From: Planctomycetota bacterium
GTDB lineage: Bacteria > Planctomycetota > UBA8108 > SXIK01
Length of the DNA: 64,000 nucleotides
Assembly (NCBI GenBank): GCA_965223265.1
Contig: OZ244999.1
Location: 6,848,001-6,912,000, forward strand
Direction: 5' to 3'
Positions 1-64,000 of this stretch are shown piece after piece. Positions within the stretch are counted from its first letter, which is position 1. Each line of letters opens with the position of its first letter. Made by a program: the position numbers and the translations under genes. Below the pieces are notes generated by a model. That model had not been told where the DNA came from. It worked only from the letters and a program-made list of their open reading frames with translations, and ran no database searches.

Positions 1-505
1 AGCTTCCGCCCCGGAGGGTAAGACAAGCCAGCTGCAGCGCGAAGAGAAACCCGATCCGACCCGACTTTCGGTGCTCGGAGGCAGAAAGTCGTCCCGGGTC
101 GACGACGCCGTTGGCTGAACCGCTCGCTACCGTACACCGCCGAGAGCACGAGGACGGGGAGAAGGGATTTTTTTGTGCGCCGGCGCCACCATTCACTGTA
201 AAATGGGGCTCTGACGTGGGTCTCAAACGCACACGTCACCTTCTCTCTCTACTCTCTCGACCTACCGTCTTTGCCGTTCGGTTGTCACTTCCTCGCGAAC
301 TCACAAAGCTTTTTACTGTAGCGCTTTGGGTTTTCTCACTTGTGCGGGGAATGGCCGCCAACAGCAGGTCGTGGCTTGACGGTACGCGGATTGCTAAGTC
401 AGCGCTAGGTGAAGCACGGCGCTGAGGCAATGGACGTCAGCGGAGACTGAAGTCCAAACCGTGCCGTCGAACTTCCCGCAACCTCACCCAAGTACGGACA
501 GAGAA

Positions 506-2416
506 ATGAAGCAGGAGCACCGTCTGGCGCATTGCATTCTACGGCTGACACTTGCCGCCACCCTTTTGACTACGCTCGCCATATGGCAAACCGGTTGCGA
601 CGACGGCAGAGCCGCACCCGGGGTCGGCCTGGCGAACGTCTCGCAAGCAGCCCCGCGGCTCCCCGAGCGCGATCCGGAGACCAGCGACTACCGGCCATAC
701 TACGGCTCGGCTGACATGAATCGACCGCGCTATCTGCACGAGGCCGTGTTCTCGCGCAACGGGCTGGTGTACGTCTTTGGTGGTTCGGACGAGCGTGGGC
801 TGTCGTCGCTCGACTCCGTCGAATTCTTTGATCAAGCAGCGATCGATAAGGACGCAGTCGAGCCGGAGACGCTGACCGGTGTATGGTTCGACACCAACTT
901 CGAAGGCGATACGATCGTTTTCGAGGGCGGCCCGCGCGTCCTCTTCACGGTGAGCACTTTGTCTGACGGCACCATGATCATCATCGGTGGCACCGTCGAC
1001 CTCGGCGAGTCCGCGCAGGCGTTCGAGAGCTCCGAGATCTTTGACCCAGAGATGCGGATGTTCGAAGAAGTCGAAAGCGACATGGAAATCGCCCGCTTTC
1101 GCCACCAGACGGTCCAGCTCTTCGACGGCAACTTCCTCATTATCGGTGGCCAGGACATCAGCGCCGTAACGGTCCTGACTCAGGGTGAGATCGGCCAGCC
1201 GCCGCGACAGGAAAACCGAACTGTATTTCAGTCGGTCGAAGAGCTTGAAGTCTTCTCGGTGACGACGAATGAGTTCGAAATCTTCACCTTCCCGAATCAG
1301 CAAAACCGTGAGGTGACGCTCAATACACCACGTGGCCGCGCCGGTCACGGTACGGTGGCGCTGGCCGGCTTCGATCAAGTCCTCGACACGGGCGACGACC
1401 TCTTCGTCATCGCCGGCGGCTACCAGACCCTCAGCGGCAGCGCCGCACCGCAGACGAAGCTTCCTGGGATTGTTCGCTCTGATCAAGCTGACGCGCTGAC
1501 CGTGATCGAGTTCTTTGATCCAGTCACAAGTATTGTCACTCAGGCGGGAAACGTCTCGCTGCAAGAGCCGCGCATCGAGTTCGCGAACATGGCGAACCTT
1601 GGCCAGTTCAACGATTTCACGATCGATGGCGTGGCGGGAATGGGCAACGCGATCCTGATCACCGGCGGCCACGATGACGATGGTCCCAACTCATTCCGCG
1701 GCCGCAACTCCGAAGTGTTGGTCGCAACCTATAGCGGCTTCGGTCCTGCCCAAGGACTCCAGTTCTTCAACGTCAATGACCTACAGACTCTGTCGCAGGT
1801 ACAAGGCGTCGAATTCGAACTGGGCGCAATGGATCCTCTCGATTTCCAGGTCGGGCGCGCGATGACCAATGTCGTGTCTCTACCACGCCGGCTCGTAACG
1901 GCACCCAACGTCCCGGACATCGGGACGTGGGTCTTCGCGCTCGCTGGCGTCTCGTTCGGGTCGACTGGCCAGCGGACGGATATCGGCGACGAGATTACCG
2001 AGTTCGAGAGCGCCGGCGTCATTCGTTCTGGCTGCGTGTTCGACCCGTTCTACAACCTCCGCGGCGCGAGTATCCTGGGTGTTTCTGCCCGCGACCTCGA
2101 CGCCGAACGGACGCTCAACAACCCGCTGGGAATCGTCGGCACGTGGCTGACTCTCGACGGGGAGATTCCGACCACCGACCTGCTCTTCTTCGCCAGCACA
2201 CCAGCCTCCAATTGGGCACGTACAACCGCCGGAATACGCGTCTTGCCGAAGAATATCGCGATTCCCGGGGAAGACGGAATCATCGACACTCCGGATGACC
2301 GGATTCTTCTCTCCGGCGGCGGCGTCGATCCTGACACCGTTGGTGGTGAACCGACCGCCCCGTCGACCGAAGTCTTCCTGCCACCCGGGGTCAACAGCGG
2401 TACGCCGTCGGACTGA
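506..2416 (+). CDS. Kelch/galactose-oxidase-like beta-propeller protein, probable lipoprotein
   Basis: Kelch blades (MNRPRYLHEAV..VYVFGG, MEIARFRHQTVQLFDGNFLIIGG, PRGRAGHGTV..VIAGG) and an N-terminal hydrophobic stretch ending QTGC. ATG 506 preferred over GTG 461. Confidence 0.75.
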   Translation: MKQEHRLAHCILRLTLAATLLTTLAIWQTGCDDGRAAPGVGLANVSQAAPRLPERDPETSDYRPYYGSADMNRPRYLHEAVFSRNGLVYVFGGSDERGLSSLDSVEFFDQAAIDKDAVEPETLTGVWFDTNFEGDTIVFEGGPRVLFTVSTLSDGTMIIIGGTVDLGESAQAFESSEIFDPEMRMFEEVESDMEIARFRHQTVQLFDGNFLIIGGQDISAVTVLTQGEIGQPPRQENRTVFQSVEELEVFSVTTNEFEIFTFPNQQNREVTLNTPRGRAGHGTVALAGFDQVLDTGDDLFVIAGGYQTLSGSAAPQTKLPGIVRSDQADALTVIEFFDPVTSIVTQAGNVSLQEPRIEFANMANLGQFNDFTIDGVAGMGNAILITGGHDDDGPNSFRGRNSEVLVATYSGFGPAQGLQFFNVNDLQTLSQVQGVEFELGAMDPLDFQVGRAMTNVVSLPRRLVTAPNVPDIGTWVFALAGVSFGSTGQRTDIGDEITEFESAGVIRSGCVFDPFYNLRGASILGVSARDLDAERTLNNPLGIVGTWLTLDGEIPTTDLLFFASTPASNWARTTAGIRVLPKNIAIPGEDGIIDTPDDRILLSGGGVDPDTVGGEPTAPSTEVFLPPGVNSGTPSD

Positions 2417-2538
2417 TTTCGGTTGGTTTGCGGATCTGACTCGCTGCAAGCGTCGTTCAAAGTCATTTCACCGCAGTCGATGTCGACGTAAGATCGACCG
2501 TCGACACTACGCCCTCTCCACCTCTACCACCTCCGACG

Positions 2539-3612
2539 ATGAACTCCCGCCCCATCCTCCCCATCGCGCTGTTCGCCGGCCTCGGCCTGGCTTGTCTCGC
2601 TCTGTGCTTCTACCTGTTCCTCGGCATTCGGCAAAGCGTCGAGCTTCAGCCGGCGCCGACCGCAGCGCCGACTCCGGTTCCCACGATCACTCCGATCGGT
2701 TCGCCGACAGACCCTGATCCATACATCCTCGAGCAGACGCCGCGCTACGAAGGCCGCTACTCGCGCTGGAACATCGCCGATTTCCCGGCAGGCTGGGACG
2801 ACGCCCTGGCAAGCAAGATTCACGCCTATTTCGAGCGCATGGAATTCCAAGACGCGCGCCTTCGTAATGACATCATCGCGATGCGCGAAGAGTTCCGCGA
2901 CTTCCTCGCTACGCTCGGCCCCGAGGCGCTACCGACCCTCGCGGCGATATTGAACCACGAATCAGATTTCGTCGATCGCCGCTTCCTGCTCTACGCAATC
3001 GGCGAGCTCGGCCCCGAAGCCGAAGAAGCGACGTTTCATCTGCGCGATTTCTTCGAAGCCCGGCGCGAGGATCCGAACGCATTCTCTGAGATGCTGCATG
3101 TGATCTCGGCGATGTCGCATCTGGAGAATGACACGTCGATGGGCACGCTGCAGGAGTATGTCGCGCGAGACGAGTTGGATCGGTTCAGACCGAAGCTCAT
3201 CGAGGCTCTCGGCCGTCACCCACGCCGCGGCGAAGCCGTCGACCAGATCGTCGGCTACGTCGACGACGGCCACCCGAATGTCCGCAACAAGGCGGCGCAG
3301 TTTCTTGGCGAGACCCGGCAGGAAAATACCCTCGATACGGTTTACCGCGCCCTCGAAGGCGAATCGAACCCAGTGGTTCGCCAGACGCTCCTCGGCACCG
3401 TAGGAAAGATCGGCTCTCCAGACTCGATTCCGTTCCTGGCGAACGAAGCGAAATACGCCACGCAGCGTGTCGTGCGCCTGAGCGCCGCCAGAGCCATCAG
3501 CCGCATCGGAACCGAGTACGGAAAAGAAACCCTGCGCGAACTGATCGCTCAGGAACCTGACGACTACGTCAGGGACAACATCCGCAAGTGGCTTACCGAG
3601 CTCGAGTCGTAA
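2539..3612 (+). CDS. HEAT/PBS-lyase repeat protein with N-terminal membrane anchor
   Basis: N-terminal TM helix; repeats such as PNVRNKAAQFLG, PVVRQTLLGTVGKIG and VVRLSAARAISRIG. Confidence 0.8.
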   Translation: MNSRPILPIALFAGLGLACLALCFYLFLGIRQSVELQPAPTAAPTPVPTITPIGSPTDPDPYILEQTPRYEGRYSRWNIADFPAGWDDALASKIHAYFERMEFQDARLRNDIIAMREEFRDFLATLGPEALPTLAAILNHESDFVDRRFLLYAIGELGPEAEEATFHLRDFFEARREDPNAFSEMLHVISAMSHLENDTSMGTLQEYVARDELDRFRPKLIEALGRHPRRGEAVDQIVGYVDDGHPNVRNKAAQFLGETRQENTLDTVYRALEGESNPVVRQTLLGTVGKIGSPDSIPFLANEAKYATQRVVRLSAARAISRIGTEYGKETLRELIAQEPDDYVRDNIRKWLTELES

Positions 3613-4036
3613 CGGCGAGCTTGCAGCCGACTCGGGAGAGAGCGCCGATCTGGCGACTCTTGGCCCCCAAAAAGAGTGGAGCGGTTACCGCCGAACGGAC
3701 ACGGCTCGGCGTGAACAGGCCGAAATCTCGGTCGAATAGTTCTCTTCCCGACTGTTCCACTCGAGTTTGGCCTATTTCGCTTTCCGCCTGGGAACATTCG
3801 GTGCGGGAGCGACCCCGTTCAGGTGAAGTCAAGCATCGGCCTCCTGGCATTCGCCGAAGCGCCGGACAGGTCGTTCTCACACGCCCGAGGGCAGAAACAG
3901 GTCGTTCAAAGTGGCGCTGGAATCCCCGTGAACTCATCGGGCCAGGCCGGCGCGAAATCGCCGCGCTCGAGGTAAGATACTGGGCCGCAGTACCGGACTG
4001 CGGCGTGATCACGCGCCTCCCGCACCAGAGCGCAGG

Positions 4037-6394
4037 ATGAGCCGCCTCTCCCGTTACACTCCCAAACCAGGCTCCACGGTCGGCGACGCCGCCGTACCGC
4101 TCGCCGGACCGTTCATCGCACTTCTCGCGGTGCTGAGCCTCGCCCTGCAGGGCTGCCGCGATCGCACGGATGCCGTGCTGCTGCGAGCTGAGGTCGCAGA
4201 CGACAACCACAACGGAATCGTCGATGCCGGGGAGCTGCTCGAGCTCAGCTTCGACACCGCATTGAGCCACGAGATCAGCGCCGACGAGCTCCTCATCGCG
4301 GCCTCCAGCGGCGAGACGCTCCCCTGCGAGCTGCAGCGCCGCGAGGGTCAACGACTGGTCTTCACCATCTCAGAGACTCGCCAGCCCCTGCGAATCAGTG
4401 GCGTCTTTGACCCCGAGCATCGCAGCGGCGACGCAGCGGCAGCCGTCTCGGTACTCCTCACTGCGGATGACCCGCCACATTGGGTCGACCTCGACTTCTC
4501 CCGGTCGCACCCCGTCCTGCAGCGCGCCGTGTGGAAAGATGCACCGCCGTTCGATCTCGTCGTCAATCGTGGCGACATCGTCGAGCTCGTGTTCGACCGA
4601 CCTGTCGAGCTGCGAGCGCGCGACGGTGCGGCAACGGTACGGCGACCAGTTCTCCGACGTCCCGACGAAATCACCTTTGCTGGCGACCTCGATCGACTCG
4701 ACGACGGACGGGTGAGGACCGTCCTGCAGCAAAGCGGTACCGACCCGATGACGGTGCAGGCGGTCCTCGGCTCAAGCCCCTTCTTCGCGGTCGGCGAGAC
4801 CCTCATGGATGCGCCCGACAGCGGCGGCGACCGGCAGCCTTCGGCACTCGTTCTCGGCGGCAGTGTCGTCTTTCCCCTCACCACTATCGTCAACCCGCGC
4901 GGCGGCTGGGGCGCTGTGTCCTCTGGCCCCATCAGCATCGAAGCGGACGCGTCACTGCCGCGCCCACGGAGTTTACCCGGCCTGCGATTCCCATCACCGG
5001 GAGATCGCCGCGGCCACACCGTCACACCGCTTTCGGAGACGCGCGCGCTCGTCATCGGAGGCGAAGCGCTCGCCACCAAGAGCCCTCTCAACCAAATCCT
5101 ACTCTTCGATCCACGCGGACCCGGACGCCTCCGTGATCTGGAGAGCGACGGCGTCGCCCTCCCTACCGGCTCGATCAAACACACCGCGACTCTCCTCCCG
5201 GGAAACGATGGTATCGCGCGCAGCGAAGACGATCTCATTGTTGTGATCGGCGGGACAAACGCTTCGCAGGAAGCACTCGACACCGTCCTAGCCCTTCAAC
5301 TGGAGGGGCGGAGCGTCGCGCTGGCGAAATTCCGTGGCGGTGCGCCCCCGAGACTCCGAGTCCCCCGTGCAGAACACGCCGCGGTCGCCGTCGGTCCATA
5401 CTCGATTCTCATTGACGGCGGCAACGCAAGCGGCTCCCGCCGCTCAGGACTCGTCGGCTGCGCCGAACTCATCCGATTCGCGCCTTCCAAAGACCGAACG
5501 CTCACCGTGGTCGAGCATAGCCTCGTTCGATCCCTGCCGCGGATCGGCCACACGCTCACGCTGCTGCCAATCACTCCAGCTGGCGAGACCTTCGTCCTCG
5601 CCTACGGAGGGTATGGGGCGCCACCGCAAAGGGATCTCAGCGGTCGGCTGCCCGGCAACCAAGACGCTCGCCTGGGTGAGCCTGTCGGCTCACCCGCTGC
5701 CGCAGATTTCTTCGTCGACTATGCCGTCCGCGGGGCGGTGCTCGTCTCGCCGGTGCTCTTCAACATCGGTGATCCCACTCAGTCCATCCGGATCGAGCTC
5801 TCGCCGTCGACCTACCACTTCGCCATGCCTCGATCCGGGCATGGCGCCATGCTGCTCGAGGGCCACGACAATCAGCCGAGCCGGGTCGTCATCGCTGGTG
5901 GGACCTCGTATCACTTGTCGCAGGGTTACGGCGGCGGCCTCTCCAGCTGGGAGACGCCAGTTGACGTGCTCACCGAGCGCCGTGGCCGCTCGAGTCCGAT
6001 TCCCGAGCCGCACGACGCCGGTGACGCGGTCGTCTTTCACTTCGCACCCGAAGAGCCCGCAGCCAGTACGTTCGAAATCCTCCCCAATCCATCGTCAGAC
6101 GCCGCGCAGGTCATGCCGCGCACGTCGCCGGCAACCGTGCATGTTCCGGGTTTGGGCGTCCTGTTTCTCGGGGGATACTCGCCGCCAGAGGGCATGCCTC
6201 TGGCTGAAGCCGCGGTGTTCGTCGAGCGCGTCGGGACCGACCCCTGGACCAAGCTCGCTGTGGGACTGCTTTGCGGCCGGAGCGGACACGCTGCTTACGC
6301 CGCCAGCCGCGGCGGAGTGCCGGCGATCTACGTGCTCGGTGGCGAGACCCTCGGCTCGGAGTGTGCCTCGGTGGAGTACGTGCCTCTGCGGTGA
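4037..6394 (+). CDS. Kelch-repeat beta-propeller protein, probable lipoprotein
   Basis: Lipobox-like ALQGC; blades RRGHTVTPL..LVIGG, PRAEHAAV..LIDGG, PRIGHTLTLL..AYGG, PRSGHGA..IAGG, GRSGHAA..YVLGG. Confidence 0.75.
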   Translation: MSRLSRYTPKPGSTVGDAAVPLAGPFIALLAVLSLALQGCRDRTDAVLLRAEVADDNHNGIVDAGELLELSFDTALSHEISADELLIAASSGETLPCELQRREGQRLVFTISETRQPLRISGVFDPEHRSGDAAAAVSVLLTADDPPHWVDLDFSRSHPVLQRAVWKDAPPFDLVVNRGDIVELVFDRPVELRARDGAATVRRPVLRRPDEITFAGDLDRLDDGRVRTVLQQSGTDPMTVQAVLGSSPFFAVGETLMDAPDSGGDRQPSALVLGGSVVFPLTTIVNPRGGWGAVSSGPISIEADASLPRPRSLPGLRFPSPGDRRGHTVTPLSETRALVIGGEALATKSPLNQILLFDPRGPGRLRDLESDGVALPTGSIKHTATLLPGNDGIARSEDDLIVVIGGTNASQEALDTVLALQLEGRSVALAKFRGGAPPRLRVPRAEHAAVAVGPYSILIDGGNASGSRRSGLVGCAELIRFAPSKDRTLTVVEHSLVRSLPRIGHTLTLLPITPAGETFVLAYGGYGAPPQRDLSGRLPGNQDARLGEPVGSPAAADFFVDYAVRGAVLVSPVLFNIGDPTQSIRIELSPSTYHFAMPRSGHGAMLLEGHDNQPSRVVIAGGTSYHLSQGYGGGLSSWETPVDVLTERRGRSSPIPEPHDAGDAVVFHFAPEEPAASTFEILPNPSSDAAQVMPRTSPATVHVPGLGVLFLGGYSPPEGMPLAEAAVFVERVGTDPWTKLAVGLLCGRSGHAAYAASRGGVPAIYVLGGETLGSECASVEYVPLR

Positions 6395-6672
6395 ACGTCG
6401 CGCCTGGGTCCGAGCTCAACTCGCGGCGCCGCTGAATGCTCTCCGACTCGTCACCGGAGACGCGAAGTCTGCGTGTTGTACGCCCAAAAAAGTGGCAAGT
6501 TTTCGAGTCGGTGCGTAGCACGCCGCGCGCGACGTCCGATCGCTGCGGCGATGCTCAGCCGCGGTGAAGTCCACTCCACGTGGCGCCGCCCCGAACGCCG
6601 CTATACTGACACGCACTTCTCGCCGGTCCTGCTCCCCGTGTTTTGCCGCGCTGAAGTCCGAGTCGTTCGCGA

Positions 6673-7218
6673 CTACGGCCCGCCCGGCGCTTCATAGTCA
6701 ACGAACTGCACTGAACAAAGCCACTGATCCTCTCCCGGCGAGCGCCGATCCCGACGGAGATCGAACGACTGCACGCGCACCGTCGACTTCGCGGCCTTGA
6801 CGGCGGCGACGAACTGCAGAATCGGCGTCATCTTGGCGACGTTGAGGTCAAGAGATTGTTGAACCTCCCTGCGCCCCGTCTGGCTGCGCGAAGGAGGCGT
6901 CACCAACGGCGGGAACGTCTTGTAGCTCAGGGCGTAGCTCTCAAGCTTCTCGGTGATCAGATCCCGAAGGCCGCGCTGACTCTTTGGGCTCTGCTCGCTC
7001 GCATGCCACTGCTGCTGCAGGATCTTCGATTCCGGTGTCAGCAGCCGGTCGCCGAGGCGACCGTACGCTGCCGTCGCACCTGTGGCGGCCTGACCCCACG
7101 ACGGAATCAGATACGACTTCAGGACCAGCGTCATGAGGAAAAACCCGCCAGCCGTCATGAAGAAGGTGAGGATCGCAATCTGGAGCTTTTGGCCGCCATC
7201 GGCCTGTGAGGTGTTCAT
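6673..7218 (-). CDS. GspM/PilO-like inner-membrane platform protein
   Basis: Single N-terminal TM and a small periplasmic domain; last gene of the operon, 2 nt after the pilM-like gene. The call rests largely on context. Confidence 0.5.
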   Translation of the reverse strand: MNTSQADGGQKLQIAILTFFMTAGGFFLMTLVLKSYLIPSWGQAATGATAAYGRLGDRLLTPESKILQQQWHASEQSPKSQRGLRDLITEKLESYALSYKTFPPLVTPPSRSQTGRREVQQSLDLNVAKMTPILQFVAAVKAAKSTVRVQSFDLRRDRRSPGEDQWLCSVQFVDYEAPGGP

Positions 7219-7220
7219 CG

Positions 7221-9137
7221 TTAGCTCCGCAAGTGACCTGGCTTGACGTCGAGCTTGAGAGTGATCTTGTAGCCACCCGATTTCTTGTCGGGAGCGGACT
7301 GCGACGTTGAGGTGAAGTACTTCGAACGCTCGGATCGGAACTGCTTGTCAAACTTGATGTGAGCGTCAGACTCTTCAGCGAAGAGCACGACACGCGAGGG
7401 CGACACCTGCCAACGGGGTTTGGGCGCACCGCGATCCCTCTTGCTGCCACCACCAGCTCGCGAACGCTGCAGGCGAAGGTCGAAGTCCATCGACTCGATC
7501 GTGAAGTGCACTCCAGCGCCGTTGAGCACCTCGCCGACGTTCTTCGTCACGTCCACGAAGTCGAGAAAGCGCGCGGCGTCGCCGAGCCCGCCAGCCTTCC
7601 ACTGCTTGAGCTGCTCCTCGGCGGCACGCACCGGATCTCTCCCAGACGGGAGGTCCTTACTGAAGAAATTCTTGTAGGCCATCGCCGACTGTGCCTTTTT
7701 CGTAGCCACTGTCGTCTTGGCTTTTCTGTATTCGTGAAAACTCCAGTACGTCATGTTGAGAAAGAACGCGAAACAGAGAATCGAGCAGGTGAGCAGCGCA
7801 AAACGCAGCTTCTCAAAACGCCGCTCGTAGCGGTAGGGCCCCTTACGAAAATCGACGTTTGAGGTATCGTGCCCGAGCCCCTTCGCCGCCAGCCCGAGGG
7901 CCACACCGCCATGCTTACCCAGTCGCTCGGCTGCCTCGTGGCCGAGGTCGCTGGGCAGGGCATCTCCAAAGTCGAGCTCGACGACGTCGACGTCAAACTC
8001 TTCCTGGAAGAACTGACGCGCCTCGGGTCGACTATGACCGCCGGTCAGGCAGATGAGGTCAACCGGTGCATCGAGCTGATAAGTCGCAAAGGTGCGGTGG
8101 GTCTCGATCGCGATGCGCTCGAGGTAATCACCGTAGTCGAGATTGTGTTCGGTGGTCGTCTCAGGGGCGTCGGAGCTCGGAGCGGCCGGCGTCACATCCA
8201 GCAGTGTCGGCTCGGAGCTCGACGCGGCATTCTGCACGCGTTCGTAGTCCTCGTCGGAGAGAATGGCGATCGGCGGTTCGGTCGGATCCTGCAGGCCGAG
8301 ATCAAATTGATCGGATGCGACCGGCTCAAGGCGCTTCAGCGCCGCCTCGATCTCCTGAAAGCGCGTCTCGATCGAGCCAGAGAAAATCGACTCGCCTTCG
8401 TCTGGGTCGCCGTCACCGCCGCTCAGCGCTGGAGGGCTCACGCCCGCCGGCGCCGCCATCATCCGCTGCCCGGCAGTCACTGCTGCGGCCGTGCGCAGCG
8501 ATCGAACTTTGCGCAGCTTGCCGTCCTGAACGAGCACGATCTTCGTCGAGGTCGAGCCCATGTCAATGATGAGGGCGCTTGCCGTCGGGTCGTAGTAGGG
8601 TGAGAGCGCAAAGGCGTTCGCCACCGCCGCGGCATCGAGATCGAGCGCGATGGGGTCAACGTCTGCACTGCGCAGCGTCGCGAGGTAGTCCTCGATCTGC
8701 TCCTTAGGCACAGCAAAGAGCAGCAGTTGGCTCTTACCGTCCAGTTCGCCGACCTTGATCCACTCCAGGATGACCTCGTCGATGTCAAAGGCGAGAAAGT
8801 GATGCTCCGCCTCAAACGACACGGTTCTCTGGATCTGATCCTCACGCGTGAATGGAATCGAGAACTCACGGATGCCGCAGTCCTTCGCGTCGAGGGCAAC
8901 GACGACTTCCGCGCCCTCGAGCTTTCGTGCTCGCAGGATCTCCCGCACGCGGGCACCCAGGCCGGACGCTTCTTCGTCGCCGCCGCCGGCCTCACCATCT
9001 GCTGAGGCGGCGGGCGGAGACTCCTCATGCAGGTCTGCCTCGAAGAAATCGACGACGCGGTATTTCCGCGGCGCCCCCGCGAGGACGACTCCTTTGAGGG
9101 TCGAAGTTCCGATATCAAGTCCTACTACGACAGCCAT
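7221..9137 (-). CDS. pilM: PilM/GspL-like actin-fold pilus/T2SS assembly protein fused to a TM and PilN-like C-terminus
   Basis: VVGLDIGTSTLK, IIDMGSTST, ICLTGG and ALGLAAKG are actin-like/PilM motifs; they are followed by NVDFRKG, a TM helix and a periplasmic domain. Confidence 0.8.
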   Translation of the reverse strand: MAVVVGLDIGTSTLKGVVLAGAPRKYRVVDFFEADLHEESPPAASADGEAGGGDEEASGLGARVREILRARKLEGAEVVVALDAKDCGIREFSIPFTREDQIQRTVSFEAEHHFLAFDIDEVILEWIKVGELDGKSQLLLFAVPKEQIEDYLATLRSADVDPIALDLDAAAVANAFALSPYYDPTASALIIDMGSTSTKIVLVQDGKLRKVRSLRTAAAVTAGQRMMAAPAGVSPPALSGGDGDPDEGESIFSGSIETRFQEIEAALKRLEPVASDQFDLGLQDPTEPPIAILSDEDYERVQNAASSSEPTLLDVTPAAPSSDAPETTTEHNLDYGDYLERIAIETHRTFATYQLDAPVDLICLTGGHSRPEARQFFQEEFDVDVVELDFGDALPSDLGHEAAERLGKHGGVALGLAAKGLGHDTSNVDFRKGPYRYERRFEKLRFALLTCSILCFAFFLNMTYWSFHEYRKAKTTVATKKAQSAMAYKNFFSKDLPSGRDPVRAAEEQLKQWKAGGLGDAARFLDFVDVTKNVGEVLNGAGVHFTIESMDFDLRLQRSRAGGGSKRDRGAPKPRWQVSPSRVVLFAEESDAHIKFDKQFRSERSKYFTSTSQSAPDKKSGGYKITLKLDVKPGHLRS

Positions 9138-9186
9138 AATTCCTTTTCGGACGCATTGGCCTGTGAGTTCACTCAGGGACGCTCAC

Positions 9187-10401
9187 TCAGGGGCTCGGGC
9201 TACCGGTAAGGGCCTCCTCTACCTGACGTTTCGCATCTGGGGGCAAGTCCTTGATGCCTTCTCTTAACTCGTCGATTTGCTCGGCCTTCGACTTCGGCGC
9301 CGGAGGCGTGTTCCCGCCAGTCGCACCGCGAGGTGTGGAGGAGCTAGCCGAGTTCGCGGGCGAGCGGCTTGTTGGTGTCGCCGATTTGGCCCGATTCGTT
9401 GGTGAGCGGCGGTTGGCCCTCGAACTGCTTCGGCTCGAGGTTTGGCTAGAACTACGGTTGCGAATCGACGTCCGACTCCCCGGTCGTGCCGGCGACGACT
9501 TGCGCACCCGTTTCGCCTTGAGGGCGTCCGACACCGTGCGCGTCCGCAAAGACCGCTGGTACTCGCGCTCGCGATCCGCCGCTGGTGTGGCCGAGGTATG
9601 ACGCACGATAAACTTCGGTCCCTCGTCTTCCTCGGCGCCTTCCTCCTCCTCGTTTTCCTCCGGCCGAAGTCCGTCTTCGGGACGCGTGAGGTATGGACCC
9701 TCCGGCACGTACGCGAGCGAATACATCTTCGTCGGGCCGGACTCCTCGACCCAGTAAACAAGCTTCTTGGGGTCGGCTGAGTGGACGAAGAAGGTGAGCT
9801 CTTCATCGTCGATCAGCACTTTGCGATCGGACACCGAGAAAAACACCGACGGCGCGGCAGCTACCGGCCGCGTCGTCGTTCGCGCACGACTACTCGCTGG
9901 ACGACGGGTGTTGGGACGTCGAGAGGTGAAGCTCCGTCGTGGCGTGGAGGATTTGCTCGTCTGCTTCTTACGGATGCCAACCCAGTTGCGCATGGGGTCC
10001 TTCGACCAGCCGATGTAGTGGTAGTATTCCCACTCGTTCTCAGCGAGCGGACCGCCCTCGATCTCATCCGCCACCTCGTCCAGTGCACCGGGATCCTCCG
10101 ACGACGGTGACGCACCAGCCGGGAGCGGCTTCACCTTACGCGGTTGCAAGCGCGTACCAACGATCGCAATTTCCCTGGTCGCGTTGGCAGAAGGAAGGGT
10201 GAACCGCGGATCCTTGTGATAAAGGAACTCTTTGAGATCCCTCTCCTTGATCGTAGCCGCTGTGCGCCCACTATCGCTGGCGGTGTCGTCGCGCTGGTAG
10301 CCCTTGTAGGCGCCGATCACAACGCCGCTGACGAGCGCGAGATTGACGACGAGGAGTGCGATGCGCAGATGGGTTACTGACAAGAAACGCGTCAACATCA
10401 C
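9187..10401 (-). CDS. Hypothetical membrane-anchored protein in the T2SS-like operon (GspC-like position), with low-complexity Ser/Arg-rich and acidic segments
   Basis: 404-aa ORF with an N-terminal TM, co-oriented between the gspK-like and pilM-like genes. Confidence 0.55.
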   Translation of the reverse strand: MMLTRFLSVTHLRIALLVVNLALVSGVVIGAYKGYQRDDTASDSGRTAATIKERDLKEFLYHKDPRFTLPSANATREIAIVGTRLQPRKVKPLPAGASPSSEDPGALDEVADEIEGGPLAENEWEYYHYIGWSKDPMRNWVGIRKKQTSKSSTPRRSFTSRRPNTRRPASSRARTTTRPVAAAPSVFFSVSDRKVLIDDEELTFFVHSADPKKLVYWVEESGPTKMYSLAYVPEGPYLTRPEDGLRPEENEEEEGAEEDEGPKFIVRHTSATPAADREREYQRSLRTRTVSDALKAKRVRKSSPARPGSRTSIRNRSSSQTSSRSSSRANRRSPTNRAKSATPTSRSPANSASSSTPRGATGGNTPPAPKSKAEQIDELREGIKDLPPDAKRQVEEALTGSPSP

Positions 10402-10457
10402 TCACACCATTTCAGAGTGGCCATCGATTGTTCAAACCGTTTGATTTCGCTCATGGC

Positions 10458-12395
10458 TCAGTTCGTCGCGTGCTGCCAGAAAAGCACTTCCATCATACCT
10501 CGCTGGAGGTCACGGCGAACGAGCAAAGTGCCGCGGGTCAGCGATCGAGACTGCTCCGTCTTGGCACTCATCTTGACTTCAAAGTGCGTACTGCCGAAGA
10601 CTCCGACTTTCTCCAGATCGTTCTGAACGCGCCGGTACAGACTGTCGAGCTCGCCGCTGACTCGATCAACACCGTCGTCGCGGCGCAGTAGATCTTCGGG
10701 TCCGCCGTCGTGACCGTCGATCAGCTCGAGCTGCTCGAGGCTCGTGAAATAGTTCGTCTCAAGGTCTTCGTACGTGCTAGCGACATACTCGCCAGCGGCC
10801 AGCGAGGTCGACAGTTGGGCCAGCTCCTCGTCGGTCGGTGGTGGCTCCCGTCGTGGTTGACCGAGGTCCGGAATCCCGAAGGCGTCCATACGCTCGACGC
10901 CCTCTTCGTCGGAGGCGACCTCTTGAAAACGATTGCGATAGGCCTCGATATTCGTCGCGACGCCGTCGGCCTCGTCTTCCGTCAGCGAACCGAGGAGCCC
11001 AAAGAGCACCTCAACGCCGACCGTATTCAGATTGATCTTCCCTGCCGACTCGGTGCAGAAGAGATCCCGCAGCCCCAGCGGTAGCCGCGGTTCGATCACG
11101 ATCTCTTCGCCGTTCTCGTCCATCTCGATGAGCGGATCGCTCATGCCCCGCGTCAAACCGTTCGCCAGGAGCCGATCGAACCCCGTGCCCATGGGCAGAT
11201 TCGCGTATGGGCCGCCGAACTCACTCAATGCTGACTCGAGCTGCTCGCGCTGCATTTCCAGGTCGTCTTCGCTGAAGAACGGATCGACGAGGACGAAATC
11301 GCCAAACTCGTCGTGCCGCAGGGTGTGCCCCTCGTTCGTCTCGAACTCATCGCCATCTGCTAACTGCGGAATCGGTCCATAGAAAACTTCCGGTGTGATG
11401 GACTCGAGCGTGAGGAGCTCGGTGACGACATGGACGCGGCTATCTTCGAGACTTTGCTGTCGCTCGAGAACGAAGGCGACAATCTCGCTCGCGATCTGGT
11501 CAGGGAAGTACTTTCGATCATACGTATAGCCGCCACGATTCTCATTCAGACTGAAGAGCATGAGGATCGCGCGACGGAGCATCTCCTGCGTCGCCTGAAC
11601 GCGTTCAGGTAGCGGCGGTAGCGGCGGCTCGGGTGGATCATAGGCGCTCAACTCATCCCCGTATCCGTCCCCGGGTAGCGTCGGGTCGGACCCGTCTCCC
11701 TCGCCCTCGCCGACTCGCTGGATGCCGCCACCAGCCCGGGCGTCTCGCCGCTCGCTTAAGACGCGGTCACGTAGCGACTGCGCGGCCTCCTCTGCTGTTC
11801 GCCCCTCGACTGCGTCCAGAAGGTCCTCGTCGTCGAGGCCCACCACGCCGTCGAACTCTTCTCCGGGCAACCGCACGTAGTCAAAGAGACGATTGAGATC
11901 CAGTCGGCTCTCCGTGTCGCGTGTGCGGATCTTCACGGCGATGTTGCCGATATTCTGCTCGTTGTCGAGAAAGATGTTCTCGCGCAAGTAGTCATACCAA
12001 CGCCCGCCAGCTGCTCCACCTGTGAGCGCGGCGTTCTCGCCAGTGAGCGTCGATAGGTCCATCTCCGGCCCCATTCCCGGCAGGCCAGGAATCCCTGCCG
12101 CGGCGGCAGAATCGCCAGCGGGCATCCCGTCCCCACCTGCTCCCGCTTCCAGGTCACGCTTGAGATCTTCGTTCAGAACGGTCATCACGTAGAGCCCAGC
12201 AGAGTAGAGCGCCGCCGCCGCTTCGACTTCGCCGTAGCGCACAGCCGCGATCTTTGCTTCCATGCTGGTGGAAAAGTGCAGGTGCGAGACGACAAGGTAG
12301 AGCACGACGAACAGAATCATGACGAGAAGCAGCGCGATCCCTCGATCGCGTCTCGCTCCGGCGCGCTCACCGAGTTGGGACGCCTGCAGTTGCAT
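10458..12395 (-). CDS. gspK: General secretion pathway protein K (minor pseudopilin), unusually long
   Basis: Class III prepilin site RRDRG|IALLLVM without Glu5 (typical of GspK), DTESRLDLNRL, VTELLTLESITPEVF and GKINLNT. Confidence 0.8.
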   Translation of the reverse strand: MQLQASQLGERAGARRDRGIALLLVMILFVVLYLVVSHLHFSTSMEAKIAAVRYGEVEAAAALYSAGLYVMTVLNEDLKRDLEAGAGGDGMPAGDSAAAAGIPGLPGMGPEMDLSTLTGENAALTGGAAGGRWYDYLRENIFLDNEQNIGNIAVKIRTRDTESRLDLNRLFDYVRLPGEEFDGVVGLDDEDLLDAVEGRTAEEAAQSLRDRVLSERRDARAGGGIQRVGEGEGDGSDPTLPGDGYGDELSAYDPPEPPLPPLPERVQATQEMLRRAILMLFSLNENRGGYTYDRKYFPDQIASEIVAFVLERQQSLEDSRVHVVTELLTLESITPEVFYGPIPQLADGDEFETNEGHTLRHDEFGDFVLVDPFFSEDDLEMQREQLESALSEFGGPYANLPMGTGFDRLLANGLTRGMSDPLIEMDENGEEIVIEPRLPLGLRDLFCTESAGKINLNTVGVEVLFGLLGSLTEDEADGVATNIEAYRNRFQEVASDEEGVERMDAFGIPDLGQPRREPPPTDEELAQLSTSLAAGEYVASTYEDLETNYFTSLEQLELIDGHDGGPEDLLRRDDGVDRVSGELDSLYRRVQNDLEKVGVFGSTHFEVKMSAKTEQSRSLTRGTLLVRRDLQRGMMEVLFWQHATN

Positions 12396-12827
12396 GTCTC
12401 TCCGGTCTCGTCATCCCACGTTTTTCGGTTCCGAGGCTGTCCCACCCTCGCCGCGCCGCTGCAGCACGCGTCGGAAAGGCTCGAGGTCACGGCACGTTTG
12501 GGAAACACAGCTCGCCGCCTCAATCTACGCGCCCGGCCGTTGGCAAACGGTCCGAACACCCAGACAGGTCATAGCAACTCCGATGCCGCGGCGCTAAAAA
12601 GTGCACAAAACGCCCCTTTCCTTATCGTCACGACTTCCTGAAGTTCTTGTATCATAAACGTTTAATTTTTGTGCTCCAGCCCGGCGCCAACACTGGCGCT
12701 GGGGGTTCCAGCCGCTGCGACTGTTTCAAACTCAAACACTCCCGGAACACGGTTCAACAGCCGCCGCCGCCGCGAGACTGGAAAAGAGCTGTAACCCACG
12801 AAATCGACTACAGTTAATGTCCAGACT

Positions 12828-14531
12828 ATGCCCCCACCGATGCCACCGGCGCAGTTAGGGCGACGCTCGCTAGCCGCCGGCGAGCTCCACCGCATCTCGC
12901 ACCGCTTCACCGACGTGGTGGTTCTCGGCACCGGCGTGGCGGGGCTATCAGCTGCGCTGGAGGCCGCCGCTCACCCCCAAACGCGCGTCCTCGTGATCGC
13001 CAAAGAGGGCCTCGAGGAGACGGCGACCCTCTACGCTCAGGGGGGGATCGCGGCGGTTCTCGAGCCGGGGCTCACCGGAGACAGCATCGAGTCGCACATC
13101 GAGGACACCCTTCGCGTCAGCGGCGGCCTCTGTGATCCGGCGGCAGTGCGGGCCACCGTCGTCGAGGGAGTCGAGCGCGTCCGGCAGCTCATTGAGCTCG
13201 GTGCTGAGTGGGATCGCGGCAGCGACGGCACTCTCCACTACACGCTCGAGGCGGGGCACTCGAAGCGGAGGATCCTGCATCGCGGTGACACAACAGGCCG
13301 CGAACTGCAGCGCGTTTTGACGTCAGCGGCGCACGCCCACCCACGCGTCAACATTCTCGAGCACACTTTCGCGATCGACTTGATCACGCCGTCGGTGACG
13401 AGCGAGCGAGACCGACGCGACGACGCCGTCACCGGTGTGCTCGTGTGCCGGCACCACGGCGGTCTGGAGGCGGTGTGGGCCAAACAGACAATTCTCGCCA
13501 CCGGTGGACTCGGCCGACTTTTTCGCGAGACGACGAATCCCACCGTCGCCACTGGCGACGGCGTCGCCATGGCGTTTCGCGCCGGCGCGGTGATTCAGGA
13601 CCTAGAGTTCGTGCAGTTTCACCCGACGACGCTCTATCTGGCTGGCGCCGATCGCTTCCTGATCACAGAGGCGGTTCGCGGCGAAGGCGGCGTGTTGGTC
13701 GATCGACAAGGTCATCGCTTCATGAATCGATTCCACCCGCGCGCTGATTTGGCACCGCGCGACGTGGTTTCGCGTGCCATCATCACGGTGCTGCGCGAGA
13801 GCGGCGACAACAAAGTATTCCTCGACCTGTCGCCCATTCCACCCGAACGCATCCGTGAGCGATTCCCGCAGATTCGAGAAAAGCTGCGCGGCTTCGGGAT
13901 CGACATCCTCAAAGAGCCGATTCCGGTACGGCCGAGCGCACACTATAGCGTCGGTGGCGTGCAAACGGATTTGCAAGGCCGAACGAGCGTACCGGGTCTC
14001 TTCGCCGTCGGTGAAGTCGCTTCCACAGGACTCCACGGCGCCAATCGGTTGGCGTCGAACTCGCTCCTCGAAGGCCTCGTCTTCGGGCACCGGGCCGGCG
14101 CCCGGGCGGCAGAGGAGTCCGTGCAACACCGTCGACCCGAGCCGACGTCGGTCCGCGTCTCACCTGAGAGTTCGACGGCGCCGCCCGGAGTCGATTTGGA
14201 AGACCTCGCGGTGAGCCTCCGTAGTCTGCTGTGGCGGAACGTTGGCGTTGAACGAAATGTCGCAGGCCTCGAAAGGGCACTCGAACAAATCGGCCATTGG
14301 ATCCCGTACGGCCTCGGGAGCAACTTCCACGACGTGAGCAGTTGGACGACCCAAAACATGCTCCAGGTCGCTTATTTACTGTCGCTCAGCGCACTCCGGC
14401 GCCAGGAGTCACGCGGTGTCCATTTTCGCGTCGACTTCCCGGAACCGGACGAACTGAACTGGAACAGACACCTGACGCTTCACCGTAGCGATTTCCTGGA
14501 CGCTCGAAGTGGGAAGACCTCTGAGGCGTAG
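12828..14531 (+). CDS. nadB: L-aspartate oxidase
   Basis: FAD motif VLGTGVAGL, YAQGGIAAV, EAGHSKRRILH, EFVQFHPT, FLITEAVRGEG, GLHGANRLASNSLLEGLVFG and RQESRGVHFRVDFP. Confidence 0.95.
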   Translation: MPPPMPPAQLGRRSLAAGELHRISHRFTDVVVLGTGVAGLSAALEAAAHPQTRVLVIAKEGLEETATLYAQGGIAAVLEPGLTGDSIESHIEDTLRVSGGLCDPAAVRATVVEGVERVRQLIELGAEWDRGSDGTLHYTLEAGHSKRRILHRGDTTGRELQRVLTSAAHAHPRVNILEHTFAIDLITPSVTSERDRRDDAVTGVLVCRHHGGLEAVWAKQTILATGGLGRLFRETTNPTVATGDGVAMAFRAGAVIQDLEFVQFHPTTLYLAGADRFLITEAVRGEGGVLVDRQGHRFMNRFHPRADLAPRDVVSRAIITVLRESGDNKVFLDLSPIPPERIRERFPQIREKLRGFGIDILKEPIPVRPSAHYSVGGVQTDLQGRTSVPGLFAVGEVASTGLHGANRLASNSLLEGLVFGHRAGARAAEESVQHRRPEPTSVRVSPESSTAPPGVDLEDLAVSLRSLLWRNVGVERNVAGLERALEQIGHWIPYGLGSNFHDVSSWTTQNMLQVAYLLSLSALRRQESRGVHFRVDFPEPDELNWNRHLTLHRSDFLDARSGKTSEA

Positions 14532-14710
14532 CCAAAAGCACGTCCTGGAGATAATAATAATGATGACTTGGTCGCCCTGGCGACTCGGAGCCATCGGGCA
14601 TCGACAACACCACGACGCATAACGAACACCGACTCGGCCGACTGTCGGCTCACGGCGCCGGGCACAACTTACTCTACTTTGATAGGGAGCGACGGGCAGA
14701 AGCGAAGCAC

Positions 14711-16009
14711 ATGGAGCAGAACGAACTCAAGACAGAAACGGCGCTCGTCGCCAAGGCAAACGTCTCGCGCGACCGCGCTGAGGAGCCCCTCGCAGAGATC
14801 ACTTCCCTAGCGAAGACAGCAGGAGCTGTTGTCGTCGACAGTGTCGTTCAGAATCTGTCGCGCCCGCACCCTGGAACCTACATGGGACGAGGGAAAGTCG
14901 ACGAAGTGGCGAACCGAGCGAACGAGCTTGACGTCGACATGGTGATCACAGACAACGACCTGAGTCCAGCGCAGGAGCGCAATCTCGAGCGTATCACCAA
15001 CCGCAAAGTGGTCGATCGCAGCCAGCTGATCATGGATATCTTCACGCAGCGCGCGTGCACGCGACAAGCAAAGCTGCAGGTCGAGCTTGCACAGCTTCGC
15101 TATACGCTGCCGCGACTCAAACGCATGTGGACGCATCTCGATCGCTTCAAAGCGGGAATCGGCATGCGCGGCCCAGGTGAAACACAGCTCGAAGAAGACA
15201 AGCGCCTCATCAGCAAGAGAATTCAGAAGCTCAAGAGCCAGCTCAAGAAGATCGAGGAGCGGAGGCAAAACTTCACAACGCGCCGCGAACAAGAATTCGT
15301 TGTCGCGCTCGTCGGCTACACGAACGCCGGCAAGTCGACGCTGCTCAACAAGCTGACCAACTCTGCCGAACTCGTCGAAGACAAACTGTTCGCGACGCTC
15401 GACACGCGCGTTCGCCGCTGGACGCTCGCGGATCACCGCTATGTCCTGCTCACCGACACCGTCGGCTTCATTCGTAATTTGCCCCACCATTTGGTGGCCA
15501 GTTTTCACGCCACTCTGGCGGAGACGCGGGACGCCGATCTGCTCCTGCATGTGGTCGACGCCAGTTCCAAGCAGGCGGAGCAGCACATCCAGACGGTGCG
15601 CCGTGTCCTCCATCAGCTCAAGTGCGACCACAAGGAGTCCTGGGTCGTCTTCAACAAGTGGGACAAGGTGCCTCGAGAGCGACTGATCGAGGCTCGTCAC
15701 CTCGAGGAAAAGCTTCTGCCGAGTGAAAAGTGTTTCCGCGTCTCGGCGCACACAGGTGTTGGACTAGATGAGCTGGCGGCAGCAGTGCTCGATCGACTTC
15801 GACAAGACGACGTCGACATCAAAATCGTTGTGGCGCATCGTCGCGGTGACGTCATCGCCTTTTTGCGTGAAAACGCCAACGTTCGTGAAACGCGCTACGA
15901 AACTGACGGCGTTCACGTCGACGCAAGTCTGTCACCGGCGCGCTTCGCGAAGTTGCGTTCGCTCTATCCAGAGGCGTTTCCGGCGCGAAAGAAGGAGCCA
16001 TGGGAATAA
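14711..16009 (+). CDS. hflX: Ribosome-splitting GTPase HflX
   Basis: LSPAQERNLE, GMRGPGETQLE, G1 VGYTNAGKST, DKLFATLD, DTVGFI and G4 NKWD. Confidence 0.97.
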   Translation: MEQNELKTETALVAKANVSRDRAEEPLAEITSLAKTAGAVVVDSVVQNLSRPHPGTYMGRGKVDEVANRANELDVDMVITDNDLSPAQERNLERITNRKVVDRSQLIMDIFTQRACTRQAKLQVELAQLRYTLPRLKRMWTHLDRFKAGIGMRGPGETQLEEDKRLISKRIQKLKSQLKKIEERRQNFTTRREQEFVVALVGYTNAGKSTLLNKLTNSAELVEDKLFATLDTRVRRWTLADHRYVLLTDTVGFIRNLPHHLVASFHATLAETRDADLLLHVVDASSKQAEQHIQTVRRVLHQLKCDHKESWVVFNKWDKVPRERLIEARHLEEKLLPSEKCFRVSAHTGVGLDELAAAVLDRLRQDDVDIKIVVAHRRGDVIAFLRENANVRETRYETDGVHVDASLSPARFAKLRSLYPEAFPARKKEPWE

Positions 16010-16121
16010 CCGCGCCATCACGGCATCCTTCGTGCCTGAGGGCTAGCGTAGACGCCGACCCGGTCAACTATCGACGACGTTTCGAGAAGATCACGGCCAA
16101 CTACTGGAACCGAACGCGAAC

Positions 16122-17003
16122 ATGAGCCCACTCACTGGCAACGACTACTACGACATTCTTGGAGTCAGTCGCGACGCGAGTGCCAAAGCGATCCAGAAGG
16201 CATACCGCAAACTGGCGATGAAGTACCACCCGGACAAGAACCCGGGCGACAAAGCGGCCGAAGAGCGCTTCAAGGAGATCTCCGAAGCGTATGAGGTCCT
16301 CTCCGACGAGAAGAAGCGTCAAATGTATGACGCACATGGTACCGAGGGGCTGCGGGACATGGGCTTCGAGGGTTTCGCGACCACCGACGATGTCTTCGCC
16401 CACTTCGGCGACCTCTTTGGCGAGCTGTTCGGCGCGCGCGGGTTCGATCCGGGTGGCTTTCAGACGACGTTTCGCACCGGCCCGCAGATGCCTCGACGTG
16501 GGCGCGACGTGCGGCAGCGAGTGGAGGTAGGATTCCGCGATGCGGCCTTGGGTACTTCACTGCAGCTTCGTGGTGCACACCTAGGAGGGCAGACGATCTC
16601 AGTCAAGATCCCGGCCGGCGTCGATGACGGCTCGGTGCTGCGGCTCAGTCGGCAGGGAGAGGCCGGCGCCGGCGGCGGCGATCGCGGCGACCTTCTTCTC
16701 GAGATCCACGTCCTGTCCGACTCGCAGCTGGAACGCGACGGGCTCAACATACGCTCAGCAATCAAAGTGCCGCTGAAGACCGCACTTCTTGGTGGCACGG
16801 TCGATGTCGCGACGCTGCGCGGGACCATTGGGCTCAAAATTCCACCGATGACGTCTTCGGATACGTGGCTAAGGCTTCGTGGACAAGGAGTGCAGCAGCG
16901 CGAGACGGCTGGCGATCATCTCGTACGCGTCATCATCAAGCTTCCTACGGAACTGCCGGACGAGCTCCGCACGCTGGCGGAAGAGCTGCCGGACGGAGGT
17001 TAG
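16122..17003 (+). CDS. DnaJ-class co-chaperone (class II/CbpA-like, no zinc finger)
   Basis: J domain [14 protein letters not shown], a G/F-rich linker, and DnaJ-C motifs [10 protein letters not shown] and GDLLLEI; no CxxCxGxG repeats. Confidence 0.92.
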
Positions 17004-17035
17004 CAGCCCGTTGTTTGCGACATTGGGGACCAGGC

Positions 17036-17196
17036 GGATGACGATGACTTCGTCAGAGGCGGAGGCAGATGACGGACGCAGAGGCCGATGACGGAGTCGG
17101 AGGCTGGAGGCGGATGACTTTGTCAGGGGCGGAGGCAGATGGCGGAGTCGGAGGCTGAGGCAGAGGCAGATGACAGATGCAGATGACGGAGTCGGA
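17036..17196. repeat. Degenerate hexamer-periodic purine-rich tract (GGCAGA/TGACGG/AGTCGG words)
   Basis: Reiterated ggaggcagatgacgga, ggagtcggaggct and gatgactt..gtcag; the same words recur at 17441-17490. Confidence 0.7.
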
Positions 17197-17324
17197 CCCT
17201 ACAGTTGCATAAGTTTTTCGCGGGAAGGGCTCAGAACCTTGTCGTCAGGTTCGATCGGCGGTTGTGGAGCGTCGCGGCGGACTTCACGTTTGGCGAGGTT
17301 TGCCGGTGTGCCGTATTCCCGCCC

Positions 17325-17400
17325 ACGCCCACGGTCACGCCCACGGTCACGGTCACGCACACCCACACCCACACCCACACCCACACCCACGGTCACGCAA
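17325..17400. repeat. Hexamer microsatellite (CACGCC/CACGGT/CACACC)n
   Basis: cacgcccacggtcacgcccacggtcacggtcacgcacacccacacccacacccacacccacacccacggtcacg. Confidence 0.85.
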
Positions 17401-17513
17401 ACGCGCATGGCCTAAAAGTGCTTCTCTTTTGCAACAATGGGGTCGGAGGCTGATGCAGAGGCTGATGCAGAGTCGGACGAGAAGCAGACTCTACAGCATG
17501 TAAGTCTTTCGCA

Positions 17514-17547
17514 CGGACGGCACACGGAGTGTGCCTGCTGCTTTAGC
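17514..17547 (-). repeat. GTAG-family REP element (single copy), site of the IS1634 insertion
   Basis: cggacggcacacggagtgtgcctgctgctttagc, with hairpin GGCACAC-gga-GTGTGCC. It differs by one base from the array units at 32.5-33.0 kb. Confidence 0.85.
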
Positions 17548-17623
17548 CCGAACTTCCAAAGAAAGGCACTCGTAAATTCAGCGCAGGTCCGGCTTTGCGA
17601 TGCACCGCAATCGTCAATTCTGA

Positions 17624-18104
17624 CTACATGCGCTCGGTCAGCGACACGCGCAGTAAACGAAGCGCTTGTCGCTGTTCGGGCGACGGCTCGGTGATCACCT
17701 CGAACTCAGCCTTGGAGCTCAGCGGGGAAGCGACGCGATTGCGAGCGATCGTGGCCAAGTCCTGCAGCAGGGTTCGAAAACTATGGGCACACTTGCCGTC
17801 GAGAGTGCGCTTGGTCCAGTCCTTCCACTTCGCCATCTCGGAGCGAACGGCTGGTGTCACCGGCGACTTTCTCCGGTTCACTTCGTCGGCGAACTCATCG
17901 TGAAAGAGCATCGGCTTTAGCGCTTGTTGCATGTGCCACTGGACGTAGTAGGCGAGCATGCAGAGAAATACGTGAGCTCTCACACGTTTCTCTGCATAGT
18001 GAAAAATTGGACGCACTTCGAGATCGACCGTCTTCATACTGCGAAAAGCCCGCTCCACCTTGCTGAGGCTTTTGTATGCCCTCACGGCTTGCCGGGCACT
18101 TAGC
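17624..18104 (-). pseudogene. Duplicated 3' fragment of the IS1634 transposase
   Basis: 17548-18104 reads as identical to 18105-18661 and encodes only the C-terminal ~155 aa. Confidence 0.88.
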
Positions 18105-18180
18105 CCGAACTTCCAAAGAAAGGCACTCGTAAATTCAGCGCAGGTCCGGCTTTGCGATGCACCGCAATCGTCAATTCTGA

Positions 18181-19926
18181 CTACATGCGCTCGGTCAGCG
18201 ACACGCGCAGTAAACGAAGCGCTTGTCGCTGTTCGGGCGACGGCTCGGTGATCACCTCGAACTCAGCCTTGGAGCTCAGCGGGGAAGCGACGCGATTGCG
18301 AGCGATCGTGGCCAAGTCCTGCAGCAGGGTTCGAAAACTATGGGCACACTTGCCGTCGAGAGTGCGCTTGGTCCAGTCCTTCCACTTCGCCATCTCGGAG
18401 CGAACGGCTGGTGTCACCGGCGACTTTCTCCGGTTCACTTCGTCGGCGAACTCATCGTGAAAGAGCATCGGCTTTAGCGCTTGTTGCATGTGCCACTGGA
18501 CGTAGTAGGCGAGCATGCAGAGAAATACGTGAGCTCTCACACGTTTCTCTGCATAGTGAAAAATTGGACGCACTTCGAGATCGACCGTCTTCATACTGCG
18601 AAAAGCCCGCTCCACCTTGCTGAGGCTTTTGTATGCCCTCACGGCTTGCCGGGCACTTAGCTTTCGTTTCGGCACAGTCGTTCGCAGGACGTAGAATCCG
18701 TCCAAGGCGGCTTCACGTTCGATTCGTGGTGCATTGCGCCGGAAACGAAACGTGCTCTCTGCGATCGTCAGGTCAAACAGCTTACCCACCTTGAATCGAC
18801 CTATGACTTTACCGACTCGAATGCCAATCTTCGCCCGGCTCCGAAGTCTTCCTGCTTTGACTGCGGCAGCGACTTTCCAGAGGTGCTTTTCGGTAGCCTG
18901 CAGCAGCTCCTCGCGCTTTCTCCTGCGCTCTTCGGCCAGGAGAGGGTTACGGCAAACGATGAGGCGTTCGTTGGGAAACGAAGGATCATCTATTTCGGCG
19001 AGATTCTGCTGGTCAAAGAACTCAAGCTGAATGCTTCCCGACTCTTTCAGCTTTTGGATCTGGGGCGCTCGCAGCGCTGTGATCCAGTCCACACCGTCAA
19101 TGTCTTTGAGCTCTTCGCGAATTCGCGCCGTGGTGATCATGCCGCGATCTCCCACGAGAGTCATTCGCGACAGTTCGAAATCTTCTCGAAGTCGCTTCAC
19201 CTGGGCTCCGAGAGTCTTGGGGTCTGCAGTGTTCCCCTCAAACACTTCGACAGAAACTGGGCAGCCGTCTTTGTTCGTCAAAACGCCAAATACGATCTGC
19301 GCTTTATGCTTTTTCTCGTCGCGGCTGTGACCCCGTCTTGCCAGCGAACAGCAGCGGCCTTCAAAGTACGTCGAAGTTAAATCGTAGAGCGTTAGCTCAC
19401 CGTCTTTGAGGTGACGCTTGGCCAACTTGACTTGGATCTTTCTCTGACGCTCAACGAGCCAATCCATCGCCTTGTAGAGATCGTTTTCATCTACGTTCTC
19501 CAGCCCCAGTAGCTGCGGAATCGTCGTCGCCTTCCAGGCCCTTGTTGTAGCTAGCTTCGACTGTGGAGAAATAATCCTCGCGGCGATCATCGCCAAGGCG
19601 CACTGGCGCTCACTACTCGCCCGCCCATCAAGGATCGTGTCGAGACCAAGATTGCGCATGGTGCCCAGCACCGCGGCGACGTGACCGTGGCTGCGAGTGG
19701 AGAGAATCTTGAAAGCGTCACTCGCAGAGACGAACTGCTCTCCCTTCAAGGCGCGGCGAACGAGGTCGATCACTTCCAGCGGCAAATGAGAGAGATTGGC
19801 CAGCGTGACGTTACGAACCTTCTTGCCGTCGCGATATGTGCGTCGAAGGAGGTGGCTCTGATAGGTCTTACCCTTGTATTTTCTCTTCGTTGTGACCACA
19901 TGGGCCGATCCACCTCTCTTCGCCAT
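18181..19926 (-). CDS. IS1634-family DDE transposase
   Basis: LLRRTYRDGKKVRNVTLANLS, LYDLTSTYFEG, GHSRDEK, VFEGNTAD, LVGDRGM, YKSLSKVERAFRSMK and RVRAHVFLCMLAY. ATG 19926 preferred; the ORF is open to 19944. Confidence 0.95.
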   Translation of the reverse strand: MAKRGGSAHVVTTKRKYKGKTYQSHLLRRTYRDGKKVRNVTLANLSHLPLEVIDLVRRALKGEQFVSASDAFKILSTRSHGHVAAVLGTMRNLGLDTILDGRASSERQCALAMIAARIISPQSKLATTRAWKATTIPQLLGLENVDENDLYKAMDWLVERQRKIQVKLAKRHLKDGELTLYDLTSTYFEGRCCSLARRGHSRDEKKHKAQIVFGVLTNKDGCPVSVEVFEGNTADPKTLGAQVKRLREDFELSRMTLVGDRGMITTARIREELKDIDGVDWITALRAPQIQKLKESGSIQLEFFDQQNLAEIDDPSFPNERLIVCRNPLLAEERRRKREELLQATEKHLWKVAAAVKAGRLRSRAKIGIRVGKVIGRFKVGKLFDLTIAESTFRFRRNAPRIEREAALDGFYVLRTTVPKRKLSARQAVRAYKSLSKVERAFRSMKTVDLEVRPIFHYAEKRVRAHVFLCMLAYYVQWHMQQALKPMLFHDEFADEVNRRKSPVTPAVRSEMAKWKDWTKRTLDGKCAHSFRTLLQDLATIARNRVASPLSSKAEFEVITEPSPEQRQALRLLRVSLTERM

Positions 19927-19933
19927 GAGCAGC

Positions 19934-19961
19934 ATTATGCGCATCTTGACGTGAAAGGCAA
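19934..19961 (-). promoter_or_regulatory. Possible sigma70-like promoter giving a leaderless transposase mRNA
   Basis: The minus strand reads TTGCCT-N16-CATAAT-N7-ATG(19926), with no Shine-Dalgarno sequence before that ATG. Confidence 0.35.
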
Positions 19962-20109
19962 GGAGGAATCCTCCATTTTAGTGACTACATCTCGGGGCGC
20001 AAAAAACTCTGCAACCTCCTACGTTGTCAATCCTTGCGGCCGAAACCCGCTCAGGCAAGCGTGGAAGTTCGGTTTAGCACACGTAATGGCGCACGGCCTT
20101 GAAGCCGCC

Positions 20110-21630
20110 TCATGGCTCAGCCGACAGGCTCGCCAGTCGAACGTAGACATCGCGCAGTCGCTCCTCCACCTCGCCGTGCACCTCATGCACGCGGTCATAG
20201 GTCGCTGCGGCAGCGCGGTTCGGGGCGACGGTTCGCGCTGTCGGCTGCAGCTTGCTCATGGCAGTCCGCACGTCCGGGAACAGCCCGGCGGCAACGGCTG
20301 CAAGACACGCACTCCCGAGACCGGTGGCCTCGTCGTGCTGTGGCAACGCCAGAGGCACACCAAAGACATCCGCGCGAATCTGCGCCCAGAGCTCACTGCG
20401 CGCACCACCGCCGACGAGCCGCAGCTGTTTCACGTCGACTTTTGCGTCGCGAATGCGCTCGAGTAGCCGGCGCGAGGCAAACGAGCTGCCTTCGAGAATC
20501 GCACGGTAAATGTGAGCCAAACCGTGTTGCGGCGATAAGCCAACCAGCGCGCCGCGTTCTGCTGGCTCCCAGTTCGGAGCGCGGCTACCGACGAGCGTGG
20601 GGAAGAAAAGGAGCTGCTCGGCGCCGGCGTCGAGACGTGCAGCCTCGGCGTCAAGTCGCGCCAGAAGCGCCGCACGCGACGCCCCTGCTGCCTCACTGCC
20701 ACCAAACCGATCGCAGAACCACTCGACACAGCCGCCACTAAGCGACATCGGTCCACCCGCCAGCCAGCACCCGTCCACGGCGTGGGGATTGACGAGAAAA
20801 CCCGCCTGAGGATCGAGCACCGGTGACGACGTGCACGCAAAGACGACGTCGGTCGTGCCAATCACGCTGACCGCGTCACCCGGGGCGACGACCCCGGCGC
20901 CGAGTGCCGCGACCGTCCCATCCGGCCCCCCCACCGCAACGGGAAGTCTCGCCTCGAGTCCAAGGTCGGCCGCGGCGTCGGGAGAGAGACCGCCAGCGAC
21001 CTGGGCTGCCGCGTGTATCGGCGGGAACTTGCTCGATTCGAGACCGAGGACAGAGAAGAACGGCTCGTGCCACACCGACTTGGCGACGTCCGCCAGCAGC
21101 GTGTAGCCTGCGTGCGTGCGGTCCGTCACCATGGCGCCGGTGAGCTGAGCCACAAGATAGTCCTTCAAGCTGAGGAATTTGTCCGTGCGCGCATAGAGGC
21201 TCGTTTCATGGCGCTGCAGCCAGAGTACAAGACAAGCGACGCGTTCGGGATCGATGCGCTTGCCGGTCGCTTCGTAGACGCGCTGCTCCCCGAGCTTCTC
21301 GCGCACGAAGTCGGCTTCGCGGCAGGCGCGCTTGTCGATCCACGTCAGCGCGGGACGGAGAGGACGGCGCTGATTGTCGACGGCGACCAGTCCGAGCTGC
21401 GCGCTGACGCCGATCGCGGCGATGCGAGCTGCGTCGATGCCGCTGAGCGCCTGACGCACAGCATCCTTCATGGCGGCGAGCGCGGCGCGTGGCTCGAGTT
21501 CGGACTGCGCTGCGGCCACCGCGGAGGAGTACGGCGACTCAGCGAGTGCGGAGCACACGCCGTCCGTTGCGATCACGGCCGCTTTGACTGCCCGTGTACC
21601 AGCGTCGATCGCCAGCATCAGGTCGCGCAT
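20110..21630 (-). CDS. FGGY-family carbohydrate kinase (xylulokinase-like)
   Basis: LAIDAGTRAVKA, WIDKRA, LSLKDYL..LTG, GGPDGT, IGTT, RAILEG and LVGGGARSELWAQIRADV. Confidence 0.9.
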   Translation of the reverse strand: MRDLMLAIDAGTRAVKAAVIATDGVCSALAESPYSSAVAAAQSELEPRAALAAMKDAVRQALSGIDAARIAAIGVSAQLGLVAVDNQRRPLRPALTWIDKRACREADFVREKLGEQRVYEATGKRIDPERVACLVLWLQRHETSLYARTDKFLSLKDYLVAQLTGAMVTDRTHAGYTLLADVAKSVWHEPFFSVLGLESSKFPPIHAAAQVAGGLSPDAAADLGLEARLPVAVGGPDGTVAALGAGVVAPGDAVSVIGTTDVVFACTSSPVLDPQAGFLVNPHAVDGCWLAGGPMSLSGGCVEWFCDRFGGSEAAGASRAALLARLDAEAARLDAGAEQLLFFPTLVGSRAPNWEPAERGALVGLSPQHGLAHIYRAILEGSSFASRRLLERIRDAKVDVKQLRLVGGGARSELWAQIRADVFGVPLALPQHDEATGLGSACLAAVAAGLFPDVRTAMSKLQPTARTVAPNRAAAATYDRVHEVHGEVEERLRDVYVRLASLSAEP

Positions 21631-21835
21631 CGCTAGACTCCAGCGTCAATCAGCGTTCACGGAGGGTTCACGCCCGGACTCGTTTCATTCACGTTCCCGG
21701 TTCTTCGGCAGTGCACTCTTCGCAGCAGCGGAGGTAAACCAAGCCGAGGAGCCCTCTGTGGGCCCACCCGCCTTCTCGTCGAGTGCTCCACGCCCACACT
21801 TGGGCGCATTCACGTAGAATTCACCTTTACAGCGG

Positions 21836-22651
21836 CTACCGAACCTTCGCCTCGAGAAGCATCCCGTCTGGATCGATGCTCTCGCGGATGAGAGCTACTT
21901 GCTCCGGTGTCGGCGGGGGCGTCTCCTCGATCTCGTCAGGAATCAAAAGATCAAACCCGGTCTTCTGCTTGACGGTGTCGACGGCAACGCCCGGGTGTAC
22001 GGATTCAAGCCGCATGCGTTTCGACTCTGGGTCGAACCCAAGAACAGCGTACTCCGTGAACACCTTCGCGGGCCCGCCGCCAGGCAGGCCGGCCTTCTCA
22101 CGAGCATCACCACCGTCGAGAAAACCGACGCCCGATATGAAGTCCACCTTCTCGACAAACTGCCGAGGGCTGTGCTCCATCGTGATGAAGGTACGCTTGG
22201 CGAACGCCGCGTGGTCGGTCTGCGCGAGGCATCCTACAAGCCTCACCTTTGGCGACTCGTAGGGACCGATGCAAACGATATTGAGGTTGCCGTACATGTC
22301 GATCTGGGCGCCGGAGATCGCACCGACGTCCATTTTGCCGCACTTGAAAACGTCGAGCGCCTCCTGCTCAGGAATCTGTGCCTTCGAGCGCCAGTGGACC
22401 AGCTCGTAGTCATCACGCAACGAGGACGGGAGCGTCCTCAGATCCGGATCGATCAGCGGACCCAGCATCGGCACGAGGTTCGGCGCATGCGAAAGTTGCG
22501 CCAGCCGACAGGCGACGAGCGGGATTCCGACGGCGAGAATGAAGGCCCGGCCGCCGGTGCCGATACCGATGAAAACGACCTCCTCGTCCCGCAGGTGCGA
22601 AGCGTACGCAACCGCCATGAGTTCTTCGGTGCGATAATCGTCGATCACCAT
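21836..22651 (-). CDS. Family I CoA-transferase beta-subunit-like protein (GctB fold), catalytic Glu absent
   Basis: EELMAVAYA, SGAQIDMYGNLN, PKVRLVG, FVEKVDFISGVG and MRLESVHPGV; has MLGP in place of the ESG motif. Confidence 0.85.
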   Translation of the reverse strand: MVIDDYRTEELMAVAYASHLRDEEVVFIGIGTGGRAFILAVGIPLVACRLAQLSHAPNLVPMLGPLIDPDLRTLPSSLRDDYELVHWRSKAQIPEQEALDVFKCGKMDVGAISGAQIDMYGNLNIVCIGPYESPKVRLVGCLAQTDHAAFAKRTFITMEHSPRQFVEKVDFISGVGFLDGGDAREKAGLPGGGPAKVFTEYAVLGFDPESKRMRLESVHPGVAVDTVKQKTGFDLLIPDEIEETPPPTPEQVALIRESIDPDGMLLEAKVR

Positions 22652-23562
22652 CAGCTGACCTCCTTTGGCCTCTCGAGCCCCAAGAGCCGCTTCACCCCTA
22701 TGCGTTCGAGGTAAGCGAAGTGATCGTCGACGCCGAGCACGTTGTGCTCAAGCCACGACGCGAACTCTTCTGCTGATTTAGTCCGCTCGTGATACTCCCG
22801 GAGAAAGTCGAGGTCGTAGTCGTAGCGGCAGTCGCAAGCTGTTGGGTGGGCGCCGAATGGCGCTTCGACGATGTGGTCGACGAAGAACTTCGGCAAAATC
22901 GTCAAGTGTGGACGTTCACTCACCGCCTCTTCGCTCACAACTTGTTCAACGGAAACGATCACCTTCTTCGCCGACTTAGCGATCAAGGTGTCGACCTCAT
23001 TGTCCAGCTCACGGATCGGATCCAACTGAACGTTGCCGACGAAGTCGGCGGTGTGAGCATGGATCAACGCGAAGTCCGGACGAAAAGCTGGCAAGACGCA
23101 AAATTTCTCGCCGGTGAAGGGGCAGTCCATGCGCCGCACACGATCGTTGTGAGCCTCGATACCTGAACCGAGCGGCGTTTTCGAAGGGTAGAACGTCCAG
23201 CCCATGCTTCCAGCACGGAAGGCGTCAATCGCGGTCGTCTCGGAGTGCTCGTAAATCTTCAGCTCCCCACGCTCAACCGCGCGGCGATAGTGATTCGCCA
23301 GGCCGATCATGGCTAGGCCAATGTAGGAAGTCTCGACCGCTTGGACGCAGCCCGCGCCAATGAGCAGATCCATATCGATGGCGTTGTTCCAGCCAAGAAG
23401 TGTCAGGCCTCGTTTCTTCTGCCTGATCATCTCGTAGATCATCGCCATCGGGTGGCGACGAATGAGCGACCCCCCGATCGCGACCGTCGCACCGTCGGGA
23501 ATCAACTCGACGGCGCGAGCGAGTGTCGTGCGTTTGTCCTTTTTCGCGGTCATGTCCTGCAA
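22651..23562 (-). CDS. Family I CoA-transferase alpha-subunit-like protein (GctA/IpdA fold)
   Basis: IPDGATVAIGG, HPMAMIYEMIRQ, DLLIGAG, CPFTGE, PDFALIHAHTADFVGN and EAPFGAHPT. The start may be ATG 23553. Confidence 0.88.
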   Translation of the reverse strand: MQDMTAKKDKRTTLARAVELIPDGATVAIGGSLIRRHPMAMIYEMIRQKKRGLTLLGWNNAIDMDLLIGAGCVQAVETSYIGLAMIGLANHYRRAVERGELKIYEHSETTAIDAFRAGSMGWTFYPSKTPLGSGIEAHNDRVRRMDCPFTGEKFCVLPAFRPDFALIHAHTADFVGNVQLDPIRELDNEVDTLIAKSAKKVIVSVEQVVSEEAVSERPHLTILPKFFVDHIVEAPFGAHPTACDCRYDYDLDFLREYHERTKSAEEFASWLEHNVLGVDDHFAYLERIGVKRLLGLERPKEVS

Positions 23563-23587
23563 GCCTTACCTGTCTGATCGAACCAAG

Positions 23588-23655
23588 GTGGCAGGCACAG
23601 TCTGTGTGCCGCCCGCTTTTGCTATTGGCTACGGCACACAGAGTGTGCCTGCTAC
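23588..23655. repeat. REPIN: inverted pair of GTAG-family REPs inside the operon
   Basis: gtggcaggcacagtctgtgtgccg-N20-cggcacacagagtgtgcctgctac; the arms are near-perfect reverse complements. Confidence 0.85.
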
Positions 23656-23662
23656 TCTCCGC

Positions 23663-24469
23663 TCAGTCGATCTTGGCGCTCAGAAGGAGGCCCTCCGGGT
23701 CGACTCGCCCGCGCAGCACTTCGAGTTCCGAGGCCATCGGCGCCGTGAGCGTCGCTACGCCATCGACCCCCAGCGGCTCAAAACTCATCAGTTGACGCAA
23801 CTCGCTCGGATCGAAGCCGGGAAGGCAGTTCTTCGCACGCATGCGTTTCGTCTCGTCATCAAACTCGAACACCGCGCCGTTCGTCACGACGCGCCAGGGA
23901 CCCTGAGGCGGCAACCCCACACGCTCGCGCGCGCCAGGACCAGAAAGGTACCCGGCGCCTGAAATGAAGTCGACTTGTTCGACGAACGTTCGCGGCGAAA
24001 GATCATTGACGATACAGTTCCGTGCCGGCGAAGCCAAGTGGTCGGTCTGCGCGATCGGGCCGACGAGTCGTACTTTCGGACGGCGTTCGGTGCCGATGGC
24101 GACGACGTTGAGATTGCCGTAGACGTCGACCTGCGAACCAGAGACGAAGCTGACGGTTATCTTGCCGAGCTTGAAGCAGTCGAGACACTCTTCGACAGGG
24201 ATCTGCGCTTCGCACGGCCACGAGATCAGCTCCGAGTCCGTGTAGGATCGGGGCTGCGACGCGGGGTCAGGATTGACGATCGGGCCAAGCATGAGCGTGA
24301 GTCCCGGGGCGTGTGTCAGCCGGGCCAACTGACAGGCGGCGGTCGGAATGCCGACCGCCAGGACGAACGCTCGCCCACCTGTACCGATGCCAACGAACGC
24401 CACATCGGTCGAGCGCAACTCCCGAGCGATCGCGATCGTCATCAGCTCTTCGATCGTCGCGGGCGTCAC
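23663..24469 (-). CDS. Family I CoA-transferase beta-subunit-like protein, catalytic Glu absent
   Basis: EELMTIAIARE, SGSQVDVYGNLN, PKVRLVG and FVEQVDFISGAG; has MLGP in place of ESG. GTG 24469 has a GGAGG RBS and lies 1 nt after the alpha-subunit stop. Confidence 0.85.
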   Translation of the reverse strand: MTPATIEELMTIAIARELRSTDVAFVGIGTGGRAFVLAVGIPTAACQLARLTHAPGLTLMLGPIVNPDPASQPRSYTDSELISWPCEAQIPVEECLDCFKLGKITVSFVSGSQVDVYGNLNVVAIGTERRPKVRLVGPIAQTDHLASPARNCIVNDLSPRTFVEQVDFISGAGYLSGPGARERVGLPPQGPWRVVTNGAVFEFDDETKRMRAKNCLPGFDPSELRQLMSFEPLGVDGVATLTAPMASELEVLRGRVDPEGLLLSAKID

Positions 24470-24470
24470 G

Positions 24471-25358
24471 TCAGCTCCTCCCACCCTTGGCCGGATCGTT
24501 TCGCGCACCGATCTTCTCGAGGTAGTCGGCATGACTCCCAGGACGCCGGACATACTCGTCCACGAATGCGTCGAATGTAGCGGCGTTCTTCGAGGCAGCA
24601 TAATAGAGCGCGGTGAAATCGAGATCGTAGTCGTAACGCAGATCGCAAGAACACGGGTGGGCGCCCTGCGGCGCCTCGACCACTGCGTCGACGAAAAACC
24701 CGGGCAGAATTGTCGCCTGTGGTCTCTTCATGACGGTCTCCGTCGACACGATTTCCTCGACGCTGACGATCACGCGTTTGGCACTTCGGGCAATGAAGAC
24801 ATCAGCAAAATTGTCCATGAGCACACGCTCGTCGATCTGAACGTTACCCTTCGCATCAGCAGTGTGCGCGTGCAAGAGCGCGACGTCTGGCTCTGCGGCA
24901 CGCAACGCTGCCATGCGTTTGCCAGTGAACGGACACACGATCTCGCGCGTTTCCGCCTCGAAGTTCATCAGGCCGCTACCGAGCGGGCCGTTCGAAGGGA
25001 TGAACGAGATGCCCATGGCCCCGGCACGAAATCGCTCAAGTGCGGTGTTCTCCGAGTCCTCGACGATGTCGATCGAACCGGCTTCTGCGGCGCGCCGATA
25101 GTTGAGCGCTAGACCGAAGCGCCCCATACCAACGTACGACGTCTGCACAGAGCGGACGCAGCCGGCGCCGACCAGAAGGTCGAAGTCGATGCCGTTGTTC
25201 CAGCCGCTCAGTCGTAGATCGCGTCGGCCTTGGCGCACGAGCTCGTACACCATCGCCATCGGATGGCGACGCTGGGAGTGGCCGCCGAGCGCCAACTGCG
25301 CTCCATCGCCGATCGTACCGACGGCCTCCTCAAGCGACGTGATCTTCTTTGCTTCCAT
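24471..25358 (-). CDS. Family I CoA-transferase alpha-subunit-like protein
   Basis: IGDGAQLALGG, HPMAMVYELVRQG, DLLVGAG, CPFTGK, PDVALLHAHTADAKGN and EAPQGAHPCS. Confidence 0.88.
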   Translation of the reverse strand: MEAKKITSLEEAVGTIGDGAQLALGGHSQRRHPMAMVYELVRQGRRDLRLSGWNNGIDFDLLVGAGCVRSVQTSYVGMGRFGLALNYRRAAEAGSIDIVEDSENTALERFRAGAMGISFIPSNGPLGSGLMNFEAETREIVCPFTGKRMAALRAAEPDVALLHAHTADAKGNVQIDERVLMDNFADVFIARSAKRVIVSVEEIVSTETVMKRPQATILPGFFVDAVVEAPQGAHPCSCDLRYDYDLDFTALYYAASKNAATFDAFVDEYVRRPGSHADYLEKIGARNDPAKGGRS

Positions 25359-25457
25359 GACCTAACACTGTTTTTCGCAAACCTTGCGGCTGTGCGCCCG
25401 CGCTGGCGGCCAGCGCTCAGCACATCCCGTCAACAAAGGCTCCGTCGAAGTGCCCTA

Positions 25458-25505
25458 TCAAAAAGGCTCAAAAAGGCCCCATCAAAAAGGCCCCATCAAA
25501 AAGGC
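25458..25505. repeat. Four short direct repeats of TCAAAAAGGC, reiterating the ThDP gene stop region
   Basis: tcaaaaaggc at 25458, 25468, 25482 and 25496. Confidence 0.7.
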
Positions 25506-27184
25506 TCCGTCCAGACGTTCTCATCAGGGTCGATGAGAACGTCGAGCAAGTACGTGCCGTTATGGGCAAGCGCCCTTTCGACCGCTGGCTGCAAGTCCCC
25601 GGGAGCTTCGACGCGCTCACCGTCGGCCCCGAAACCGCGCGCCACCTGTGCGAATTGGATGTCCGTAAAATCGACGCCGATGTAGCGCGGCCCGAAGTAC
25701 GTCAGCTGCTCCTGCTTGATGTTGCCGTAAGCCATGTTGTTCATGACGATGATGAGAACGGGCGCCTTCTCGCGCACTGAAGTCTCGATCTCGCTGACGC
25801 ACATCCCAAGGGAACCGTCACCGATGATGCAGGCGACGGGATGTTCTGGACGTGCGAGTTTGGCCGCAATTGCAGCTGGCAAGGCGAACCCCATGTTGCC
25901 GAAGCCAACCGGCTTGATGTAAGTCCCTGGCTCGAAAATCGGCAGCAAGTGAGTCCAAATCCCAGGGTTGCCCGCGCCGGCTGCGATGATCGTCTGGCGC
26001 GGTAGAGCCGCGCGCAGCGCCTGCATGAAAAACTGCGGCTTGATCGGCTGAGCGGTCGCGTACTCTCGCTTGAAGATCTTCTTCTCCCACTCCGCTTGCG
26101 CCGCCTCGAGCTCTTTGACGCGCTGGCGGCGCACCTCGAGGCCCGCAGCTGCCGGTGCGCAGCCCGCGAGGGCCGCGAGGAGCTGCGTGGTGACGACGGT
26201 GGCGTCGCCGACAACGCCGACTTCAACGGGATAGTGCCGACCGATGTTGGCAGCGTCCACATCGACCTGTACGAGGCGACGCGGGAGCTGCAGCTTCCAG
26301 CGTCCGGTCGACGGCGCATTGAGGCTGTTACCGATCGCCAGCACGACGTCGGCCTCCTCGAGCACGCGGCCGGTGACCTCGGTACCGTGGCGACTGCGCG
26401 GTCCGAAGACCAAGCGGTGGTCCGCCGGGACCACCCCAACGCCGTTGTACGTCGTCACTAGAGGCGCTTCCAACAGCTCGGCGAGTTGGACCAGCTCGGC
26501 GGTGCCGCGCGCCACGAGCGCGCCCCGCCCCGCCCAGATCGCCGGCCGCTGCGCGTCAGAGAGCAGCTCGGCGGCAGCTGCGATCGCCGCGGCATCGCCT
26601 GCGGGTCGCGCTTCCGTGCGGTAAACAAGCGGTGTCGACGGAACGTAGTCTACAGTGGCATCCTCGAGAACGTCGCGCGAGAAGTCGAGGTGTACCGGTC
26701 CTGGGTTCCCCGTCACAGCACGGCGGAACGCCTCGTGGACGGCATCCGGAATCCGTTCGGCAATGGTGACCAGACAGGACCACTTCGTGAACTGTCCGAG
26801 CAGCTTGCAGTGATCTGCCTCCTGCGCGTCGTCACGCTGAAAATCACGCGCACGATTGTTGGCCGTGAGCACGAGCATTGGGCTCGAATCGCGCTGCGCC
26901 CCGCCGATTCCCGTGACCAGGTTCGTGACACCTGGCCCAGTGGTCGCGAGGCAGACGCCAGGGCGACCTGTCAAACGTCCGTAGGCGTCAGCCATGCACG
27001 CCGCACCGCGCTCGTCGCGTGTCGTGATGAAGCGGATCTCGCTGGCGTCAAACAGCGCGTCCATAATGGCGAGATTCTGACCACCCGGAACGCCGAAGAC
27101 AAACTCAACGCCTTCTCGACGCAAACAATCGACGACGGCCGCACCGCCGCGACCTTGAACTCGATCTGGAAGAGATTCTCCCAT
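25496..27184 (-). CDS. Thiamine-diphosphate-dependent enzyme (acetolactate synthase-like superfamily)
   Basis: GVEFVFGVPG, catalytic Glu in TRDERGA, TTGPGVTN, GPVHLD and the ThDP motif GDGSLGM..VMNN. ATG 27184 preferred. Confidence 0.92.
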   Translation of the reverse strand: MGESLPDRVQGRGGAAVVDCLRREGVEFVFGVPGGQNLAIMDALFDASEIRFITTRDERGAACMADAYGRLTGRPGVCLATTGPGVTNLVTGIGGAQRDSSPMLVLTANNRARDFQRDDAQEADHCKLLGQFTKWSCLVTIAERIPDAVHEAFRRAVTGNPGPVHLDFSRDVLEDATVDYVPSTPLVYRTEARPAGDAAAIAAAAELLSDAQRPAIWAGRGALVARGTAELVQLAELLEAPLVTTYNGVGVVPADHRLVFGPRSRHGTEVTGRVLEEADVVLAIGNSLNAPSTGRWKLQLPRRLVQVDVDAANIGRHYPVEVGVVGDATVVTTQLLAALAGCAPAAAGLEVRRQRVKELEAAQAEWEKKIFKREYATAQPIKPQFFMQALRAALPRQTIIAAGAGNPGIWTHLLPIFEPGTYIKPVGFGNMGFALPAAIAAKLARPEHPVACIIGDGSLGMCVSEIETSVREKAPVLIIVMNNMAYGNIKQEQLTYFGPRYIGVDFTDIQFAQVARGFGADGERVEAPGDLQPAVERALAHNGTYLLDVLIDPDENVWTEPF

Positions 27185-27206
27185 GCTTCTGCCAAACACC
27201 TCCGCG

Positions 27207-27992
27207 TTAGTCCCTCGGCAAGTAGACACCGGACGGGTCGATCACCTCGCGCAGAAGTCGAACGTCTTCTGCACTCGGACCGACTGTCGTCGGTGCCTCG
27301 TCTGGCAGGAGTAAATCGAATCCCGTGTTCTCTTTCACCTCGTCGAGACTGACTCCGGGATGCAGCGATTCGAGCCGCATGCGCTTCGTCGCGTCGTCGA
27401 ACCCCAAGATGGCGAGGTTGGTGATCACGCGCACAGGTCCCGCGCCGCGCAGTCCGTTCGCCTCACGCTCACCAGCCCCGCCGAGGTGACCGGGAGTCGT
27501 GACGTATCCGACGCGGCTGGGAAACTTGCGCCGCTCGTGCGGCACGATCACGACGACGCGTTTAGCGAGCGACGCGATGTCGTTGGCGCCGCCACTTCCC
27601 GGTAGGCGCACCTTCGGCCGGCGGTAGTCGCCAATCGCCGTCGAGTTGATGTTGCCGTACTGGTCGATTTCTGCCGCTCCCAGAAACCCCAAGTCCACGA
27701 AACCCCCTTGGAGAAGACTCAGCGCGTAGTAGAGCCCTGAAGTCTTGGTGCAATCTGTCATCAGACAAAAGTCGCCGACGCCGGTCGCCAACGACTCCGG
27801 CTGCGCATCGATGATCCCCGACTCGAAGAACATGGTGACGCCGGGGGCGTGCGTATACTTGGCGAGGTAGGCGGCAATCATCGGCAGACCGGTACCGATG
27901 ATGGCGACTTCGCTGTCACGGATCTCGCGCGCCGCGGCGACCGCCATCAATTCTTCGCGACTACACTCCTGAATCTGTTGCTGACTGCTCAT
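27207..27992 (-). CDS. Family I CoA-transferase beta subunit (glutaconate CoA-transferase B-like), catalytic Glu present
   Basis: IIGTGLP, FFESGIID (catalytic Glu), FLGAAEIDQYGNINST and RLPGSGGANDIAS. ATG 27992 preferred. Confidence 0.9.
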   Translation of the reverse strand: MSSQQQIQECSREELMAVAAAREIRDSEVAIIGTGLPMIAAYLAKYTHAPGVTMFFESGIIDAQPESLATGVGDFCLMTDCTKTSGLYYALSLLQGGFVDLGFLGAAEIDQYGNINSTAIGDYRRPKVRLPGSGGANDIASLAKRVVVIVPHERRKFPSRVGYVTTPGHLGGAGEREANGLRGAGPVRVITNLAILGFDDATKRMRLESLHPGVSLDEVKENTGFDLLLPDEAPTTVGPSAEDVRLLREVIDPSGVYLPRD

Positions 27993-28178
27993 GACTCGAC
28001 TTAAGCTCGAAGCTTCTCTAACGGACCTCTTGAAGACAACCGCGCCAGCGTCGAATAGCGGCATCGAACACAGCGTCGAACGGCGACGCGACTCGAGCCG
28101 AGGACTTCAGTGCAGCGCGTCTGAGCGTGAGGTCTCGAATGGTGGCTGTATCGCATCTTGATCCGAAGCACTGAGCCG

Positions 28179-29084
28179 CTAGTATCCGAGATACGGATCT
28201 GCACGCAGAGACGTCAGCCGTCGCAGGCCAATCTTGTCGAGGTAGCTCCAGTGGTCCTCGACGTTGTAAACGAACTCGTCAAGGTACTCCTGAAACGACT
28301 CCTCCTGTCTGGACGCATCCCAATAGTGTTGGATGTGCTCGCTATCATAGTTGTAGTAACGAAACATGCCGGCGGGATGGGCGCCGAAAGGCAACTCGAC
28401 AACGGCGTCAACCACGAATGACGGCAGGATGGTCGCTTCGGGGCGCCGCGCGATCTGGCGTCGGTCGACGACCTCTTCCACAGAGACAACCACCTTGCGC
28501 GCTGCGCGCGCCTGCTCGTCGATAATCGAAGTCATACCGAAAATCTGCGTGTTTCCTTCGCGATCGGCCCGGGCCGCGTGAATGAACGCAACGTCCGGCT
28601 GCACGGCACGCACTGAAACGTACGACTCACCCGTGAACGGGCACTGCGACATCCTATGCTTGTCGGCGTCGAAGCTCGTCACTTTCAGAATGTCGGTCCC
28701 CGCCATGACTTTCGTCGGCATCGACGACAGTCCCAAGGATCCCGCCATGAATCGCGATGTGATCCCGAAGTGACTGTAGTCCTCGACTTCCAATTGACCG
28801 CTCTCGACAGCGCGTGAAAAGTTTCGACAACGACCGAAACCTTCGAACATATAGTTCGACAGACGGGTCCGCCGCAGACGTCCGGCGCCGCTGAGAAGAT
28901 CGGCCGCCCAGCATTCGCCCATCGAGCTCAATTCGAGATCCTTCGCGCCTTGGCGAATGATCTCGCGGACAAGTGCGATCGGCGCGAGAGAATGCGCGAA
29001 GCCGCTGAACGTCAGATGACTACCATCCTTGACGACGGCCGCAGCCTCAGTGAGTGAAATCAGCTTGTCAGGAGCGGCGGTCAT
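28179..29084 (-). CDS. Family I CoA-transferase alpha subunit (glutaconate CoA-transferase A-like)
   Basis: VKDGSHLTFSGF, EVEDYSH, CPFTGE, PDVAFIHAARADREGN and PFGAHP. Confidence 0.9.
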   Translation of the reverse strand: MTAAPDKLISLTEAAAVVKDGSHLTFSGFAHSLAPIALVREIIRQGAKDLELSSMGECWAADLLSGAGRLRRTRLSNYMFEGFGRCRNFSRAVESGQLEVEDYSHFGITSRFMAGSLGLSSMPTKVMAGTDILKVTSFDADKHRMSQCPFTGESYVSVRAVQPDVAFIHAARADREGNTQIFGMTSIIDEQARAARKVVVSVEEVVDRRQIARRPEATILPSFVVDAVVELPFGAHPAGMFRYYNYDSEHIQHYWDASRQEESFQEYLDEFVYNVEDHWSYLDKIGLRRLTSLRADPYLGY

Positions 29085-29308
29085 AGAACGCGCGGTTGTT
29101 CCTCAACAGTGGTTGTAGTTGAGCGCAGTTGAACCGAATATAGTAGCTTGTCCGGGGCACGCGAGGTAAGTAAAATCTCGCTTCGAGAATGCGGTCGAGA
29201 TGGGCGGCTGCCGGCAGATTTCTTCGCCGTAGGGGCGGCCGGTTTTTCGTCGCTCATACTCCGCTACAGTCCGCAAGACGAATCGATCAACCTGACTGAG
29301 GAGAGGCA

Positions 29309-30343
29309 ATGCCATTCCGAATGATCTGTATCGCGGTGCCCTTTTTCGCCTTTGGCTGCACCGATGGCGGTGGCGACAACGCGAGCGAGACATTCACCGT
29401 GCGCATGGCGACGCTCTTCGGGAAGGAACATCACTTGGCGCAAAAGCTCGAGTGGATGAAGACTGAACTCGAGAAACGAAGCGGTGGACGTTTTCAGTGC
29501 AAGGTCTTTCCTGGGGGTACGGTCGGCGGCGAGAAGGAGAATCTCGAAGACCTTCTCAGCGGCAACCTCGAAGTGATGAATGGCGCCGGAAGCTACTTCT
29601 ACCACTTCGTTCCTGAGGCGAGCGTTCTGGAGTTACCTCACTACCGTTGGCAGAGCAAAAAGCAGGCATGGGAAACTATCCGTGCCTATTGGCCGAAGTT
29701 TGCAGAGGTGTCGGAGAAGAAAGGCTACACCCCCATCGGACTCGATATCCGGGACTACTGGGGCGTCTTTTACAAAACCCCCGTCGACTCCCTAGCCGCC
29801 GTGAAGAACGCCAAGTTCCGCTCCGTCAACGCCGACCTGTGGATCAAGCTGACGGAGGTCTACGGCGCGGTCCCCAACCCGATTCCCTACGCCGACGCAT
29901 ACATGGCGTTCAAGACCGGTGTTGCGGAGGGCTCGCTCGGCTCGGTGACGGGCGCCGTCGCTGCGAATTGGCACGAAGTCCTGAAGTGCTTCTTCGACAC
30001 CCGGCTCGTCTTGAGCGAAAGTCTTATGCTGGCGTCGACCAGCTGGCTCAAGGGGCTGCCGGAAGATCTACGGACTTTGTTTCTCGAGGTGTCGCGCGAG
30101 AGTGAAGAGTTTAACTTCAAAGCGGTCGAGAAGCAGTACGCCGCCAACAAGCAGGAGATGCTCGACGCCGGTGTCAAATGGATCAAGCGTGAAGACATCG
30201 ACATGAGCGAACTCGACGCGAAAGTACCGGCCTGGCGTGACGAGTACATGCAGGCGAAAGGCCCGGAAGTCTTTGCGTTCTACAAGGACTGGCTGTCGCA
30301 CGTGGAAGAATACGCAGCCAAGTTCAATGCTGAGAACGGCTAA
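29309..30343 (+). CDS. dctP: TRAP transporter substrate-binding protein (lipoprotein)
   Basis: Lipobox FAFGC, ELEKRSGGRF..VFPGGTVGGE, KFRSV and YGAVPNPIPYADAYMAFKTGV. Confidence 0.9.
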   Translation: MPFRMICIAVPFFAFGCTDGGGDNASETFTVRMATLFGKEHHLAQKLEWMKTELEKRSGGRFQCKVFPGGTVGGEKENLEDLLSGNLEVMNGAGSYFYHFVPEASVLELPHYRWQSKKQAWETIRAYWPKFAEVSEKKGYTPIGLDIRDYWGVFYKTPVDSLAAVKNAKFRSVNADLWIKLTEVYGAVPNPIPYADAYMAFKTGVAEGSLGSVTGAVAANWHEVLKCFFDTRLVLSESLMLASTSWLKGLPEDLRTLFLEVSRESEEFNFKAVEKQYAANKQEMLDAGVKWIKREDIDMSELDAKVPAWRDEYMQAKGPEVFAFYKDWLSHVEEYAAKFNAENG

Positions 30344-30400
30344 TCACGTCGACCGGGTGGCTCCGAGGATCCACGCAGTAGCCGACGAACAGGGATCACG

Positions 30401-30976
30401 TTGACGCCCAGCGCCGCGCACCTCAACACCTACACGAAGGTCACGCGGCGGCTCGTCGAAAGCGTGGCGGTGCTGCTGTTCGTCACCGTCTTGTGCCTAC
30501 AGGCGGTCAACATCTTCCTGCGCTATGTCCCCGCACTGTCGCCGTGGATGTGGGTGGAGGATTTGACCAAGTACGCGCTCATATGGAGCTTCTTTCTCCT
30601 CTGGCACCTCGCTGATCGCAGCGGTAGTCACTTCTCGGTCGATGTGCTGACATCGAGGCTGCCGCCGAAAGGGCGGAAGTTTCTCGACTGCGTCGGACAT
30701 GCCATTGCGATCTTCTTCGCCGCAGCCGTGATCTACAGCGCCGTTCGATTCATTCCCACCGGCATGCAGTACCCGACGAACTCGTTTTCGTGGATCCCGA
30801 TGGGAGTGATCTACTTCGTGATTCCGGTGGGGCTCAGCCTCGTCCTCATCGAACGCGTGCTGCTTCTCGTAGCTCGCCTGAGGCGGACAGCTGACGAAAG
30901 CGCGGCGCCGCCTGGTCTCGACGTGGAGAGTTCAACTGACGAGTTAAGCGACTCCTCAGGAGGCGTTCCAACGTAA
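30401..30976 (+). CDS. dctQ: TRAP transporter small permease
   Basis: Four TM segments, NIFLRY, WVEDLTKYALIW and HFSVDVL; lies between dctP and dctM. Confidence 0.88.
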   Translation: MTPSAAHLNTYTKVTRRLVESVAVLLFVTVLCLQAVNIFLRYVPALSPWMWVEDLTKYALIWSFFLLWHLADRSGSHFSVDVLTSRLPPKGRKFLDCVGHAIAIFFAAAVIYSAVRFIPTGMQYPTNSFSWIPMGVIYFVIPVGLSLVLIERVLLLVARLRRTADESAAPPGLDVESSTDELSDSSGGVPT

Positions 30977-30984
30977 CTGCAGCC

Positions 30985-32280
30985 ATGCTGACTGTCGCGA
31001 TTCTCTTCGGCCTTATGCTCTTTCTGGTCCTCCTCGGCGTGCCGCTGGTTTACAGCATCGGCGCCGCGGCAGCGGTCGTCATCTTCGCTCAAGACGACAT
31101 GAACGTGACACTCCTCGCGGCGAGGATGTTCAAGGGCGTCGACAACTTTGTCCTCGCATCGATTCCCTTCTTTCTCCTCGCCGCAGAGCTGCTCACCAGT
31201 GGCGGACTCGTGCACCGCATCGTTCGCTTCGCGCAGCTGCTCATCGGCCACGTGCGCGGCGGGCTGGCGCAGGCAAACATCTTAGTGAGCATGGTCTTCG
31301 CAGGAATTCAGGCCTCGTGCACTGCGGACAGCGCCGCAATCGGCGGTGTCTTGATTCCTGCCATGACCAAAGAGAAGTACGACAAAGACATCAGCGTCGT
31401 CGTCACCGCGACGTCTTCGTGTTGCGGCCCGATCATCCCGCCGAGCATCCTGATGATCCTCTACGCCTTTCTCACCGAGACTTCCGTGGCGAAGCTCTTT
31501 CTCGGCGGCGCGATCCCGGGACTCCTGCTCGGCTTCGCCCTCATGGCGATCACGCACTTCTGGGTCGTACGGCGCGGCTACAAAAAGAGCCGTGAGCGGA
31601 TGGCTCCAGCACGCGAGATCGGTTCCGCCGCTGTGTCGTCGTCGCCGGCGTTCCTCGTGCCTCTGATCATTCTGGTCGGTCTTGTCGGCGGGATCGTCAC
31701 ACCGACGGAGGCTGGAGTTCTTTCTTGCGTCGCCGCACTCGTCGTCGCCGGTCTCTTCTACCGCGAGCTGACGCCTTCGCGCTGCGTCGGCGCCGTCAAA
31801 CGCGCGGCACACACGACCGCGCTCATCTGGGCCGTGATCGCCGTATCGACGGTCTTCTCAGAAATTCTCGTGCGCAATCTGTTTGCAGACGCGCTCATCG
31901 AGACGATCGCCGTGATCACTACAAGTCCGACCGGCGTGCTATTGATCATTGCGCTCGTCGTGTTTCTGCTCGGCATGGTGATCGACACGACACCGCTCCT
32001 CATCATGCTCGCCAGCCCGCTCTACATCGCCGGCAAGCAGGTCGGCATTGACCCAGTCCAGCTCGGCGTCGTCCTCGTCATGACCGCGCTCATCGGCACG
32101 GTCAGTCCACCGGTGTCGATCCTGCTGTGCCTCAACTGCAGCATCGCGCGCATCCCGCTCAGCGCCACGTTCCGCGTCATCTGGTCCTACCTGGCGGTGA
32201 TGCTGGCCGTCGTTGCGCTGTGCATCCTGTTTCCGCAGTTGGTGACCTGGTTGCCGGGGGTGTTTGACTCAGCACGCTGA
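30985..32280 (+). CDS. dctM: TRAP transporter large permease
   Basis: LASIPFFLLAAEL, RGGLAQANI, GPIIPPSILMI, LFLGGAIPG, TPTEAG and GIDPVQLG. Confidence 0.95.
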   Translation: MLTVAILFGLMLFLVLLGVPLVYSIGAAAAVVIFAQDDMNVTLLAARMFKGVDNFVLASIPFFLLAAELLTSGGLVHRIVRFAQLLIGHVRGGLAQANILVSMVFAGIQASCTADSAAIGGVLIPAMTKEKYDKDISVVVTATSSCCGPIIPPSILMILYAFLTETSVAKLFLGGAIPGLLLGFALMAITHFWVVRRGYKKSRERMAPAREIGSAAVSSSPAFLVPLIILVGLVGGIVTPTEAGVLSCVAALVVAGLFYRELTPSRCVGAVKRAAHTTALIWAVIAVSTVFSEILVRNLFADALIETIAVITTSPTGVLLIIALVVFLLGMVIDTTPLLIMLASPLYIAGKQVGIDPVQLGVVLVMTALIGTVSPPVSILLCLNCSIARIPLSATFRVIWSYLAVMLAVVALCILFPQLVTWLPGVFDSAR

Positions 32281-32378
32281 GCCCCAGCCTCCGTCTCTGA
32301 CTCTGGCACCATTGTTGGCCCTGTGCGCTTCTGACTCGGAATCGGTTCTGGCTCGGTCTCTGTTTCTCAGTCCCTATA

Positions 32379-32484
32379 TACGGATACAGAGACGGAATCA
32401 GATATACAGATACAGATACAGATACGGGATACGGACACAGAGGCAGAAACAGATACGGATACAGAGGCGGAGTCAGAAGCAGAG
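32379..32484. repeat. Hexamer-periodic tract (GATACA/GATACG/GAGGCA)n
   Basis: tacggatacagagacggaatcagatatacagatacagatacagatacgggatacggacacagaggcagaaacagatacggatacagaggcggagtcagaagcagag. Confidence 0.75.
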
Positions 32485-32504
32485 TACTCGTACGCCCACG
32501 CCCA

Positions 32505-32986
32505 CGCACTCGCACTCGCACTCGCTTGCGAGACCGGACGGCACACGGAGTGTGCCTGCTACTTTAGCAACGCACTCGCACTCGCACTCGCACTCGCTTG
32601 CGAGACCGGACGGCACACGGAGTGTGCCTGCTACTTTAGCAACGCACTCGCACTCGCTTGCGAGACCGGACGGCACACGGAGTGTGCCTGCTACTTTAGC
32701 AACGCACTCGCACTCGCACTCGCACTCGCACTCGCACTCGCACTCGCTTGCGAGACCGGACGGCACACGGAGTGTGCCTGCTACTTTAGCAACGCACTCG
32801 CACTCGCACTCGCTTGCGAGACCGGACGGCACACGGAGTGTGCCTGCTACTTTAGCAACGCACTCGCACTCGCTTGCGAGACCGGACGGCACACGGAGTG
32901 TGCCTGCTACTTTAGCAACGCACTCGCACTCGCTTGCGAGACCGGACGGCACACGGGGAGTGTGCCTGCTACTTTAGCAACGCACT
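32505..32986. repeat. Tandem array of seven 48-bp REP-containing units separated by (CGCACT)n
   Basis: Unit cgcttgcgagaccggacggcacacggagtgtgcctgctactttagcaa starts at 32523, 32595, 32655, 32745, 32811, 32871 and 32931 (the last has +GG). Hexamer counts are 3|4,2,7,3,2,2|1. Confidence 0.95.
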
Positions 32987-33102
32987 CGCTCACCAGCCTC
33001 ACGTCTCGCTTCCCTACAGCGTGATGACTGGGACTGCCCGGGCGATCGCGGGCCGGGAGACTTGCGACTCGAGTGACCGCTCCGCGTCGTTCAGCCGATC
33101 GC

Positions 33103-34563
33103 TCAGGCGACCACCTCCTCAAGCACCTCACCGCCAATATCGGTCAGGCGTCGGAAGCGTCCCGCGTGCAGGTAGGTGAGCTTCTTGTCGTCGAGTCCGA
33201 GTAGGTGCAAGAGCGTGGCGTGAACGTCGCGCACGTGGATAAAACGGCCGACCGAGCGGACACCGAACTCGTCCGTCTGACCAACCGTCGTGCCGCCCTT
33301 GACGCGTCCGCCGGCCATCCACATCGTCAGCGCGTACGAGTTGTGCTCGCGGCCTGGTCGTTTGCCGAGCTCGCCGTTTTTGAACGGCGTCCGCCCCATT
33401 TCCGAAGCCCAGACGACCAGCGTCTTCTCGAACAGTCCACGTTGTTTCAGATCCTCAAGGAGCGCGCCGATCGGTTGATCGACCTCTGCGCAGTGGCGCG
33501 GCAAGCCGGCGGCGATATTGCCATGGTCGTCCCAGCTGTGGCGGCCAATCTGCACGCCGTGGACAAGCATGGTGAAACGCACGCCCTTTTCGACCAGGCG
33601 ACGCGCCAACAGACACTGGCGGCCAAAGCCGGCTGTATGCTCCTGATCGAGACCGTAGAGATTCCTGACATCCTGCGATTCACGCGAAATGTCGACCAAC
33701 TCCGGTGCCTCTGCCTGCATGCGGAATGCCAGCTCATAGGCGTGAATCCGCGCTTCCAGTTCCGTCGCACCCGAACGATCGGCCAGGTGCTTTTCGTTAA
33801 GGAACTTGAGCGCATCGAACTCGCGCCTTTGTTGCTCGCGTGTGATCCCTTCAGGTCGCTTGAGGTTGAGAATCGGGGTACCTACGGGACGCAGAAGCGT
33901 GCCTTGATACGCCGCCGGCAAGTAGCCATTACCCCAAACCGCCGCGCCGTTGACGGGTGCGCCACGCGGATCTTGGACCACAACATACCCAGGCATGTCC
34001 TGGTTCGGGCTGCCGAGACCATAGCTCACCCACGACCCCACGGACGCGCCGCCGGGGAACTGGTCTCCCGTCGTCACGTGCAGCGTCGACGGCCCGTGAT
34101 TCTGGTTGTCGGTCTTGATGCCATGGACGAACGCCAAATCATCAACGTGGCGTGCAATGTGTGGCACGAGCGACGACATGTAGCGACCGCACTTGCCATG
34201 GCGCGAGAACTCAAACGGACTGGCAAGGCAGCGGTGATCGAAAGCGAGCCGGCTCTCGAGCTCTCCCTTGACGTTCGGAACGCGCGGCAGCGGCTTGTTG
34301 TGCACTTTCGCGAGCGCCGGCTTGTACTCGAACGTATCCATGTGGCTGACGCCGCCGCCCATGAACATAAAGATGCAGTGTTCTGCGTGACCGAGAAGAT
34401 CCGGCTCGCGCAGTCTGAGCGGATTGGTCTCGCCACTCTCCGCTCCGAGCTCATCGGCGAGCATGCCCGCAAGGGCGAGCGCACCAAGGCCGTTCAGATT
34501 CCGGCAGAGGAAGTCCCTGCGCGTGGTGGTGGGTGCCGGTTCGCGATCGAATCGATTCTCCAT
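33103..34563 (-). CDS. DUF1501 family protein (Tat-exported, sulfatase-like)
   Basis: TRRDFL Tat motif, IFMFMGGGVSHMDTF, FGRQCLLARRLVEKGVRF, WDDH and SEMGRTP. Confidence 0.92.
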   Translation of the reverse strand: MENRFDREPAPTTTRRDFLCRNLNGLGALALAGMLADELGAESGETNPLRLREPDLLGHAEHCIFMFMGGGVSHMDTFEYKPALAKVHNKPLPRVPNVKGELESRLAFDHRCLASPFEFSRHGKCGRYMSSLVPHIARHVDDLAFVHGIKTDNQNHGPSTLHVTTGDQFPGGASVGSWVSYGLGSPNQDMPGYVVVQDPRGAPVNGAAVWGNGYLPAAYQGTLLRPVGTPILNLKRPEGITREQQRREFDALKFLNEKHLADRSGATELEARIHAYELAFRMQAEAPELVDISRESQDVRNLYGLDQEHTAGFGRQCLLARRLVEKGVRFTMLVHGVQIGRHSWDDHGNIAAGLPRHCAEVDQPIGALLEDLKQRGLFEKTLVVWASEMGRTPFKNGELGKRPGREHNSYALTMWMAGGRVKGGTTVGQTDEFGVRSVGRFIHVRDVHATLLHLLGLDDKKLTYLHAGRFRRLTDIGGEVLEEVVA

Positions 34564-34634
34564 GGCTCTTCTTCAAGTTGGCGTCTGCGGCGAATTCCCG
34601 CGAGAATCCGCGAAAACAAAGTGTCGCCTCAGTT

Positions 34635-36905
34635 TCAATCGATATAGACAAACTCGTTCAGATTGAAGAGAACACGACATACGGCAACGAGCCCGTCGTC
34701 TGGGGCGCTGGACTCTTGCACCAAGTCGAGACAGTGGGCCATCTCGTCGTCGCCCGGGGTTCTCCCGAGAGCGAGACGAAACGCGTGTGTGATTTGCTCG
34801 CGCACCTCGTCGCCCGTCTCCTTTCGCACGCGTGCAGCGAAGTGCCGCGCCTCGGTGTTGGCAAGCTCACCATTGTAGAGCTCCAGCGACTGCAGCGCTG
34901 TCACCGACACGCGACGCGTCGACCGGGACGTATCGCACACGAGTGCATCGAACGAGTCCAAAAACGGCATGTTGAGCGTCCGCTGCTGGTAGATGTAGAT
35001 GCTGCGTCGACGCGCTTCAGCGCCAGTGGTCGTGTCCCACTTGCTGCGGCTGTACTTGACCTCTTCGTCGAGGTTCCCAGGCAGCGGCGGAAAAATCGGC
35101 AGTCCGAACTGCTCGGGATTGAGCCTGCCGCTCACCGTCAAAATCGCATCCCGAATAGCCTCCGCCTCAAGGCGCTGGCGCGGGAAACGCCAAAGAAGCT
35201 TATTTTCGGGATCGAGCTCCTGCTCCGCGCGCTCGTTGACATGTCGTGACGTCTGCCGATAGGTACTCGAGTTCACCATGAGACGGTGCATCGATTTGAT
35301 GCTCCACTGCGCGTCGACGAACTCGCGCGCCAGCCAATCCAAAAGATCAGGATGCGTCGGCGGCGCGCCGAGCTCCCCGAAGTCGCTCGGCGTGGCGACG
35401 ATGCCGCGGCCGAAGTGATGGTGCCAAAGACGGTTCACCATCACCCGCGCCGTGAGCGGGTGATCAGGGCGCGTGATCCAGTCCGCTAACACCTTGCGGC
35501 GCCCACGCGTCGGCCAACGCTGGAACGGATCGATCGGTATCTTCGCCGGTGTTTGGTTCCCTGTGATGGCACTCAAAAAGCCAGGCCGAACGACCTCGCC
35601 GAGGTGGTTGAATTCGCCGCGCACCATGACATAAGACGTCGGCACACCAGGCTCGTAGGGCGGACCGAACGAGTGACGCAGCGACAGCGCGACCGGTTGC
35701 AGGCGCTTGATGCGCTGGCGGATGAGGTGCGGCTGGTTGTCCAGCTCGCGATAGAGTTCCCGCTCTTCGGCGCTCAGCGCTGAGTCGGTCTCGTCGCGGA
35801 TCGCCTTCTTGACGTCGTCGACAGACACGGGGTCCGCAGCTCCGCGCACCTCGGTCAGCTTACGCTGCAAACGCGCGACGTAGGCATCGAGAGCCTTCTT
35901 CGCTCCCTCGAGTTCACCCTCGTATTCGGTCCTCTTCTTTTCAGCCCACTCCGACTCACCCGGACGGTAGAACTCCGCGGGTTGAGGACCACCGATCTGG
36001 TAGATATCGCCGTGCTCAGGAGGGGTGATCTGAATCGTGTCGAAGAAGGCCTTCATGCGATAGAAGTCCTTCGTCGGGATGGCGTCGTACTTGTGATCGT
36101 GGCACTTGGCGCAGCCGATCGTCAGCCCCAGGAACACCGAACCGACCGTGGATGTCATCTCGCTGAGCATCTCGTGGCGCGTCTCGTCGCCCCGCGGCTC
36201 GGTGAACGGCGCCAAACGCAGAAAGGTCATAGCGACGACATACTCAGGCTTCGGCACCGGGAGCGATCCGGCGCCCATGATCTGCTTGAGCTCATCGCCG
36301 GCGAGCTGCTCACGGACGAACTGGTCGTACGGCTTGTCGCTGTTGAACGCGTCGATGACGTAGTCGCGGTAACGCCACGCGTTCGGTAGGTCAGGATCAC
36401 CTTCGTACCCGGCCGTGTCAGCATAGCGCGCCAAGTCGAGCCAAAAGCGAGCCCACCGCTCGCCGTATCGCGAGTCATCGAGCAGTTTGTCGACGAGGGC
36501 GTCATACGCCTTCGCGTCCTCCGACTCCACGAACGCGTCGACTTCCTCTGGCGTCGGCGGCAAACCGATGAGGTCAAAATAGAGTCTTCGGACGAGATCG
36601 CGTTTCGAAGCTTCCGGGGCGGGAAGCAGCGACGCTTCCTCCAATCGCTTGAGGACAAAGCGATCGATGTCGTTGCGTGCCCAATCCGCTCCCTTCACCG
36701 TGGGAGGGTCTATGCGCTCAGGAGGCGTCAGATGCCACGGGCGGGCAGCCTTCGCGGCCGCCGGAGCGCCGAGCAGCGTGCCGCCGCACCAAAGGAGCGT
36801 TGCACAGAGAATTGCTGCGAAATGACCACGCATACGTTCTGCTAACCAACCTTTTTTCGTACGACCGATTCCCCTAAAATCCGGGGATACAAAACACCGT
36901 GCCAT
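34635..36905 (-). CDS. DUF1549/DUF1553 (PSD1) domain protein
   Basis: NDIDRFV, RRLYFDLIGLPPT, YGERWARFWLDLARYAD, CAKCHDHKYD, ARVMVNRLW and PTHPDLLDWLA. The true start is probably a little downstream (MRGHFAAIL). Confidence 0.92.
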   Translation of the reverse strand: MARCFVSPDFRGIGRTKKGWLAERMRGHFAAILCATLLWCGGTLLGAPAAAKAARPWHLTPPERIDPPTVKGADWARNDIDRFVLKRLEEASLLPAPEASKRDLVRRLYFDLIGLPPTPEEVDAFVESEDAKAYDALVDKLLDDSRYGERWARFWLDLARYADTAGYEGDPDLPNAWRYRDYVIDAFNSDKPYDQFVREQLAGDELKQIMGAGSLPVPKPEYVVAMTFLRLAPFTEPRGDETRHEMLSEMTSTVGSVFLGLTIGCAKCHDHKYDAIPTKDFYRMKAFFDTIQITPPEHGDIYQIGGPQPAEFYRPGESEWAEKKRTEYEGELEGAKKALDAYVARLQRKLTEVRGAADPVSVDDVKKAIRDETDSALSAEERELYRELDNQPHLIRQRIKRLQPVALSLRHSFGPPYEPGVPTSYVMVRGEFNHLGEVVRPGFLSAITGNQTPAKIPIDPFQRWPTRGRRKVLADWITRPDHPLTARVMVNRLWHHHFGRGIVATPSDFGELGAPPTHPDLLDWLAREFVDAQWSIKSMHRLMVNSSTYRQTSRHVNERAEQELDPENKLLWRFPRQRLEAEAIRDAILTVSGRLNPEQFGLPIFPPLPGNLDEEVKYSRSKWDTTTGAEARRRSIYIYQQRTLNMPFLDSFDALVCDTSRSTRRVSVTALQSLELYNGELANTEARHFAARVRKETGDEVREQITHAFRLALGRTPGDDEMAHCLDLVQESSAPDDGLVAVCRVLFNLNEFVYID

Positions 36906-36938
36906 TTTAAGGTACAGCGCCAGAACGAGTCAAAGCGT

Positions 36939-39128
36939 TTGGCGCCTCACCTCCGCCTCGACAGCGCCAGAATCGGAGCTTGGATCGTGCAGTCATCTTT
37001 CCCCAGTGTGATCGTTTGCGCGCTCGGCGTCCTGAGCCTCTGGCCGCAGCCCGTGGCATCGCAGACCGGCGGTAGCGCCGAGGCGACTGAGGGCGCCCCG
37101 GGACAAGGTCTCGTTTCTGATTATCTACATCGAGAAGCAGAGAGCCTCGCGGCGGCGTGCCTCAGCGATGTGCGGTCGATGGAAGAGTGGACCGAGCGGC
37201 GCGTCCGCTACCGCGACGAGCTCTTCGAGATGCTCGGGCTTGCTCCGCGCCCTGAGCGCACACCGCTGCGCGCCGAGATCACCGGTCGACTTGAGCGCAG
37301 TGATTTCAGAGTTGAGAAGCTACACTTCCAGTCACTCCCCGGGCTCTACGTCACCGGCAACCTCTACCTGCCGCGCGGCGAAGTCGAAGCAGCCCCGGCG
37401 ATTCTCTACGTCTGCGGTCACGGCCGCGTCAAGAAAGGCGACGTCAGTTACGGCAACAAGGCGCATTATCAACACCACGGCGCTTGGTTCGCTCGCCACG
37501 GCTACGTCTGCCTGATGATCGACACGCTGCAGCTCGGCGAGATCGAAGGCACCCACCACGGCACGTATCGCTATGGCATGTGGTGGTGGAACGCGCGTGG
37601 CTACACGCCGGCTGGGGTCGAGGCGTGGAACTCGATTCGAGCACTCGACTACCTCACGTCGCGCCCCGAAGTCGACGCTGAGCGCATCGGCGTGACCGGC
37701 CGCTCAGGAGGCGGAGCGTACAGCTGGTGGGTGGCGGCCCTCGACGATCGCATCAAAGTGGCGGTGCCCGTGGCAGGCATCACAAGCCTCAAGAACCATG
37801 TCATCGACGGCTGCGTCGAAGGACACTGCGACTGCATGTACATGGTCAACACCTACCGCTGGGACTACGCCCAAGTTGCCGCCCTGGTTGCGCCACGGCC
37901 ACTTTTGATCTCCAACAGCGACAAGGATGGCATCTTCCCACTCGACGGCGTCGTCGATATCTACAACCAGGTCCGCGGGATTTACGAACTGCACGACAAG
38001 CTCGACCACATCGGACTTCAGATCACGGAAGGCCCTCACAAGGACACACAAGAGCTGCGCATCCACGCTTTTCGTTGGTTCAACCGCTTCCTCAAGGAAA
38101 CCGACGAGCTGATTGAGAAGCCGGCGATTAAGTTTTTCGAGCCCGAGTCGCTCAAGGTGTTCGACTCCCTGCCGGAAGACTCGATCAACGCGGAGGCGCA
38201 CGAGACGTTCACGCCGCGCGCCGAAACACCGGCACCGCCACCGTCGGCGGCTGCCTGGGAGATCCAGCGCGATCGTTGGTTGGCAGCGCTGCGGTCGAAG
38301 TGTTTTGCAGGCTGGCCCACAGACGGTGCGACCGGGAACGACAGTCACCTACCGCTGCGCCTCGAGAACGTCTCGTCGGACGTGCGCGAGGGAATCGCGC
38401 TCGACACCTACGACTTTGAAAGCCAGAGCCGCGTGCGATTGCGGCTCTACACCCTCCGCAGCGACGAAGTTGCAGCCGAGGAGCTCGACCTCGTCGTCCT
38501 CAACGCGCTCGACGACGCCGGCTGGAACGAGTTCGCCGCGATGATGAGCGCCGGTTTCCCGGGCACGCTCGGTGCCGCGGAAACGCCGCAGCCCGACGCC
38601 GAAGCGTTCACCGCCAACGCCCGCATGTTGAAATCGTTTAAATGGGGCATGGCCTACGTCGCGCCTCGCGGCGTCGGACCGACGGCGTGGAATCCTGATG
38701 AACGCAACCAAACACACATCCGCCGACGCTTCATGCTGCTGGGACAGACTCTCGACTCGATGCGCGTCTGGGATCTACGCCGCGGAGTGCAGGCACTGCG
38801 CCGCGTCGAGGGATTCGCGCGCGTGCCGCTGTGGCTCCAAGCGGAGAGGCAGATGGCCGGGGCCGCGCTCTACGCGTCGCTTTTCGAACCGCGCATCGCC
38901 CGTCTCGACCTTCACGAGCTGCCGCGTTCCCACCGCGACGGCCCAATCTTTCTGAACGTCCTGCGGATTCTCGACGTTCCCCAAGCCGTCGCGCTCGCCG
39001 CCGAGCGTTCGCGCGTTCGGATCTACCAAACCGGCGCCGGTGGTTGGGAGTATCCCTTGGCTGTCGCCGCAAGGCTCGGTTGGGACGAGAAGAGGCTGCA
39101 GGTCCGGGAACCAGCTCCTGGCGAGTAG
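36939..39128 (+). CDS. Secreted alpha/beta hydrolase (acetylxylan esterase/dienelactone hydrolase-like)
   Basis: PGLYVTGNLYLP, YVCGH, RALDYL..RPEVDAERIGVTGRSGGG (nucleophile elbow) and VAPRPLLI. The start codon is uncertain. Confidence 0.85.
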   Translation: MAPHLRLDSARIGAWIVQSSFPSVIVCALGVLSLWPQPVASQTGGSAEATEGAPGQGLVSDYLHREAESLAAACLSDVRSMEEWTERRVRYRDELFEMLGLAPRPERTPLRAEITGRLERSDFRVEKLHFQSLPGLYVTGNLYLPRGEVEAAPAILYVCGHGRVKKGDVSYGNKAHYQHHGAWFARHGYVCLMIDTLQLGEIEGTHHGTYRYGMWWWNARGYTPAGVEAWNSIRALDYLTSRPEVDAERIGVTGRSGGGAYSWWVAALDDRIKVAVPVAGITSLKNHVIDGCVEGHCDCMYMVNTYRWDYAQVAALVAPRPLLISNSDKDGIFPLDGVVDIYNQVRGIYELHDKLDHIGLQITEGPHKDTQELRIHAFRWFNRFLKETDELIEKPAIKFFEPESLKVFDSLPEDSINAEAHETFTPRAETPAPPPSAAAWEIQRDRWLAALRSKCFAGWPTDGATGNDSHLPLRLENVSSDVREGIALDTYDFESQSRVRLRLYTLRSDEVAAEELDLVVLNALDDAGWNEFAAMMSAGFPGTLGAAETPQPDAEAFTANARMLKSFKWGMAYVAPRGVGPTAWNPDERNQTHIRRRFMLLGQTLDSMRVWDLRRGVQALRRVEGFARVPLWLQAERQMAGAALYASLFEPRIARLDLHELPRSHRDGPIFLNVLRILDVPQAVALAAERSRVRIYQTGAGGWEYPLAVAARLGWDEKRLQVREPAPGE

Positions 39129-39208
39129 CGATCTCTTCGTTCGCCCACTCGCCCATCTGGGCCGGCGGTTTTGCCGAGCGCTAGATCCTGAGTGCCACGA
39201 GGCGCCCG

Positions 39209-40546
39209 TCAACCAACGAGAGGCGTGAGCGCTTTGTGCACTTCCTTGATCGCTGTCCAGGCGCCGATCACCGACAGTGCGAAAAGGATCGCCATGACGA
39301 GGTTGTCCCACCAGCGATTGCGATACTCTCGACCGATGTAACGACTGGAACTCGTGATCCACCAAAGCCCGCCGGCGAGAAACGGGATGATGACGACCTG
39401 GGCGCCTTGAGACAGGAGGGTGAGCGTGACGAAGTCGGCGCCTTTCGGAAATGACCAAACGAGTGAGGTGATGAGACACCAGTAAACGATCGTCGGATGG
39501 AGCGGGTGCTTGTGATACGAAGGAAGCTCAACTCCTGCGCCATGCTTCCAGCGGAGAAACGCATGACTGCCAAGCGCAGCGAGGCCAAGCGCATGGCCAA
39601 CGAGTGACGTGTAGACCGCCGCGAAAATGCCGCAGTAAAAGAGGATCCGCCCGCCGTTACCAAGCACCTCGCTGAGGAGGGCCGGCAGATCGTCGAGGCC
39701 GTTGATCGTCAGCCCCCTGGGATGCAAGATCTGCGCGCCGAGCACCCAAACCGAAAGGTTCAGGATAATCATGACGACAATCGCGAGTAAAAAATCGTAG
39801 GTCTGCAGACGTCGGTACCGTGGTCCACGCCACCCCTTGGCCTCGAGGAAGTACGGGTAAACGAGATTCATGAGCGAACCGCCGACGGCGCCAATCATGC
39901 CGACGGCGACGAGGAGCGGGCCAAATCGGCCTTTTTCAGGCGGCACTTCGAGGTTGATCAGCCCGCGCAGGATTCCACTGACGTCCGGCTTGACCCAAAT
40001 TGCGCAGCCGAGAAAAGAGATCGCCAGGACCGCCAGCAGGAGCTTGAACACCCACTCGATGCCGGTGTAAACCGACTTCAGCACGATGATGAGTGTCAAG
40101 GCATTCCAGAAGATCGCCCACATCCACACTTCACCGATCCCGATCACGTTGACGCAGATCTCACCGAGGCCGCGGGTCATGTAGGCGCAGTAAACGTGGC
40201 CAAAGACGAACACTGCGATGCAGATGAGCGGTGGATAGAAACGGCTCAATCGCGCCAATCCATCCAACACTCCCTCGCCGTGCTGATTGCACAACTGGTA
40301 GCGAGCGATCAGCGAGACAAACAAAAAACGCATGGCGATGGCCACAACAACCACCCACATGAGCGAATAGCCAAAGTCGGCCCCGGCCACACCAATGTCG
40401 ACTATGTCGCCCGCACCGAGCCAGGTCAGTACGACGACCAAACCAGGCCCGAAAGAACGGAGATACTCGAAGAAAGTACTCGGCAACGCGGCGCCGCCGC
40501 CGGTCGCTTGAGCGGCGCTACGCTCTGAATCGGATTCCGAGCTCAT
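39209..40546 (-). CDS. Nramp/YcsG-like divalent metal ion or solute transporter
   Basis: FGPGLVVVLTWLGAGDI..GADFGYSLMW, IGAVGGS and about 11 TM segments. Confidence 0.82.
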   Translation of the reverse strand: MSSESDSERSAAQATGGGAALPSTFFEYLRSFGPGLVVVLTWLGAGDIVDIGVAGADFGYSLMWVVVVAIAMRFLFVSLIARYQLCNQHGEGVLDGLARLSRFYPPLICIAVFVFGHVYCAYMTRGLGEICVNVIGIGEVWMWAIFWNALTLIIVLKSVYTGIEWVFKLLLAVLAISFLGCAIWVKPDVSGILRGLINLEVPPEKGRFGPLLVAVGMIGAVGGSLMNLVYPYFLEAKGWRGPRYRRLQTYDFLLAIVVMIILNLSVWVLGAQILHPRGLTINGLDDLPALLSEVLGNGGRILFYCGIFAAVYTSLVGHALGLAALGSHAFLRWKHGAGVELPSYHKHPLHPTIVYWCLITSLVWSFPKGADFVTLTLLSQGAQVVIIPFLAGGLWWITSSSRYIGREYRNRWWDNLVMAILFALSVIGAWTAIKEVHKALTPLVG

Positions 40547-40726
40547 GTTCTCAACTCGCCGAGGTGGAAAGGAGTGAGCGACGGTGCAGACGAGCCGCTG
40601 GATTCATGAGAGGACCCTTTCTGGTATGCTGAGCGTCCGCGCCGAGAAAAAGTGAGGCGATTCGAAAGCGCAGCCGCGATCAAGGCGTCCCCGCGAGAAT
40701 TCACGCGGGTCTACCACAGGACGAAC

Positions 40727-41743
40727 ATGCAAGAACCTTCACCTTCCGACGATTCAGGCGTCTTCCAGAGTCAGCGCAACTGGGCGCCGTTCGCAACCTT
40801 CGATCCGAACGCGGGCACCGTCATCCGCATGCCGCCCGGAAGCGGAAGAGGCTACTGGGCGGGCGCGCCGAGTGTCAACCACGACGACGACAGCGGCGAC
40901 GTTTTTCTCGTCTACCGTCTGCGACGACCACGCGGCGTCGAGCCTGACCGGGGAGGCGTCGTGCGAATCGCGCGCAGTCGAGACGGTGTGCAGTTCGAAG
41001 ACGTGTGGGAGGGTCAAAAAGCGACCTTGGGCAGCTCAAGCATCGAGCGCTGCACGCTGCACCGCTTGCCCGACGGCGCCTGGGCTCTGTACGTCAGTTA
41101 CGTCGATCCAACCGACGGACGCTGGCGCATCGACGTCGCGAAAGCTTCGCGTCCGGACCAGTTCGACCTGACGAGCTGCGAAGCCGTCTTGACCGCGCGC
41201 GATCTCGGTGCAGAGGGAGTCAAGGACCCGTTTGTCTTTCGTTTCGGCGGCGTCCACCACATGATCGTCAGCTACGCCATCGCGTTGCGTGATGACGTCA
41301 CTGACGCGGACCTGCATGGCACACACGATGCCTACAACACGGGGTTGATCACGTCGTGTTCCGGTTTGGCTCTGAGTCACGACGGACTCGCGTGGCAATG
41401 GCAAGGCCCCGTCCTCTCGCCACGACCTGGAGGCCCTGCACCATCATGGGACGCATACTGCACGCGAATCGCAACTCTGTGGCGGCAAGACGCCGTGTGG
41501 TTCGCTTTCTATGACGGCTCGGCGAGCGTGGACGAAAACTACGAAGAGCGATGCGGTCTGGCCTACAGCGCCGACCTGCGGTCGTTTCATCGTCTCACCA
41601 CGCGCGGCCCTCTGTTCGCACGCCATCACAACGAGGGTGCTCTGCGCTACTTCGATCTACTGCGATTGCGATCGGGAGACTACTACTACTACGAACAAGC
41701 GCGTTCCGACGGCAGCCACGACCTCCGCGTTCTCCGCCTCTAG
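40727..41743 (+). CDS. Five-bladed beta-propeller glycoside-hydrolase-like protein
   Basis: YWAGAPSV, IARSRDGVQF, GVKDPFV, GLALSHDGLAW and CGLAYSADL. ATG 40727 has an AGGA RBS. Confidence 0.7.
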   Translation: MQEPSPSDDSGVFQSQRNWAPFATFDPNAGTVIRMPPGSGRGYWAGAPSVNHDDDSGDVFLVYRLRRPRGVEPDRGGVVRIARSRDGVQFEDVWEGQKATLGSSSIERCTLHRLPDGAWALYVSYVDPTDGRWRIDVAKASRPDQFDLTSCEAVLTARDLGAEGVKDPFVFRFGGVHHMIVSYAIALRDDVTDADLHGTHDAYNTGLITSCSGLALSHDGLAWQWQGPVLSPRPGGPAPSWDAYCTRIATLWRQDAVWFAFYDGSASVDENYEERCGLAYSADLRSFHRLTTRGPLFARHHNEGALRYFDLLRLRSGDYYYYEQARSDGSHDLRVLRL

Positions 41744-41967
41744 CGACAGGCTCGCGCGCTCCAGATTTCATTGATCTTTCGTTGACATCGCCGCACTGTC
41801 AGGCAAGATCGTGGCGACGGCAGGGAGGAAGCGCTGGGCCCAAGGTTCCCGTCCGCGGGAACACGGAACGCGTGAGGAAGCCGCCTCACACCGGTCATGC
41901 GACACGGTCACGGCGTGCGGATCGAGTTCACGCGAGCTGTAGTTTTCCTGTCAGAGTCGGAGACAAC

Positions 41968-43701
41968 TTGGAACCGCCCGCGCTCAAAAGGACGTACCAG
42001 CGCCGATACCTGGGCGATTCGTTCGATCCAGGCGAAAGTGACGCACTTGCGCGCTGTTTTCGCGAACTCAAAGAACGCCCCATCGATGACCTTGCGGCAC
42101 TCGAGGCTTGGTGCCTGGATTGGAGCGAGCTTGTGGCGGCCTTCGGCGAAGGTCGAGCGCAAAGATACATCGACCACACCGTCGACACACGAAACCAAAG
42201 CAGCGATGCCCGCTATCGCGCCTGGATCGAGGACGTCGAGCCGGTTTTTCTCGACGGTTCCTTCGCGCTGGAGCAGCGGCTGACGAAACACTCGTTCTGC
42301 GGTCAGCTGCCGCGGGAGTTCGGCATGTTCCTTCGCCGCGTGCGAAACGACGTCGACCTTTATCGCGCAGAAAACGTCCCGCTCCTCATTGAGGAGCGCA
42401 AGCTCAAAGCCGAGTACAACAAGATTGCCGGCAGCATTCTGGTCGTTTTCGACGGCGTCGAGTACACAGCCCCGCAGATGGGATGCTTTTTGGAATCCCC
42501 AGACCGCGCCGTCCGCGAGCGAGCATATCGTGGGCTGAGCGATCAGCGCCTCGAAGTACGCGAGCGCATCGAGTCCCTCTTCGATCGACAGCTAGAATTA
42601 CGACATCGAATCGCTCGCAACGCGGGATTCGATAACTTTCGAAGCTATCGCTGGCGAGAACTCGAACGATTCGACTACACACCGCAACATTGCGCGAAAT
42701 TCCATGCCGCGGTGAAAAAAATCGTCGTACCGATCGTGCGGTCCGAGGATGAACGACGTCAGCAGCTCCTCGAGCTCGAGACCCTACGACCATGGGACCT
42801 TGCCGTGGATCCCGACGGCAATGATCCGCTGCGGCCTTTCACCGAATCAACCGACCTCGTCGCCGGCTGCAAGGAGATGTTTCGTCGTGTCGACGCGAGA
42901 TTCGCAGCTTATTTCGACGATATGATCGACCGCGATCTTCTCGACCTCGACTCACGCGACGGCAAGGCTCCGGGAGGCTATCAGTACACTCTCATGGAGC
43001 AGCGTGTCCCGTTCGTATTCATGAACGCGAGCGGCCTGCAGCGCGACGTGAAAACAATGCTGCACGAAGGTGGACACGCGTTCCACGCCTATGAATGTCG
43101 CGATTTGCGCCTGACGAGCTACCGATCAGCGCCGACTGAGTTTTCAGAGGTGGCGAGTATGGCGATGGAGCTGATAGCCGGCGAGCATCTCGACGTGTTC
43201 TACGACCGACCCGAAGACGCGCGGCGAGCCCGTCTCCGACATTTAGAGGGTGTGGTACGACAACTCGCATGGATTGCGACCATCGATGAGTTTCAACACT
43301 GGGTCTACACGAACCCCGGACACGGGCGCGCGGAACGAGAGAGCGCCTGGTTGACGACGCTCGATGGCTACAAATCCGGCGTCGTCGATCATTCCGGCTG
43401 CGAGGCGTACCGCAGGAGCAGCTGGACTGCACAGTCGCACGTCCTGCGCTCGCCGTTTTACTATATCGAATACGCGATCGCACAGCTCGGTGCGCTGCAG
43501 GTTTGGCGAAACTATCGATCCGATCCTGAGGGTGCACTCGAAAAGTATCGCCGATCTCTCGCCCTCGGCGGCTCATGCCCACTCCCCGAGCTTTTCGAGA
43601 CGGCCGGCGCGCAACTCGAGTTTTCAGAGTCCATGGTCGCCGAGATGCTCGGGCTGGTGGCCGCCGAGGTCACACGTCTGCGCGGCGAGCGCACCGCGTG
43701 A
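41968..43701 (+). CDS. M3-family oligoendopeptidase (PepF-like)
   Basis: LRPWDL, GKAPGGYQ, zinc motif HEGGH, EFSEVASMAMEL and PFYYIEYAIAQLGALQ. TTG 41968 has a GGAG RBS. Confidence 0.92.
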   Translation: MEPPALKRTYQRRYLGDSFDPGESDALARCFRELKERPIDDLAALEAWCLDWSELVAAFGEGRAQRYIDHTVDTRNQSSDARYRAWIEDVEPVFLDGSFALEQRLTKHSFCGQLPREFGMFLRRVRNDVDLYRAENVPLLIEERKLKAEYNKIAGSILVVFDGVEYTAPQMGCFLESPDRAVRERAYRGLSDQRLEVRERIESLFDRQLELRHRIARNAGFDNFRSYRWRELERFDYTPQHCAKFHAAVKKIVVPIVRSEDERRQQLLELETLRPWDLAVDPDGNDPLRPFTESTDLVAGCKEMFRRVDARFAAYFDDMIDRDLLDLDSRDGKAPGGYQYTLMEQRVPFVFMNASGLQRDVKTMLHEGGHAFHAYECRDLRLTSYRSAPTEFSEVASMAMELIAGEHLDVFYDRPEDARRARLRHLEGVVRQLAWIATIDEFQHWVYTNPGHGRAERESAWLTTLDGYKSGVVDHSGCEAYRRSSWTAQSHVLRSPFYYIEYAIAQLGALQVWRNYRSDPEGALEKYRRSLALGGSCPLPELFETAGAQLEFSESMVAEMLGLVAAEVTRLRGERTA

Positions 43702-43933
43702 GGCGGCATTCAGCGACGACTGCGCGTGGGCTCGGGCAAGCCTGCCTCCTGCGGTCCAGCCGGAACGATGGGGGAATCGGGCGACGCACCGAAAGGGCGC
43801 TGCCGCCACACGACTCCCGGACGGCCGGGGTTACCGGGCGACGTAACTTCGCATTGGCTTGCGCCCGCGGCGCCGCGAGGCGTACAATGCAGCGCGTGTC
43901 GAACGTCGACGCCATTTCGCGCGGGGAATCACT

Positions 43934-45304
43934 ATGAGTGCGTCCATCAATCCCGCTCGCCGCTGTCCGGGCACCCTGTCGCGGCGCTCTTTCGTCCGCT
44001 CCGGTGCGGCCGGCTTCGGCGCGCTCACGCTCGCGAATCTGTTGCGACTCGAGGAGCTCGCTGCCGCGCGCGGGTTGCCACTACCGAGCGAGAAGTCGAT
44101 GATCGTCCTATGGCTCTGGGGCGGCCCGAGCCACATGGACACGTTCGACCTGAAGCCGCACGCCCCGAGCGAGTATCGCGGCGAGTTTCGACCCGTGCGC
44201 ACGAACGTCACCGGCATCGAGATCTGCGAGCACCTGCCGCGGCTCGCGCAACTGGCAGATAAATACGTGATCGTGCGGTCGTGTCACCACAACAGCCCGG
44301 GTCACGTCAACAGCACGCACAGCGTCATGACCGGGTATCCCGGCGAGCTCGTCGAGACGCCGCCCTACCGGCCGAAGTACCCGGATTTTTGGGCGGTGAC
44401 GAAAAAGGTTCTCGGCGAACGCGAGAGTGGATTGCCAGCGCACGTTGCGCTGCCGCGCACGCGCTACGAAGGCGCCGCGTATCTTGGGGCTGGCCTCGAC
44501 TCGTTCGTGGTGTCGGCAGACCCCAACGCGGCCGGCTTTCACGTCCCGAATCTCGCGGTTGAAAAGCGCGCTGCGGGACGCGTCAACCGGCGCCTCGATC
44601 TGCTCAAAGAGGTTGATAGCCTGCGCCGCGACCTCGACGCGTCGAATGTCATGGAGTCGATGGATCGTTTCAATCGCCAGGCAGTCTCCATCCTCACGAG
44701 CGACCGTGCAAGAGAGGCGTTCGCCATCGAGAGTGAAGATCCGAAGGTCCGTGATCGCTACGGGCGCCACGCCGTCGGCCAGCGCTGCTTGTTGGCACGA
44801 CGCCTGGTGGAGAACGGCGCACGCCTCGTGACGATCGATTTTCCGTGTGTGCCGGGCCAGAAGGCATTCAGTTGGGACGACCATGCGAGCGTCTGGAACA
44901 TCTTCGAACAAATGAAGATCCGCTTGCCCGTGCTCGATCAAGTGGTCTCGGCGTTGATCGAGGACATCTACGCGCGCGGCATGGAGAATGACGTCCTGTT
45001 CGTCGTCATGGGCGAGATGTCCCACACTCCAAAGCTGAGCAACTTCAAAGGCCAGCCAGGACGCGAGCACTGGGGCCGCTCAATGTCCCTTCTCATGTCA
45101 GGCGGCGGCCTCCGCATGGGGCAAACGATCGGCTCAACGACGCTCAAGGGAGACGAACCCAAGGATCGACCGTTGGTGCCAGGCGACCTGCTGGCGACCT
45201 GGTACAAGTATCTCGGCGTGCCGCTGGAGCTCAACTTCAACGACTTCAGCGACCGGCCGATTCCGATCCTGCCTGAAGGTGAACCGATCGGCGAGCTTTT
45301 CTGA
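43934..45304 (+). CDS. DUF1501 family protein
   Basis: SRRSFV Tat motif, LWLWGGPSHMDTFDLKP, GQRCLLARRLVENG, WDDH and GREHWG. Confidence 0.92.
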   Translation: MSASINPARRCPGTLSRRSFVRSGAAGFGALTLANLLRLEELAAARGLPLPSEKSMIVLWLWGGPSHMDTFDLKPHAPSEYRGEFRPVRTNVTGIEICEHLPRLAQLADKYVIVRSCHHNSPGHVNSTHSVMTGYPGELVETPPYRPKYPDFWAVTKKVLGERESGLPAHVALPRTRYEGAAYLGAGLDSFVVSADPNAAGFHVPNLAVEKRAAGRVNRRLDLLKEVDSLRRDLDASNVMESMDRFNRQAVSILTSDRAREAFAIESEDPKVRDRYGRHAVGQRCLLARRLVENGARLVTIDFPCVPGQKAFSWDDHASVWNIFEQMKIRLPVLDQVVSALIEDIYARGMENDVLFVVMGEMSHTPKLSNFKGQPGREHWGRSMSLLMSGGGLRMGQTIGSTTLKGDEPKDRPLVPGDLLATWYKYLGVPLELNFNDFSDRPIPILPEGEPIGELF

Positions 45305-45518
45305 TCGCGTCGCGACCAGCTGAGCTGGCGCTGATCGCGCTGATCGCCCGATCCCTGGCAGTCGCGAAACAAAGAAGCGTGACCGCCCCAACGTGGATCC
45401 GTCGTCGCACGCGCTGGCTCCGTGGTTGCTCCGCATCGACGCCGACAAGATAATGCGCTGTCGACAAAAAGCAGCGTAAGCGCTTCTATGGACGAGCTCA
45501 CTGAGGAGAGAACGAGAC

Positions 45519-46805
45519 ATGAGACGATCGACGGCGTCGTTACTTTTCCTACTATGGACCTTCCAAGCCCACGCCGATACGTGGCCTGGTTTTCGAGGCG
45601 CAAGCGGCAGCGGCGTCTCGCGTGAACGCGGCCTTCCGACCAGCTGGTCTGAGAGCAGCGGAATGGCGTGGACAACGACGCTCCCGGGCCGCGGGAATTC
45701 CTCGCCGGCGGTCAGCGACGTGCGCGTCTTCGTTACGGCCCATGACAAGGATCTGTCGCTCCGAGTCATCGCCCTCGACAAGCGAAGCGGCGATATCCTG
45801 TGGCAGGAGACGTTCGGCCATGGCGAACTCGCGGCGAACGGGGAGCGCGAGCTCTACGTCCACCGGCACAACGCGGCAACGCCGTCACCGGTGGTCGACG
45901 AGCGCCATGTCTGGGCCTACTTCGGCACCGGCCGCCTGGTCTGCCTCGAGGCTTCCAGCGGCAAACTCAAGTGGAAACGAGACCTCAACAAAGACTACGG
46001 CGACTATTCGATTCGCTTCGGCATGGCGTCGTCGCCGCGTCTGTGGGGCGATAGACTCTTTTTTTGTTGTATCCACAAAGGCGCTTCGTACGTCCTCGCG
46101 CTGGACAAGCACTCTGGTGAGAAGGTCTGGATGACCCCAAGAGACTACCCAGCAGAAGACGACGGGCAGGACGGCTACTCCACGCCGGCGATTCTCGAGG
46201 CGGATGGTCGAGCTGCGTTGGTCGTCTCAGGCGCCGATCACGTCGACGCCTATGAGATCGTGACGGGAAGGCGTCTCTGGTTCAGCAGCGGCCTGAAGAT
46301 CAAGTCGAAATATGGCCGCATTCTGGCGTCGCCTGCCATCGGTGACGGTGTCGTCGTCGCGTGCTCGGGCAATCCCATGGGAGGCGTTGGGCGAGCCATC
46401 GCGCTACGGAGCGGCGGTAGCGGTGACGTGACTCAGAAGCATCGTCTGTGGAAGTATGGCCCGCACAGCTCCGACGCGCCGACGCCGGTCTGCTACCGCG
46501 GTCGTGTCTACATGGTGCGCGACGACGGGGTCGGCTCTTGCCTCGATCTACAAAGCGGCGAGCTCATATGGCGCGAACGCATTGCCAAAGGACCGTTTCG
46601 CGCCTCGCCAGTCGCTGGCGATGGGAAAGTGTACTTCCTCAACCGCGACGGCCTATGCGTCGTAGTCAAGGAGGGCGACACTCACAACGTCGTCGCGACC
46701 AACGAGCTCGAGGGAACGTTCTTCGCCGCCCCTGCGATCAGCGATGGGATGATCTTCCTCCGCGGCCACCACCGTCTGATCGCGATCGGCAAGAGCGCGC
46801 GTTAG
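45519..46805 (+). CDS. PQQ-binding-like (BamB-like) beta-propeller protein
   Basis: Signal peptide, WPGFRG, GNSSPAV, ATPSPV, ASSPRL and ASPVAGDGKVY. Confidence 0.88.
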   Translation: MRRSTASLLFLLWTFQAHADTWPGFRGASGSGVSRERGLPTSWSESSGMAWTTTLPGRGNSSPAVSDVRVFVTAHDKDLSLRVIALDKRSGDILWQETFGHGELAANGERELYVHRHNAATPSPVVDERHVWAYFGTGRLVCLEASSGKLKWKRDLNKDYGDYSIRFGMASSPRLWGDRLFFCCIHKGASYVLALDKHSGEKVWMTPRDYPAEDDGQDGYSTPAILEADGRAALVVSGADHVDAYEIVTGRRLWFSSGLKIKSKYGRILASPAIGDGVVVACSGNPMGGVGRAIALRSGGSGDVTQKHRLWKYGPHSSDAPTPVCYRGRVYMVRDDGVGSCLDLQSGELIWRERIAKGPFRASPVAGDGKVYFLNRDGLCVVVKEGDTHNVVATNELEGTFFAAPAISDGMIFLRGHHRLIAIGKSAR

Positions 46806-46850
46806 CGCACGTCGTCGCAGAGTCGAGCTGATCACATTGGGAGACTATCA

Positions 46851-48266
46851 ATGCGTCATTGGAACAAATGGGTCCTTCTTGCGTTGGTCTTGGTCGCGCC
46901 ACTGGCGGCTGTGAAGCTCTACTCCTATGCCACACGACTGCCGAACGAGATCGTCGTCGCCTCCGGGACTCCAGGGGGTCGCTATCACGCCCTGGCTTCG
47001 GCGCTCGCGTCGGCGGTCGAATCCGGCTGCGGTATGCGTGTCCGCATCCTCGAAAGCTCCGGATCGATCGAGAACGTCGGTTTCCTCCGTGACGGTGAGG
47101 CTGCATTCGGCTTCTATCAAGCGACGCTCGCCGACTCCTCGGATCAGTCAGCAGATAAGCCGACGGCAGAGGACTCGAGCCAAAGTGAACCTCTCACCCT
47201 TCTGGGTCGACTCTATTCAGAGTACGTCTTTCTGGTGGTGAGCAGCGGCGCCCGAATCGGAAGCGCCGCGGACCTGCGCGGTCAACGCATCAACGTCGGG
47301 GTTGAAGGGTCAGGCAACCAGGTGCTGACGCGGGCTATTCTCGATCATTATGAGTTGACGGAGAACACGTTCGTCTCCGTACACGAGCCCTACGACAGAC
47401 TCGTTCCTGCGTTTCGAGCCGGTGAGCTCGACGCCGCCTTCATCGTCTCGGGAGCCGGCGCCGACGTCGTTGAAGAACTGCTGAAATCCGGAGAGTGTGA
47501 GCTCCGCGAACTCGACCACATCGACGCACTCGTGGCAGAGCATCCCGAGCTATCACGCGCGGTCATTCCATCTGCCACCTATGGTTACCATCCGGAACCC
47601 CTGCCGCCGGATGCGATCCAGACGATTGCCGTCCCGGCTCAACTGATCTGCCGCGGCGACATTCCCGATCGAGTCGTCGAGGAAGTCGTGAAGCTTCTCG
47701 TCGACAAGGAATTCTTGCAAGAGAACGGCCTCACGGAACTGCGACGCGGCGGCGTCGACTTCGCGCGCGCTGGAACATCGTTCCCTTTGCATCGTGCAGC
47801 CGAGCACGTCTACGACCCGTCTTTGAAACCACTCGTCGACGCCGACTTCATGGAAGCCACCGAGGGGCTGCGTTCTTTCATTGTTTCGATCGCTATCGCC
47901 GGGTTTCTTCTGTTTCGATGGTTTGTTCGCTACCGCGCCAGGAAGAAGGACCACGAGCTCGATCGATACATCCGTGACCTCCTCGAAATCGAGCGCAAGC
48001 AGGTCGATCTCGACACACAGCTCACTGACGAGCAGCTCAAGGAACTGGAGGCACTACTCGATCGTGTCACCTTCCTACGACAAGACGCGCTCAAAGAGTT
48101 CTCCGCGCACCAACTGAACGAAGATCGTGGGGTCGACGTCTTCCTTGAGATGTGCCACGCCCTCACCGACAAAATGAGCGGCAAACTTCTCCGCTCCGGC
48201 GTCGAACGGCTGCGCGCAGAGCTCGTGCAGGGTCGATCGTCGGGCAGCGAGTTCCCCGGCGCGTGA
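46851..48266 (+). CDS. TAXI-family solute-binding protein with an extra C-terminal TM and helical tail
   Basis: ASGTPGGRYH, ESSGSIENV, LYSEYV, DLRGQRINVGVEGSG and FPLHRAAEHVY, followed by a hydrophobic helix. Confidence 0.85.
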   Translation: MRHWNKWVLLALVLVAPLAAVKLYSYATRLPNEIVVASGTPGGRYHALASALASAVESGCGMRVRILESSGSIENVGFLRDGEAAFGFYQATLADSSDQSADKPTAEDSSQSEPLTLLGRLYSEYVFLVVSSGARIGSAADLRGQRINVGVEGSGNQVLTRAILDHYELTENTFVSVHEPYDRLVPAFRAGELDAAFIVSGAGADVVEELLKSGECELRELDHIDALVAEHPELSRAVIPSATYGYHPEPLPPDAIQTIAVPAQLICRGDIPDRVVEEVVKLLVDKEFLQENGLTELRRGGVDFARAGTSFPLHRAAEHVYDPSLKPLVDADFMEATEGLRSFIVSIAIAGFLLFRWFVRYRARKKDHELDRYIRDLLEIERKQVDLDTQLTDEQLKELEALLDRVTFLRQDALKEFSAHQLNEDRGVDVFLEMCHALTDKMSGKLLRSGVERLRAELVQGRSSGSEFPGA

Positions 48267-48288
48267 GTGGACCCAGAGTCAGGCCGAC

Positions 48289-48336
48289 AAAAAAAGCCTG
48301 GCCCTCGATCGCAGGCGATGAGGGGCCAGGCTTTTT
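48289..48336. terminator. Bidirectional intrinsic terminator
   Basis: aaaaaaagcctggccc...gggccaggcttttt between convergent genes. Confidence 0.85.
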
Positions 48337-48368
48337 AACGAACGTCAGGATGCAGGCTCAAATCGGAA

Positions 48369-49517
48369 TTAGAGACCGCTGACGACGACCATCTCCATTT
48401 CACAGAAAAGGGTGTCCGGCGTCGGATCGAATCCTGGCGCCTCTGTCGGGGCTGGGATTTCGCCCGTACCCGTGAAGAGGTAGCCGAGGGTGTTGATCGG
48501 ATCCGAGATGTCGAACGTACCGTCGTCATTCGAATCGTTGGCATCGAGACAGTAGGGCTGTTCTCCGCTACCGACGAAGAGGAGTCCGAGCGAGCTAATC
48601 GCGTCGGCAATGTCCACGAAGCCATCGGCGTTCGCGTCGCCGCGCAGGAAAGACGCATCGTGGAGACCGTCGACGAAGAAACGCTCGTCTTCTTCCATGA
48701 AGGCTCCGCCACCGCCGTCGGTGCCGTCGCCACCATCGGTGCCGTCAGTTCCGTCGCCACCGTCAGGCTTGAGCTCGTTGCTGCCGTGCACTCTGAGGTC
48801 AGCGACCTCACCGGCCAGGACGACGTTGCCGTCGGCGTCGCTAACGCTCACGGAAGCGCCCACGAGATCAGCAACACTCTCGACGCCGAAGGGCAACGCG
48901 TCGTCGTTGCGGTTGTCGAGCCGCAGCTTGCCGTTGCCACCATCTGCTTCGTCGTCACCGCCGTCGTCGCCGTCGCTACCGTCGCCGCCATCGACACCAC
49001 CACCACCGCCATCGGTGCCATCGCCACCATCCGAACCATCGTCACCGTCACCGCCATCATCTCCGTCGTCGCCATCGTCCATCCCTGGAAGTAGCGTCGT
49101 GATGCTACCGATGGACTCGCTGGCATCGCCGAGCGTCATGGAGACGTCATACGTGGCGCCTGGTTCCAGATTGCGAACACAAACGACGATCGCACTGCGT
49201 ACGGGATTCTCCTTGAGCCAGAAGAAGCCGGCCGCATCCTCGTCCGCTCCACCTTCCGGCGGAGTCAAGTGATGGCGCGCGGTGATCGTGCTCTTGCCGC
49301 GCGGCACGTCATCGGGCTTGCCACCATCGTCCGGAGGCACGTCGTCGGGCTTGCCACCATCCGGCGGTTGCGGAACGTCATCTGGAGGACTCTCCGGAGG
49401 CACACCGTCAGGGGCACCCGGGGTGTCGCCGCCGTCATCGCCATCCTGCGCCATCAACTGCGGAACCGCACACACCAGCCCAAAACACAAAAGCAACGAA
49501 AGAAGTCGTTGGAGCAT
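48369..49517 (-). CDS. Secreted Asp/Gly-rich protein with a C-terminal dockerin-like (double EF-hand-like) domain
   Basis: Signal peptide after ATG 49517 (AAGGAAGG RBS), GKPDDVP repeats, DGxDGG repeats and FLRGDANADGFVDIADAI..CLDANDSNDDGTFDISDPI. Confidence 0.8.
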   Translation of the reverse strand: MLQRLLSLLLCFGLVCAVPQLMAQDGDDGGDTPGAPDGVPPESPPDDVPQPPDGGKPDDVPPDDGGKPDDVPRGKSTITARHHLTPPEGGADEDAAGFFWLKENPVRSAIVVCVRNLEPGATYDVSMTLGDASESIGSITTLLPGMDDGDDGDDGGDGDDGSDGGDGTDGGGGGVDGGDGSDGDDGGDDEADGGNGKLRLDNRNDDALPFGVESVADLVGASVSVSDADGNVVLAGEVADLRVHGSNELKPDGGDGTDGTDGGDGTDGGGGAFMEEDERFFVDGLHDASFLRGDANADGFVDIADAISSLGLLFVGSGEQPYCLDANDSNDDGTFDISDPINTLGYLFTGTGEIPAPTEAPGFDPTPDTLFCEMEMVVVSGL

Positions 49518-49879
49518 GGTTCCTTCCTTCTCCCAAAACAGTGACAGATCGAAACAACCCTTGCGTGATCCGCTCCCCAGACCGAAGCGTCTCTCACACG
49601 CATCGAGTTTAGACTCCGCTACACCCTCGCGGAAGGTCACAGCGAGGAGTGCAAGACTTTTTCTACGTAAAGCCGCCCGACGCCTCCGTGAAAGATTCTT
49701 TCACACCCCCCAGAGCGCACCACTGCGCACGAACGCAGCTCACCATGAACCCTTGATTTACGTCGGGTCTATTGCGATCAAAAGCGCTTTAAGTCATTGA
49801 TCCTGCGAGCGCTGCGAGCGAAGATCTTAGCCTCCTCGAACAAGCTCCGAACCCTGAGAGAGACAAAAGGACGACGCAG

Positions 49880-51448
49880 ATGCCGGCGGGAGATGATCAT
49901 TCGGAAGCAAGAGAGCCGCCCAGCTCGATCGGCGGGATCCTGCGTTCGATCGGGCCGGGATTGATCGTCGCCGGCTCGATCGTCGGTTCCGGCGAACTGA
50001 TCGCGACCACCGCCACCGGTGCGGAAGCAGGATTCTGGCTCTTGTGGTTGATCCTGATCGGGTGCGTGATCAAGGTGTTCACCCAGGTCGAGCTTGGTCG
50101 ATACGCGGTCACTTCGAGGCAGACCACGCTTGCTGCACTGAACACGATTCCAGGCCCAACGATCCTGCGGGCTAAATGGATCGTCTGGTACTGGTTTGCG
50201 ATGTTCTTAGTGATCATTGGACAGCAAGGGGGCATCGTCGGAGGTGTCGGCCAGGCTCTCGCGATCAGCGCGCCACTCACTGATGATGGACGACGCTACA
50301 ACGAAATCGTCGATGCAGAGACGCAGCTACAAGTCAACGAACGCTACCTCGCGCTGATCGTCGATCACCGCGGTGAGCTGTCAGCGTCGGACGTCGAGAC
50401 CGCGGATGAGATCAAAGCACGCATAGCGGAGGCACAAACCCGCTTGGAGCAACTCGGCAAGAAACCGAACAGTATAGACGACCGGATTTGGGCATTCGTC
50501 CTGACGGTCATGACCGCGATTCTTCTTGTCGTCGGACGTTACCGACTCGTTCAAACTCTCGCGACGGTGCTCGTCGGACTCTTCACTGTTGTCACGATCG
50601 TCAACCTCGTTATGCTCCAAGCGAATGAAACACTGGCCGTGACGACGGAAGAGTTGGTCAACGGACTCAGTTTCCAGCTACCGCCTCCCAGCGACGCAGC
50701 CAAGGGGACCGGTTCCCCGCTCGCCACCGCCCTGGCTACGTTCGGAATCATCGGCGTCGGCGCATCCGAATTGGTCGCGTACCCCTACTGGTGCTTGGAG
50801 AAGGGATACGCTCGCTTCACCGGCCCCGCGGATCGCTCACAGGCGTGGACCGACCGCGCCAACGGTTGGCTCAACGTGATGCGCTGGGACGCCTGGACTT
50901 CCATGGTGGTCTACACGTTCGCTACCGTTGCCTTCTATCTGGTCGGCGCCGCCACACTTGGCCGCTTTCATCTTGAGCCAGAAGGCACTGAGCTCGTGCG
51001 TACCTTGGCAGTGATGTACGAACCGGTCTTCGGCGCCTACGCCGCGGTGCTTTTTCTGTTTGGCGCATTCGCGGTCCTCTATTCGACGTTCTTTGTCGCC
51101 AACGCCGGCAACGCCCGCATGGTCTCAGACGCCCTTCGTGTTCTCGGTCTCGGCGTCAAAACGGAGAAGCAGCGGCAGTTGCTAATGCGCGTTTTCTGCG
51201 GCGTCTTTCCGTTCCTCGGGCTCGGTGTCTATCTTCTCTACCAGGCCCCAAAGGTTCTCGTTCTAGCGAGCGGCGTGATGCAGGCTCTGATGTTGCCGAT
51301 GCTCGCCGGCGCCGCGCTCTACTTCCGGTACCGCCGTAGTGACCCGCGCGTTCGCCCCGGGCGCACCTGGGATTCTTTCTTGTGGATCTCGGCGATCGGC
51401 ATGCTCATAGCCGGTGGCGCTTTGGCGTACATCAAGCTGACCGGGTAG
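49880..51448 (+). CDS. Nramp/YcsG-like transporter
   Basis: IGPGLIVAGSIVGSGELIATT, QVELGRY, FGIIGVGASEL..YPYWCLEKGY and GAFAVLYST. Confidence 0.82.
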   Translation: MPAGDDHSEAREPPSSIGGILRSIGPGLIVAGSIVGSGELIATTATGAEAGFWLLWLILIGCVIKVFTQVELGRYAVTSRQTTLAALNTIPGPTILRAKWIVWYWFAMFLVIIGQQGGIVGGVGQALAISAPLTDDGRRYNEIVDAETQLQVNERYLALIVDHRGELSASDVETADEIKARIAEAQTRLEQLGKKPNSIDDRIWAFVLTVMTAILLVVGRYRLVQTLATVLVGLFTVVTIVNLVMLQANETLAVTTEELVNGLSFQLPPPSDAAKGTGSPLATALATFGIIGVGASELVAYPYWCLEKGYARFTGPADRSQAWTDRANGWLNVMRWDAWTSMVVYTFATVAFYLVGAATLGRFHLEPEGTELVRTLAVMYEPVFGAYAAVLFLFGAFAVLYSTFFVANAGNARMVSDALRVLGLGVKTEKQRQLLMRVFCGVFPFLGLGVYLLYQAPKVLVLASGVMQALMLPMLAGAALYFRYRRSDPRVRPGRTWDSFLWISAIGMLIAGGALAYIKLTG

Positions 51449-51496
51449 ACCGTGCGCGTCACTCTGGTCGTAGTTGCCGCTGCCCTCATCCGACGG

Positions 51497-52267
51497 CTAC
51501 CGATACGTGCCGTCGAACGTATAGCCAAAACGCTCTACGTCACAGCGATATAGTTCCTCGACTTGCGCTGCAAGCTCCGGCGTATAGAAGGCACGATAAT
51601 CAGGGAAGCGCTTCAAGTCATGCAGCCGCTCTGGTCCCCAATCCGCCACGCATTCGGTAGGCTGCTCGTGCTGTCCGTAGCGTGTGGAATTGCGACACGT
51701 TAAAGCGACATCCATGCCGAGCCGTTGGTTCAATCGACTGACGTCTTCGCCCAAGGACTCGAAGCGACCCACGTAATCAAAGGGATGGGATCCAAGAAAC
51801 AGAGATTGCGGTCGCCAGTGACGGTTGCTCCGGCGCACGCCGCTTTGCGCGAGTAACCTTACAAAGTTCGCGAAGGAGAGGCGCTCTTCGGGCTGCCGTC
51901 GGCTCCCGAGGCGCCACCAGCGGCGACGGGCCAACGCCCTTTGAAACGGTAGGGCGTAGCGCGATGCCGGTACGATTTTGTTGAGGTACCCGGAGACCAG
52001 CCGGCTCCACGGATTGCGAACGAACACAAACCGCAGGTACTCTGCCGAGCGCAAGATTTTGCGCGCCTCGTGACGCGGCAGGGCGCCAAGGGTCGACCTC
52101 TGCTGCAGCTTTTGACTGATCTCTTCGTAGGAATTCGTCGTCCCGGCACTGGGCTCCAAGGACTGCAGCACCCATAGCTTCAGGCTCGACATGGCGACCT
52201 TGGGAATCGGGCAGTAGATGAACTTTCGCTCTCGGTGGATCAGATAGGTCCGCTCAGGCCAGCGCAT
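51497..52267 (-). CDS. Sulfotransferase family 2 protein (carbohydrate sulfotransferase-like)
   Basis: 5'-PSB motif YCPIPKVAMSSLK, 3'-PB motif FVRNPWSRLVSGY, HWRPQ, DYVGRFESL and YRCDVERFGY. Confidence 0.88.
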   Translation of the reverse strand: MRWPERTYLIHRERKFIYCPIPKVAMSSLKLWVLQSLEPSAGTTNSYEEISQKLQQRSTLGALPRHEARKILRSAEYLRFVFVRNPWSRLVSGYLNKIVPASRYALPFQRALARRRWWRLGSRRQPEERLSFANFVRLLAQSGVRRSNRHWRPQSLFLGSHPFDYVGRFESLGEDVSRLNQRLGMDVALTCRNSTRYGQHEQPTECVADWGPERLHDLKRFPDYRAFYTPELAAQVEELYRCDVERFGYTFDGTYR

Positions 52268-52531
52268 GCTGCAGTTCGGTGTGTCCGTCTATGGGATGGG
52301 TCGCCTCGCACACCAACTCTGTCCAGGCCCGCCTGAATGGGCGCCATGGCGTCCGGACTGTGAGAGGCCTCCGCCAAGTCATACAGCATGGCCTTCTCCG
52401 GGGCCAGGAGCTCTTGTCAGTCAGTCAGCCTTTCCTTTCCTGCTCAGGCATATCGAAGCCCTCTCCGCCTCTACGAGGTCGCGAATCCGTCGTCTGTGTC
52501 CGAGTCTTCGACTCCGTTCCGGCGCCTAGCG

Positions 52532-54823
52532 CTAAAACCGAATCGCCATCCCCAGCTTAACCGTCGCCTCGGTACGCAGCAGCGTGAGATTGTGGTTGGC
52601 GCGATCGAGGCTTTGGTTGAGCACAATGAAGAGTCGATAGCCAGGACGAAGCTCCCACTGGATACGACTGTTGTAGCCGACGGTGTCCGAGCCGTCATCA
52701 AACTGAACGAAATGAAACCAGCTGAGGTCGGGAGTGAAGTTCCAGTCCATTCGAACTGTTGCCAGACGGCGATCGAAGTTTCCCTCGGGCAGCCGCACTT
52801 GGTTGAGTTCGTACGCTGTGGCGAAAGAGAGGTGTTTCCATGGCCGGACGGTGAAACGTAGGCGATATCGCTCCCGCTCGCCGCTATAGAATTCTCCGAA
52901 CTTGTAGTTGGCGCCGACCCGGAGAACTCTCTTCGTCGAGGTGTCGAACCCCGTGACGATTGCAGTCCACCAATACTCGTCGGCGGGAATCACGACGCCG
53001 TCACTGATCTCGAAATCTTCCTCAGGCGCGTCGAATTCTCGTTCGATCTCGACCCAGATTTCGTCGCCGCTCGTAAAGACGATGTCGAGGGGAAGCAGTT
53101 CGTGTTCCGCGGACTCGAGACGATTCGAGAGGCTCGTGACATACATCGTGTTATAGGTAAACAGCAGCTGTCGGATGCGCGGCGACCACGGAAGACGCGG
53201 GCGCAGGCTCAATCCCCCCTCGTAGGAACGGATCCCAGTGCGCGGAACAAATCCAAGGGCGGGATCGAAGTCGTCAGCCAACTCGAGGTAGCTCGCTCTG
53301 ACTCGGTACTGATCGTTAGGGAGGGACAGGTTCGCGCCATAGGCCGACTCAATCTCACCGCCGGTCCCTTCCGTCCACGTCCCCAGTCCGAATCCGTTCG
53401 CCTGCAAGACGTTATCCCCAAGAAAACTCGTCGTACGATAGCCGAAGTCGGAACCGACCAAAGCGTTCTCGTCCTCCGAATTGGGATCGCCGAACGTTCC
53501 TATGAGGCCCACTGACGACTGTTCGAGGACGTTGCGGCTCACCCGCCCAACGAGCGCGTTCTTGGTCTCGAAGCCGTTGTGGTCGTCGAGAATCGCATCG
53601 ACCACACCGACGTTGTAATCACCGATTCGTCCCGTCAACTTGCCGGCGACGTTGATCGGAACTACTTCACCACCGTCGCTCAGGCCTATACGGCGGCTGA
53701 AAAACGGCAACAACTCCGAGTTCAGACCGCCGAACTCAAAGATTCCCGAATCCTCAAGAAAAAACGCTCGCTTCTCCGGAAAGAAGAGTGGGAAACGAGT
53801 CAGATTCACCTGACGCGTGTCGACCTCGGTTTCCGCAAAGTCGGTATTGAAGCTAAGCGTTGTCGTCAGATTCGGCGTAATGCGATAGCGCACGTCACCC
53901 CCACCATCGAAGTCCACATCATCGCTTCGGTCGACACGATCGTCGGTGTACCTATTCAACACGTACGGTGAAATCTGTAGACCGACGCCTTGGTGTATGC
54001 CTTCGATACCGTAGATCTCGCCCGCCTCGGCAACGTTATAGTCGCGGATCTCCGGACGCGGGCTCGCCCAACGCCCCAACTCCGATCGTCGGCGAATTCC
54101 ACGCACCAAATTGAACCCCCACACCTCCGAGCGTGGGTTGAAGCTGAGCGTCTTGAAGGGAATAGAAATCTCCGCTTTCCAGCCATCCTGATCAATACTC
54201 GTCGCCGCAGCCCAAATGCCATCCCAATTGTCGTTCAAGTTGTTGTTATCGCTGATCAAAGAATCGCGCCGTGCCGCGTTAGGATTCACCTGAAAGTAAT
54301 AGCCGTTGCGACGATCGTGAAAGGGATCGATGATGACCACCACATGGTCATCGGCTGAAAGCGTTCCGTCTCGCGACATCACTCGAGCGGTGATCCGTTC
54401 GGGTTCCGAGTCGTAGCACCAAACGCCGACGTAGAGATTGATGTCGTCATAGACGACTCGGAACTCCGTCTTCTCGGTCATCGGCTGGTCGACGTTGGGG
54501 TTGTATTGCCCCAGGCCCTTCGCGACCGGCGCGTCGCGCCACGCTGCGTCGTCGAGGCGGCCGTCCACGAGCGGCGGCTGCGCGACACGGACGGCGTGCA
54601 GTCGCGGCGACGACAAGTGATCCGTGTCGCCCTGGCTGACGGCGCTGGATGACGCGATCGCGAAGTGTGAAAACACGACGAACGACGACAGCACGGCCAG
54701 CGCGAAGCAGTTAAGATCCGACGACCTCAGCCGCATCGACGTTGAGCCTGAAGGCATTAGAACGCGTTGACGACGATCGCAGAGTTTCCGTCGGCATGTA
54801 CACGCAGAAGGAAGAAACTGCAT
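52532..54823 (-). CDS. CBM9-like plus DUF5916 outer-membrane protein
   Basis: PLVDGRLDDAAW, TEFRVVYD, GWKAEISIPFKTL, NTDFAETEVD and RFPLFFPEKRAFFLE; C-terminal Phe. The true start is probably downstream of 54823. Confidence 0.85.
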   Translation of the reverse strand: MQFLPSACTCRRKLCDRRQRVLMPSGSTSMRLRSSDLNCFALAVLSSFVVFSHFAIASSSAVSQGDTDHLSSPRLHAVRVAQPPLVDGRLDDAAWRDAPVAKGLGQYNPNVDQPMTEKTEFRVVYDDINLYVGVWCYDSEPERITARVMSRDGTLSADDHVVVIIDPFHDRRNGYYFQVNPNAARRDSLISDNNNLNDNWDGIWAAATSIDQDGWKAEISIPFKTLSFNPRSEVWGFNLVRGIRRRSELGRWASPRPEIRDYNVAEAGEIYGIEGIHQGVGLQISPYVLNRYTDDRVDRSDDVDFDGGGDVRYRITPNLTTTLSFNTDFAETEVDTRQVNLTRFPLFFPEKRAFFLEDSGIFEFGGLNSELLPFFSRRIGLSDGGEVVPINVAGKLTGRIGDYNVGVVDAILDDHNGFETKNALVGRVSRNVLEQSSVGLIGTFGDPNSEDENALVGSDFGYRTTSFLGDNVLQANGFGLGTWTEGTGGEIESAYGANLSLPNDQYRVRASYLELADDFDPALGFVPRTGIRSYEGGLSLRPRLPWSPRIRQLLFTYNTMYVTSLSNRLESAEHELLPLDIVFTSGDEIWVEIEREFDAPEEDFEISDGVVIPADEYWWTAIVTGFDTSTKRVLRVGANYKFGEFYSGERERYRLRFTVRPWKHLSFATAYELNQVRLPEGNFDRRLATVRMDWNFTPDLSWFHFVQFDDGSDTVGYNSRIQWELRPGYRLFIVLNQSLDRANHNLTLLRTEATVKLGMAIRF

Positions 54824-54962
54824 GGACGCAGTATACTCCCTCCCGCTGTGTTCGACGGCGAAGCTGCGGCCCGAAGAAACACCTAAGGATGCGTTGGGAC
54901 GGCCGGAGCGTCCGTCAAATGTCGTCAGGAGGAATCAACAGCGCCCGTTCCACGGAGCAACT

Positions 54963-56039
54963 CTACTGACCGGTGTAGCGGTAAACGATCTCTTGCCACG
55001 TCGGCTTGGAGATTTCTGCCAACAAAACCCGATTGAGAGGCTCGCGCAGCTCACTGCCTTGCTGAAGTGCAATTGCATAGTCCTGCGGATCGAACACCTG
55101 AGGCAACACACGAATCTTTCCCCGCAAGTCCTGGTTCGCAAGGTAGAGGAGAAGTGGCGCATCGTAGACCGCCGCTTCGATCTCACCGTCGGCGAGAGCC
55201 TCCCCTAACGCCTTCGGATCACGGTAGGGTTCGTGATAGAGCCGGGCAGCCTGCAGATACGACTCGCTGGTCGTGCCACCGACGGTGCCGACTTGAACAC
55301 CTTCCAAGTCTTCAGGGCCGTTGATTTGCGATTCCAATTGACTCACTGTTAGCACCGATGCGACGGCGGCTGTAAGGCCAGAGATCGTCACGATACTGGT
55401 AAACATCCAGACGAAGGCGACGACCCGTCCCCAAAAAGTCGTTGGCGCGCGGTCGCCGTAACCGACTGTCGTCATGGTGACGGCGGACCACCAGAACGCT
55501 TCACCCACACCGCGTGCAACGCCGCCACCGAATTGCTCCGCATTCTTCTTGCGCTCGAATACCCAGAGAAGAAGCCCGGCGACAAAGATAACCAGGAGCA
55601 GTACCCCAAGCGCTTTCACGAAGTCCAGTGACAGAAGTCGCCCCAGAACCGAGAACATCGACGACTCGGAATCGAACGGAAGAGCGATCGTGAGACCAGA
55701 GCTGTGAAAGGCGTGAGAGAAATCGACCCGTTCTTCACGATCGCCGGTCACGGTGAGCGCAGCTGCAGCGACATCAAACTCTCCGGCTGCGACACCGTCG
55801 ATCATCTCTTCGACGGTCGCCTCATGGAACTCGTAGTTGAGACTAAGCTCGTTCGCGATCGCCCGCCACAGCTCAATCGTTATCCCGCTCCAAGAGCCGT
55901 CTTCAGCTTTCATCGCAAACGGCGGCGCCTCTTTGGTGGCGACACGAAGGCTCGCGCGATCTTCGTTGCTCTCCTGGCACCATACAGTCGCCGGCAAGAA
56001 CGACAGAACTGCGATAACAACGCGCGTTGGTCTCTTCAT
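54963..56039 (-). CDS. GluR0-like ligand-gated potassium channel (split periplasmic binding domain plus pore)
   Basis: EAPPF, ALTVTGDREERVDFS, TM1, FWWSAVTMTTVGYGD (K+ filter), TM2 and S2 half VGTVGGTTS..AAVYDAPLL. ATG 56039. Confidence 0.88.
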   Translation of the reverse strand: MKRPTRVVIAVLSFLPATVWCQESNEDRASLRVATKEAPPFAMKAEDGSWSGITIELWRAIANELSLNYEFHEATVEEMIDGVAAGEFDVAAAALTVTGDREERVDFSHAFHSSGLTIALPFDSESSMFSVLGRLLSLDFVKALGVLLLVIFVAGLLLWVFERKKNAEQFGGGVARGVGEAFWWSAVTMTTVGYGDRAPTTFWGRVVAFVWMFTSIVTISGLTAAVASVLTVSQLESQINGPEDLEGVQVGTVGGTTSESYLQAARLYHEPYRDPKALGEALADGEIEAAVYDAPLLLYLANQDLRGKIRVLPQVFDPQDYAIALQQGSELREPLNRVLLAEISKPTWQEIVYRYTGQ

Positions 56040-56090
56040 CTCTCTCTCCTGGCAAACGCGGTGCAATCGGAACGAATCCAATGCGAATCG

Positions 56091-56288
56091 TTAGCTCATT
56101 CGCTCGGCGCAGTCAAGAGCGGAGATGACCAGGACCGCGGTCAGTGGGAGATCGAGGGGCACACCAGTCGTCAGAGTGACGAGCGCGCAACAGGTACCGC
56201 CAGCCGGGGTCGTCATCTTCCAACCGTGCAGCACGACTGGCAGTGCCGAACAACCCATCAGGGGACACAAGACCCATGCCGTAACCAC
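56091..56288 (-). CDS. Possible small lipoprotein or remnant
   Basis: Lipobox-like LMGC and a hydrophobic PLDLPLTAVL segment; co-oriented with its neighbours. No clear RBS. Confidence 0.25.
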   Translation of the reverse strand: MVTAWVLCPLMGCSALPVVLHGWKMTTPAGGTCCALVTLTTGVPLDLPLTAVLVISALDCAERMS

Positions 56289-56355
56289 GACGGGACGGGA
56301 CGCTCTGGGCGCCCCTCGTCCAACCGAGCAGACGCTTGAATACGGAATGTAACCG

Positions 56356-57456
56356 TCACGGGGCCGAGGAAGATTCCGTCAGAACGCAAGTGCCGACTGG
56401 CAGCTCAATGCGAAACGTTGTCCCTTGGCCGACGACCGATTCGACTGAAAGTGTTCCTCCGTGAAGATCGACCACACGTCGAGCTATTGCGAGACTCAAC
56501 CCTCGACCGTTTGAATGATGATCCAAATCTCCGACGGAGAATTCGTCGCCGATGTGTTCCAAAGCCTCTGCCGAAATCCCTTTGCCCTCGTCGGAAATCG
56601 TCAGCTCGAAGTTCCCGCTCTCGGTGACGACCGCTCGCACTTTGACGCGCCCCCCTTGTGGGGAGTGCTGTACTGCGTTTTCTATAATGTAGAGAGGAAC
56701 CTTGTGCATCAGCGTCGGATTGCATAAGAGCGATACGTCAACCACGTCCTGCTCGATCGTTACACCGGCATCCGCCGCAAGCCCCTCCACTCTCTGGAGC
56801 GCCGGACCCAATACCGAAGCAAGAGTGTACTCGAACAATTCGAGTTGTCCCTTCGCCTTAAGATTCGCCAGTAAGCCGGCCTGGTCGACGAGCTTCTGCA
56901 GCCGCTCTGCGCAGCCATGAATCGCTCGCGCTTGCTTCTTGACGTCCTCCTCGGTGAGTCCCGGAGTCGAGGCCAAGAGGCTCGAATACCCAACGATCCC
57001 AGTCAGTGGCGTCCTCGTCTCGTGCGCCAACAAGGTGATGAGCGTGCTCTTCATCTCATCGACCTCCTCGACATGCTTGAGTCGCAGGAACACGTTCACC
57101 TTCGCCAAAAGCTCGTCGACGTCGAAGGGCTTGGCGACATAGTCATCGCCTCCCACCTCGTAACCATGAAGGCGCTCCTCGATGCTCGACTTCCCAGACA
57201 CGAAGATCACCTTCACGAAACAAGACTCCTCGTCTTGACGAATGCGGTGACACACCTCGTATCCATCCATACCCGGCATCATCACGTCGAGCAGGACGAG
57301 ATCGGGGCGAAACTTCGCGATCTTCTCGAATGCCTCATCTCCGTTCTTCGCGGTGGCAACCTCGAAATCTTCGAGCAATTCCTCGACGATCGCAAGATTG
57401 CGCGGCTCGTCGTCGACCGCCAAGACTCTTCCTTGTTTCATGCTCGTCACGCCCAT
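56356..57456 (-). CDS. Hybrid response regulator/histidine kinase (REC-HisKA-HATPase)
   Basis: VLAVDDE, LLDVMMPGMDG, KPF, H-box AHETRTPL, ENAVQHS, DEGKGI and GLSLAI. Confidence 0.92.
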   Translation of the reverse strand: MGVTSMKQGRVLAVDDEPRNLAIVEELLEDFEVATAKNGDEAFEKIAKFRPDLVLLDVMMPGMDGYEVCHRIRQDEESCFVKVIFVSGKSSIEERLHGYEVGGDDYVAKPFDVDELLAKVNVFLRLKHVEEVDEMKSTLITLLAHETRTPLTGIVGYSSLLASTPGLTEEDVKKQARAIHGCAERLQKLVDQAGLLANLKAKGQLELFEYTLASVLGPALQRVEGLAADAGVTIEQDVVDVSLLCNPTLMHKVPLYIIENAVQHSPQGGRVKVRAVVTESGNFELTISDEGKGISAEALEHIGDEFSVGDLDHHSNGRGLSLAIARRVVDLHGGTLSVESVVGQGTTFRIELPVGTCVLTESSSAP

Positions 57457-59087
57457 GCCTTCGTCTCCCTACCGCTCTCTTTTTGGATATCGTCTTCACG
57501 ACAGTGGCGCGGAACACGAAACGTAATCACCGCGCCTCCATCGGGGTTATTGCAAGCGAGGATATCTCCACCGTGTGCCGAGACGATCTCCTTACAGATC
57601 GCCAAGCCAAGCCCAGTGCCACCCGCGCCATCGGTCGTGCGACTGCTTTGACTGAACGCCTCGAAGACACTCTTCAGCTCCCCGTCCGGAATCCCGATCC
57701 CAGTGTCGGAGACACAAACTTCAAGCAGCTCCGACTCCTTCTCGCCAGACACACCTGTTGATCGCAGTTCGAGCGAAATCGTTCCGCCTTCTGGCGTAAA
57801 CTTGACCGCGTTTGAGAGCAAGTTACGAACGACCTGCCCGATCCGAAAAGCGTCGAACTCGGCCGACGTGTCAACTCCATCTTCGCATCTGTACTGAAGA
57901 TCGATGCTCTTTTCCGATGTCGCCGCAATGATCTTGCTACGCTCTGCCTTCAACACACTGGCGAGGTCATGCGGCTGAAAGTTGTAAGTCATCTTTCCCG
58001 CCCCCAACTTGGAGAGATCCAACAGGTCATCGAGAAGCACTTTCAAGTTTTGAGCGCTTTCGTGGATCTCCCGGAAATACTTCTCGAGCTTCGCCGTCTG
58101 CGCGTGCCTGACCTTCTTAAAACCGAAATTCGAATAGCTGATGATTCCGTGAAGCGGGGTCCGCAGCTCATGAGAGATGTTGGCCAAAAAGACACTCTTC
58201 GCCTTGTTAGCTCGTTCCGCTTCATCCTTGGCGATCAGTAGCTCGGCCGTGCGCTCTTCGACCTGATGTTCGAGCGACTCTGAATAACCCTGTAGTTTCT
58301 GGTAGGCTTCGGATAGCTCGAGGGCCATGGAGTCGAACGCTTCGTAGAGCGTCGCGATCTCTTCGGTTCCTCCATCGACTTTGTGTACCGCAAAGTTGCC
58401 TTGCGCCAGTTCGTTCGCCGAGCGGATCAGATTCGAGATGGGGCGCGAGATGGCCTTGGCGAGCCAGGCGGCGGCGAGAGTACCTCCTGCCAGCACGATC
58501 AGACCTGCCCACAACATCGTGCGTATGTTCGCCTTGGCTTCCTGTCGCACGATAGAGAGCGGCAACTCAGTGCGAAGCGAACCCACGGGCACGTCGTCAA
58601 CCACGATCGAAGCGGTGACGAAGACAAGCGCATCAGCATCGGACCCAGTGTTCTTGCGCACGCTCGTTGACAGTGGCGGCGACAAGAGTTCGGAAATCAT
58701 GAGACCTTCCCGCGCGCCCTCCGAATCGGCAAGAACTTTCCCAGCGCGATCGGTGACGACCGCACGAAGAATCTGAGGATCTTTGTCAACGAGACGGTCA
58801 ATCGACTGCCTCAAAGCGCTGCGGTCATTGGCAGCAAGCGGTTGCGCGCAGAAGAGGGCAGTCGTTTCAGTCATCATGACGCCGTGGCTCACGAGCTTGC
58901 CTTCGAGAAGCCGGTAGTGCGAGTAAATCGTCAACGCCGCCGGAACGAGTACGCCGACGCAAACGACGATCCAGACAAGCGTGGCGACACGCGAAAACAG
59001 CGTTCTGTAAGGCAGAAATCTCACAATTCGACGCCCGGAACCATGACTCAACCAGCCCACGGCTGTGATGTGTGATCCGAAAGACAC
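57447..59087 (-). CDS. HAMP-domain membrane sensor histidine kinase
   Basis: Two TMs, HAMP (EIATLYEAFDSM), FLANISHELRTPL, NLLSNAVKFT, DTGIGI and GGTGLGLAI. Confidence 0.93.
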   Translation of the reverse strand: MSFGSHITAVGWLSHGSGRRIVRFLPYRTLFSRVATLVWIVVCVGVLVPAALTIYSHYRLLEGKLVSHGVMMTETTALFCAQPLAANDRSALRQSIDRLVDKDPQILRAVVTDRAGKVLADSEGAREGLMISELLSPPLSTSVRKNTGSDADALVFVTASIVVDDVPVGSLRTELPLSIVRQEAKANIRTMLWAGLIVLAGGTLAAAWLAKAISRPISNLIRSANELAQGNFAVHKVDGGTEEIATLYEAFDSMALELSEAYQKLQGYSESLEHQVEERTAELLIAKDEAERANKAKSVFLANISHELRTPLHGIISYSNFGFKKVRHAQTAKLEKYFREIHESAQNLKVLLDDLLDLSKLGAGKMTYNFQPHDLASVLKAERSKIIAATSEKSIDLQYRCEDGVDTSAEFDAFRIGQVVRNLLSNAVKFTPEGGTISLELRSTGVSGEKESELLEVCVSDTGIGIPDGELKSVFEAFSQSSRTTDGAGGTGLGLAICKEIVSAHGGDILACNNPDGGAVITFRVPRHCREDDIQKESGRETKAWA

Positions 59088-59334
59088 GATCGCAAAGACG
59101 CACTCGCCGCGTCGAATGACGCTGGTGAGCGAAAGCCATGGCCCCCACCCTCGATATCGAGCGTCTCGGCCCCAGACTTCACGCCAGCGTCAGCTGGAGG
59201 AAGAATAGCCGCTGTGTGGCCGATAACGGTGCTCTGCGCGGCGCTGGGGCAAGCCGCGATGTAGACGCGGCGATGTTCTCGGAGGTTGTCGCGGATGCCG
59301 AGACTCTGAGCGAGTCATCGGCTAATCCAGTCGC

Positions 59335-60693
59335 TCAGTGCTGCTCACTCCCACCTGTGCCGCCAACGCAGTACACGTGCCCAGACGTTCGGATGTACAG
59401 CCGGCCGTGTGCGATGGCTGCCGGCGCGTAGATCGGCTCGGCGAGCTCGCTGCGCCCCACCTCTGCGTAGTCCTGCTTCGTAGCGTCGACGACAACCGTC
59501 ACCCCCGTCTCGTTCATGAAGTAGACGCGGCCACCCGCGGCTACCGGCGGCGCTGTGTACTGACCGGGAAGGCGATGCTGCCAGACGCGATCCCCCGAAT
59601 GCGCGTCGAGACAGGTTGCGATGCCCTTGTCGTCGATGAGGTAGTATCGATCGCCAACCACGATGGCAGACGGCACGAACGGCACACCGCGCGAGCTCGT
59701 CCACTCAACGCGCGAATCGGTGACGTCGCCACTGCCACCTGGACGGATCGCCAGAGTACTGCCGCCCGGCCCACTGACGGCGTAGAGAATCCCATGGGCA
59801 AAAACCGGCGTTGGGATGCACTCGCGCTGCATGCCCGCGACGGTCCAAAGAAACTCGCCGCTCGCTGGAGCGAACGCATCGACCTTCTTCGAGCTACAGA
59901 CGATGAGCTCGTCGCGCTGGCCACCGTCACGGTCAACAGAGATGAGCTGAGGCGACGCCCACGAATGCCAGGTTTCCGGTCGCTCGACACGCCAGCGGTT
60001 GACACCCGTCGTCTTGTCGAGTGCGATCAGGTAGGAGTCACCGTAGTGATCGCACTGAACGATGACGAGATCTTGATAGAGGAGCGGTGAGCTCGACGCC
60101 GCGAAACGGTTCTCGAACACGCCGTACTCCCTCGCGAGAGAGCGCTGCCAAAGCGGCCCACCGTCCCGATCCACGGCGAAGACGTCACCGGTACCAAAAA
60201 AAGCGAAAACCGCCTCGCCGTCTGTCACGGGTGTCGGCGTCGCCATGGTGCTCTTCTGACCGTGGCAGCGCGTTGGCGACGTGCCCCAGAAACGCCGATG
60301 CCACAGTTCCGACCCGTCCCGCGCTGAAAGAGCGACCACGTGAAGATCGCGAAAACGTGGGCCTGATGAGCCCGTGAGATAGAGACGATCGCCCCAGACG
60401 ACCACCCCCGAGACGCCGCGACCGACGACCGCTCTCTTCCAGGCGATGCCTTCGTCTTCGGACCAGCGCTGCGGCAAAGACGCCTCGCGACTGACGCCGT
60501 TTCGCCCCGGACCGCGCCACCCTGGCCAGTTTTCAGCCAAAACGACGTTGCTCGTTCCCGCGGCGACAGCCCAGGCGAACAACGCGAGGCGAATACTCGG
60601 CGCCTCGAGACACACGAAGCGGGCAAGACGAGCTACACTCCTCGTCCCCCCGCGTCGATCCCTTCCGATCCATCGTTCGCCGGCGCGTGTCAT
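59335..60693 (-). CDS. PQQ-binding-like beta-propeller protein
   Basis: ENWPGWRGP, ATPTPVTDG, ASSSPLLY and SWASP. ATG 60693 overlaps the upstream stop (ATGA). Confidence 0.86.
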   Translation of the reverse strand: MTRAGERWIGRDRRGGTRSVARLARFVCLEAPSIRLALFAWAVAAGTSNVVLAENWPGWRGPGRNGVSREASLPQRWSEDEGIAWKRAVVGRGVSGVVVWGDRLYLTGSSGPRFRDLHVVALSARDGSELWHRRFWGTSPTRCHGQKSTMATPTPVTDGEAVFAFFGTGDVFAVDRDGGPLWQRSLAREYGVFENRFAASSSPLLYQDLVIVQCDHYGDSYLIALDKTTGVNRWRVERPETWHSWASPQLISVDRDGGQRDELIVCSSKKVDAFAPASGEFLWTVAGMQRECIPTPVFAHGILYAVSGPGGSTLAIRPGGSGDVTDSRVEWTSSRGVPFVPSAIVVGDRYYLIDDKGIATCLDAHSGDRVWQHRLPGQYTAPPVAAGGRVYFMNETGVTVVVDATKQDYAEVGRSELAEPIYAPAAIAHGRLYIRTSGHVYCVGGTGGSEQH

Positions 60694-61928
60694 TTGTTCT
60701 CCACCTCGCGACTCGCGTCCGCCGCGGGAGACGGCAAGAGACTGCGCAACTTCAAGCCGCGGCCACTCGCGTCGCAGATGCGGAGCTCGAACGACCAATT
60801 GTTGCCAACGGCTGGGTTCTTATGCCGTGGACCCTGGCAGATTTTTGCCAGCAGCGTGTTCTTGCCTTTCTTGAGTCGCACACGCTGGCGGAAGCGGTCA
60901 GAGCGAATGCCATTGAGCCATTGCTCGCTACCTGTCACGTACGTACCGTTGAGCCAAATCTTACAGTTGTCATCGGCGCCGCAGCGAATCTCAGCATCTT
61001 GTTCGCGGGGCGAGTCGAGCTCCGCGTACGCATACCCGACAGCTTCGCTGCACGAGGCGATCGCTTGCAGTAGGTTCATCTGCCCGAAGCGGTTCTTCTC
61101 CTCGTAGAGCTTCCAACCGATTTCGACACCTCCTTGGCCAGCGTAGGAAGCGTTCAAGTCGATGCGTGATTCAGGTGGAAAGGTCTGTGCATAGCCAGTG
61201 GTCTCGGGCGCGTTGAACGGCCCGATGAGATGCCAGCGGACGACGTAGCCCATCTGATCGATAAGGTTAACGCGGACGCCAAGTTTTTCGAGCGCGGTCG
61301 CTGCTTCGTCCCACTGCCCTCGATCGCGCGCCTTTTCGAACGCCGCCTCGAACTGCTCGCGAGCACGTTCGGCGTCGCCGCCCTCTTGAGAGCGCCGCGC
61401 TGCAGCCAAAAGCTCAGCAACCGCATCCTTTCGAAAGGCGTCGTCCTCGTAGCGGCTACTGAGAAACTTCGCGCGGAATCCGGGCTCGCGCTCTTCGAGA
61501 AGATCTGCGACGAGGCGGCGCACTCGACCGCCGTAGCGGGTGTCACGCGCAAACTCCTTCAGATACGCGATTGGAAGCCGCGGATTCTCACGCCCCAGCT
61601 CTCGCGCCAACACATCGTCGTAAGCGCTCCGCAGCCAGTTCGCGACGACGGGCGACGCCGTCCCCATAGCCTCGAGGAGTGAGGGCAAAGCGCTGCTGTC
61701 AGCTTTCGCTAGTGCGTCGCGCGCAGCGCGCACCGCCGAGCCAGCACCTTGAGCGCCAAGCTCTTGAATCGTCTCGATGTGGCGGGCGACGTCGGCAGCG
61801 CTGTCGGCAAACGCTGCACTGGGGCTGACGACGAGGCACCACACGAGTAGGCCGCATCCAAAGGTGCCCGCCACGGCGAAGCGTCGCACTTCGGTCCCCG
61901 CATAACCTGATATCAGTTTCGGTAACAC
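60690..61928 (-). CDS. Hypothetical exported protein (helical N-terminus, beta-sandwich C-terminus)
   Basis: Signal peptide, WHLIGPF, VGYAYAEL, GADDNCKIWLNG and LKKGKNTLLAKICQ; translationally coupled to the propeller gene. Confidence 0.7.
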   Translation of the reverse strand: MLPKLISGYAGTEVRRFAVAGTFGCGLLVWCLVVSPSAAFADSAADVARHIETIQELGAQGAGSAVRAARDALAKADSSALPSLLEAMGTASPVVANWLRSAYDDVLARELGRENPRLPIAYLKEFARDTRYGGRVRRLVADLLEEREPGFRAKFLSSRYEDDAFRKDAVAELLAAARRSQEGGDAERAREQFEAAFEKARDRGQWDEAATALEKLGVRVNLIDQMGYVVRWHLIGPFNAPETTGYAQTFPPESRIDLNASYAGQGGVEIGWKLYEEKNRFGQMNLLQAIASCSEAVGYAYAELDSPREQDAEIRCGADDNCKIWLNGTYVTGSEQWLNGIRSDRFRQRVRLKKGKNTLLAKICQGPRHKNPAVGNNWSFELRICDASGRGLKLRSLLPSPAADASREVENK

Positions 61929-62082
61929 GATTCGTGATCGTCTCGCGAGAGCGGCGGCCTCCGATCGGTCGCATCGGAGACGGTGTCATTCAGGAAGGAC
62001 AGAATCAGGTCTTCAGCGTAGCAAGAAACCTCAGCGAAGGCGATGGAACGTCGCGTGATGAATTCAACGAACCGCCCGCGAG

Positions 62083-63534
62083 TCACTCCGGCCAGCGCTC
62101 GACGACCACCTTCGGTTGTGTGTAGAACTCAACGGCATGCTTCCCCTGCGCGTGCAAGTCGCCGAAGAAGCTGTCCTTCCAGCCGCTGAAGGGATAGAAC
62201 GCCATGGGCGCCGCCACGCCGACGTTGATGCCGACGTTGCCGGCGGTGACCTCGCTGCGAAACTTCCGCGCCGCGCGGCCGCTCGACGTGAAGAGGCACG
62301 CCATGTTGCCGTAGCCCTGTGTGTTGATCAATTCGATCGCCTCGTCGAGAGTCGCGACCGAAATCAAACCAAGAACCGGTCCAAAGACTTCAGTACGACC
62401 GATCTCACTCGACGGATCGACACCGTCGAGGACAGTCGGAAAGACGAAATTCCCGCTCTCGTAGGCTGCGGCCTTCTTGTCGCGGCCGTCAACGATCGGT
62501 CGCGCGCCGCCCGCACATCCGGTTTCGACTAGGTCAAGGATGCGCGCGCGGCTGGGCGGAGAGATCACCGGCCCCATCTCAACACCTTCGTCCCAGCCGT
62601 AGCCGACGCGTCGTTCACTCGCCGCGGCAGCGATTGCCTCCGTGAAGTCCTTGCTGGCCTGGGGTCCGACAGTGATCGAAAGCGAAGAGGCCAGACAACG
62701 CTGCCCCGCACACCCGAAAGCGCTCTCTGCGATGGTCTCGCACGTCACGTCAAGGTCGGCGTCCGGCAGAACGACGACCGGGTTTTTCGCACCGCCTTGG
62801 CACTGCGCCCGCTTCCCCACCGCGGTCGCTCGCGCGTAGACTCTGCGCGCCACAGGCGTCGAGCCGACGAACGAGATGGCGCGCACTTTCGGCGCATCCA
62901 CCAGTACCTCTACCGTCTCTCTCGAGCCGTTGACCAGCTGCACAACGCCACTCGGCAACCCCGTTCGCGCCGCCAGCTCGACGAGCTTAGCGCCGGTGAG
63001 CGGCACTTGCTCGCTCGGCTTGAGGATGAAGGAGTTCCCTGTTGCGATCGCATACGGCAAGAACCAAAGTGGAATCATCGCCGGGAAGTTGAACGGCGTG
63101 ATGGCAGCGACGACACCCAAGGGTTGGCGAAAGAGATGCTCGTCGATGCCAAGCGCGATGTTCTCGTTGTTGTACCCTTGCATCAAAGACGGCGCAGCGC
63201 ATGCTGTCTCGACGTTTTCAATGCCGCGGCGCAGCTCACCGAGTGCTTCAGCGCGTGTCTTGCCACACTCGTCGGTGATGGTTCGCGCCAAGTCATCGAT
63301 GTTCTCTTCGAGCAGCTGCTTGTAGCGAAACAGATACTGAATCCGTTCGCCAACCGGAACGCGACGCCACTCCTCAAAGGCACGCTCGCCTCGTTCGACC
63401 GCGGCGGCAACATCGACGCCCGTCGAGCAATGAGTCGTCGCGATGATCTGCTGAGTCGCAGGGTTCATCACCTCCACGACTTCGCCGTGCGCGCCGCGCC
63501 ATTCACCGCCAACGTAGTTCTCGATCGTTTGCAT
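62083..63534 (-). CDS. mmsA: CoA-acylating methylmalonate-semialdehyde dehydrogenase
   Basis: ITPFNFPAMIPLW, KPSEQVP, ISFVGST, GGAKN, AFGCAGQRC, EVFGPV and FSGWKDSFFGDLH. Confidence 0.93.
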   Translation of the reverse strand: MQTIENYVGGEWRGAHGEVVEVMNPATQQIIATTHCSTGVDVAAAVERGERAFEEWRRVPVGERIQYLFRYKQLLEENIDDLARTITDECGKTRAEALGELRRGIENVETACAAPSLMQGYNNENIALGIDEHLFRQPLGVVAAITPFNFPAMIPLWFLPYAIATGNSFILKPSEQVPLTGAKLVELAARTGLPSGVVQLVNGSRETVEVLVDAPKVRAISFVGSTPVARRVYARATAVGKRAQCQGGAKNPVVVLPDADLDVTCETIAESAFGCAGQRCLASSLSITVGPQASKDFTEAIAAAASERRVGYGWDEGVEMGPVISPPSRARILDLVETGCAGGARPIVDGRDKKAAAYESGNFVFPTVLDGVDPSSEIGRTEVFGPVLGLISVATLDEAIELINTQGYGNMACLFTSSGRAARKFRSEVTAGNVGINVGVAAPMAFYPFSGWKDSFFGDLHAQGKHAVEFYTQPKVVVERWPE

Positions 63535-63660
63535 GATCTTCTTGTTTTAGAGCCTAGCGCGATGAAGCTCGCCACCTCGCCAACATCGCGGTCGGGCGAC
63601 GAACCCCCAAGTGCAAGGGACACGCAACCAAATCGTCCGCCTTCGTCTCAGCGCAAGGGC

Positions 63661-64000
63661 TCAAAGCAGCTCTCGGATGGGCTCGCCACCCTCTTGGACG
63701 ATAAAGTGCGGGCGGCCGCGATGGTCGAGGTACGTCGCGTCGAGCGGCACACCCATGTGATGGTAGATCGTTGCAGCGAGATCCGCGGGTGTCACTGGAC
63801 GCTCCTTGATGTGACCGGCGTCGCGTTCCGTCGCGCCGATGACTTGGCCGTGACGAAAACCACCGCCAGCAAGGGTTATGGCACTGACGTTCGGCCAGTG
63901 ATTCCGCCCGTCGGTGCTGCCCTGAGTTCCGATCCTCGGCGTGCGCCCGAACTCTCCCATGGCGATGACGAGCACATCGTCGAGGAGTCCGCGCTCCTCC
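63661..64000 (-). CDS. DUF1501 family protein, C-terminal part (runs off the window)
   Basis: LVIAMGEFGRTPRI, GRNHWP, GQVIGAT and PADLAATIYH. Confidence 0.88.
   Translation of the reverse strand, partial: EERGLLDDVLVIAMGEFGRTPRIGTQGSTDGRNHWPNVSAITLAGGGFRHGQVIGATERDAGHIKERPVTPADLAATIYHHMGVPLDATYLDHRGRPHFIVQEGGEPIRELL

Follow-up and report, generated by a model that had tools for sequence, protein, structure and literature searches.

What does a bacterium do with a locus in which a TRAP transporter, three CoA-transferase-like gene pairs, a ThDP-dependent enzyme and an FGGY-family kinase lie side by side? Such a locus is present in the window, which is the whole stretch of 64,000 nucleotides analysed here. 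The cluster is real and common to distantly related bacteria, and it seems to degrade an imported acidic sugar-like compound by CoA chemistry. The explanation that we favor, and to which we give about an even chance of being right, is a catabolic operon, redox-neutral and acquired horizontally, in which CoA thioesters would be used to degrade a carboxylated sugar-like import, most likely a sugar acid.

The open reading frames and their Pfam domains place all 11 genes (11/11) in the order and orientation claimed in the earlier note. Eight intact genes on the minus strand run alphaA-betaA-ThDP enzyme-alphaB-betaB-alphaC-betaC-FGGY kinase, and dctPQM diverges from them on the plus strand across a gap of exactly 224 bp between alphaA and dctP (29085-29308). 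The Pfam scan of the 11 genes finds no dehydrogenase, ligase or regulator domain, which confirms that description in full. The divergent intergenic region holds one sigma-70-like match (29148-29176, plus strand), the number of promoter-like sites in these 224 bp is not above that in shuffles, and no inverted repeat was found there. Immediately past the kinase gene come an IS1634 transposase and a fragment of such a transposase. The earlier note recognized no named pathway in this combination, and none that matches the cluster is named by the curated NCBIfam models or in the literature searched.

By its motifs, pair A is a credible CoA-transferase. In betaA (27207-28064, minus strand; an ORF of 285 aa, likely starting at Met25 to give a product of about 261 aa), FFESG aligns with IVESG of Acidaminococcus fermentans GctB (1.2e-54). 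The catalytic Glu is thus kept, and the GSGGAND motif of glutaconate CoA-transferase is present. Its partner alphaA (28179-29084, minus strand; 301 aa) matches PF01144 at 4e-28. The closest copies are from Bryobacterales, with 69-74% identity for betaA and 68-69% for alphaA.

By their motifs and phylogeny, pairs B and C are an enzyme clade apart from the Glu-type pairs. Both have Gly at the catalytic Glu column, and a conserved AQ[TP][DE]H in place of GSGGAND. In betaC (21836-22651, minus strand; 271 aa; PF01144), PMLGP stands where xxESG is expected and GCLAQTDHA where GSGGANDIA is expected, while the corresponding motifs of betaB are LMLGP and GPIAQTDHL. The Glu-less betas share an 11-residue GIGTGGRAFxLAV insertion, and in a tree of 117 rows, 76 Glu-less rows fall on one side of a branch with an SH-aLRT of 99. 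Thus the earlier claim that these two pairs are atypical is borne out, both being without the catalytic Glu, and the CoA-transferase role claimed for pair A fits its ESG glutamate and GSGGAND.

Within the Glu-less clade, betaC is sister to the Bryobacterales copies, to which it is 77-79% identical. Its partner alphaC (22651-23562, minus strand; PF01144 at 1.5e-34) has 303 aa when read from a TTG, with an alternative ATG start three codons past it. For betaB, the ORF spans 23663-24601 (minus strand), and the true start is most likely GTG 24469 because GGAGG precedes this codon, directly past the alphaB stop; this gives a protein of 268 aa (23663-24469). It is 51% identical to betaC and appears to be its fast-evolving paralog, with an end branch of 1.27 (median 0.18) and a position within the clade that is not settled by the tree. 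Because this branch is so long, the role of pair B may have changed or weakened. The alphaB gene (24471-25358, minus strand; 295 aa; PF01144 at 4.8e-33) has stretches that are 75-90% identical to alphaC at the DNA level (families D8 and D13). The spacer between alphaC and betaB holds two copies, in opposite orientation, of a REP-like palindromic element (23588-23655), found 174 times in the host genome at up to two mismatches (control pattern, 0).

Three relatives without the Glu have described functions, and in the parts of the sources covered all of them work on CoA esters. IpdAB, which has Gly57beta at the Glu position, lacks CoA-transferase activity, and its assigned function is that of a COCHEA-CoA hydrolase (PMC5380842, in part). 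AibAB, with Cys56B at this position, decarboxylates 3-methylglutaconyl-CoA (PMC7756340, in part), and ThnP, with Gly238, moves CoA within a dicarboxylate (PMC11659651, in part). The Glu-less clade to which pairs B and C belong is a large enzyme group without an assigned reaction.

The ThDP enzyme (25496-27184, minus strand; 562 aa; PF02776, PF00205 and PF02775) lies in an ORF of 25496-27229, with the recorded protein beginning 15 codons downstream. It passes none of the best 25 NCBIfam models listed (TIGR00118, 408 against a cut-off of 538), no oxalyl-CoA decarboxylase model is among these 25, and homologs go by no names other than "thiamine pyrophosphate-binding protein" or "acetolactate synthase". 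Its similarities place it in the AHAS superfamily, within a clade to which no function is assigned. It retains the cofactor Glu and the GDG...NN motif. At the positions of GGRWDDR and RQWQ in the genome's own IlvB, it has GNSLNAP and KQEQ; the RWDDR and QW residues of IlvB presumably bind the acceptor keto acid. AHAS-type structures score 273-282 bits (BbmA 281.7, E. coli AHAS I 273.1), against 196.1 for Oxc and 194.5 for HACL. The enzyme thus appears nearer to AHAS than to Oxc/HACL, yet without the AHAS acceptor-site motifs. These scores do not support its assignment as a 2-hydroxyacyl-CoA lyase, which the earlier note had offered, although lyase chemistry is still possible.

The last gene of the minus-strand set encodes the FGGY-family kinase (20110-21630, minus strand; 506 aa; PF00370 and PF02782). 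Of the PDB entries, E. coli xylulokinase matches it best (2e-57), and it is XylB-like but under the xylulokinase threshold (TIGR01312, 316.8 against 380.25). It is an extra paralog in a genome that also encodes GlpK and ribulokinase equivalogs.

Whether these genes belong together was judged from 77 loci in other genomes, 60 with a Glu-less beta and 17 controls with only Glu-type pairs. A ThDP enzyme is found at 30/60 Glu-less loci and 0/17 controls, an FGGY kinase at 18/60 and 0/17, and a type III CoA-transferase at 34/60 and 1/17. A true CoA-transferase, either type III or a Glu-type pair, is nearby in 44 of the 60; 28 have a TRAP or CUT2 ABC transporter, and 13 have TRAP genes within or next to the cluster. 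The linkage is specific to Glu-less pairs, and the arrangement is beyond chance. Only 13/60 loci have the full set, and they are spread over five phyla. Bryobacterales MAGs (L004-L006) and one from Bacillota (L007) have these genes in the order alphaA-betaA-ThDP-alphaC-betaC(-kinase), with no kinase in reach at L004. The metagenome contig L093 has the same order minus the second-pair beta gene, an alphaC-like gene being present. Four Methylomirabilota loci have the pairs and kinase with no AHAS-like ThDP enzyme in reach; at one of them, L014, an E1alpha/E1beta/E2 complex follows the kinase, where others have the AHAS-like enzyme. Between loci, the kinases are only 25-46% identical (ThDP enzymes, 39-63%), so that they may be neither orthologous nor specific for one substrate. 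The co-conservation of the genes across phyla that had been predicted is therefore found.

These loci also carry hints of the substrate. Their neighbors include GntR/UTRA, LacI and RpiR regulators, RbsB-like binding proteins, KduD-like SDR, SMP-30 lactonase, enolase-superfamily dehydratases, LacD-type aldolase, ALDH and Fe-ADH, a setting that points to sugars. As for the transferase, the 13 full-set loci have pair A alone (3), both kinds (2) or type III alone (8). This is non-orthologous displacement, and since type III replaces pair A in 8/13, CoA activation would seem to be a genuine part of the pathway.

The transporter consists of the solute-binding protein DctP (29309-30343; 344 aa; PF03480; NF037995, 139 against a cut-off of 50), the small permease DctQ (30401-30976; PF04290) and the large permease DctM (30985-32280; PF06808; TIGR00786, 335 against 268), all on the plus strand. 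The predicted model of DctP (pLDDT 90.9) has Z values of 34-37 to solved TRAP binding proteins, and the K169-x-R171 motif is invariant across 10 DctPs. L093 has the same divergent TRAP layout, with a DctP ortholog at 64% identity and DctM at 71%, and searches of the same 40 relatives recovered neither DctP nor betaC. Layout and joint absence both back the proposed link of the TRAP system to the CoA/ThDP genes, with which it appears to form a unit. Horizontal acquisition of the cluster is probable, because no copy turned up in 40 relatives and the nearest ones are from Bryobacterales. The DctPs at other syntenic loci share only 18-21% identity with that of the window. The transporters were recruited independently of each other, and their compounds may differ from locus to locus.

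From gene content, motifs, co-conservation and patchy distribution, all of which are established, we infer the chemical steps, their order and the substrate. The acid would first be imported by the TRAP system. Pair A, of the glutaconate-CoA-transferase type, would then move CoA from a short acyl-CoA to the acid without using ATP. Pairs B and C, in which no glutamyl-CoA intermediate is possible, would next act on the CoA ester other than as transferases; by analogy with the three known Glu-less relatives, they could cleave a C-C bond by hydrolysis or as a lyase (like IpdAB), decarboxylate the ester (AibAB) or move CoA within the molecule (ThnP). The ThDP enzyme would break or make a C-C bond beside a carbonyl, and in one attractive version a short acyl-CoA is released and returned to pair A. 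Finally, the FGGY kinase would phosphorylate a neutral sugar-like product, which enters central metabolism. The pathway is read as redox-neutral because there is no dehydrogenase in the window cluster. The branched or modified sugar acid, the sequence of reactions and the late action of the kinase that the earlier note put forward are likewise no more than possibilities.

A special case of this explanation, possible although doubtful, makes the earlier note's version specific. A 2-hydroxy sugar acid would become a CoA ester, which an HACL-like ThDP enzyme would split into formyl-CoA and a sugar one carbon shorter; pair A would reuse the formyl-CoA, pairs B and C would epimerize or isomerize, and the kinase would phosphorylate a ketose. 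A type III CoA-transferase next to a ThDP enzyme is the Frc/Oxc gene logic. On two formyl-CoA transferase models the type III enzymes reach 265-314 bits (cut-offs, 442 and 504), and their scores on models of succinate-glutarate and mesaconate CoA-transferases are similar. No redox step is required, in line with the gene content; the kinase is XylB-like, ALDH or Fe-ADH in several loci could take an aldehyde product, and the ThDP enzyme does not have the RWDDR and QW residues of IlvB. However, this enzyme fits AHAS-type structures better than Oxc or HACL, its best 25 NCBIfam matches include no oxalyl-CoA decarboxylase, and the scanned neighborhoods hold no formate-handling gene. Pairs B and C would also be left without a CoA-ester substrate: because CoA departs as formyl-CoA, they could work only ahead of the lyase or on free sugars, which has no precedent.

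It is unlikely that the ThDP enzyme instead acts as a carboligase, with pairs B and C cleaving the CoA ester to give an aldehyde besides a short acyl-CoA, and the AHAS-like enzyme joining this aldehyde to a unit derived from a 2-oxo acid to form a ketose for the kinase. The enzyme is closest to carboligating members (AHAS, BbmA) and keeps their cofactor-binding motifs, IpdAB is a Glu-to-Gly relative able to cleave C-C in a CoA ester (PMC5380842, in part), and the complex in its place at L014 is also ThDP-dependent. However, its AHAS acceptor-site residues are missing, no encoded enzyme would supply the 2-oxo acid donor, and the aldehyde is purely hypothetical.

The kinase could also act first, phosphorylating the sugar acid on import as FGGY gluconate kinases do, with the CoA and ThDP steps following on the phosphorylated acid. 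FGGY gluconokinase is indeed the second-best kinase model (218 bits for the window, 260 for L005), related loci have RpiR/SIS (L014, L032) and GntR/UTRA regulators, which usually sense phosphorylated sugars, and the glycine-rich GIGTGG insertion of the Glu-less betas could conceivably hold a phosphate. This order is nevertheless quite improbable. The kinases diverge fast, and 42/60 Glu-less loci have none in reach, so the CoA module would work without it. Finally, it is highly improbable that the TRAP genes and/or kinase are unrelated neighbors inserted at a mobile-element-rich spot, as the IS1634 genes, the Bryobacterales copies without TRAP within 10 kb and the kinase-less L004 might suggest, given the divergent layout and orthologous DctP of L093, the counts for TRAP and kinases, and the 40 relatives with neither DctP nor betaC.

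We therefore return to the CoA-based catabolic operon and compare it to known systems. The ThDP enzyme has the three-domain ThDP fold, cofactor Glu and GDG...NN of the AHAS large subunit (IlvB), but it stays under the equivalog cut-off that the genome's own IlvB passes with 766 bits, it lacks the RWDDR and QW motifs of that IlvB, and no small-subunit gene adjoins it. GctAB (A. fermentans, PDB 1poi) shares adjacent alpha/beta genes and PF01144 with all three pairs, and the ESG glutamate and GSGGAN with betaA; pairs B and C lack these motifs, and the context is glutamate fermentation rather than sugar-type transport, a ThDP enzyme and a kinase. IpdAB (steroid ring degradation; PDB 6co6, 6con) has the same GctAB-like architecture and the same Gly for Glu, and matches alphaC (IpdA, 9e-27) and betaC (IpdB, about 1e-16), but its neighbors echA20, fadA6, ipdC, ipdF and kstR2 are absent here and betaC is nearer to GctB (5e-34). 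AibA/AibB (PDB 5mzw) is another such pair without the Glu and with a CoA-ester substrate. In the PDB, alphaC matches AibA best (1.7e-39; GctA, 4.6e-37), whereas AibB matches betaC at only about 1e-9, has Cys where Gly is found here, and functions in isovaleryl-CoA biosynthesis. With Frc/Oxc and the 2-hydroxyacyl-CoA lyases, the likeness is one of gene logic: a CoA-transferase is combined with a ThDP enzyme through which the CoA donor is regenerated, for ATP-free activation, with type III in pair A's place at most full-set loci. The ThDP enzyme here scores outside the Oxc/HACL group, and the cluster has Glu-less pairs, a kinase and sugar-type transporters in addition. Deoxyribonate catabolism via deoxyribonyl-CoA in Klebsiella michiganensis, in the part of PMC6365646 covered, is oxidative and uses a CoA-synthetase, hydroxyacyl-CoA dehydrogenase, thiolase and glycerate kinase rather than a ThDP enzyme, Glu-less pairs and an FGGY kinase. 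It resembles the operon proposed here in being a putative route for a sugar acid that passes through CoA-bound intermediates and ends with a kinase.

The ORF list and Pfam scan of the window bear out the gene map drawn in the earlier note. The minus strand carries alphaA (28179-29084), betaA (27207-28064), a three-domain ThDP enzyme (25496-27184), alphaB (24471-25358), betaB, alphaC (22651-23562), betaC (21836-22651) and an FGGY kinase (20110-21630), and this operon diverges from plus-strand dctP (29309-30343), dctQ (30401-30976) and dctM (30985-32280). The gap between alphaA and dctP is 224 bp, as claimed from the ORF positions, and the Pfam scan finds no dehydrogenase, ligase or regulator among the 11 products, again as had been stated. 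On re-examination, the minus-strand betaB most likely begins at GTG 24469 (268 aa), since GGAGG lies eight bases before this codon and the alphaB stop immediately precedes it. The recorded ThDP protein (562 aa) starts 15 codons inside its ORF, so the apparent overlap with betaA disappears. Promoter-like sites in the divergent region show no excess over shuffled sequences (3 vs 2.1, sd 1.5), and the inverted repeat sought there is absent. Terminator-like sites number 19, against 9.6 (sd 3.2) in shuffles, all of them weak stems. At 25452-25507 an 18-nt unit (GCCCCATCAAAAAGGCTC-like) is repeated three times in direct orientation, overlapping the ThDP stop and the spacer that leads to alphaB. A weak terminator-like stem is called at the same place, which could be an intra-operon regulatory or processing site.

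The three alpha/beta pairs are of the PF01144 glutaconate-CoA-transferase type, and they fall into two kinds. In pair A, the alpha and beta genes are adjacent, both products match PF01144, and a GSGGAND-type glycine motif is present. BetaA matches GctB of Acidaminococcus fermentans at 1.2e-54, with FFESG aligned to IVESG, whose glutamate is reported as Glu54beta, the residue that forms the CoA adduct (PMC5380842). In a tree of 117 beta subunits, those with both this Glu and the GSGG motif make up a single clade that includes betaA. By its catalytic Glu and glycine motif, pair A is thus predicted to belong to the glutaconate CoA-transferase type of Family I.

Pairs B and C, which had been called atypical, do lack the catalytic Glu in the beta-subunit alignment. 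Gly takes its column (LMLGP in betaB, PMLGP in betaC), the GSGGANDIA of betaA is replaced by GPIAQTDHL in betaB and GCLAQTDHA in betaC, and both carry an 11-residue insertion, GIGTGGRAFxLAV, relative to betaA. Judged by these residues, pairs B and C are predicted not to be true CoA-transferases. Nor is the loss of Glu a sign of decay, because the beta subunits of the window together with those of 77 other loci, 117 in all, split into two motif-sharing classes, with only four odd rows in neither: one keeps Glu and GSGG, and the other is Glu-less and shares G-x-[LI]-[ALN]-Q-[TP]-[DEG]-H with a few variants. In a quick IQ-TREE run on all 117 rows, 76 Glu-less sequences are grouped to one side of a branch whose SH-aLRT is 99. 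Pair B shows up in this tree as an additional copy that evolves fast and has no close ortholog at any locus examined. The top PDB matches of alphaC are AibA (1.7e-39), GctA (4.6e-37) and IpdA (9e-27). Three Glu-less relatives have been studied: IpdAB, with Gly57beta, is reported to have no CoA-transferase activity and is assigned as a COCHEA-CoA hydrolase (PMC5380842); AibAB, with Cys56B, is described as decarboxylating 3-methylglutaconyl-CoA (PMC7756340); and ThnP, with Gly238, is described as shifting CoA within a dicarboxylate (PMC11659651). The substrates reported for all three are CoA esters. The ESM Atlas offers only generic “CoA-transferase” cluster names for betaC. A search for longer homologs gave nine matches of 521-597 aa with PF01144 only, which we read as putative alpha-beta fusions, and no informative fusion of betaC to another domain.

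The ThDP enzyme falls below the cut-off in all of its best 25 NCBIfam models. It scores 408.3 against the AHAS model TIGR00118 (cut-off 538.35), and it likewise stays below the curated cut-offs of the Xsc models NF005713 (367 vs 620) and TIGR03457 (356 vs 676). Four other superfamily members in the genome are 33-36% identical to it, one of them a true IlvB that scores 766 bits. When the ThDP enzyme and its syntenic orthologs are aligned with this IlvB, the cofactor Glu and GDG...NN are kept. GNSLNAP stands in place of the GGRWDDR of IlvB and KQEQ in place of RQWQ, two motifs that we take to form the AHAS acceptor site; the orthologs also share a C-terminal tail, W-[TP]-E-[PA]-F. The Pfam scan finds no AHAS small-subunit gene in the cluster, and with the sub-cut-off score, the differing motifs and no adjacent small subunit, a role as AHAS large subunit is unlikely. 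Among the best 120 homologs listed, the only names given are “thiamine pyrophosphate-binding protein” and “acetolactate synthase”. BbmA and CsmA are the top PDB matches; the full-text literature search found no papers on them. Among solved structures the enzyme scores highest against BbmA (282 bits) and E. coli AHAS I (273 bits), ahead of glyoxylate carboligase (204), Oxc (196) and HACL (194). The 2-hydroxyacyl-CoA-lyase chemistry suggested earlier for this enzyme is possible but not favoured by these scores. A formyl-CoA shuttle would be an attractive and self-contained version of the pathway, but the sequence scores do not speak for an Oxc or HACL assignment, and we consider this version doubtful. 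The kinase has both FGGY domains (PF00370, 2e-46; PF02782, 1.2e-39) and is XylB-like. It is not accepted as a XylB equivalog, since it falls short of the cut-offs of TIGR01312 (316.8 vs 380.25) and PRK15027 (204 vs 912), and it is an extra paralog beside the genome's GlpK and ribulokinase equivalogs.

These genes are also linked in other genomes. A scan with the betaC alignment, one genome per species, gave at least 582 relatives. The 80 best of these, which fall in 77 loci, were searched by tblastn together with flanks of up to 10 kb on either side, the queries being the window proteins and 13 proteins that recur as neighbours (E up to 1e-8, query coverage of 55% or more). Of the 77 loci, 60 have Glu-less pairs, a count that, like those that follow, depends on the reach of each contig and on the tblastn thresholds, and does not stand for independent events because the loci are a best-scoring subset with related genomes included. 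A true CoA-transferase is in reach at 44 of the 60 Glu-less loci (type III at 34, a Glu-type pair at 18, both at 8); the other 17 loci all have a Glu-type beta and so receive no separate count. Type III enzymes are found at only 1 of these 17 Glu-type-only loci, and the ThDP enzyme (30/60 vs 0/17), the kinase (18/60 vs 0/17) and the two together (14/60 vs 0/17) are confined to the Glu-less loci. The synteny search proposed in the earlier note thus finds the genes co-conserved: the full set of true CoA-transferase, Glu-less beta, ThDP enzyme and kinase is present at 13 of the 60 Glu-less loci and at none of the 17. These 13 loci belong to Acidobacteriota, Bacillota, Spirochaetota, Planctomycetota and Pseudomonadota, and we take the carrier taxa to include both aerobes and strict anaerobes. 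Their transferase is pair A alone in three, type III alone in eight, and both kinds in two. Among the cultured carriers that the scan names are Halalkalibacter oceani, Caproiciproducens sp. R1, Microbacterium sp. BWT-B31 and Azospirillum canadense. At 14 of the 60 loci, mostly Dehalococcoidia and short contigs, none of the counted partners is found.

TRAP genes are in reach at 13 of the 60 Glu-less loci and CUT2-type ABC genes at 16. Recurrent neighbours include GntR/UTRA, LacI or RpiR regulators, RbsB-like binding proteins (for example in L010 and L028), KduD-like SDR, GFO/IDH/MocA and Zn-dependent dehydrogenases, SMP-30 lactonase, LacD-type aldolase, ALDH, Fe-ADH and PF04199 hydrolases, and one locus (L037) has an enolase-superfamily dehydratase between betaC and the ThDP gene. 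A proteobacterial variant (loci L031, L033, L035, L036, L038, L041, L044-L046) combines a LacI regulator, CUT2 ABC genes and a type III CoA-transferase with one or two Glu-less pairs (two in L031, L033, L035, L036 and L038). The neighbourhood tblastn finds no kinase at these loci. Their ThDP enzyme belongs to a different subfamily, NCBIfam PRK06112, in L031, L033, L038, L041 and L044-L046 (about 935-942 bits, confirmed for L031, L041, L044 and L046), and L036 also has shikimate-dehydrogenase-like and Fe-ADH genes; this variant is probably a sister pathway. The AHAS-like ThDP enzyme is missing from the Methylomirabilota loci. In a Methylomirabilis MAG (L014:9121-13030), a VOC/glyoxalase-family gene comes after the kinase, and behind it lie E2, E1alpha and E1beta of the acetoin- or 2-oxoacid-dehydrogenase type, where other loci have the AHAS-like ThDP gene.

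The TRAP system is complete, with P, Q and M subunits (PF03480, PF04290, PF06808) and with DctP and DctM above the cut-offs of their NCBIfam models. K169-x-R171 of DctP is invariant in 10 sequences, and its Arg presumably corresponds to the carboxylate-binding Arg147 of SiaP; SiaP R147 mutants appear among the PDB titles of the structural matches. The DctP model (pLDDT 90.9) matches TRAP binding proteins at Z 34-37. No ligand can be inferred from these comparisons, because the best PDB sequence match reaches only 1.9e-22 and the structural matches are tied; the nearest solved binding proteins may be hexuronate binders. DctP shares only 18-21% identity with its counterparts at other syntenic loci, and a metagenome scan with it gave six relatives. 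On the contig of one of these (L093, 2006-10735), a kinase, an alphaC-like gene, a ThDP gene, betaA and alphaA diverge from dctPQM, with 64, 47 and 71% identity to the window's DctP, DctQ and DctM. Only the alphaC-like gene (309 aa) represents a second pair there; its beta gene is absent, as tight gene packing leaves no room for one. Two further orthologs of DctP lie beside an enolase-superfamily dehydratase and a lactonase (L095), and beside a DHDPS-family enzyme, a GH78 rhamnosidase and an FAH-family hydrolase (L097), which are sugar-acid settings that name no ligand. Hexuronates, 2-keto-3-deoxy sugar acids, 6-deoxy-hexonates, 2,3-diketogulonate, quinate or shikimate, C3 sulfonates and branched saccharinic acids were each considered as substrate and set aside, as each fits some neighbours in some loci and none fits consistently.

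The anatomy and the linkage of the cluster are directly observed; we infer every reaction of the scheme that follows. The scheme is drawn from gene content and motifs, from type III enzymes standing in for pair A, from transporters and regulators of sugar type, and from the cluster having no redox enzyme. An acid would be taken up by the TRAP system and receive CoA from pair A. Pairs B and C would then convert the CoA ester with no CoA transfer, the ThDP enzyme would break or form a C-C bond, and the kinase would phosphorylate the neutral product. We tentatively propose that the Glu-less alpha/beta proteins may be a large, phylum-spanning family derived from CoA-transferases that cleaves C-C bonds, opens rings or shifts CoA internally in sugar-acid CoA thioesters, a reaction that would be new, and that with the dedicated ThDP clade they may turn acidic sugars into phosphorylatable ones by an undescribed route with no need for oxygen, redox chemistry or activation ATP, the CoA donor being recycled. 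A version of the pathway in which the ThDP enzyme serves as a carboligase is unlikely, and one in which the kinase acts first is very unlikely.

The simplest reading of the cluster's origin is horizontal acquisition. Searches of 40 relatives from the same family, order or class, 24 of them at least 90% complete, find neither betaC nor DctP; the closest copies of alphaA, betaA, the ThDP enzyme, alphaC and betaC are in Bryobacterales MAGs (62-79% identity), with Planctomycetota MAG copies reaching 42-55% at most; an IS1634 transposase and a fragment of one adjoin the kinase gene; and pair B lacks a close ortholog among the loci examined. The IS region (17543-19944) holds an IS1634-family transposase (18181-19944, 587 aa) and a C-terminal fragment (17624-18085). 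The two are linked by a perfect direct repeat of 300 nt (17543-17842 and 18100-18399), which means that the end of the element is partly duplicated beside the kinase gene. Degenerate short repeats of GGAGGC/GATGAC and CCCACG types occupy 17025-17480, between a DnaJ-like gene (16122-17003) and the IS fragment. Directly past dctM, copies of a 34-nt element whose palindrome is 7 bp long (GGCACAC..GTGTGCC) follow one another in tandem at 32505-32990 with a period of about 60 nt, an array that accounts for a spurious 237-aa ORF at 32264-32977. Further sites lie at 17514-17547 and 23588-23655, and all nine copies in the window are inside the island or at its edges. The whole genome has 174 copies when up to 2 mismatches are allowed, often in similar arrays, against none for a control pattern; this is a REP-like host element. 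Past the array, a DUF1501 gene and a PSCyt2/PSD1 (DUF1549/DUF1553) gene are adjacent on the minus strand (33103-36905), a pairing typical of planctomycetes.

All the parts belong to known superfamilies, and we rate the whole as a catabolic operon with two enzyme clades of unassigned reaction. As the earlier note had supposed, no named pathway matches: in NCBIfam and in the openly searchable full-text literature, we found no description of the gene combination, of the reaction of the Glu-less clade or of the linked ThDP clade. Polymers of plants, algae and microbes yield sugar acids as major breakdown products, and the routes known from bacteria rely on dehydratases, aldolases and dehydrogenases. 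A module built instead on CoA transfer, a ThDP enzyme and a Glu-less branch of the CoA-transferases would therefore be a new mode of sugar-acid degradation. The module gives both uncharacterised clades a testable context, and new C-C chemistry in ThDP and CoA-transferase-fold enzymes would be of interest for biocatalysis. Among known systems, IpdAB is comparable in that a GctAB-like pair has undergone the same Glu-to-Gly change at the catalytic position as pairs B and C; it differs in its steroid ring-degradation neighbours, which are absent around the window cluster, and betaC is nearer to GctB (5e-34) than to IpdB (about 1e-16). For CoA-bound sugar-acid catabolism there is one proposed precedent, the deoxyribonate route of Klebsiella, and the enzymes described for it differ from those of the cluster (PMC6365646).

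Follow-up and report, generated by a model that had tools for sequence, protein, structure and literature searches.

Two CoA-transferase-fold subunit pairs with a beta-to-alpha glutamate swap in a planctomycete operon: candidate non-transferase acid-base enzymes

Two alpha/beta subunit pairs of the CoA-transferase fold encoded by a Planctomycetota bacterium lack the catalytic glutamate of the beta subunit and carry a glutamate in the partner alpha subunit, at the position equivalent to that of IpdA. These variant pairs (alpha1/beta1 and alpha2/beta2) are accompanied by a canonical pair (alphaC/betaC) within a 64,000-nt stretch of DNA (contig OZ244999.1, positions 6,848,001–6,912,000; hereafter the window), in which all six CoA_trans (PF01144) subunits were confirmed. 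On balance, we favor the interpretation that the variant pairs are non-transferase acid-base enzymes on the class I fold, which would employ the alpha Glu together with a beta His and likely cleave a C-C bond of a hydroxyacyl-CoA.

Genetic organization of the locus

The genes of the operon are located on the minus strand. Those encoding the canonical subunits alphaC (28179..29084) and betaC (27207..28064, with the start at 27992 or 28064) are followed by a gene for a ThDP-dependent, acetolactate synthase-like enzyme (25496..27229, likely start ATG 27184). This protein contains three TPP_enzyme domains but falls below every NCBIfam cut-off (best match 408 bits, cut-off 538); its best PDB matches are BbmA (8x3x, 1e-82) and E. 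coli ALS I (5e-80).

The variant pairs are encoded further downstream. The alpha2 gene (24471..25358; 295 aa) precedes beta2 (23663..24469; PF01144), a 268-aa protein that scored 378 bits against the variant profile. The beta2 start is most likely GTG 24469, which is preceded by a GGGAGGAG Shine-Dalgarno sequence and lies 1 nt past the alpha2 stop codon; ATG 24601 was set aside in favor of this codon. A 109-nt spacer (23554..23662), in which direct reading revealed two short GC-rich palindromes, separates beta2 from alpha1 (22651..23553; PF01144). The alpha1 ORF extends to TTG 23562, and its start is probably ATG 23553, which gives a protein of 300 aa; numbered from this codon, the swapped Glu is residue 105, and from the TTG codon it is residue 108. 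The stop codon of alpha1 overlaps the start of beta1 (21836..22651, 271 aa; identified by PF01144, motifs and an AF2 model) in the sequence TGATG.

The last gene of the operon (20110..21630; FGGY_N and FGGY_C domains) encodes a xylulokinase-like FGGY-family sugar kinase (XylB, 317 bits with a cut-off of 380; PDB xylulose kinase 2itm, 2e-57). A TRAP transporter is encoded divergently on the plus strand (29309..32280) by genes for DctP (29309–30343), DctQ (30401–30976) and DctM (30985–32280); the similarity of DctP to structures with bound ligand is remote (best match 1.9e-22). The operon is flanked by a DDE transposase gene of an IS element (18181..19944, minus strand; PF01609), where the GC content falls locally to 0.555, and appears to have been horizontally acquired.

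Exchange of the glutamate between subunits

The first-pass annotation of this region had claimed that the variant betas lack the catalytic Glu, that their GSGGAND loop is replaced, and that they share an insertion of about 10 residues. Alignment of both proteins and of the 120 best database relatives of beta1 (49–84% identity) confirmed the first two points and the presence of the insertion, the length of which is, however, 11 residues. Compared with betaC, which retains both the ESG Glu and GSGGAND, beta1 and beta2 (approximately 50% identity) have a one-residue deletion at the catalytic-Glu column, and hence no Glu. They also have in common the Gly-rich insertion GxGTGGRAFxxA (residues 30–40 of beta1) and the motif xAQTDH (G[CP][LI]AQTDH; Gln144, Asp146 and His147 of beta1) in place of GSGGAND. 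The GxGG(A/F)xD loop affected by this replacement is the CoA/oxyanion loop of class I beta subunits.

Since the insertion is present and the Glu absent in 120 of the 120 relatives, the change of beta motifs is not due to chance. The catalytic-Glu column is a gap in beta1, beta2 and 118 of these relatives (Ala in the other two), and the GxGG motif is replaced in all of them, with the AQxDH His found in 115 and the Gln in 110. The mean column identity across 36 diverse variant betas is 58%. Residues characteristic of the variant betas, with their frequencies in variant and canonical proteins, include His147 (1.0 vs 0.0), Gln144 (0.93 vs 0.0), Ser113 (1.0 vs 0.07) and Thr32 (1.0 vs 0.0). Other residues are conserved in variant and canonical subunits alike (e.g. 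beta Asp118, Asn124 and Gly140; alpha Glu203 and Tyr244), which would fit retained binding of a CoA ester.

The partner subunits alpha1 and alpha2 (53% identity) read S-E-[TN] at the site of S-H in alphaC, as revealed by MAFFT alignment, so that a Glu does replace the canonical His, as had been proposed; in alpha2 this is residue 103 by hand count on the translation. The swapped Glu and Asp188 both have frequencies of 1.0 in variant and 0.0 in canonical alphas. This Glu was found in 18/18 alphas of insertion-type betas and in 0/77 alphas of Glu-bearing betas; in none of these 95 pairs had the beta Glu been lost without a Glu being gained in alpha, or the reverse. It is also present in four of four other Glu-less pairs that are not of the insertion type.

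The earlier placement of the alpha Glu at the IpdA position, made by manual alignment, was upheld by profile alignment. The residue aligns with Glu117 (chain numbering) of 6co6_A, with Ala in 6coj_A and with Glu in 6con_A, the M. tuberculosis IpdA chain. Within the aligned stretch, this position is the only one at which 6co6_A (E) and 6coj_A (A) differ; PDB 6COJ is presumably the IpdA E105A variant. Glu105 of IpdA was reportedly identified as the catalytic base by Crowe et al. in 2018.

The alpha1/beta1 heterodimer was predicted with an ipSAE of 0.94 (best of three controls 0.00), a score calculated without the CoA ligand. Among 80 solved complexes, 58 attained the mark used to judge this score, as did 2 of 110 mismatched pairs; the result for alpha1/beta1 may reflect likeness to, or memory of, solved GctAB-type complexes. 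Contact agreement between runs was at least 98% and partner pLDDT at least 92. In the predicted complex, alpha residues 104–105 contact beta residues 141–146, the alpha Glu is packed against the beta AQxDH loop, and residues 31–34 of the beta insertion lie within the interface.

Relatives and genomic context

PF01144 was detected on all four variant subunits, in agreement with the class I fold and its two-subunit alpha/beta architecture, whereas the class I beta catalytic Glu (ESG/ENG) and GxGG(A/F)xD loop are both absent from the variant betas. Both pairs of the window combine the insertion and AQx[DE]H in beta with S-E in alpha. The Glu-less betas form one clade (35 members, support 0.996), in which the insertion clade (28 members, support 0.916), occurring in several phyla, is nested. 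The suggestion of a distinct subfamily therefore stands, as a conserved clade of the glutaconate-CoA-transferase branch. No characterized member of this family turned up in our searches. Its proteins carry the database label “glutaconate CoA-transferase subunit A/B”.

The comparison with GctAB, IpdAB and AibAB recommended in the first-pass annotation placed beta1 nearest to GctB: the best PDB matches by sequence were GctB (1poi_B, 5e-34; 31% identity), IpdB (1e-16) and AibB (7e-10), and the AF2 model of beta1 (pLDDT 90) gave TM values of 0.81–0.84 to 1poi_B. The alpha profile matched GctA with 5.7e-71, and AibA ranked with the top PDB hits for alpha1 (1.7e-39). Judged by sequence matches (the beta tree does not include IpdB), the variant family is nearest to GctAB rather than to IpdAB or AibAB.

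GctAB of Acidaminococcus fermentans (PDB 1POI), the closest solved relative of both variant subunits, resembles the variant pairs in two-subunit architecture and gene order. However, the catalytic Glu is retained in GctB (as Glu54 beta; PMC5380842), while the variant betas have neither this residue nor a betaC-type GxGG loop. GctA has Gln at the position of the variant alpha Glu, and GctB shows an alignment gap over most of the Gly-rich insertion.

IpdAB, the COCHEA-CoA ring-cleaving hydrolase of steroid catabolism (PDB 6CO6, 6CO9, 6COJ, 6CON), is described in PMC6678751 as a retro-Claisen ring hydrolase. Like the variant pairs, it has no beta Glu (Gly57 beta replaces it, and PMC5380842 reports no CoA transfer) and has Glu at the same alpha position; its substrate is a CoA ester supplied by other enzymes. 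Nevertheless, identity to the variant subunits is only 25–26%, and the beta match (1e-16) leaves GctB (5e-34) as the closest relative. IpdB lacks the insertion as well as a His or Gln at the AQxDH position, so the variant mechanism need not match that of IpdAB. The genomic context also differs: steroid-catabolic genes (KstR2; echA20, ipdC, fadA6 and others) for IpdAB, but a ThDP enzyme, FGGY kinase, canonical transferase and TRAP transporter for the variant pairs. AibAB, the 3-methylglutaconyl-CoA decarboxylase of Myxococcus xanthus (PDB 5MZW and following), is another non-transferase on the shared fold. It has Cys56 at the position of the beta catalytic Glu (PMC7756340), where the variant betas have a deletion, and its pathway context is different.

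A genuine CoA-transferase was found near 12 of the 18 loci classed as type A (9 class I, 3 class III), with the class III enzyme standing in for an absent class I enzyme at L066, L070 and L141. None was seen near the other six, four of which are on short or truncated contigs; L002, also among the six, spans 20.8 kb. Where present, such neighbors fit variant pairs whose substrate is a CoA ester formed by a different enzyme. A ThDP enzyme is encoded in 12/18 type-A loci (10 acetolactate synthase-like, one E1alpha/beta with E2 and one split transketolase), and 8/18 encode a kinase of the FGGY or DhaK type. An aldehyde dehydrogenase gene lies immediately downstream in L062, and genes for a LacI regulator, IolB/KduI, xylose-isomerase-like and MR_MLE proteins occur in other type-A loci. 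The transporters accompanying variant pairs are of the TRAP, lactate-permease or sugar ABC type.

The two pairs of the window had been proposed to act in sequence. Their distribution does not support this: in five closely related Bryobacterales/Acidobacteriia loci, the alpha1/beta1 type is present alone in four and with the second type in one, and the more distant loci show one pair. Since most loci have a single pair, the second looks like an accessory paralog rather than an obligatory sequential step, and the two most likely serve related substrates or stereoisomers.

Proposed function and alternatives

In the favored interpretation, alphaC/betaC (or the class III enzyme in some relatives) would load an imported hydroxy-carboxylate onto CoA, and the acyl-CoA would be bound by a variant pair at the alpha/beta interface. 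Glu105 of alpha1 or Glu103 of alpha2 would act as the general acid-base, probably with the invariant His of the beta AQxDH loop, in a reaction proceeding via the thioester enolate. The chemistry would most likely be C-C cleavage, either retro-aldol of a 3-hydroxyacyl-CoA or, as in IpdAB, retro-Claisen hydrolysis of a 3-oxoacyl-CoA; epimerization, isomerization or dehydration seems less likely. The short hydroxy-aldehyde or ketol released could then pass to the adjacent ThDP enzyme and be phosphorylated by the FGGY kinase. By this route, the minimal operon would be redox-neutral, and the pathway is most likely sugar-acid-like. Against the proposal, both the ThDP enzyme and the kinase score under all curated family cut-offs, which makes any substrate assignment tentative, and the minimal operon does not explain why a ThDP enzyme is needed alongside the variant pair.

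A precedent for CoA thioesters of sugar acids is the deoxyribonate catabolism of Klebsiella michiganensis, proposed from fitness data (Price et al. 2019, PMC6365646). As outlined in the available sections of that paper, the route involves deoxyribonyl-CoA and glyceryl-CoA, with cleavage to acetyl-CoA and a C3 unit, followed by a kinase. It uses a CoA synthetase, a hydroxyacyl-CoA dehydrogenase and a thiolase; those sections mention no ThDP enzyme, FGGY kinase or Glu-less CoA-transferase-fold pair.

That the variant pairs have lost transferase activity is suggested by their motifs: in class I transferases, substitution of the beta catalytic Glu by Ser or Ala abolishes activity (PMC12400318). 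The carboxylate could instead have moved from beta to alpha, with the alpha Glu forming the acyl-anhydride and glutamyl-CoA intermediates of a CoA-transferase. The pairs retain the fold together with numerous shared residues, the Glu adjoins the former GxGG loop at the predicted interface, operons with two CoA-transferases exist, and L002 contains two variant pairs with no canonical CoA-transferase within reach (20.8 kb). We nonetheless consider this unlikely, because GSGGAND is replaced in every one of the 120 relatives, IpdAB (the one characterized alpha-Glu enzyme) shows no CoA transfer, and genuine class I or III transferases are encoded alongside in 12/18 loci. At L066, L070 and L141, a class III enzyme replaces the missing class I transferase as if the variant pair were incapable of CoA transfer.

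The displaced carboxylate might also activate water in an acyl-CoA thioesterase, as in Glu-to-Asp mutants of class I transferases: CtfAB E46D is an acyl-CoA hydrolase, and the same conversion is cited for GctAB (PMC12400318; PDB 9cq2 title). This is improbable, since a CoA-transferase preserves the thioester and a neighboring thioesterase would dissipate it; in addition, the chemistry suggested by the Gly-rich insertion and by the extra invariant beta residues (His and Gln) is more elaborate, and the tight linkage with a ThDP enzyme and kinase would be left unexplained.

DctP-family TRAP transporters often take dicarboxylates, which would suit AibAB-like decarboxylation of a dicarboxylyl-CoA, as would the precedent of AibAB and the match of alpha1 to AibA. 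This reading is less probable still: the swapped position is occupied by Gly in AibA; AibB, the solved relative farthest from beta1 among the three, shows neither the insertion nor AQxDH; and the lactate-permease-family and sugar ABC transporters, together with the sugar kinases, point to hydroxy-monocarboxylates or sugars. Decayed duplicates or non-catalytic scaffolds of the canonical transferase, compatible with loss of the canonical motifs, are very improbable given the high conservation, new invariant residues, intact and translationally coupled frames, and monophyly across several phyla.

The non-transferase reading carries several implications. The label “glutaconate CoA-transferase” is very probably wrong for the variant clade, and the strict rule of beta-Glu loss with alpha-Glu gain would allow transferases and non-transferases to be told apart simply from their sequences. 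The IpdAB-type active-site design extends far beyond steroid catabolism. A fuller version, which we regard as possible but rather doubtful, is a family whose class I fold has been remodeled about a dyad of alpha Glu and beta His and a new Gly-rich loop, and which cleaves C-C bonds of polyhydroxyacyl-CoA. Its partners in a new redox-neutral CoA-dependent route would be a ThDP enzyme, a kinase of the triose/tetrulose type and a genuine CoA-transferase; if true, IpdAB would be one specialized offshoot of a wider alpha-Glu design. The conserved grouping of a CoA-transferase and a variant pair with a ThDP enzyme and a sugar kinase points to a CoA-dependent route, so far undescribed, by which soil and sediment bacteria would process hydroxy or sugar acids.

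Organization of the operon and the glutamate swap between subunits

A single minus-strand operon of the window encodes, in this order, the canonical class I CoA-transferase subunits alphaC (28179–29084) and betaC (27207–27992/28064), a ThDP enzyme (25496–27229), two variant pairs, alpha2 (24471–25358) with beta2 (23663–24469) and alpha1 (22651–23553) with beta1 (21836–22651), and an FGGY kinase (20110–21630). All six CoA-transferase-like proteins match PF01144, and the minimal module contains no oxidoreductase. The genes of a TRAP transporter, DctPQM (29309–32280), are divergent from the operon, and a DDE transposase gene (18181–19944) flanks its kinase end.

The gene junctions indicate coupled translation: alpha1 ends and beta1 begins in the overlapping codons TGATG, preceded by AAGGAGG, and beta2 starts with GTG at 24469, one base past the alpha2 stop and behind GGGAGGAG. 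A longer beta2 ORF, extending to 24601, was therefore rejected as the gene. Beta2 and alpha1 are separated by 109 nt (23554–23662) containing two short GC-rich palindromes that resemble each other and may form hairpins or serve as a regulator site. On the transporter side, a 237-aa ORF (32264–32977), overlapping DctM at its end, matches no Pfam family and may not be a gene. The TRAP genes are followed by DUF1501 and PSCyt2/PSD1 (DUF1549/DUF1553) genes (33103–36905), a gene pair characteristic of Planctomycetota-like genomes and of some Acidobacteriota.

Window translations and alignments bore out everything that the first-pass annotation had stated about the sequences themselves. BetaC carries both the Glu of the ESG motif and GSGGAND. 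Beta1 and beta2 are each one residue short at the Glu column; their first strand is followed by an 11-residue insertion (GxGTGGRAFxxA), and GSGGAND gives way to G[CP][LI]AQTDH. In the partner subunits, S-H of alphaC is replaced at the same position by S-E in alpha1 and alpha2.

When each alpha was matched to the beta encoded directly downstream, the column of alpha1 Glu105 (the swapped Glu) proved to be Glu in all 18 alphas partnering insertion-type betas and in none of the 77 partnering Glu-bearing betas; these 77 alphas carry Asn, His or Ser there, and once Leu. The swapped Glu is also present in the alphas of other Glu-less, insertion-free betas (4 of 4). Four beta residues (His147, Gln144, Ser113 and Thr32) and alpha Asp188, within a small alpha insertion, are likewise invariant among the variants and missing from the canonical group.

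The AF2 model of beta1 (pLDDT 90.1, pTM 0.90) is closest to GctB of glutaconate CoA-transferase (TM 0.81–0.84), then to AibB and IpdB. In this model the insertion forms a Gly-rich loop past strand 25–28 and the next helix is lengthened (34–54); the sole segment with pLDDT below 50 is the loop before AQTDH (residues 135–140). The alpha1/beta1 complex, predicted with CoA included, gave an ipSAE of 0.94 (median of three runs; best of three controls, 0.00) and so passed a mark that 58 of 80 solved complexes and 2 of 110 mismatched pairs attain. Contacts agreed between runs to at least 98%, with partner pLDDT of at least 92. Since GctAB-type complexes have been solved, this pass may be a memory of them. 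Alpha residues 104–105 contact beta 141–146, and beta 31–34 lie in the interface; the model would thus indicate where the new residues meet, not that they act.

Phylogeny and distribution of the variant family

The insertion is present in all of the best 120 database relatives of beta1 (49–84% identical) and the Glu in none, while the His and Gln of AQxDH occur in 115 and 110 of them, respectively. By source name these relatives include an Alkalihalobacillus species, Anaerolineaceae, Gaiellaceae and Methylomirabilis; where named by the source, the proteins are called "glutaconate CoA-transferase subunit B" or "CoA-transferase". Judged from these sequences, the Glu-less, insertion-type pairs are a family and no accident.

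A midpoint-rooted tree was built from 149 betas of the window and the fetched loci, leaving out three duplicates of the window (L047, L059, L060) and one odd ORF (L058). With this root, the 35 Glu-less betas form one clade (support 0.996) and the 114 Glu-bearing ones the other side (0.907). The 28 insertion-bearing betas are a clade nested within the Glu-less group (0.916). Literature searches found no characterised member of the variant clade.

A sister Glu-less clade (L067, L072, L073, L074, L075, L076, L079, L084 and L101) has a different, LATGxxT-like insertion and a loop mostly of the xNQPGHF or xLQPEHF type, from which L067, L073 and L074 differ. The swapped alpha Glu is found in all five paired members (L067, L072, L073, L079, L084). 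Neighboring genes encode molybdopterin oxidoreductases in L067 and L072 and a ThDP enzyme in L101; the function of this clade is probably different from that of the variant pairs. Six further Glu-less betas (L077, L081, L087, L126, L137, L138) have no insertion, and in place of the Glu they show Gly, Ser, Leu or a gap; in the tree they are basal within the Glu-less clade, and their pairable alphas (L081, L087, L126, L138) all have the swapped Glu. A search for longer, fused forms as a clue to function yielded only eight proteins of 521–597 aa (36–41% identity), which match PF01144 alone and are read as putative alpha-beta fusions.

A single-protein scan of genome contigs returned mostly canonical pairs, with a Glu-bearing beta in 41 of 46 loci. 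Phylum samples were scored with at most 6–8 candidates per genome, so that a zero means "not found" and not "absent"; on these terms the variant was found in none of 400 other genomes sampled from the phylum of the window (two of its family included), in 0 of 350 others in the phylum of a Bryobacterales genome, and in 1 of 301 around a Chloroflexota genome. Eleven other matches in the first sample, all scoring below betaC, comprised ten Glu-bearing proteins without the insertion and one odd ORF with Glu.

The operon proteins are 62–79% identical to those of Bryobacterales MAGs, whereas HflX of the window shares only 44% identity with its counterpart in one such genome, as against 59–70% with genomes from its own family and order. 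These values, the zero count among the 400 phylum genomes and the adjoining IS (DDE) transposase suggest that the operon with its TRAP genes (18181–32280) was likely acquired horizontally.

The first-pass annotation had the two variant pairs acting in sequence, a claim that the related loci do not bear out. Among the close Bryobacterales/Acidobacteriia loci, the alpha1/beta1 type occurs alone in four of five, and both types, in the window's order, in L002. Moreover, beta1 and beta2 are about 50% identical, no more than beta1 and its homologs from other phyla. Both observations favor two paralogues of related specificities over obligatory consecutive steps.

Gene context of the variant pairs

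Context was compared in 18 loci, each with a type A beta (the beta1 clade): the window, L001–L005, L061–L066, L068–L071, L078 and L141. A genuine CoA-transferase is encoded nearby in 12 of them, nine of class I with Glu and three of class III (L066, L070, L141). None was found near the other six; five of these (L062, L068, L069, L071, L078) are short or truncated, and the sixth, L002, spans 20.8 kb. A ThDP enzyme is likewise encoded nearby in 12 of the 18, and is ALS-like in ten; the exceptions are an acetoin-dehydrogenase-like E1alpha/beta with E2 (L061) and a split transketolase (L063). FGGY kinases occur in seven loci and DhaK in L071.

The transporters are of the TRAP type (window, L064, L068, L071), the lactate-permease family (L001, L005) or the sugar ABC type (L061, L063, L141). 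The TRAP binding protein has no close match among liganded structures (best 1.9e-22) and so points to no particular substrate. The entire module recurs at about 50% identity in L064 (LacI regulator, ThDP enzyme, alpha, beta, FGGY kinase, alphaC, betaC and divergent TRAP genes). Other neighbors are IolB/KduI, a xylose-isomerase-like barrel and an acyl-CoA dehydrogenase (L063), an MR_MLE dehydratase (L141) and, directly past beta, an aldehyde dehydrogenase (L062). In the metagenomic locus L061 (4356–19527), where E1alpha, E1beta and E2 replace the ALS-like enzyme, the canonical and variant pairs and the FGGY kinase are surrounded by genes for two URO-D-family proteins, a sugar ABC transporter, and a lipoate ligase and synthase.

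Relation to characterised enzymes and proposed function

The 18 variant alphas were combined into a profile for alignment with PDB chains. The invariant Glu of this profile coincides with a Glu, chain residue 117, of R. jostii IpdA (6co6_A), subunit of the steroid ring hydrolase IpdAB. Glu is also found at this position in the M. tuberculosis chain 6con_A, and Ala in 6coj_A, which otherwise matches 6co6_A. The 6COJ structure is reportedly that of an E105A variant, and Glu105 is said to be the proposed catalytic base of IpdAB. An earlier manual placement of the alpha Glu at the IpdA position was thus correct. GctA and the AibA subunit of the decarboxylase AibAB differ from the variant alphas in having Gln and Gly, respectively, at this site.

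Although IpdA shares the Glu, IpdB lacks both the insertion and the His of the variant betas, and beta1 matches GctB (5e-34) better than IpdB (1e-16) or AibB (7e-10). At the level of sequence, the variant family is not IpdAB. IpdB has Gly57 where GctB has Glu54, and IpdAB proved unable to transfer CoA (PMC5380842). IpdAB performs a retro-Claisen ring hydrolysis (PMC6678751). Among characterised enzymes, the alpha Glu is known only from this C-C hydrolase.

Class I transfer needs the beta Glu: Glu-to-Ser and Glu-to-Ala replacements are dead and Glu-to-Asp yields a hydrolase (PMC12400318). From this requirement, the true transferase (class I or III) alongside and the analogy with the C-C hydrolase, we take the variant pairs to be putative non-transferase enzymes acting on an acyl-CoA made by the neighboring transferase. 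Within them, acid-base catalysis would fall to the alpha Glu, probably together with the beta His, and a retro-aldol or retro-Claisen cleavage would free a short hydroxy-aldehyde or ketol. Such a release fits the context, namely hydroxy-acid/sugar transporters, ketol-handling ThDP enzymes, triose/ketose-type kinases and one aldehyde dehydrogenase. Sugar-acid CoA esters (deoxyribonyl-CoA, glyceryl-CoA) have been proposed earlier (PMC6365646). On chemistry alone, 2-deoxy-aldonates, 3,4-dihydroxybutyrate, C4 aldonates and glycolate were considered as candidate substrates.

Epimerase, isomerase or dehydratase chemistry would be a less likely alternative to cleavage. A CoA-dependent branch of inositol catabolism leading to 3-oxopropionyl-CoA was dropped as a general explanation, given that IolB/KduI-like genes occur only in L063 and that in the Anaerostipes pathway an ordinary transferase acts after the initial steps by IolC and IolJ.

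The original observation is borne out and stands on firmer ground than before. Of its interpretation, consecutive action aside, the idea of non-transferases on a CoA-transferase fold appears right in kind, with cleavage as the putative chemistry. Enzymes of this kind are already known, and the variant pairs would add to them. The residue swap provides a useful sequence rule, and the module a testable candidate pathway.
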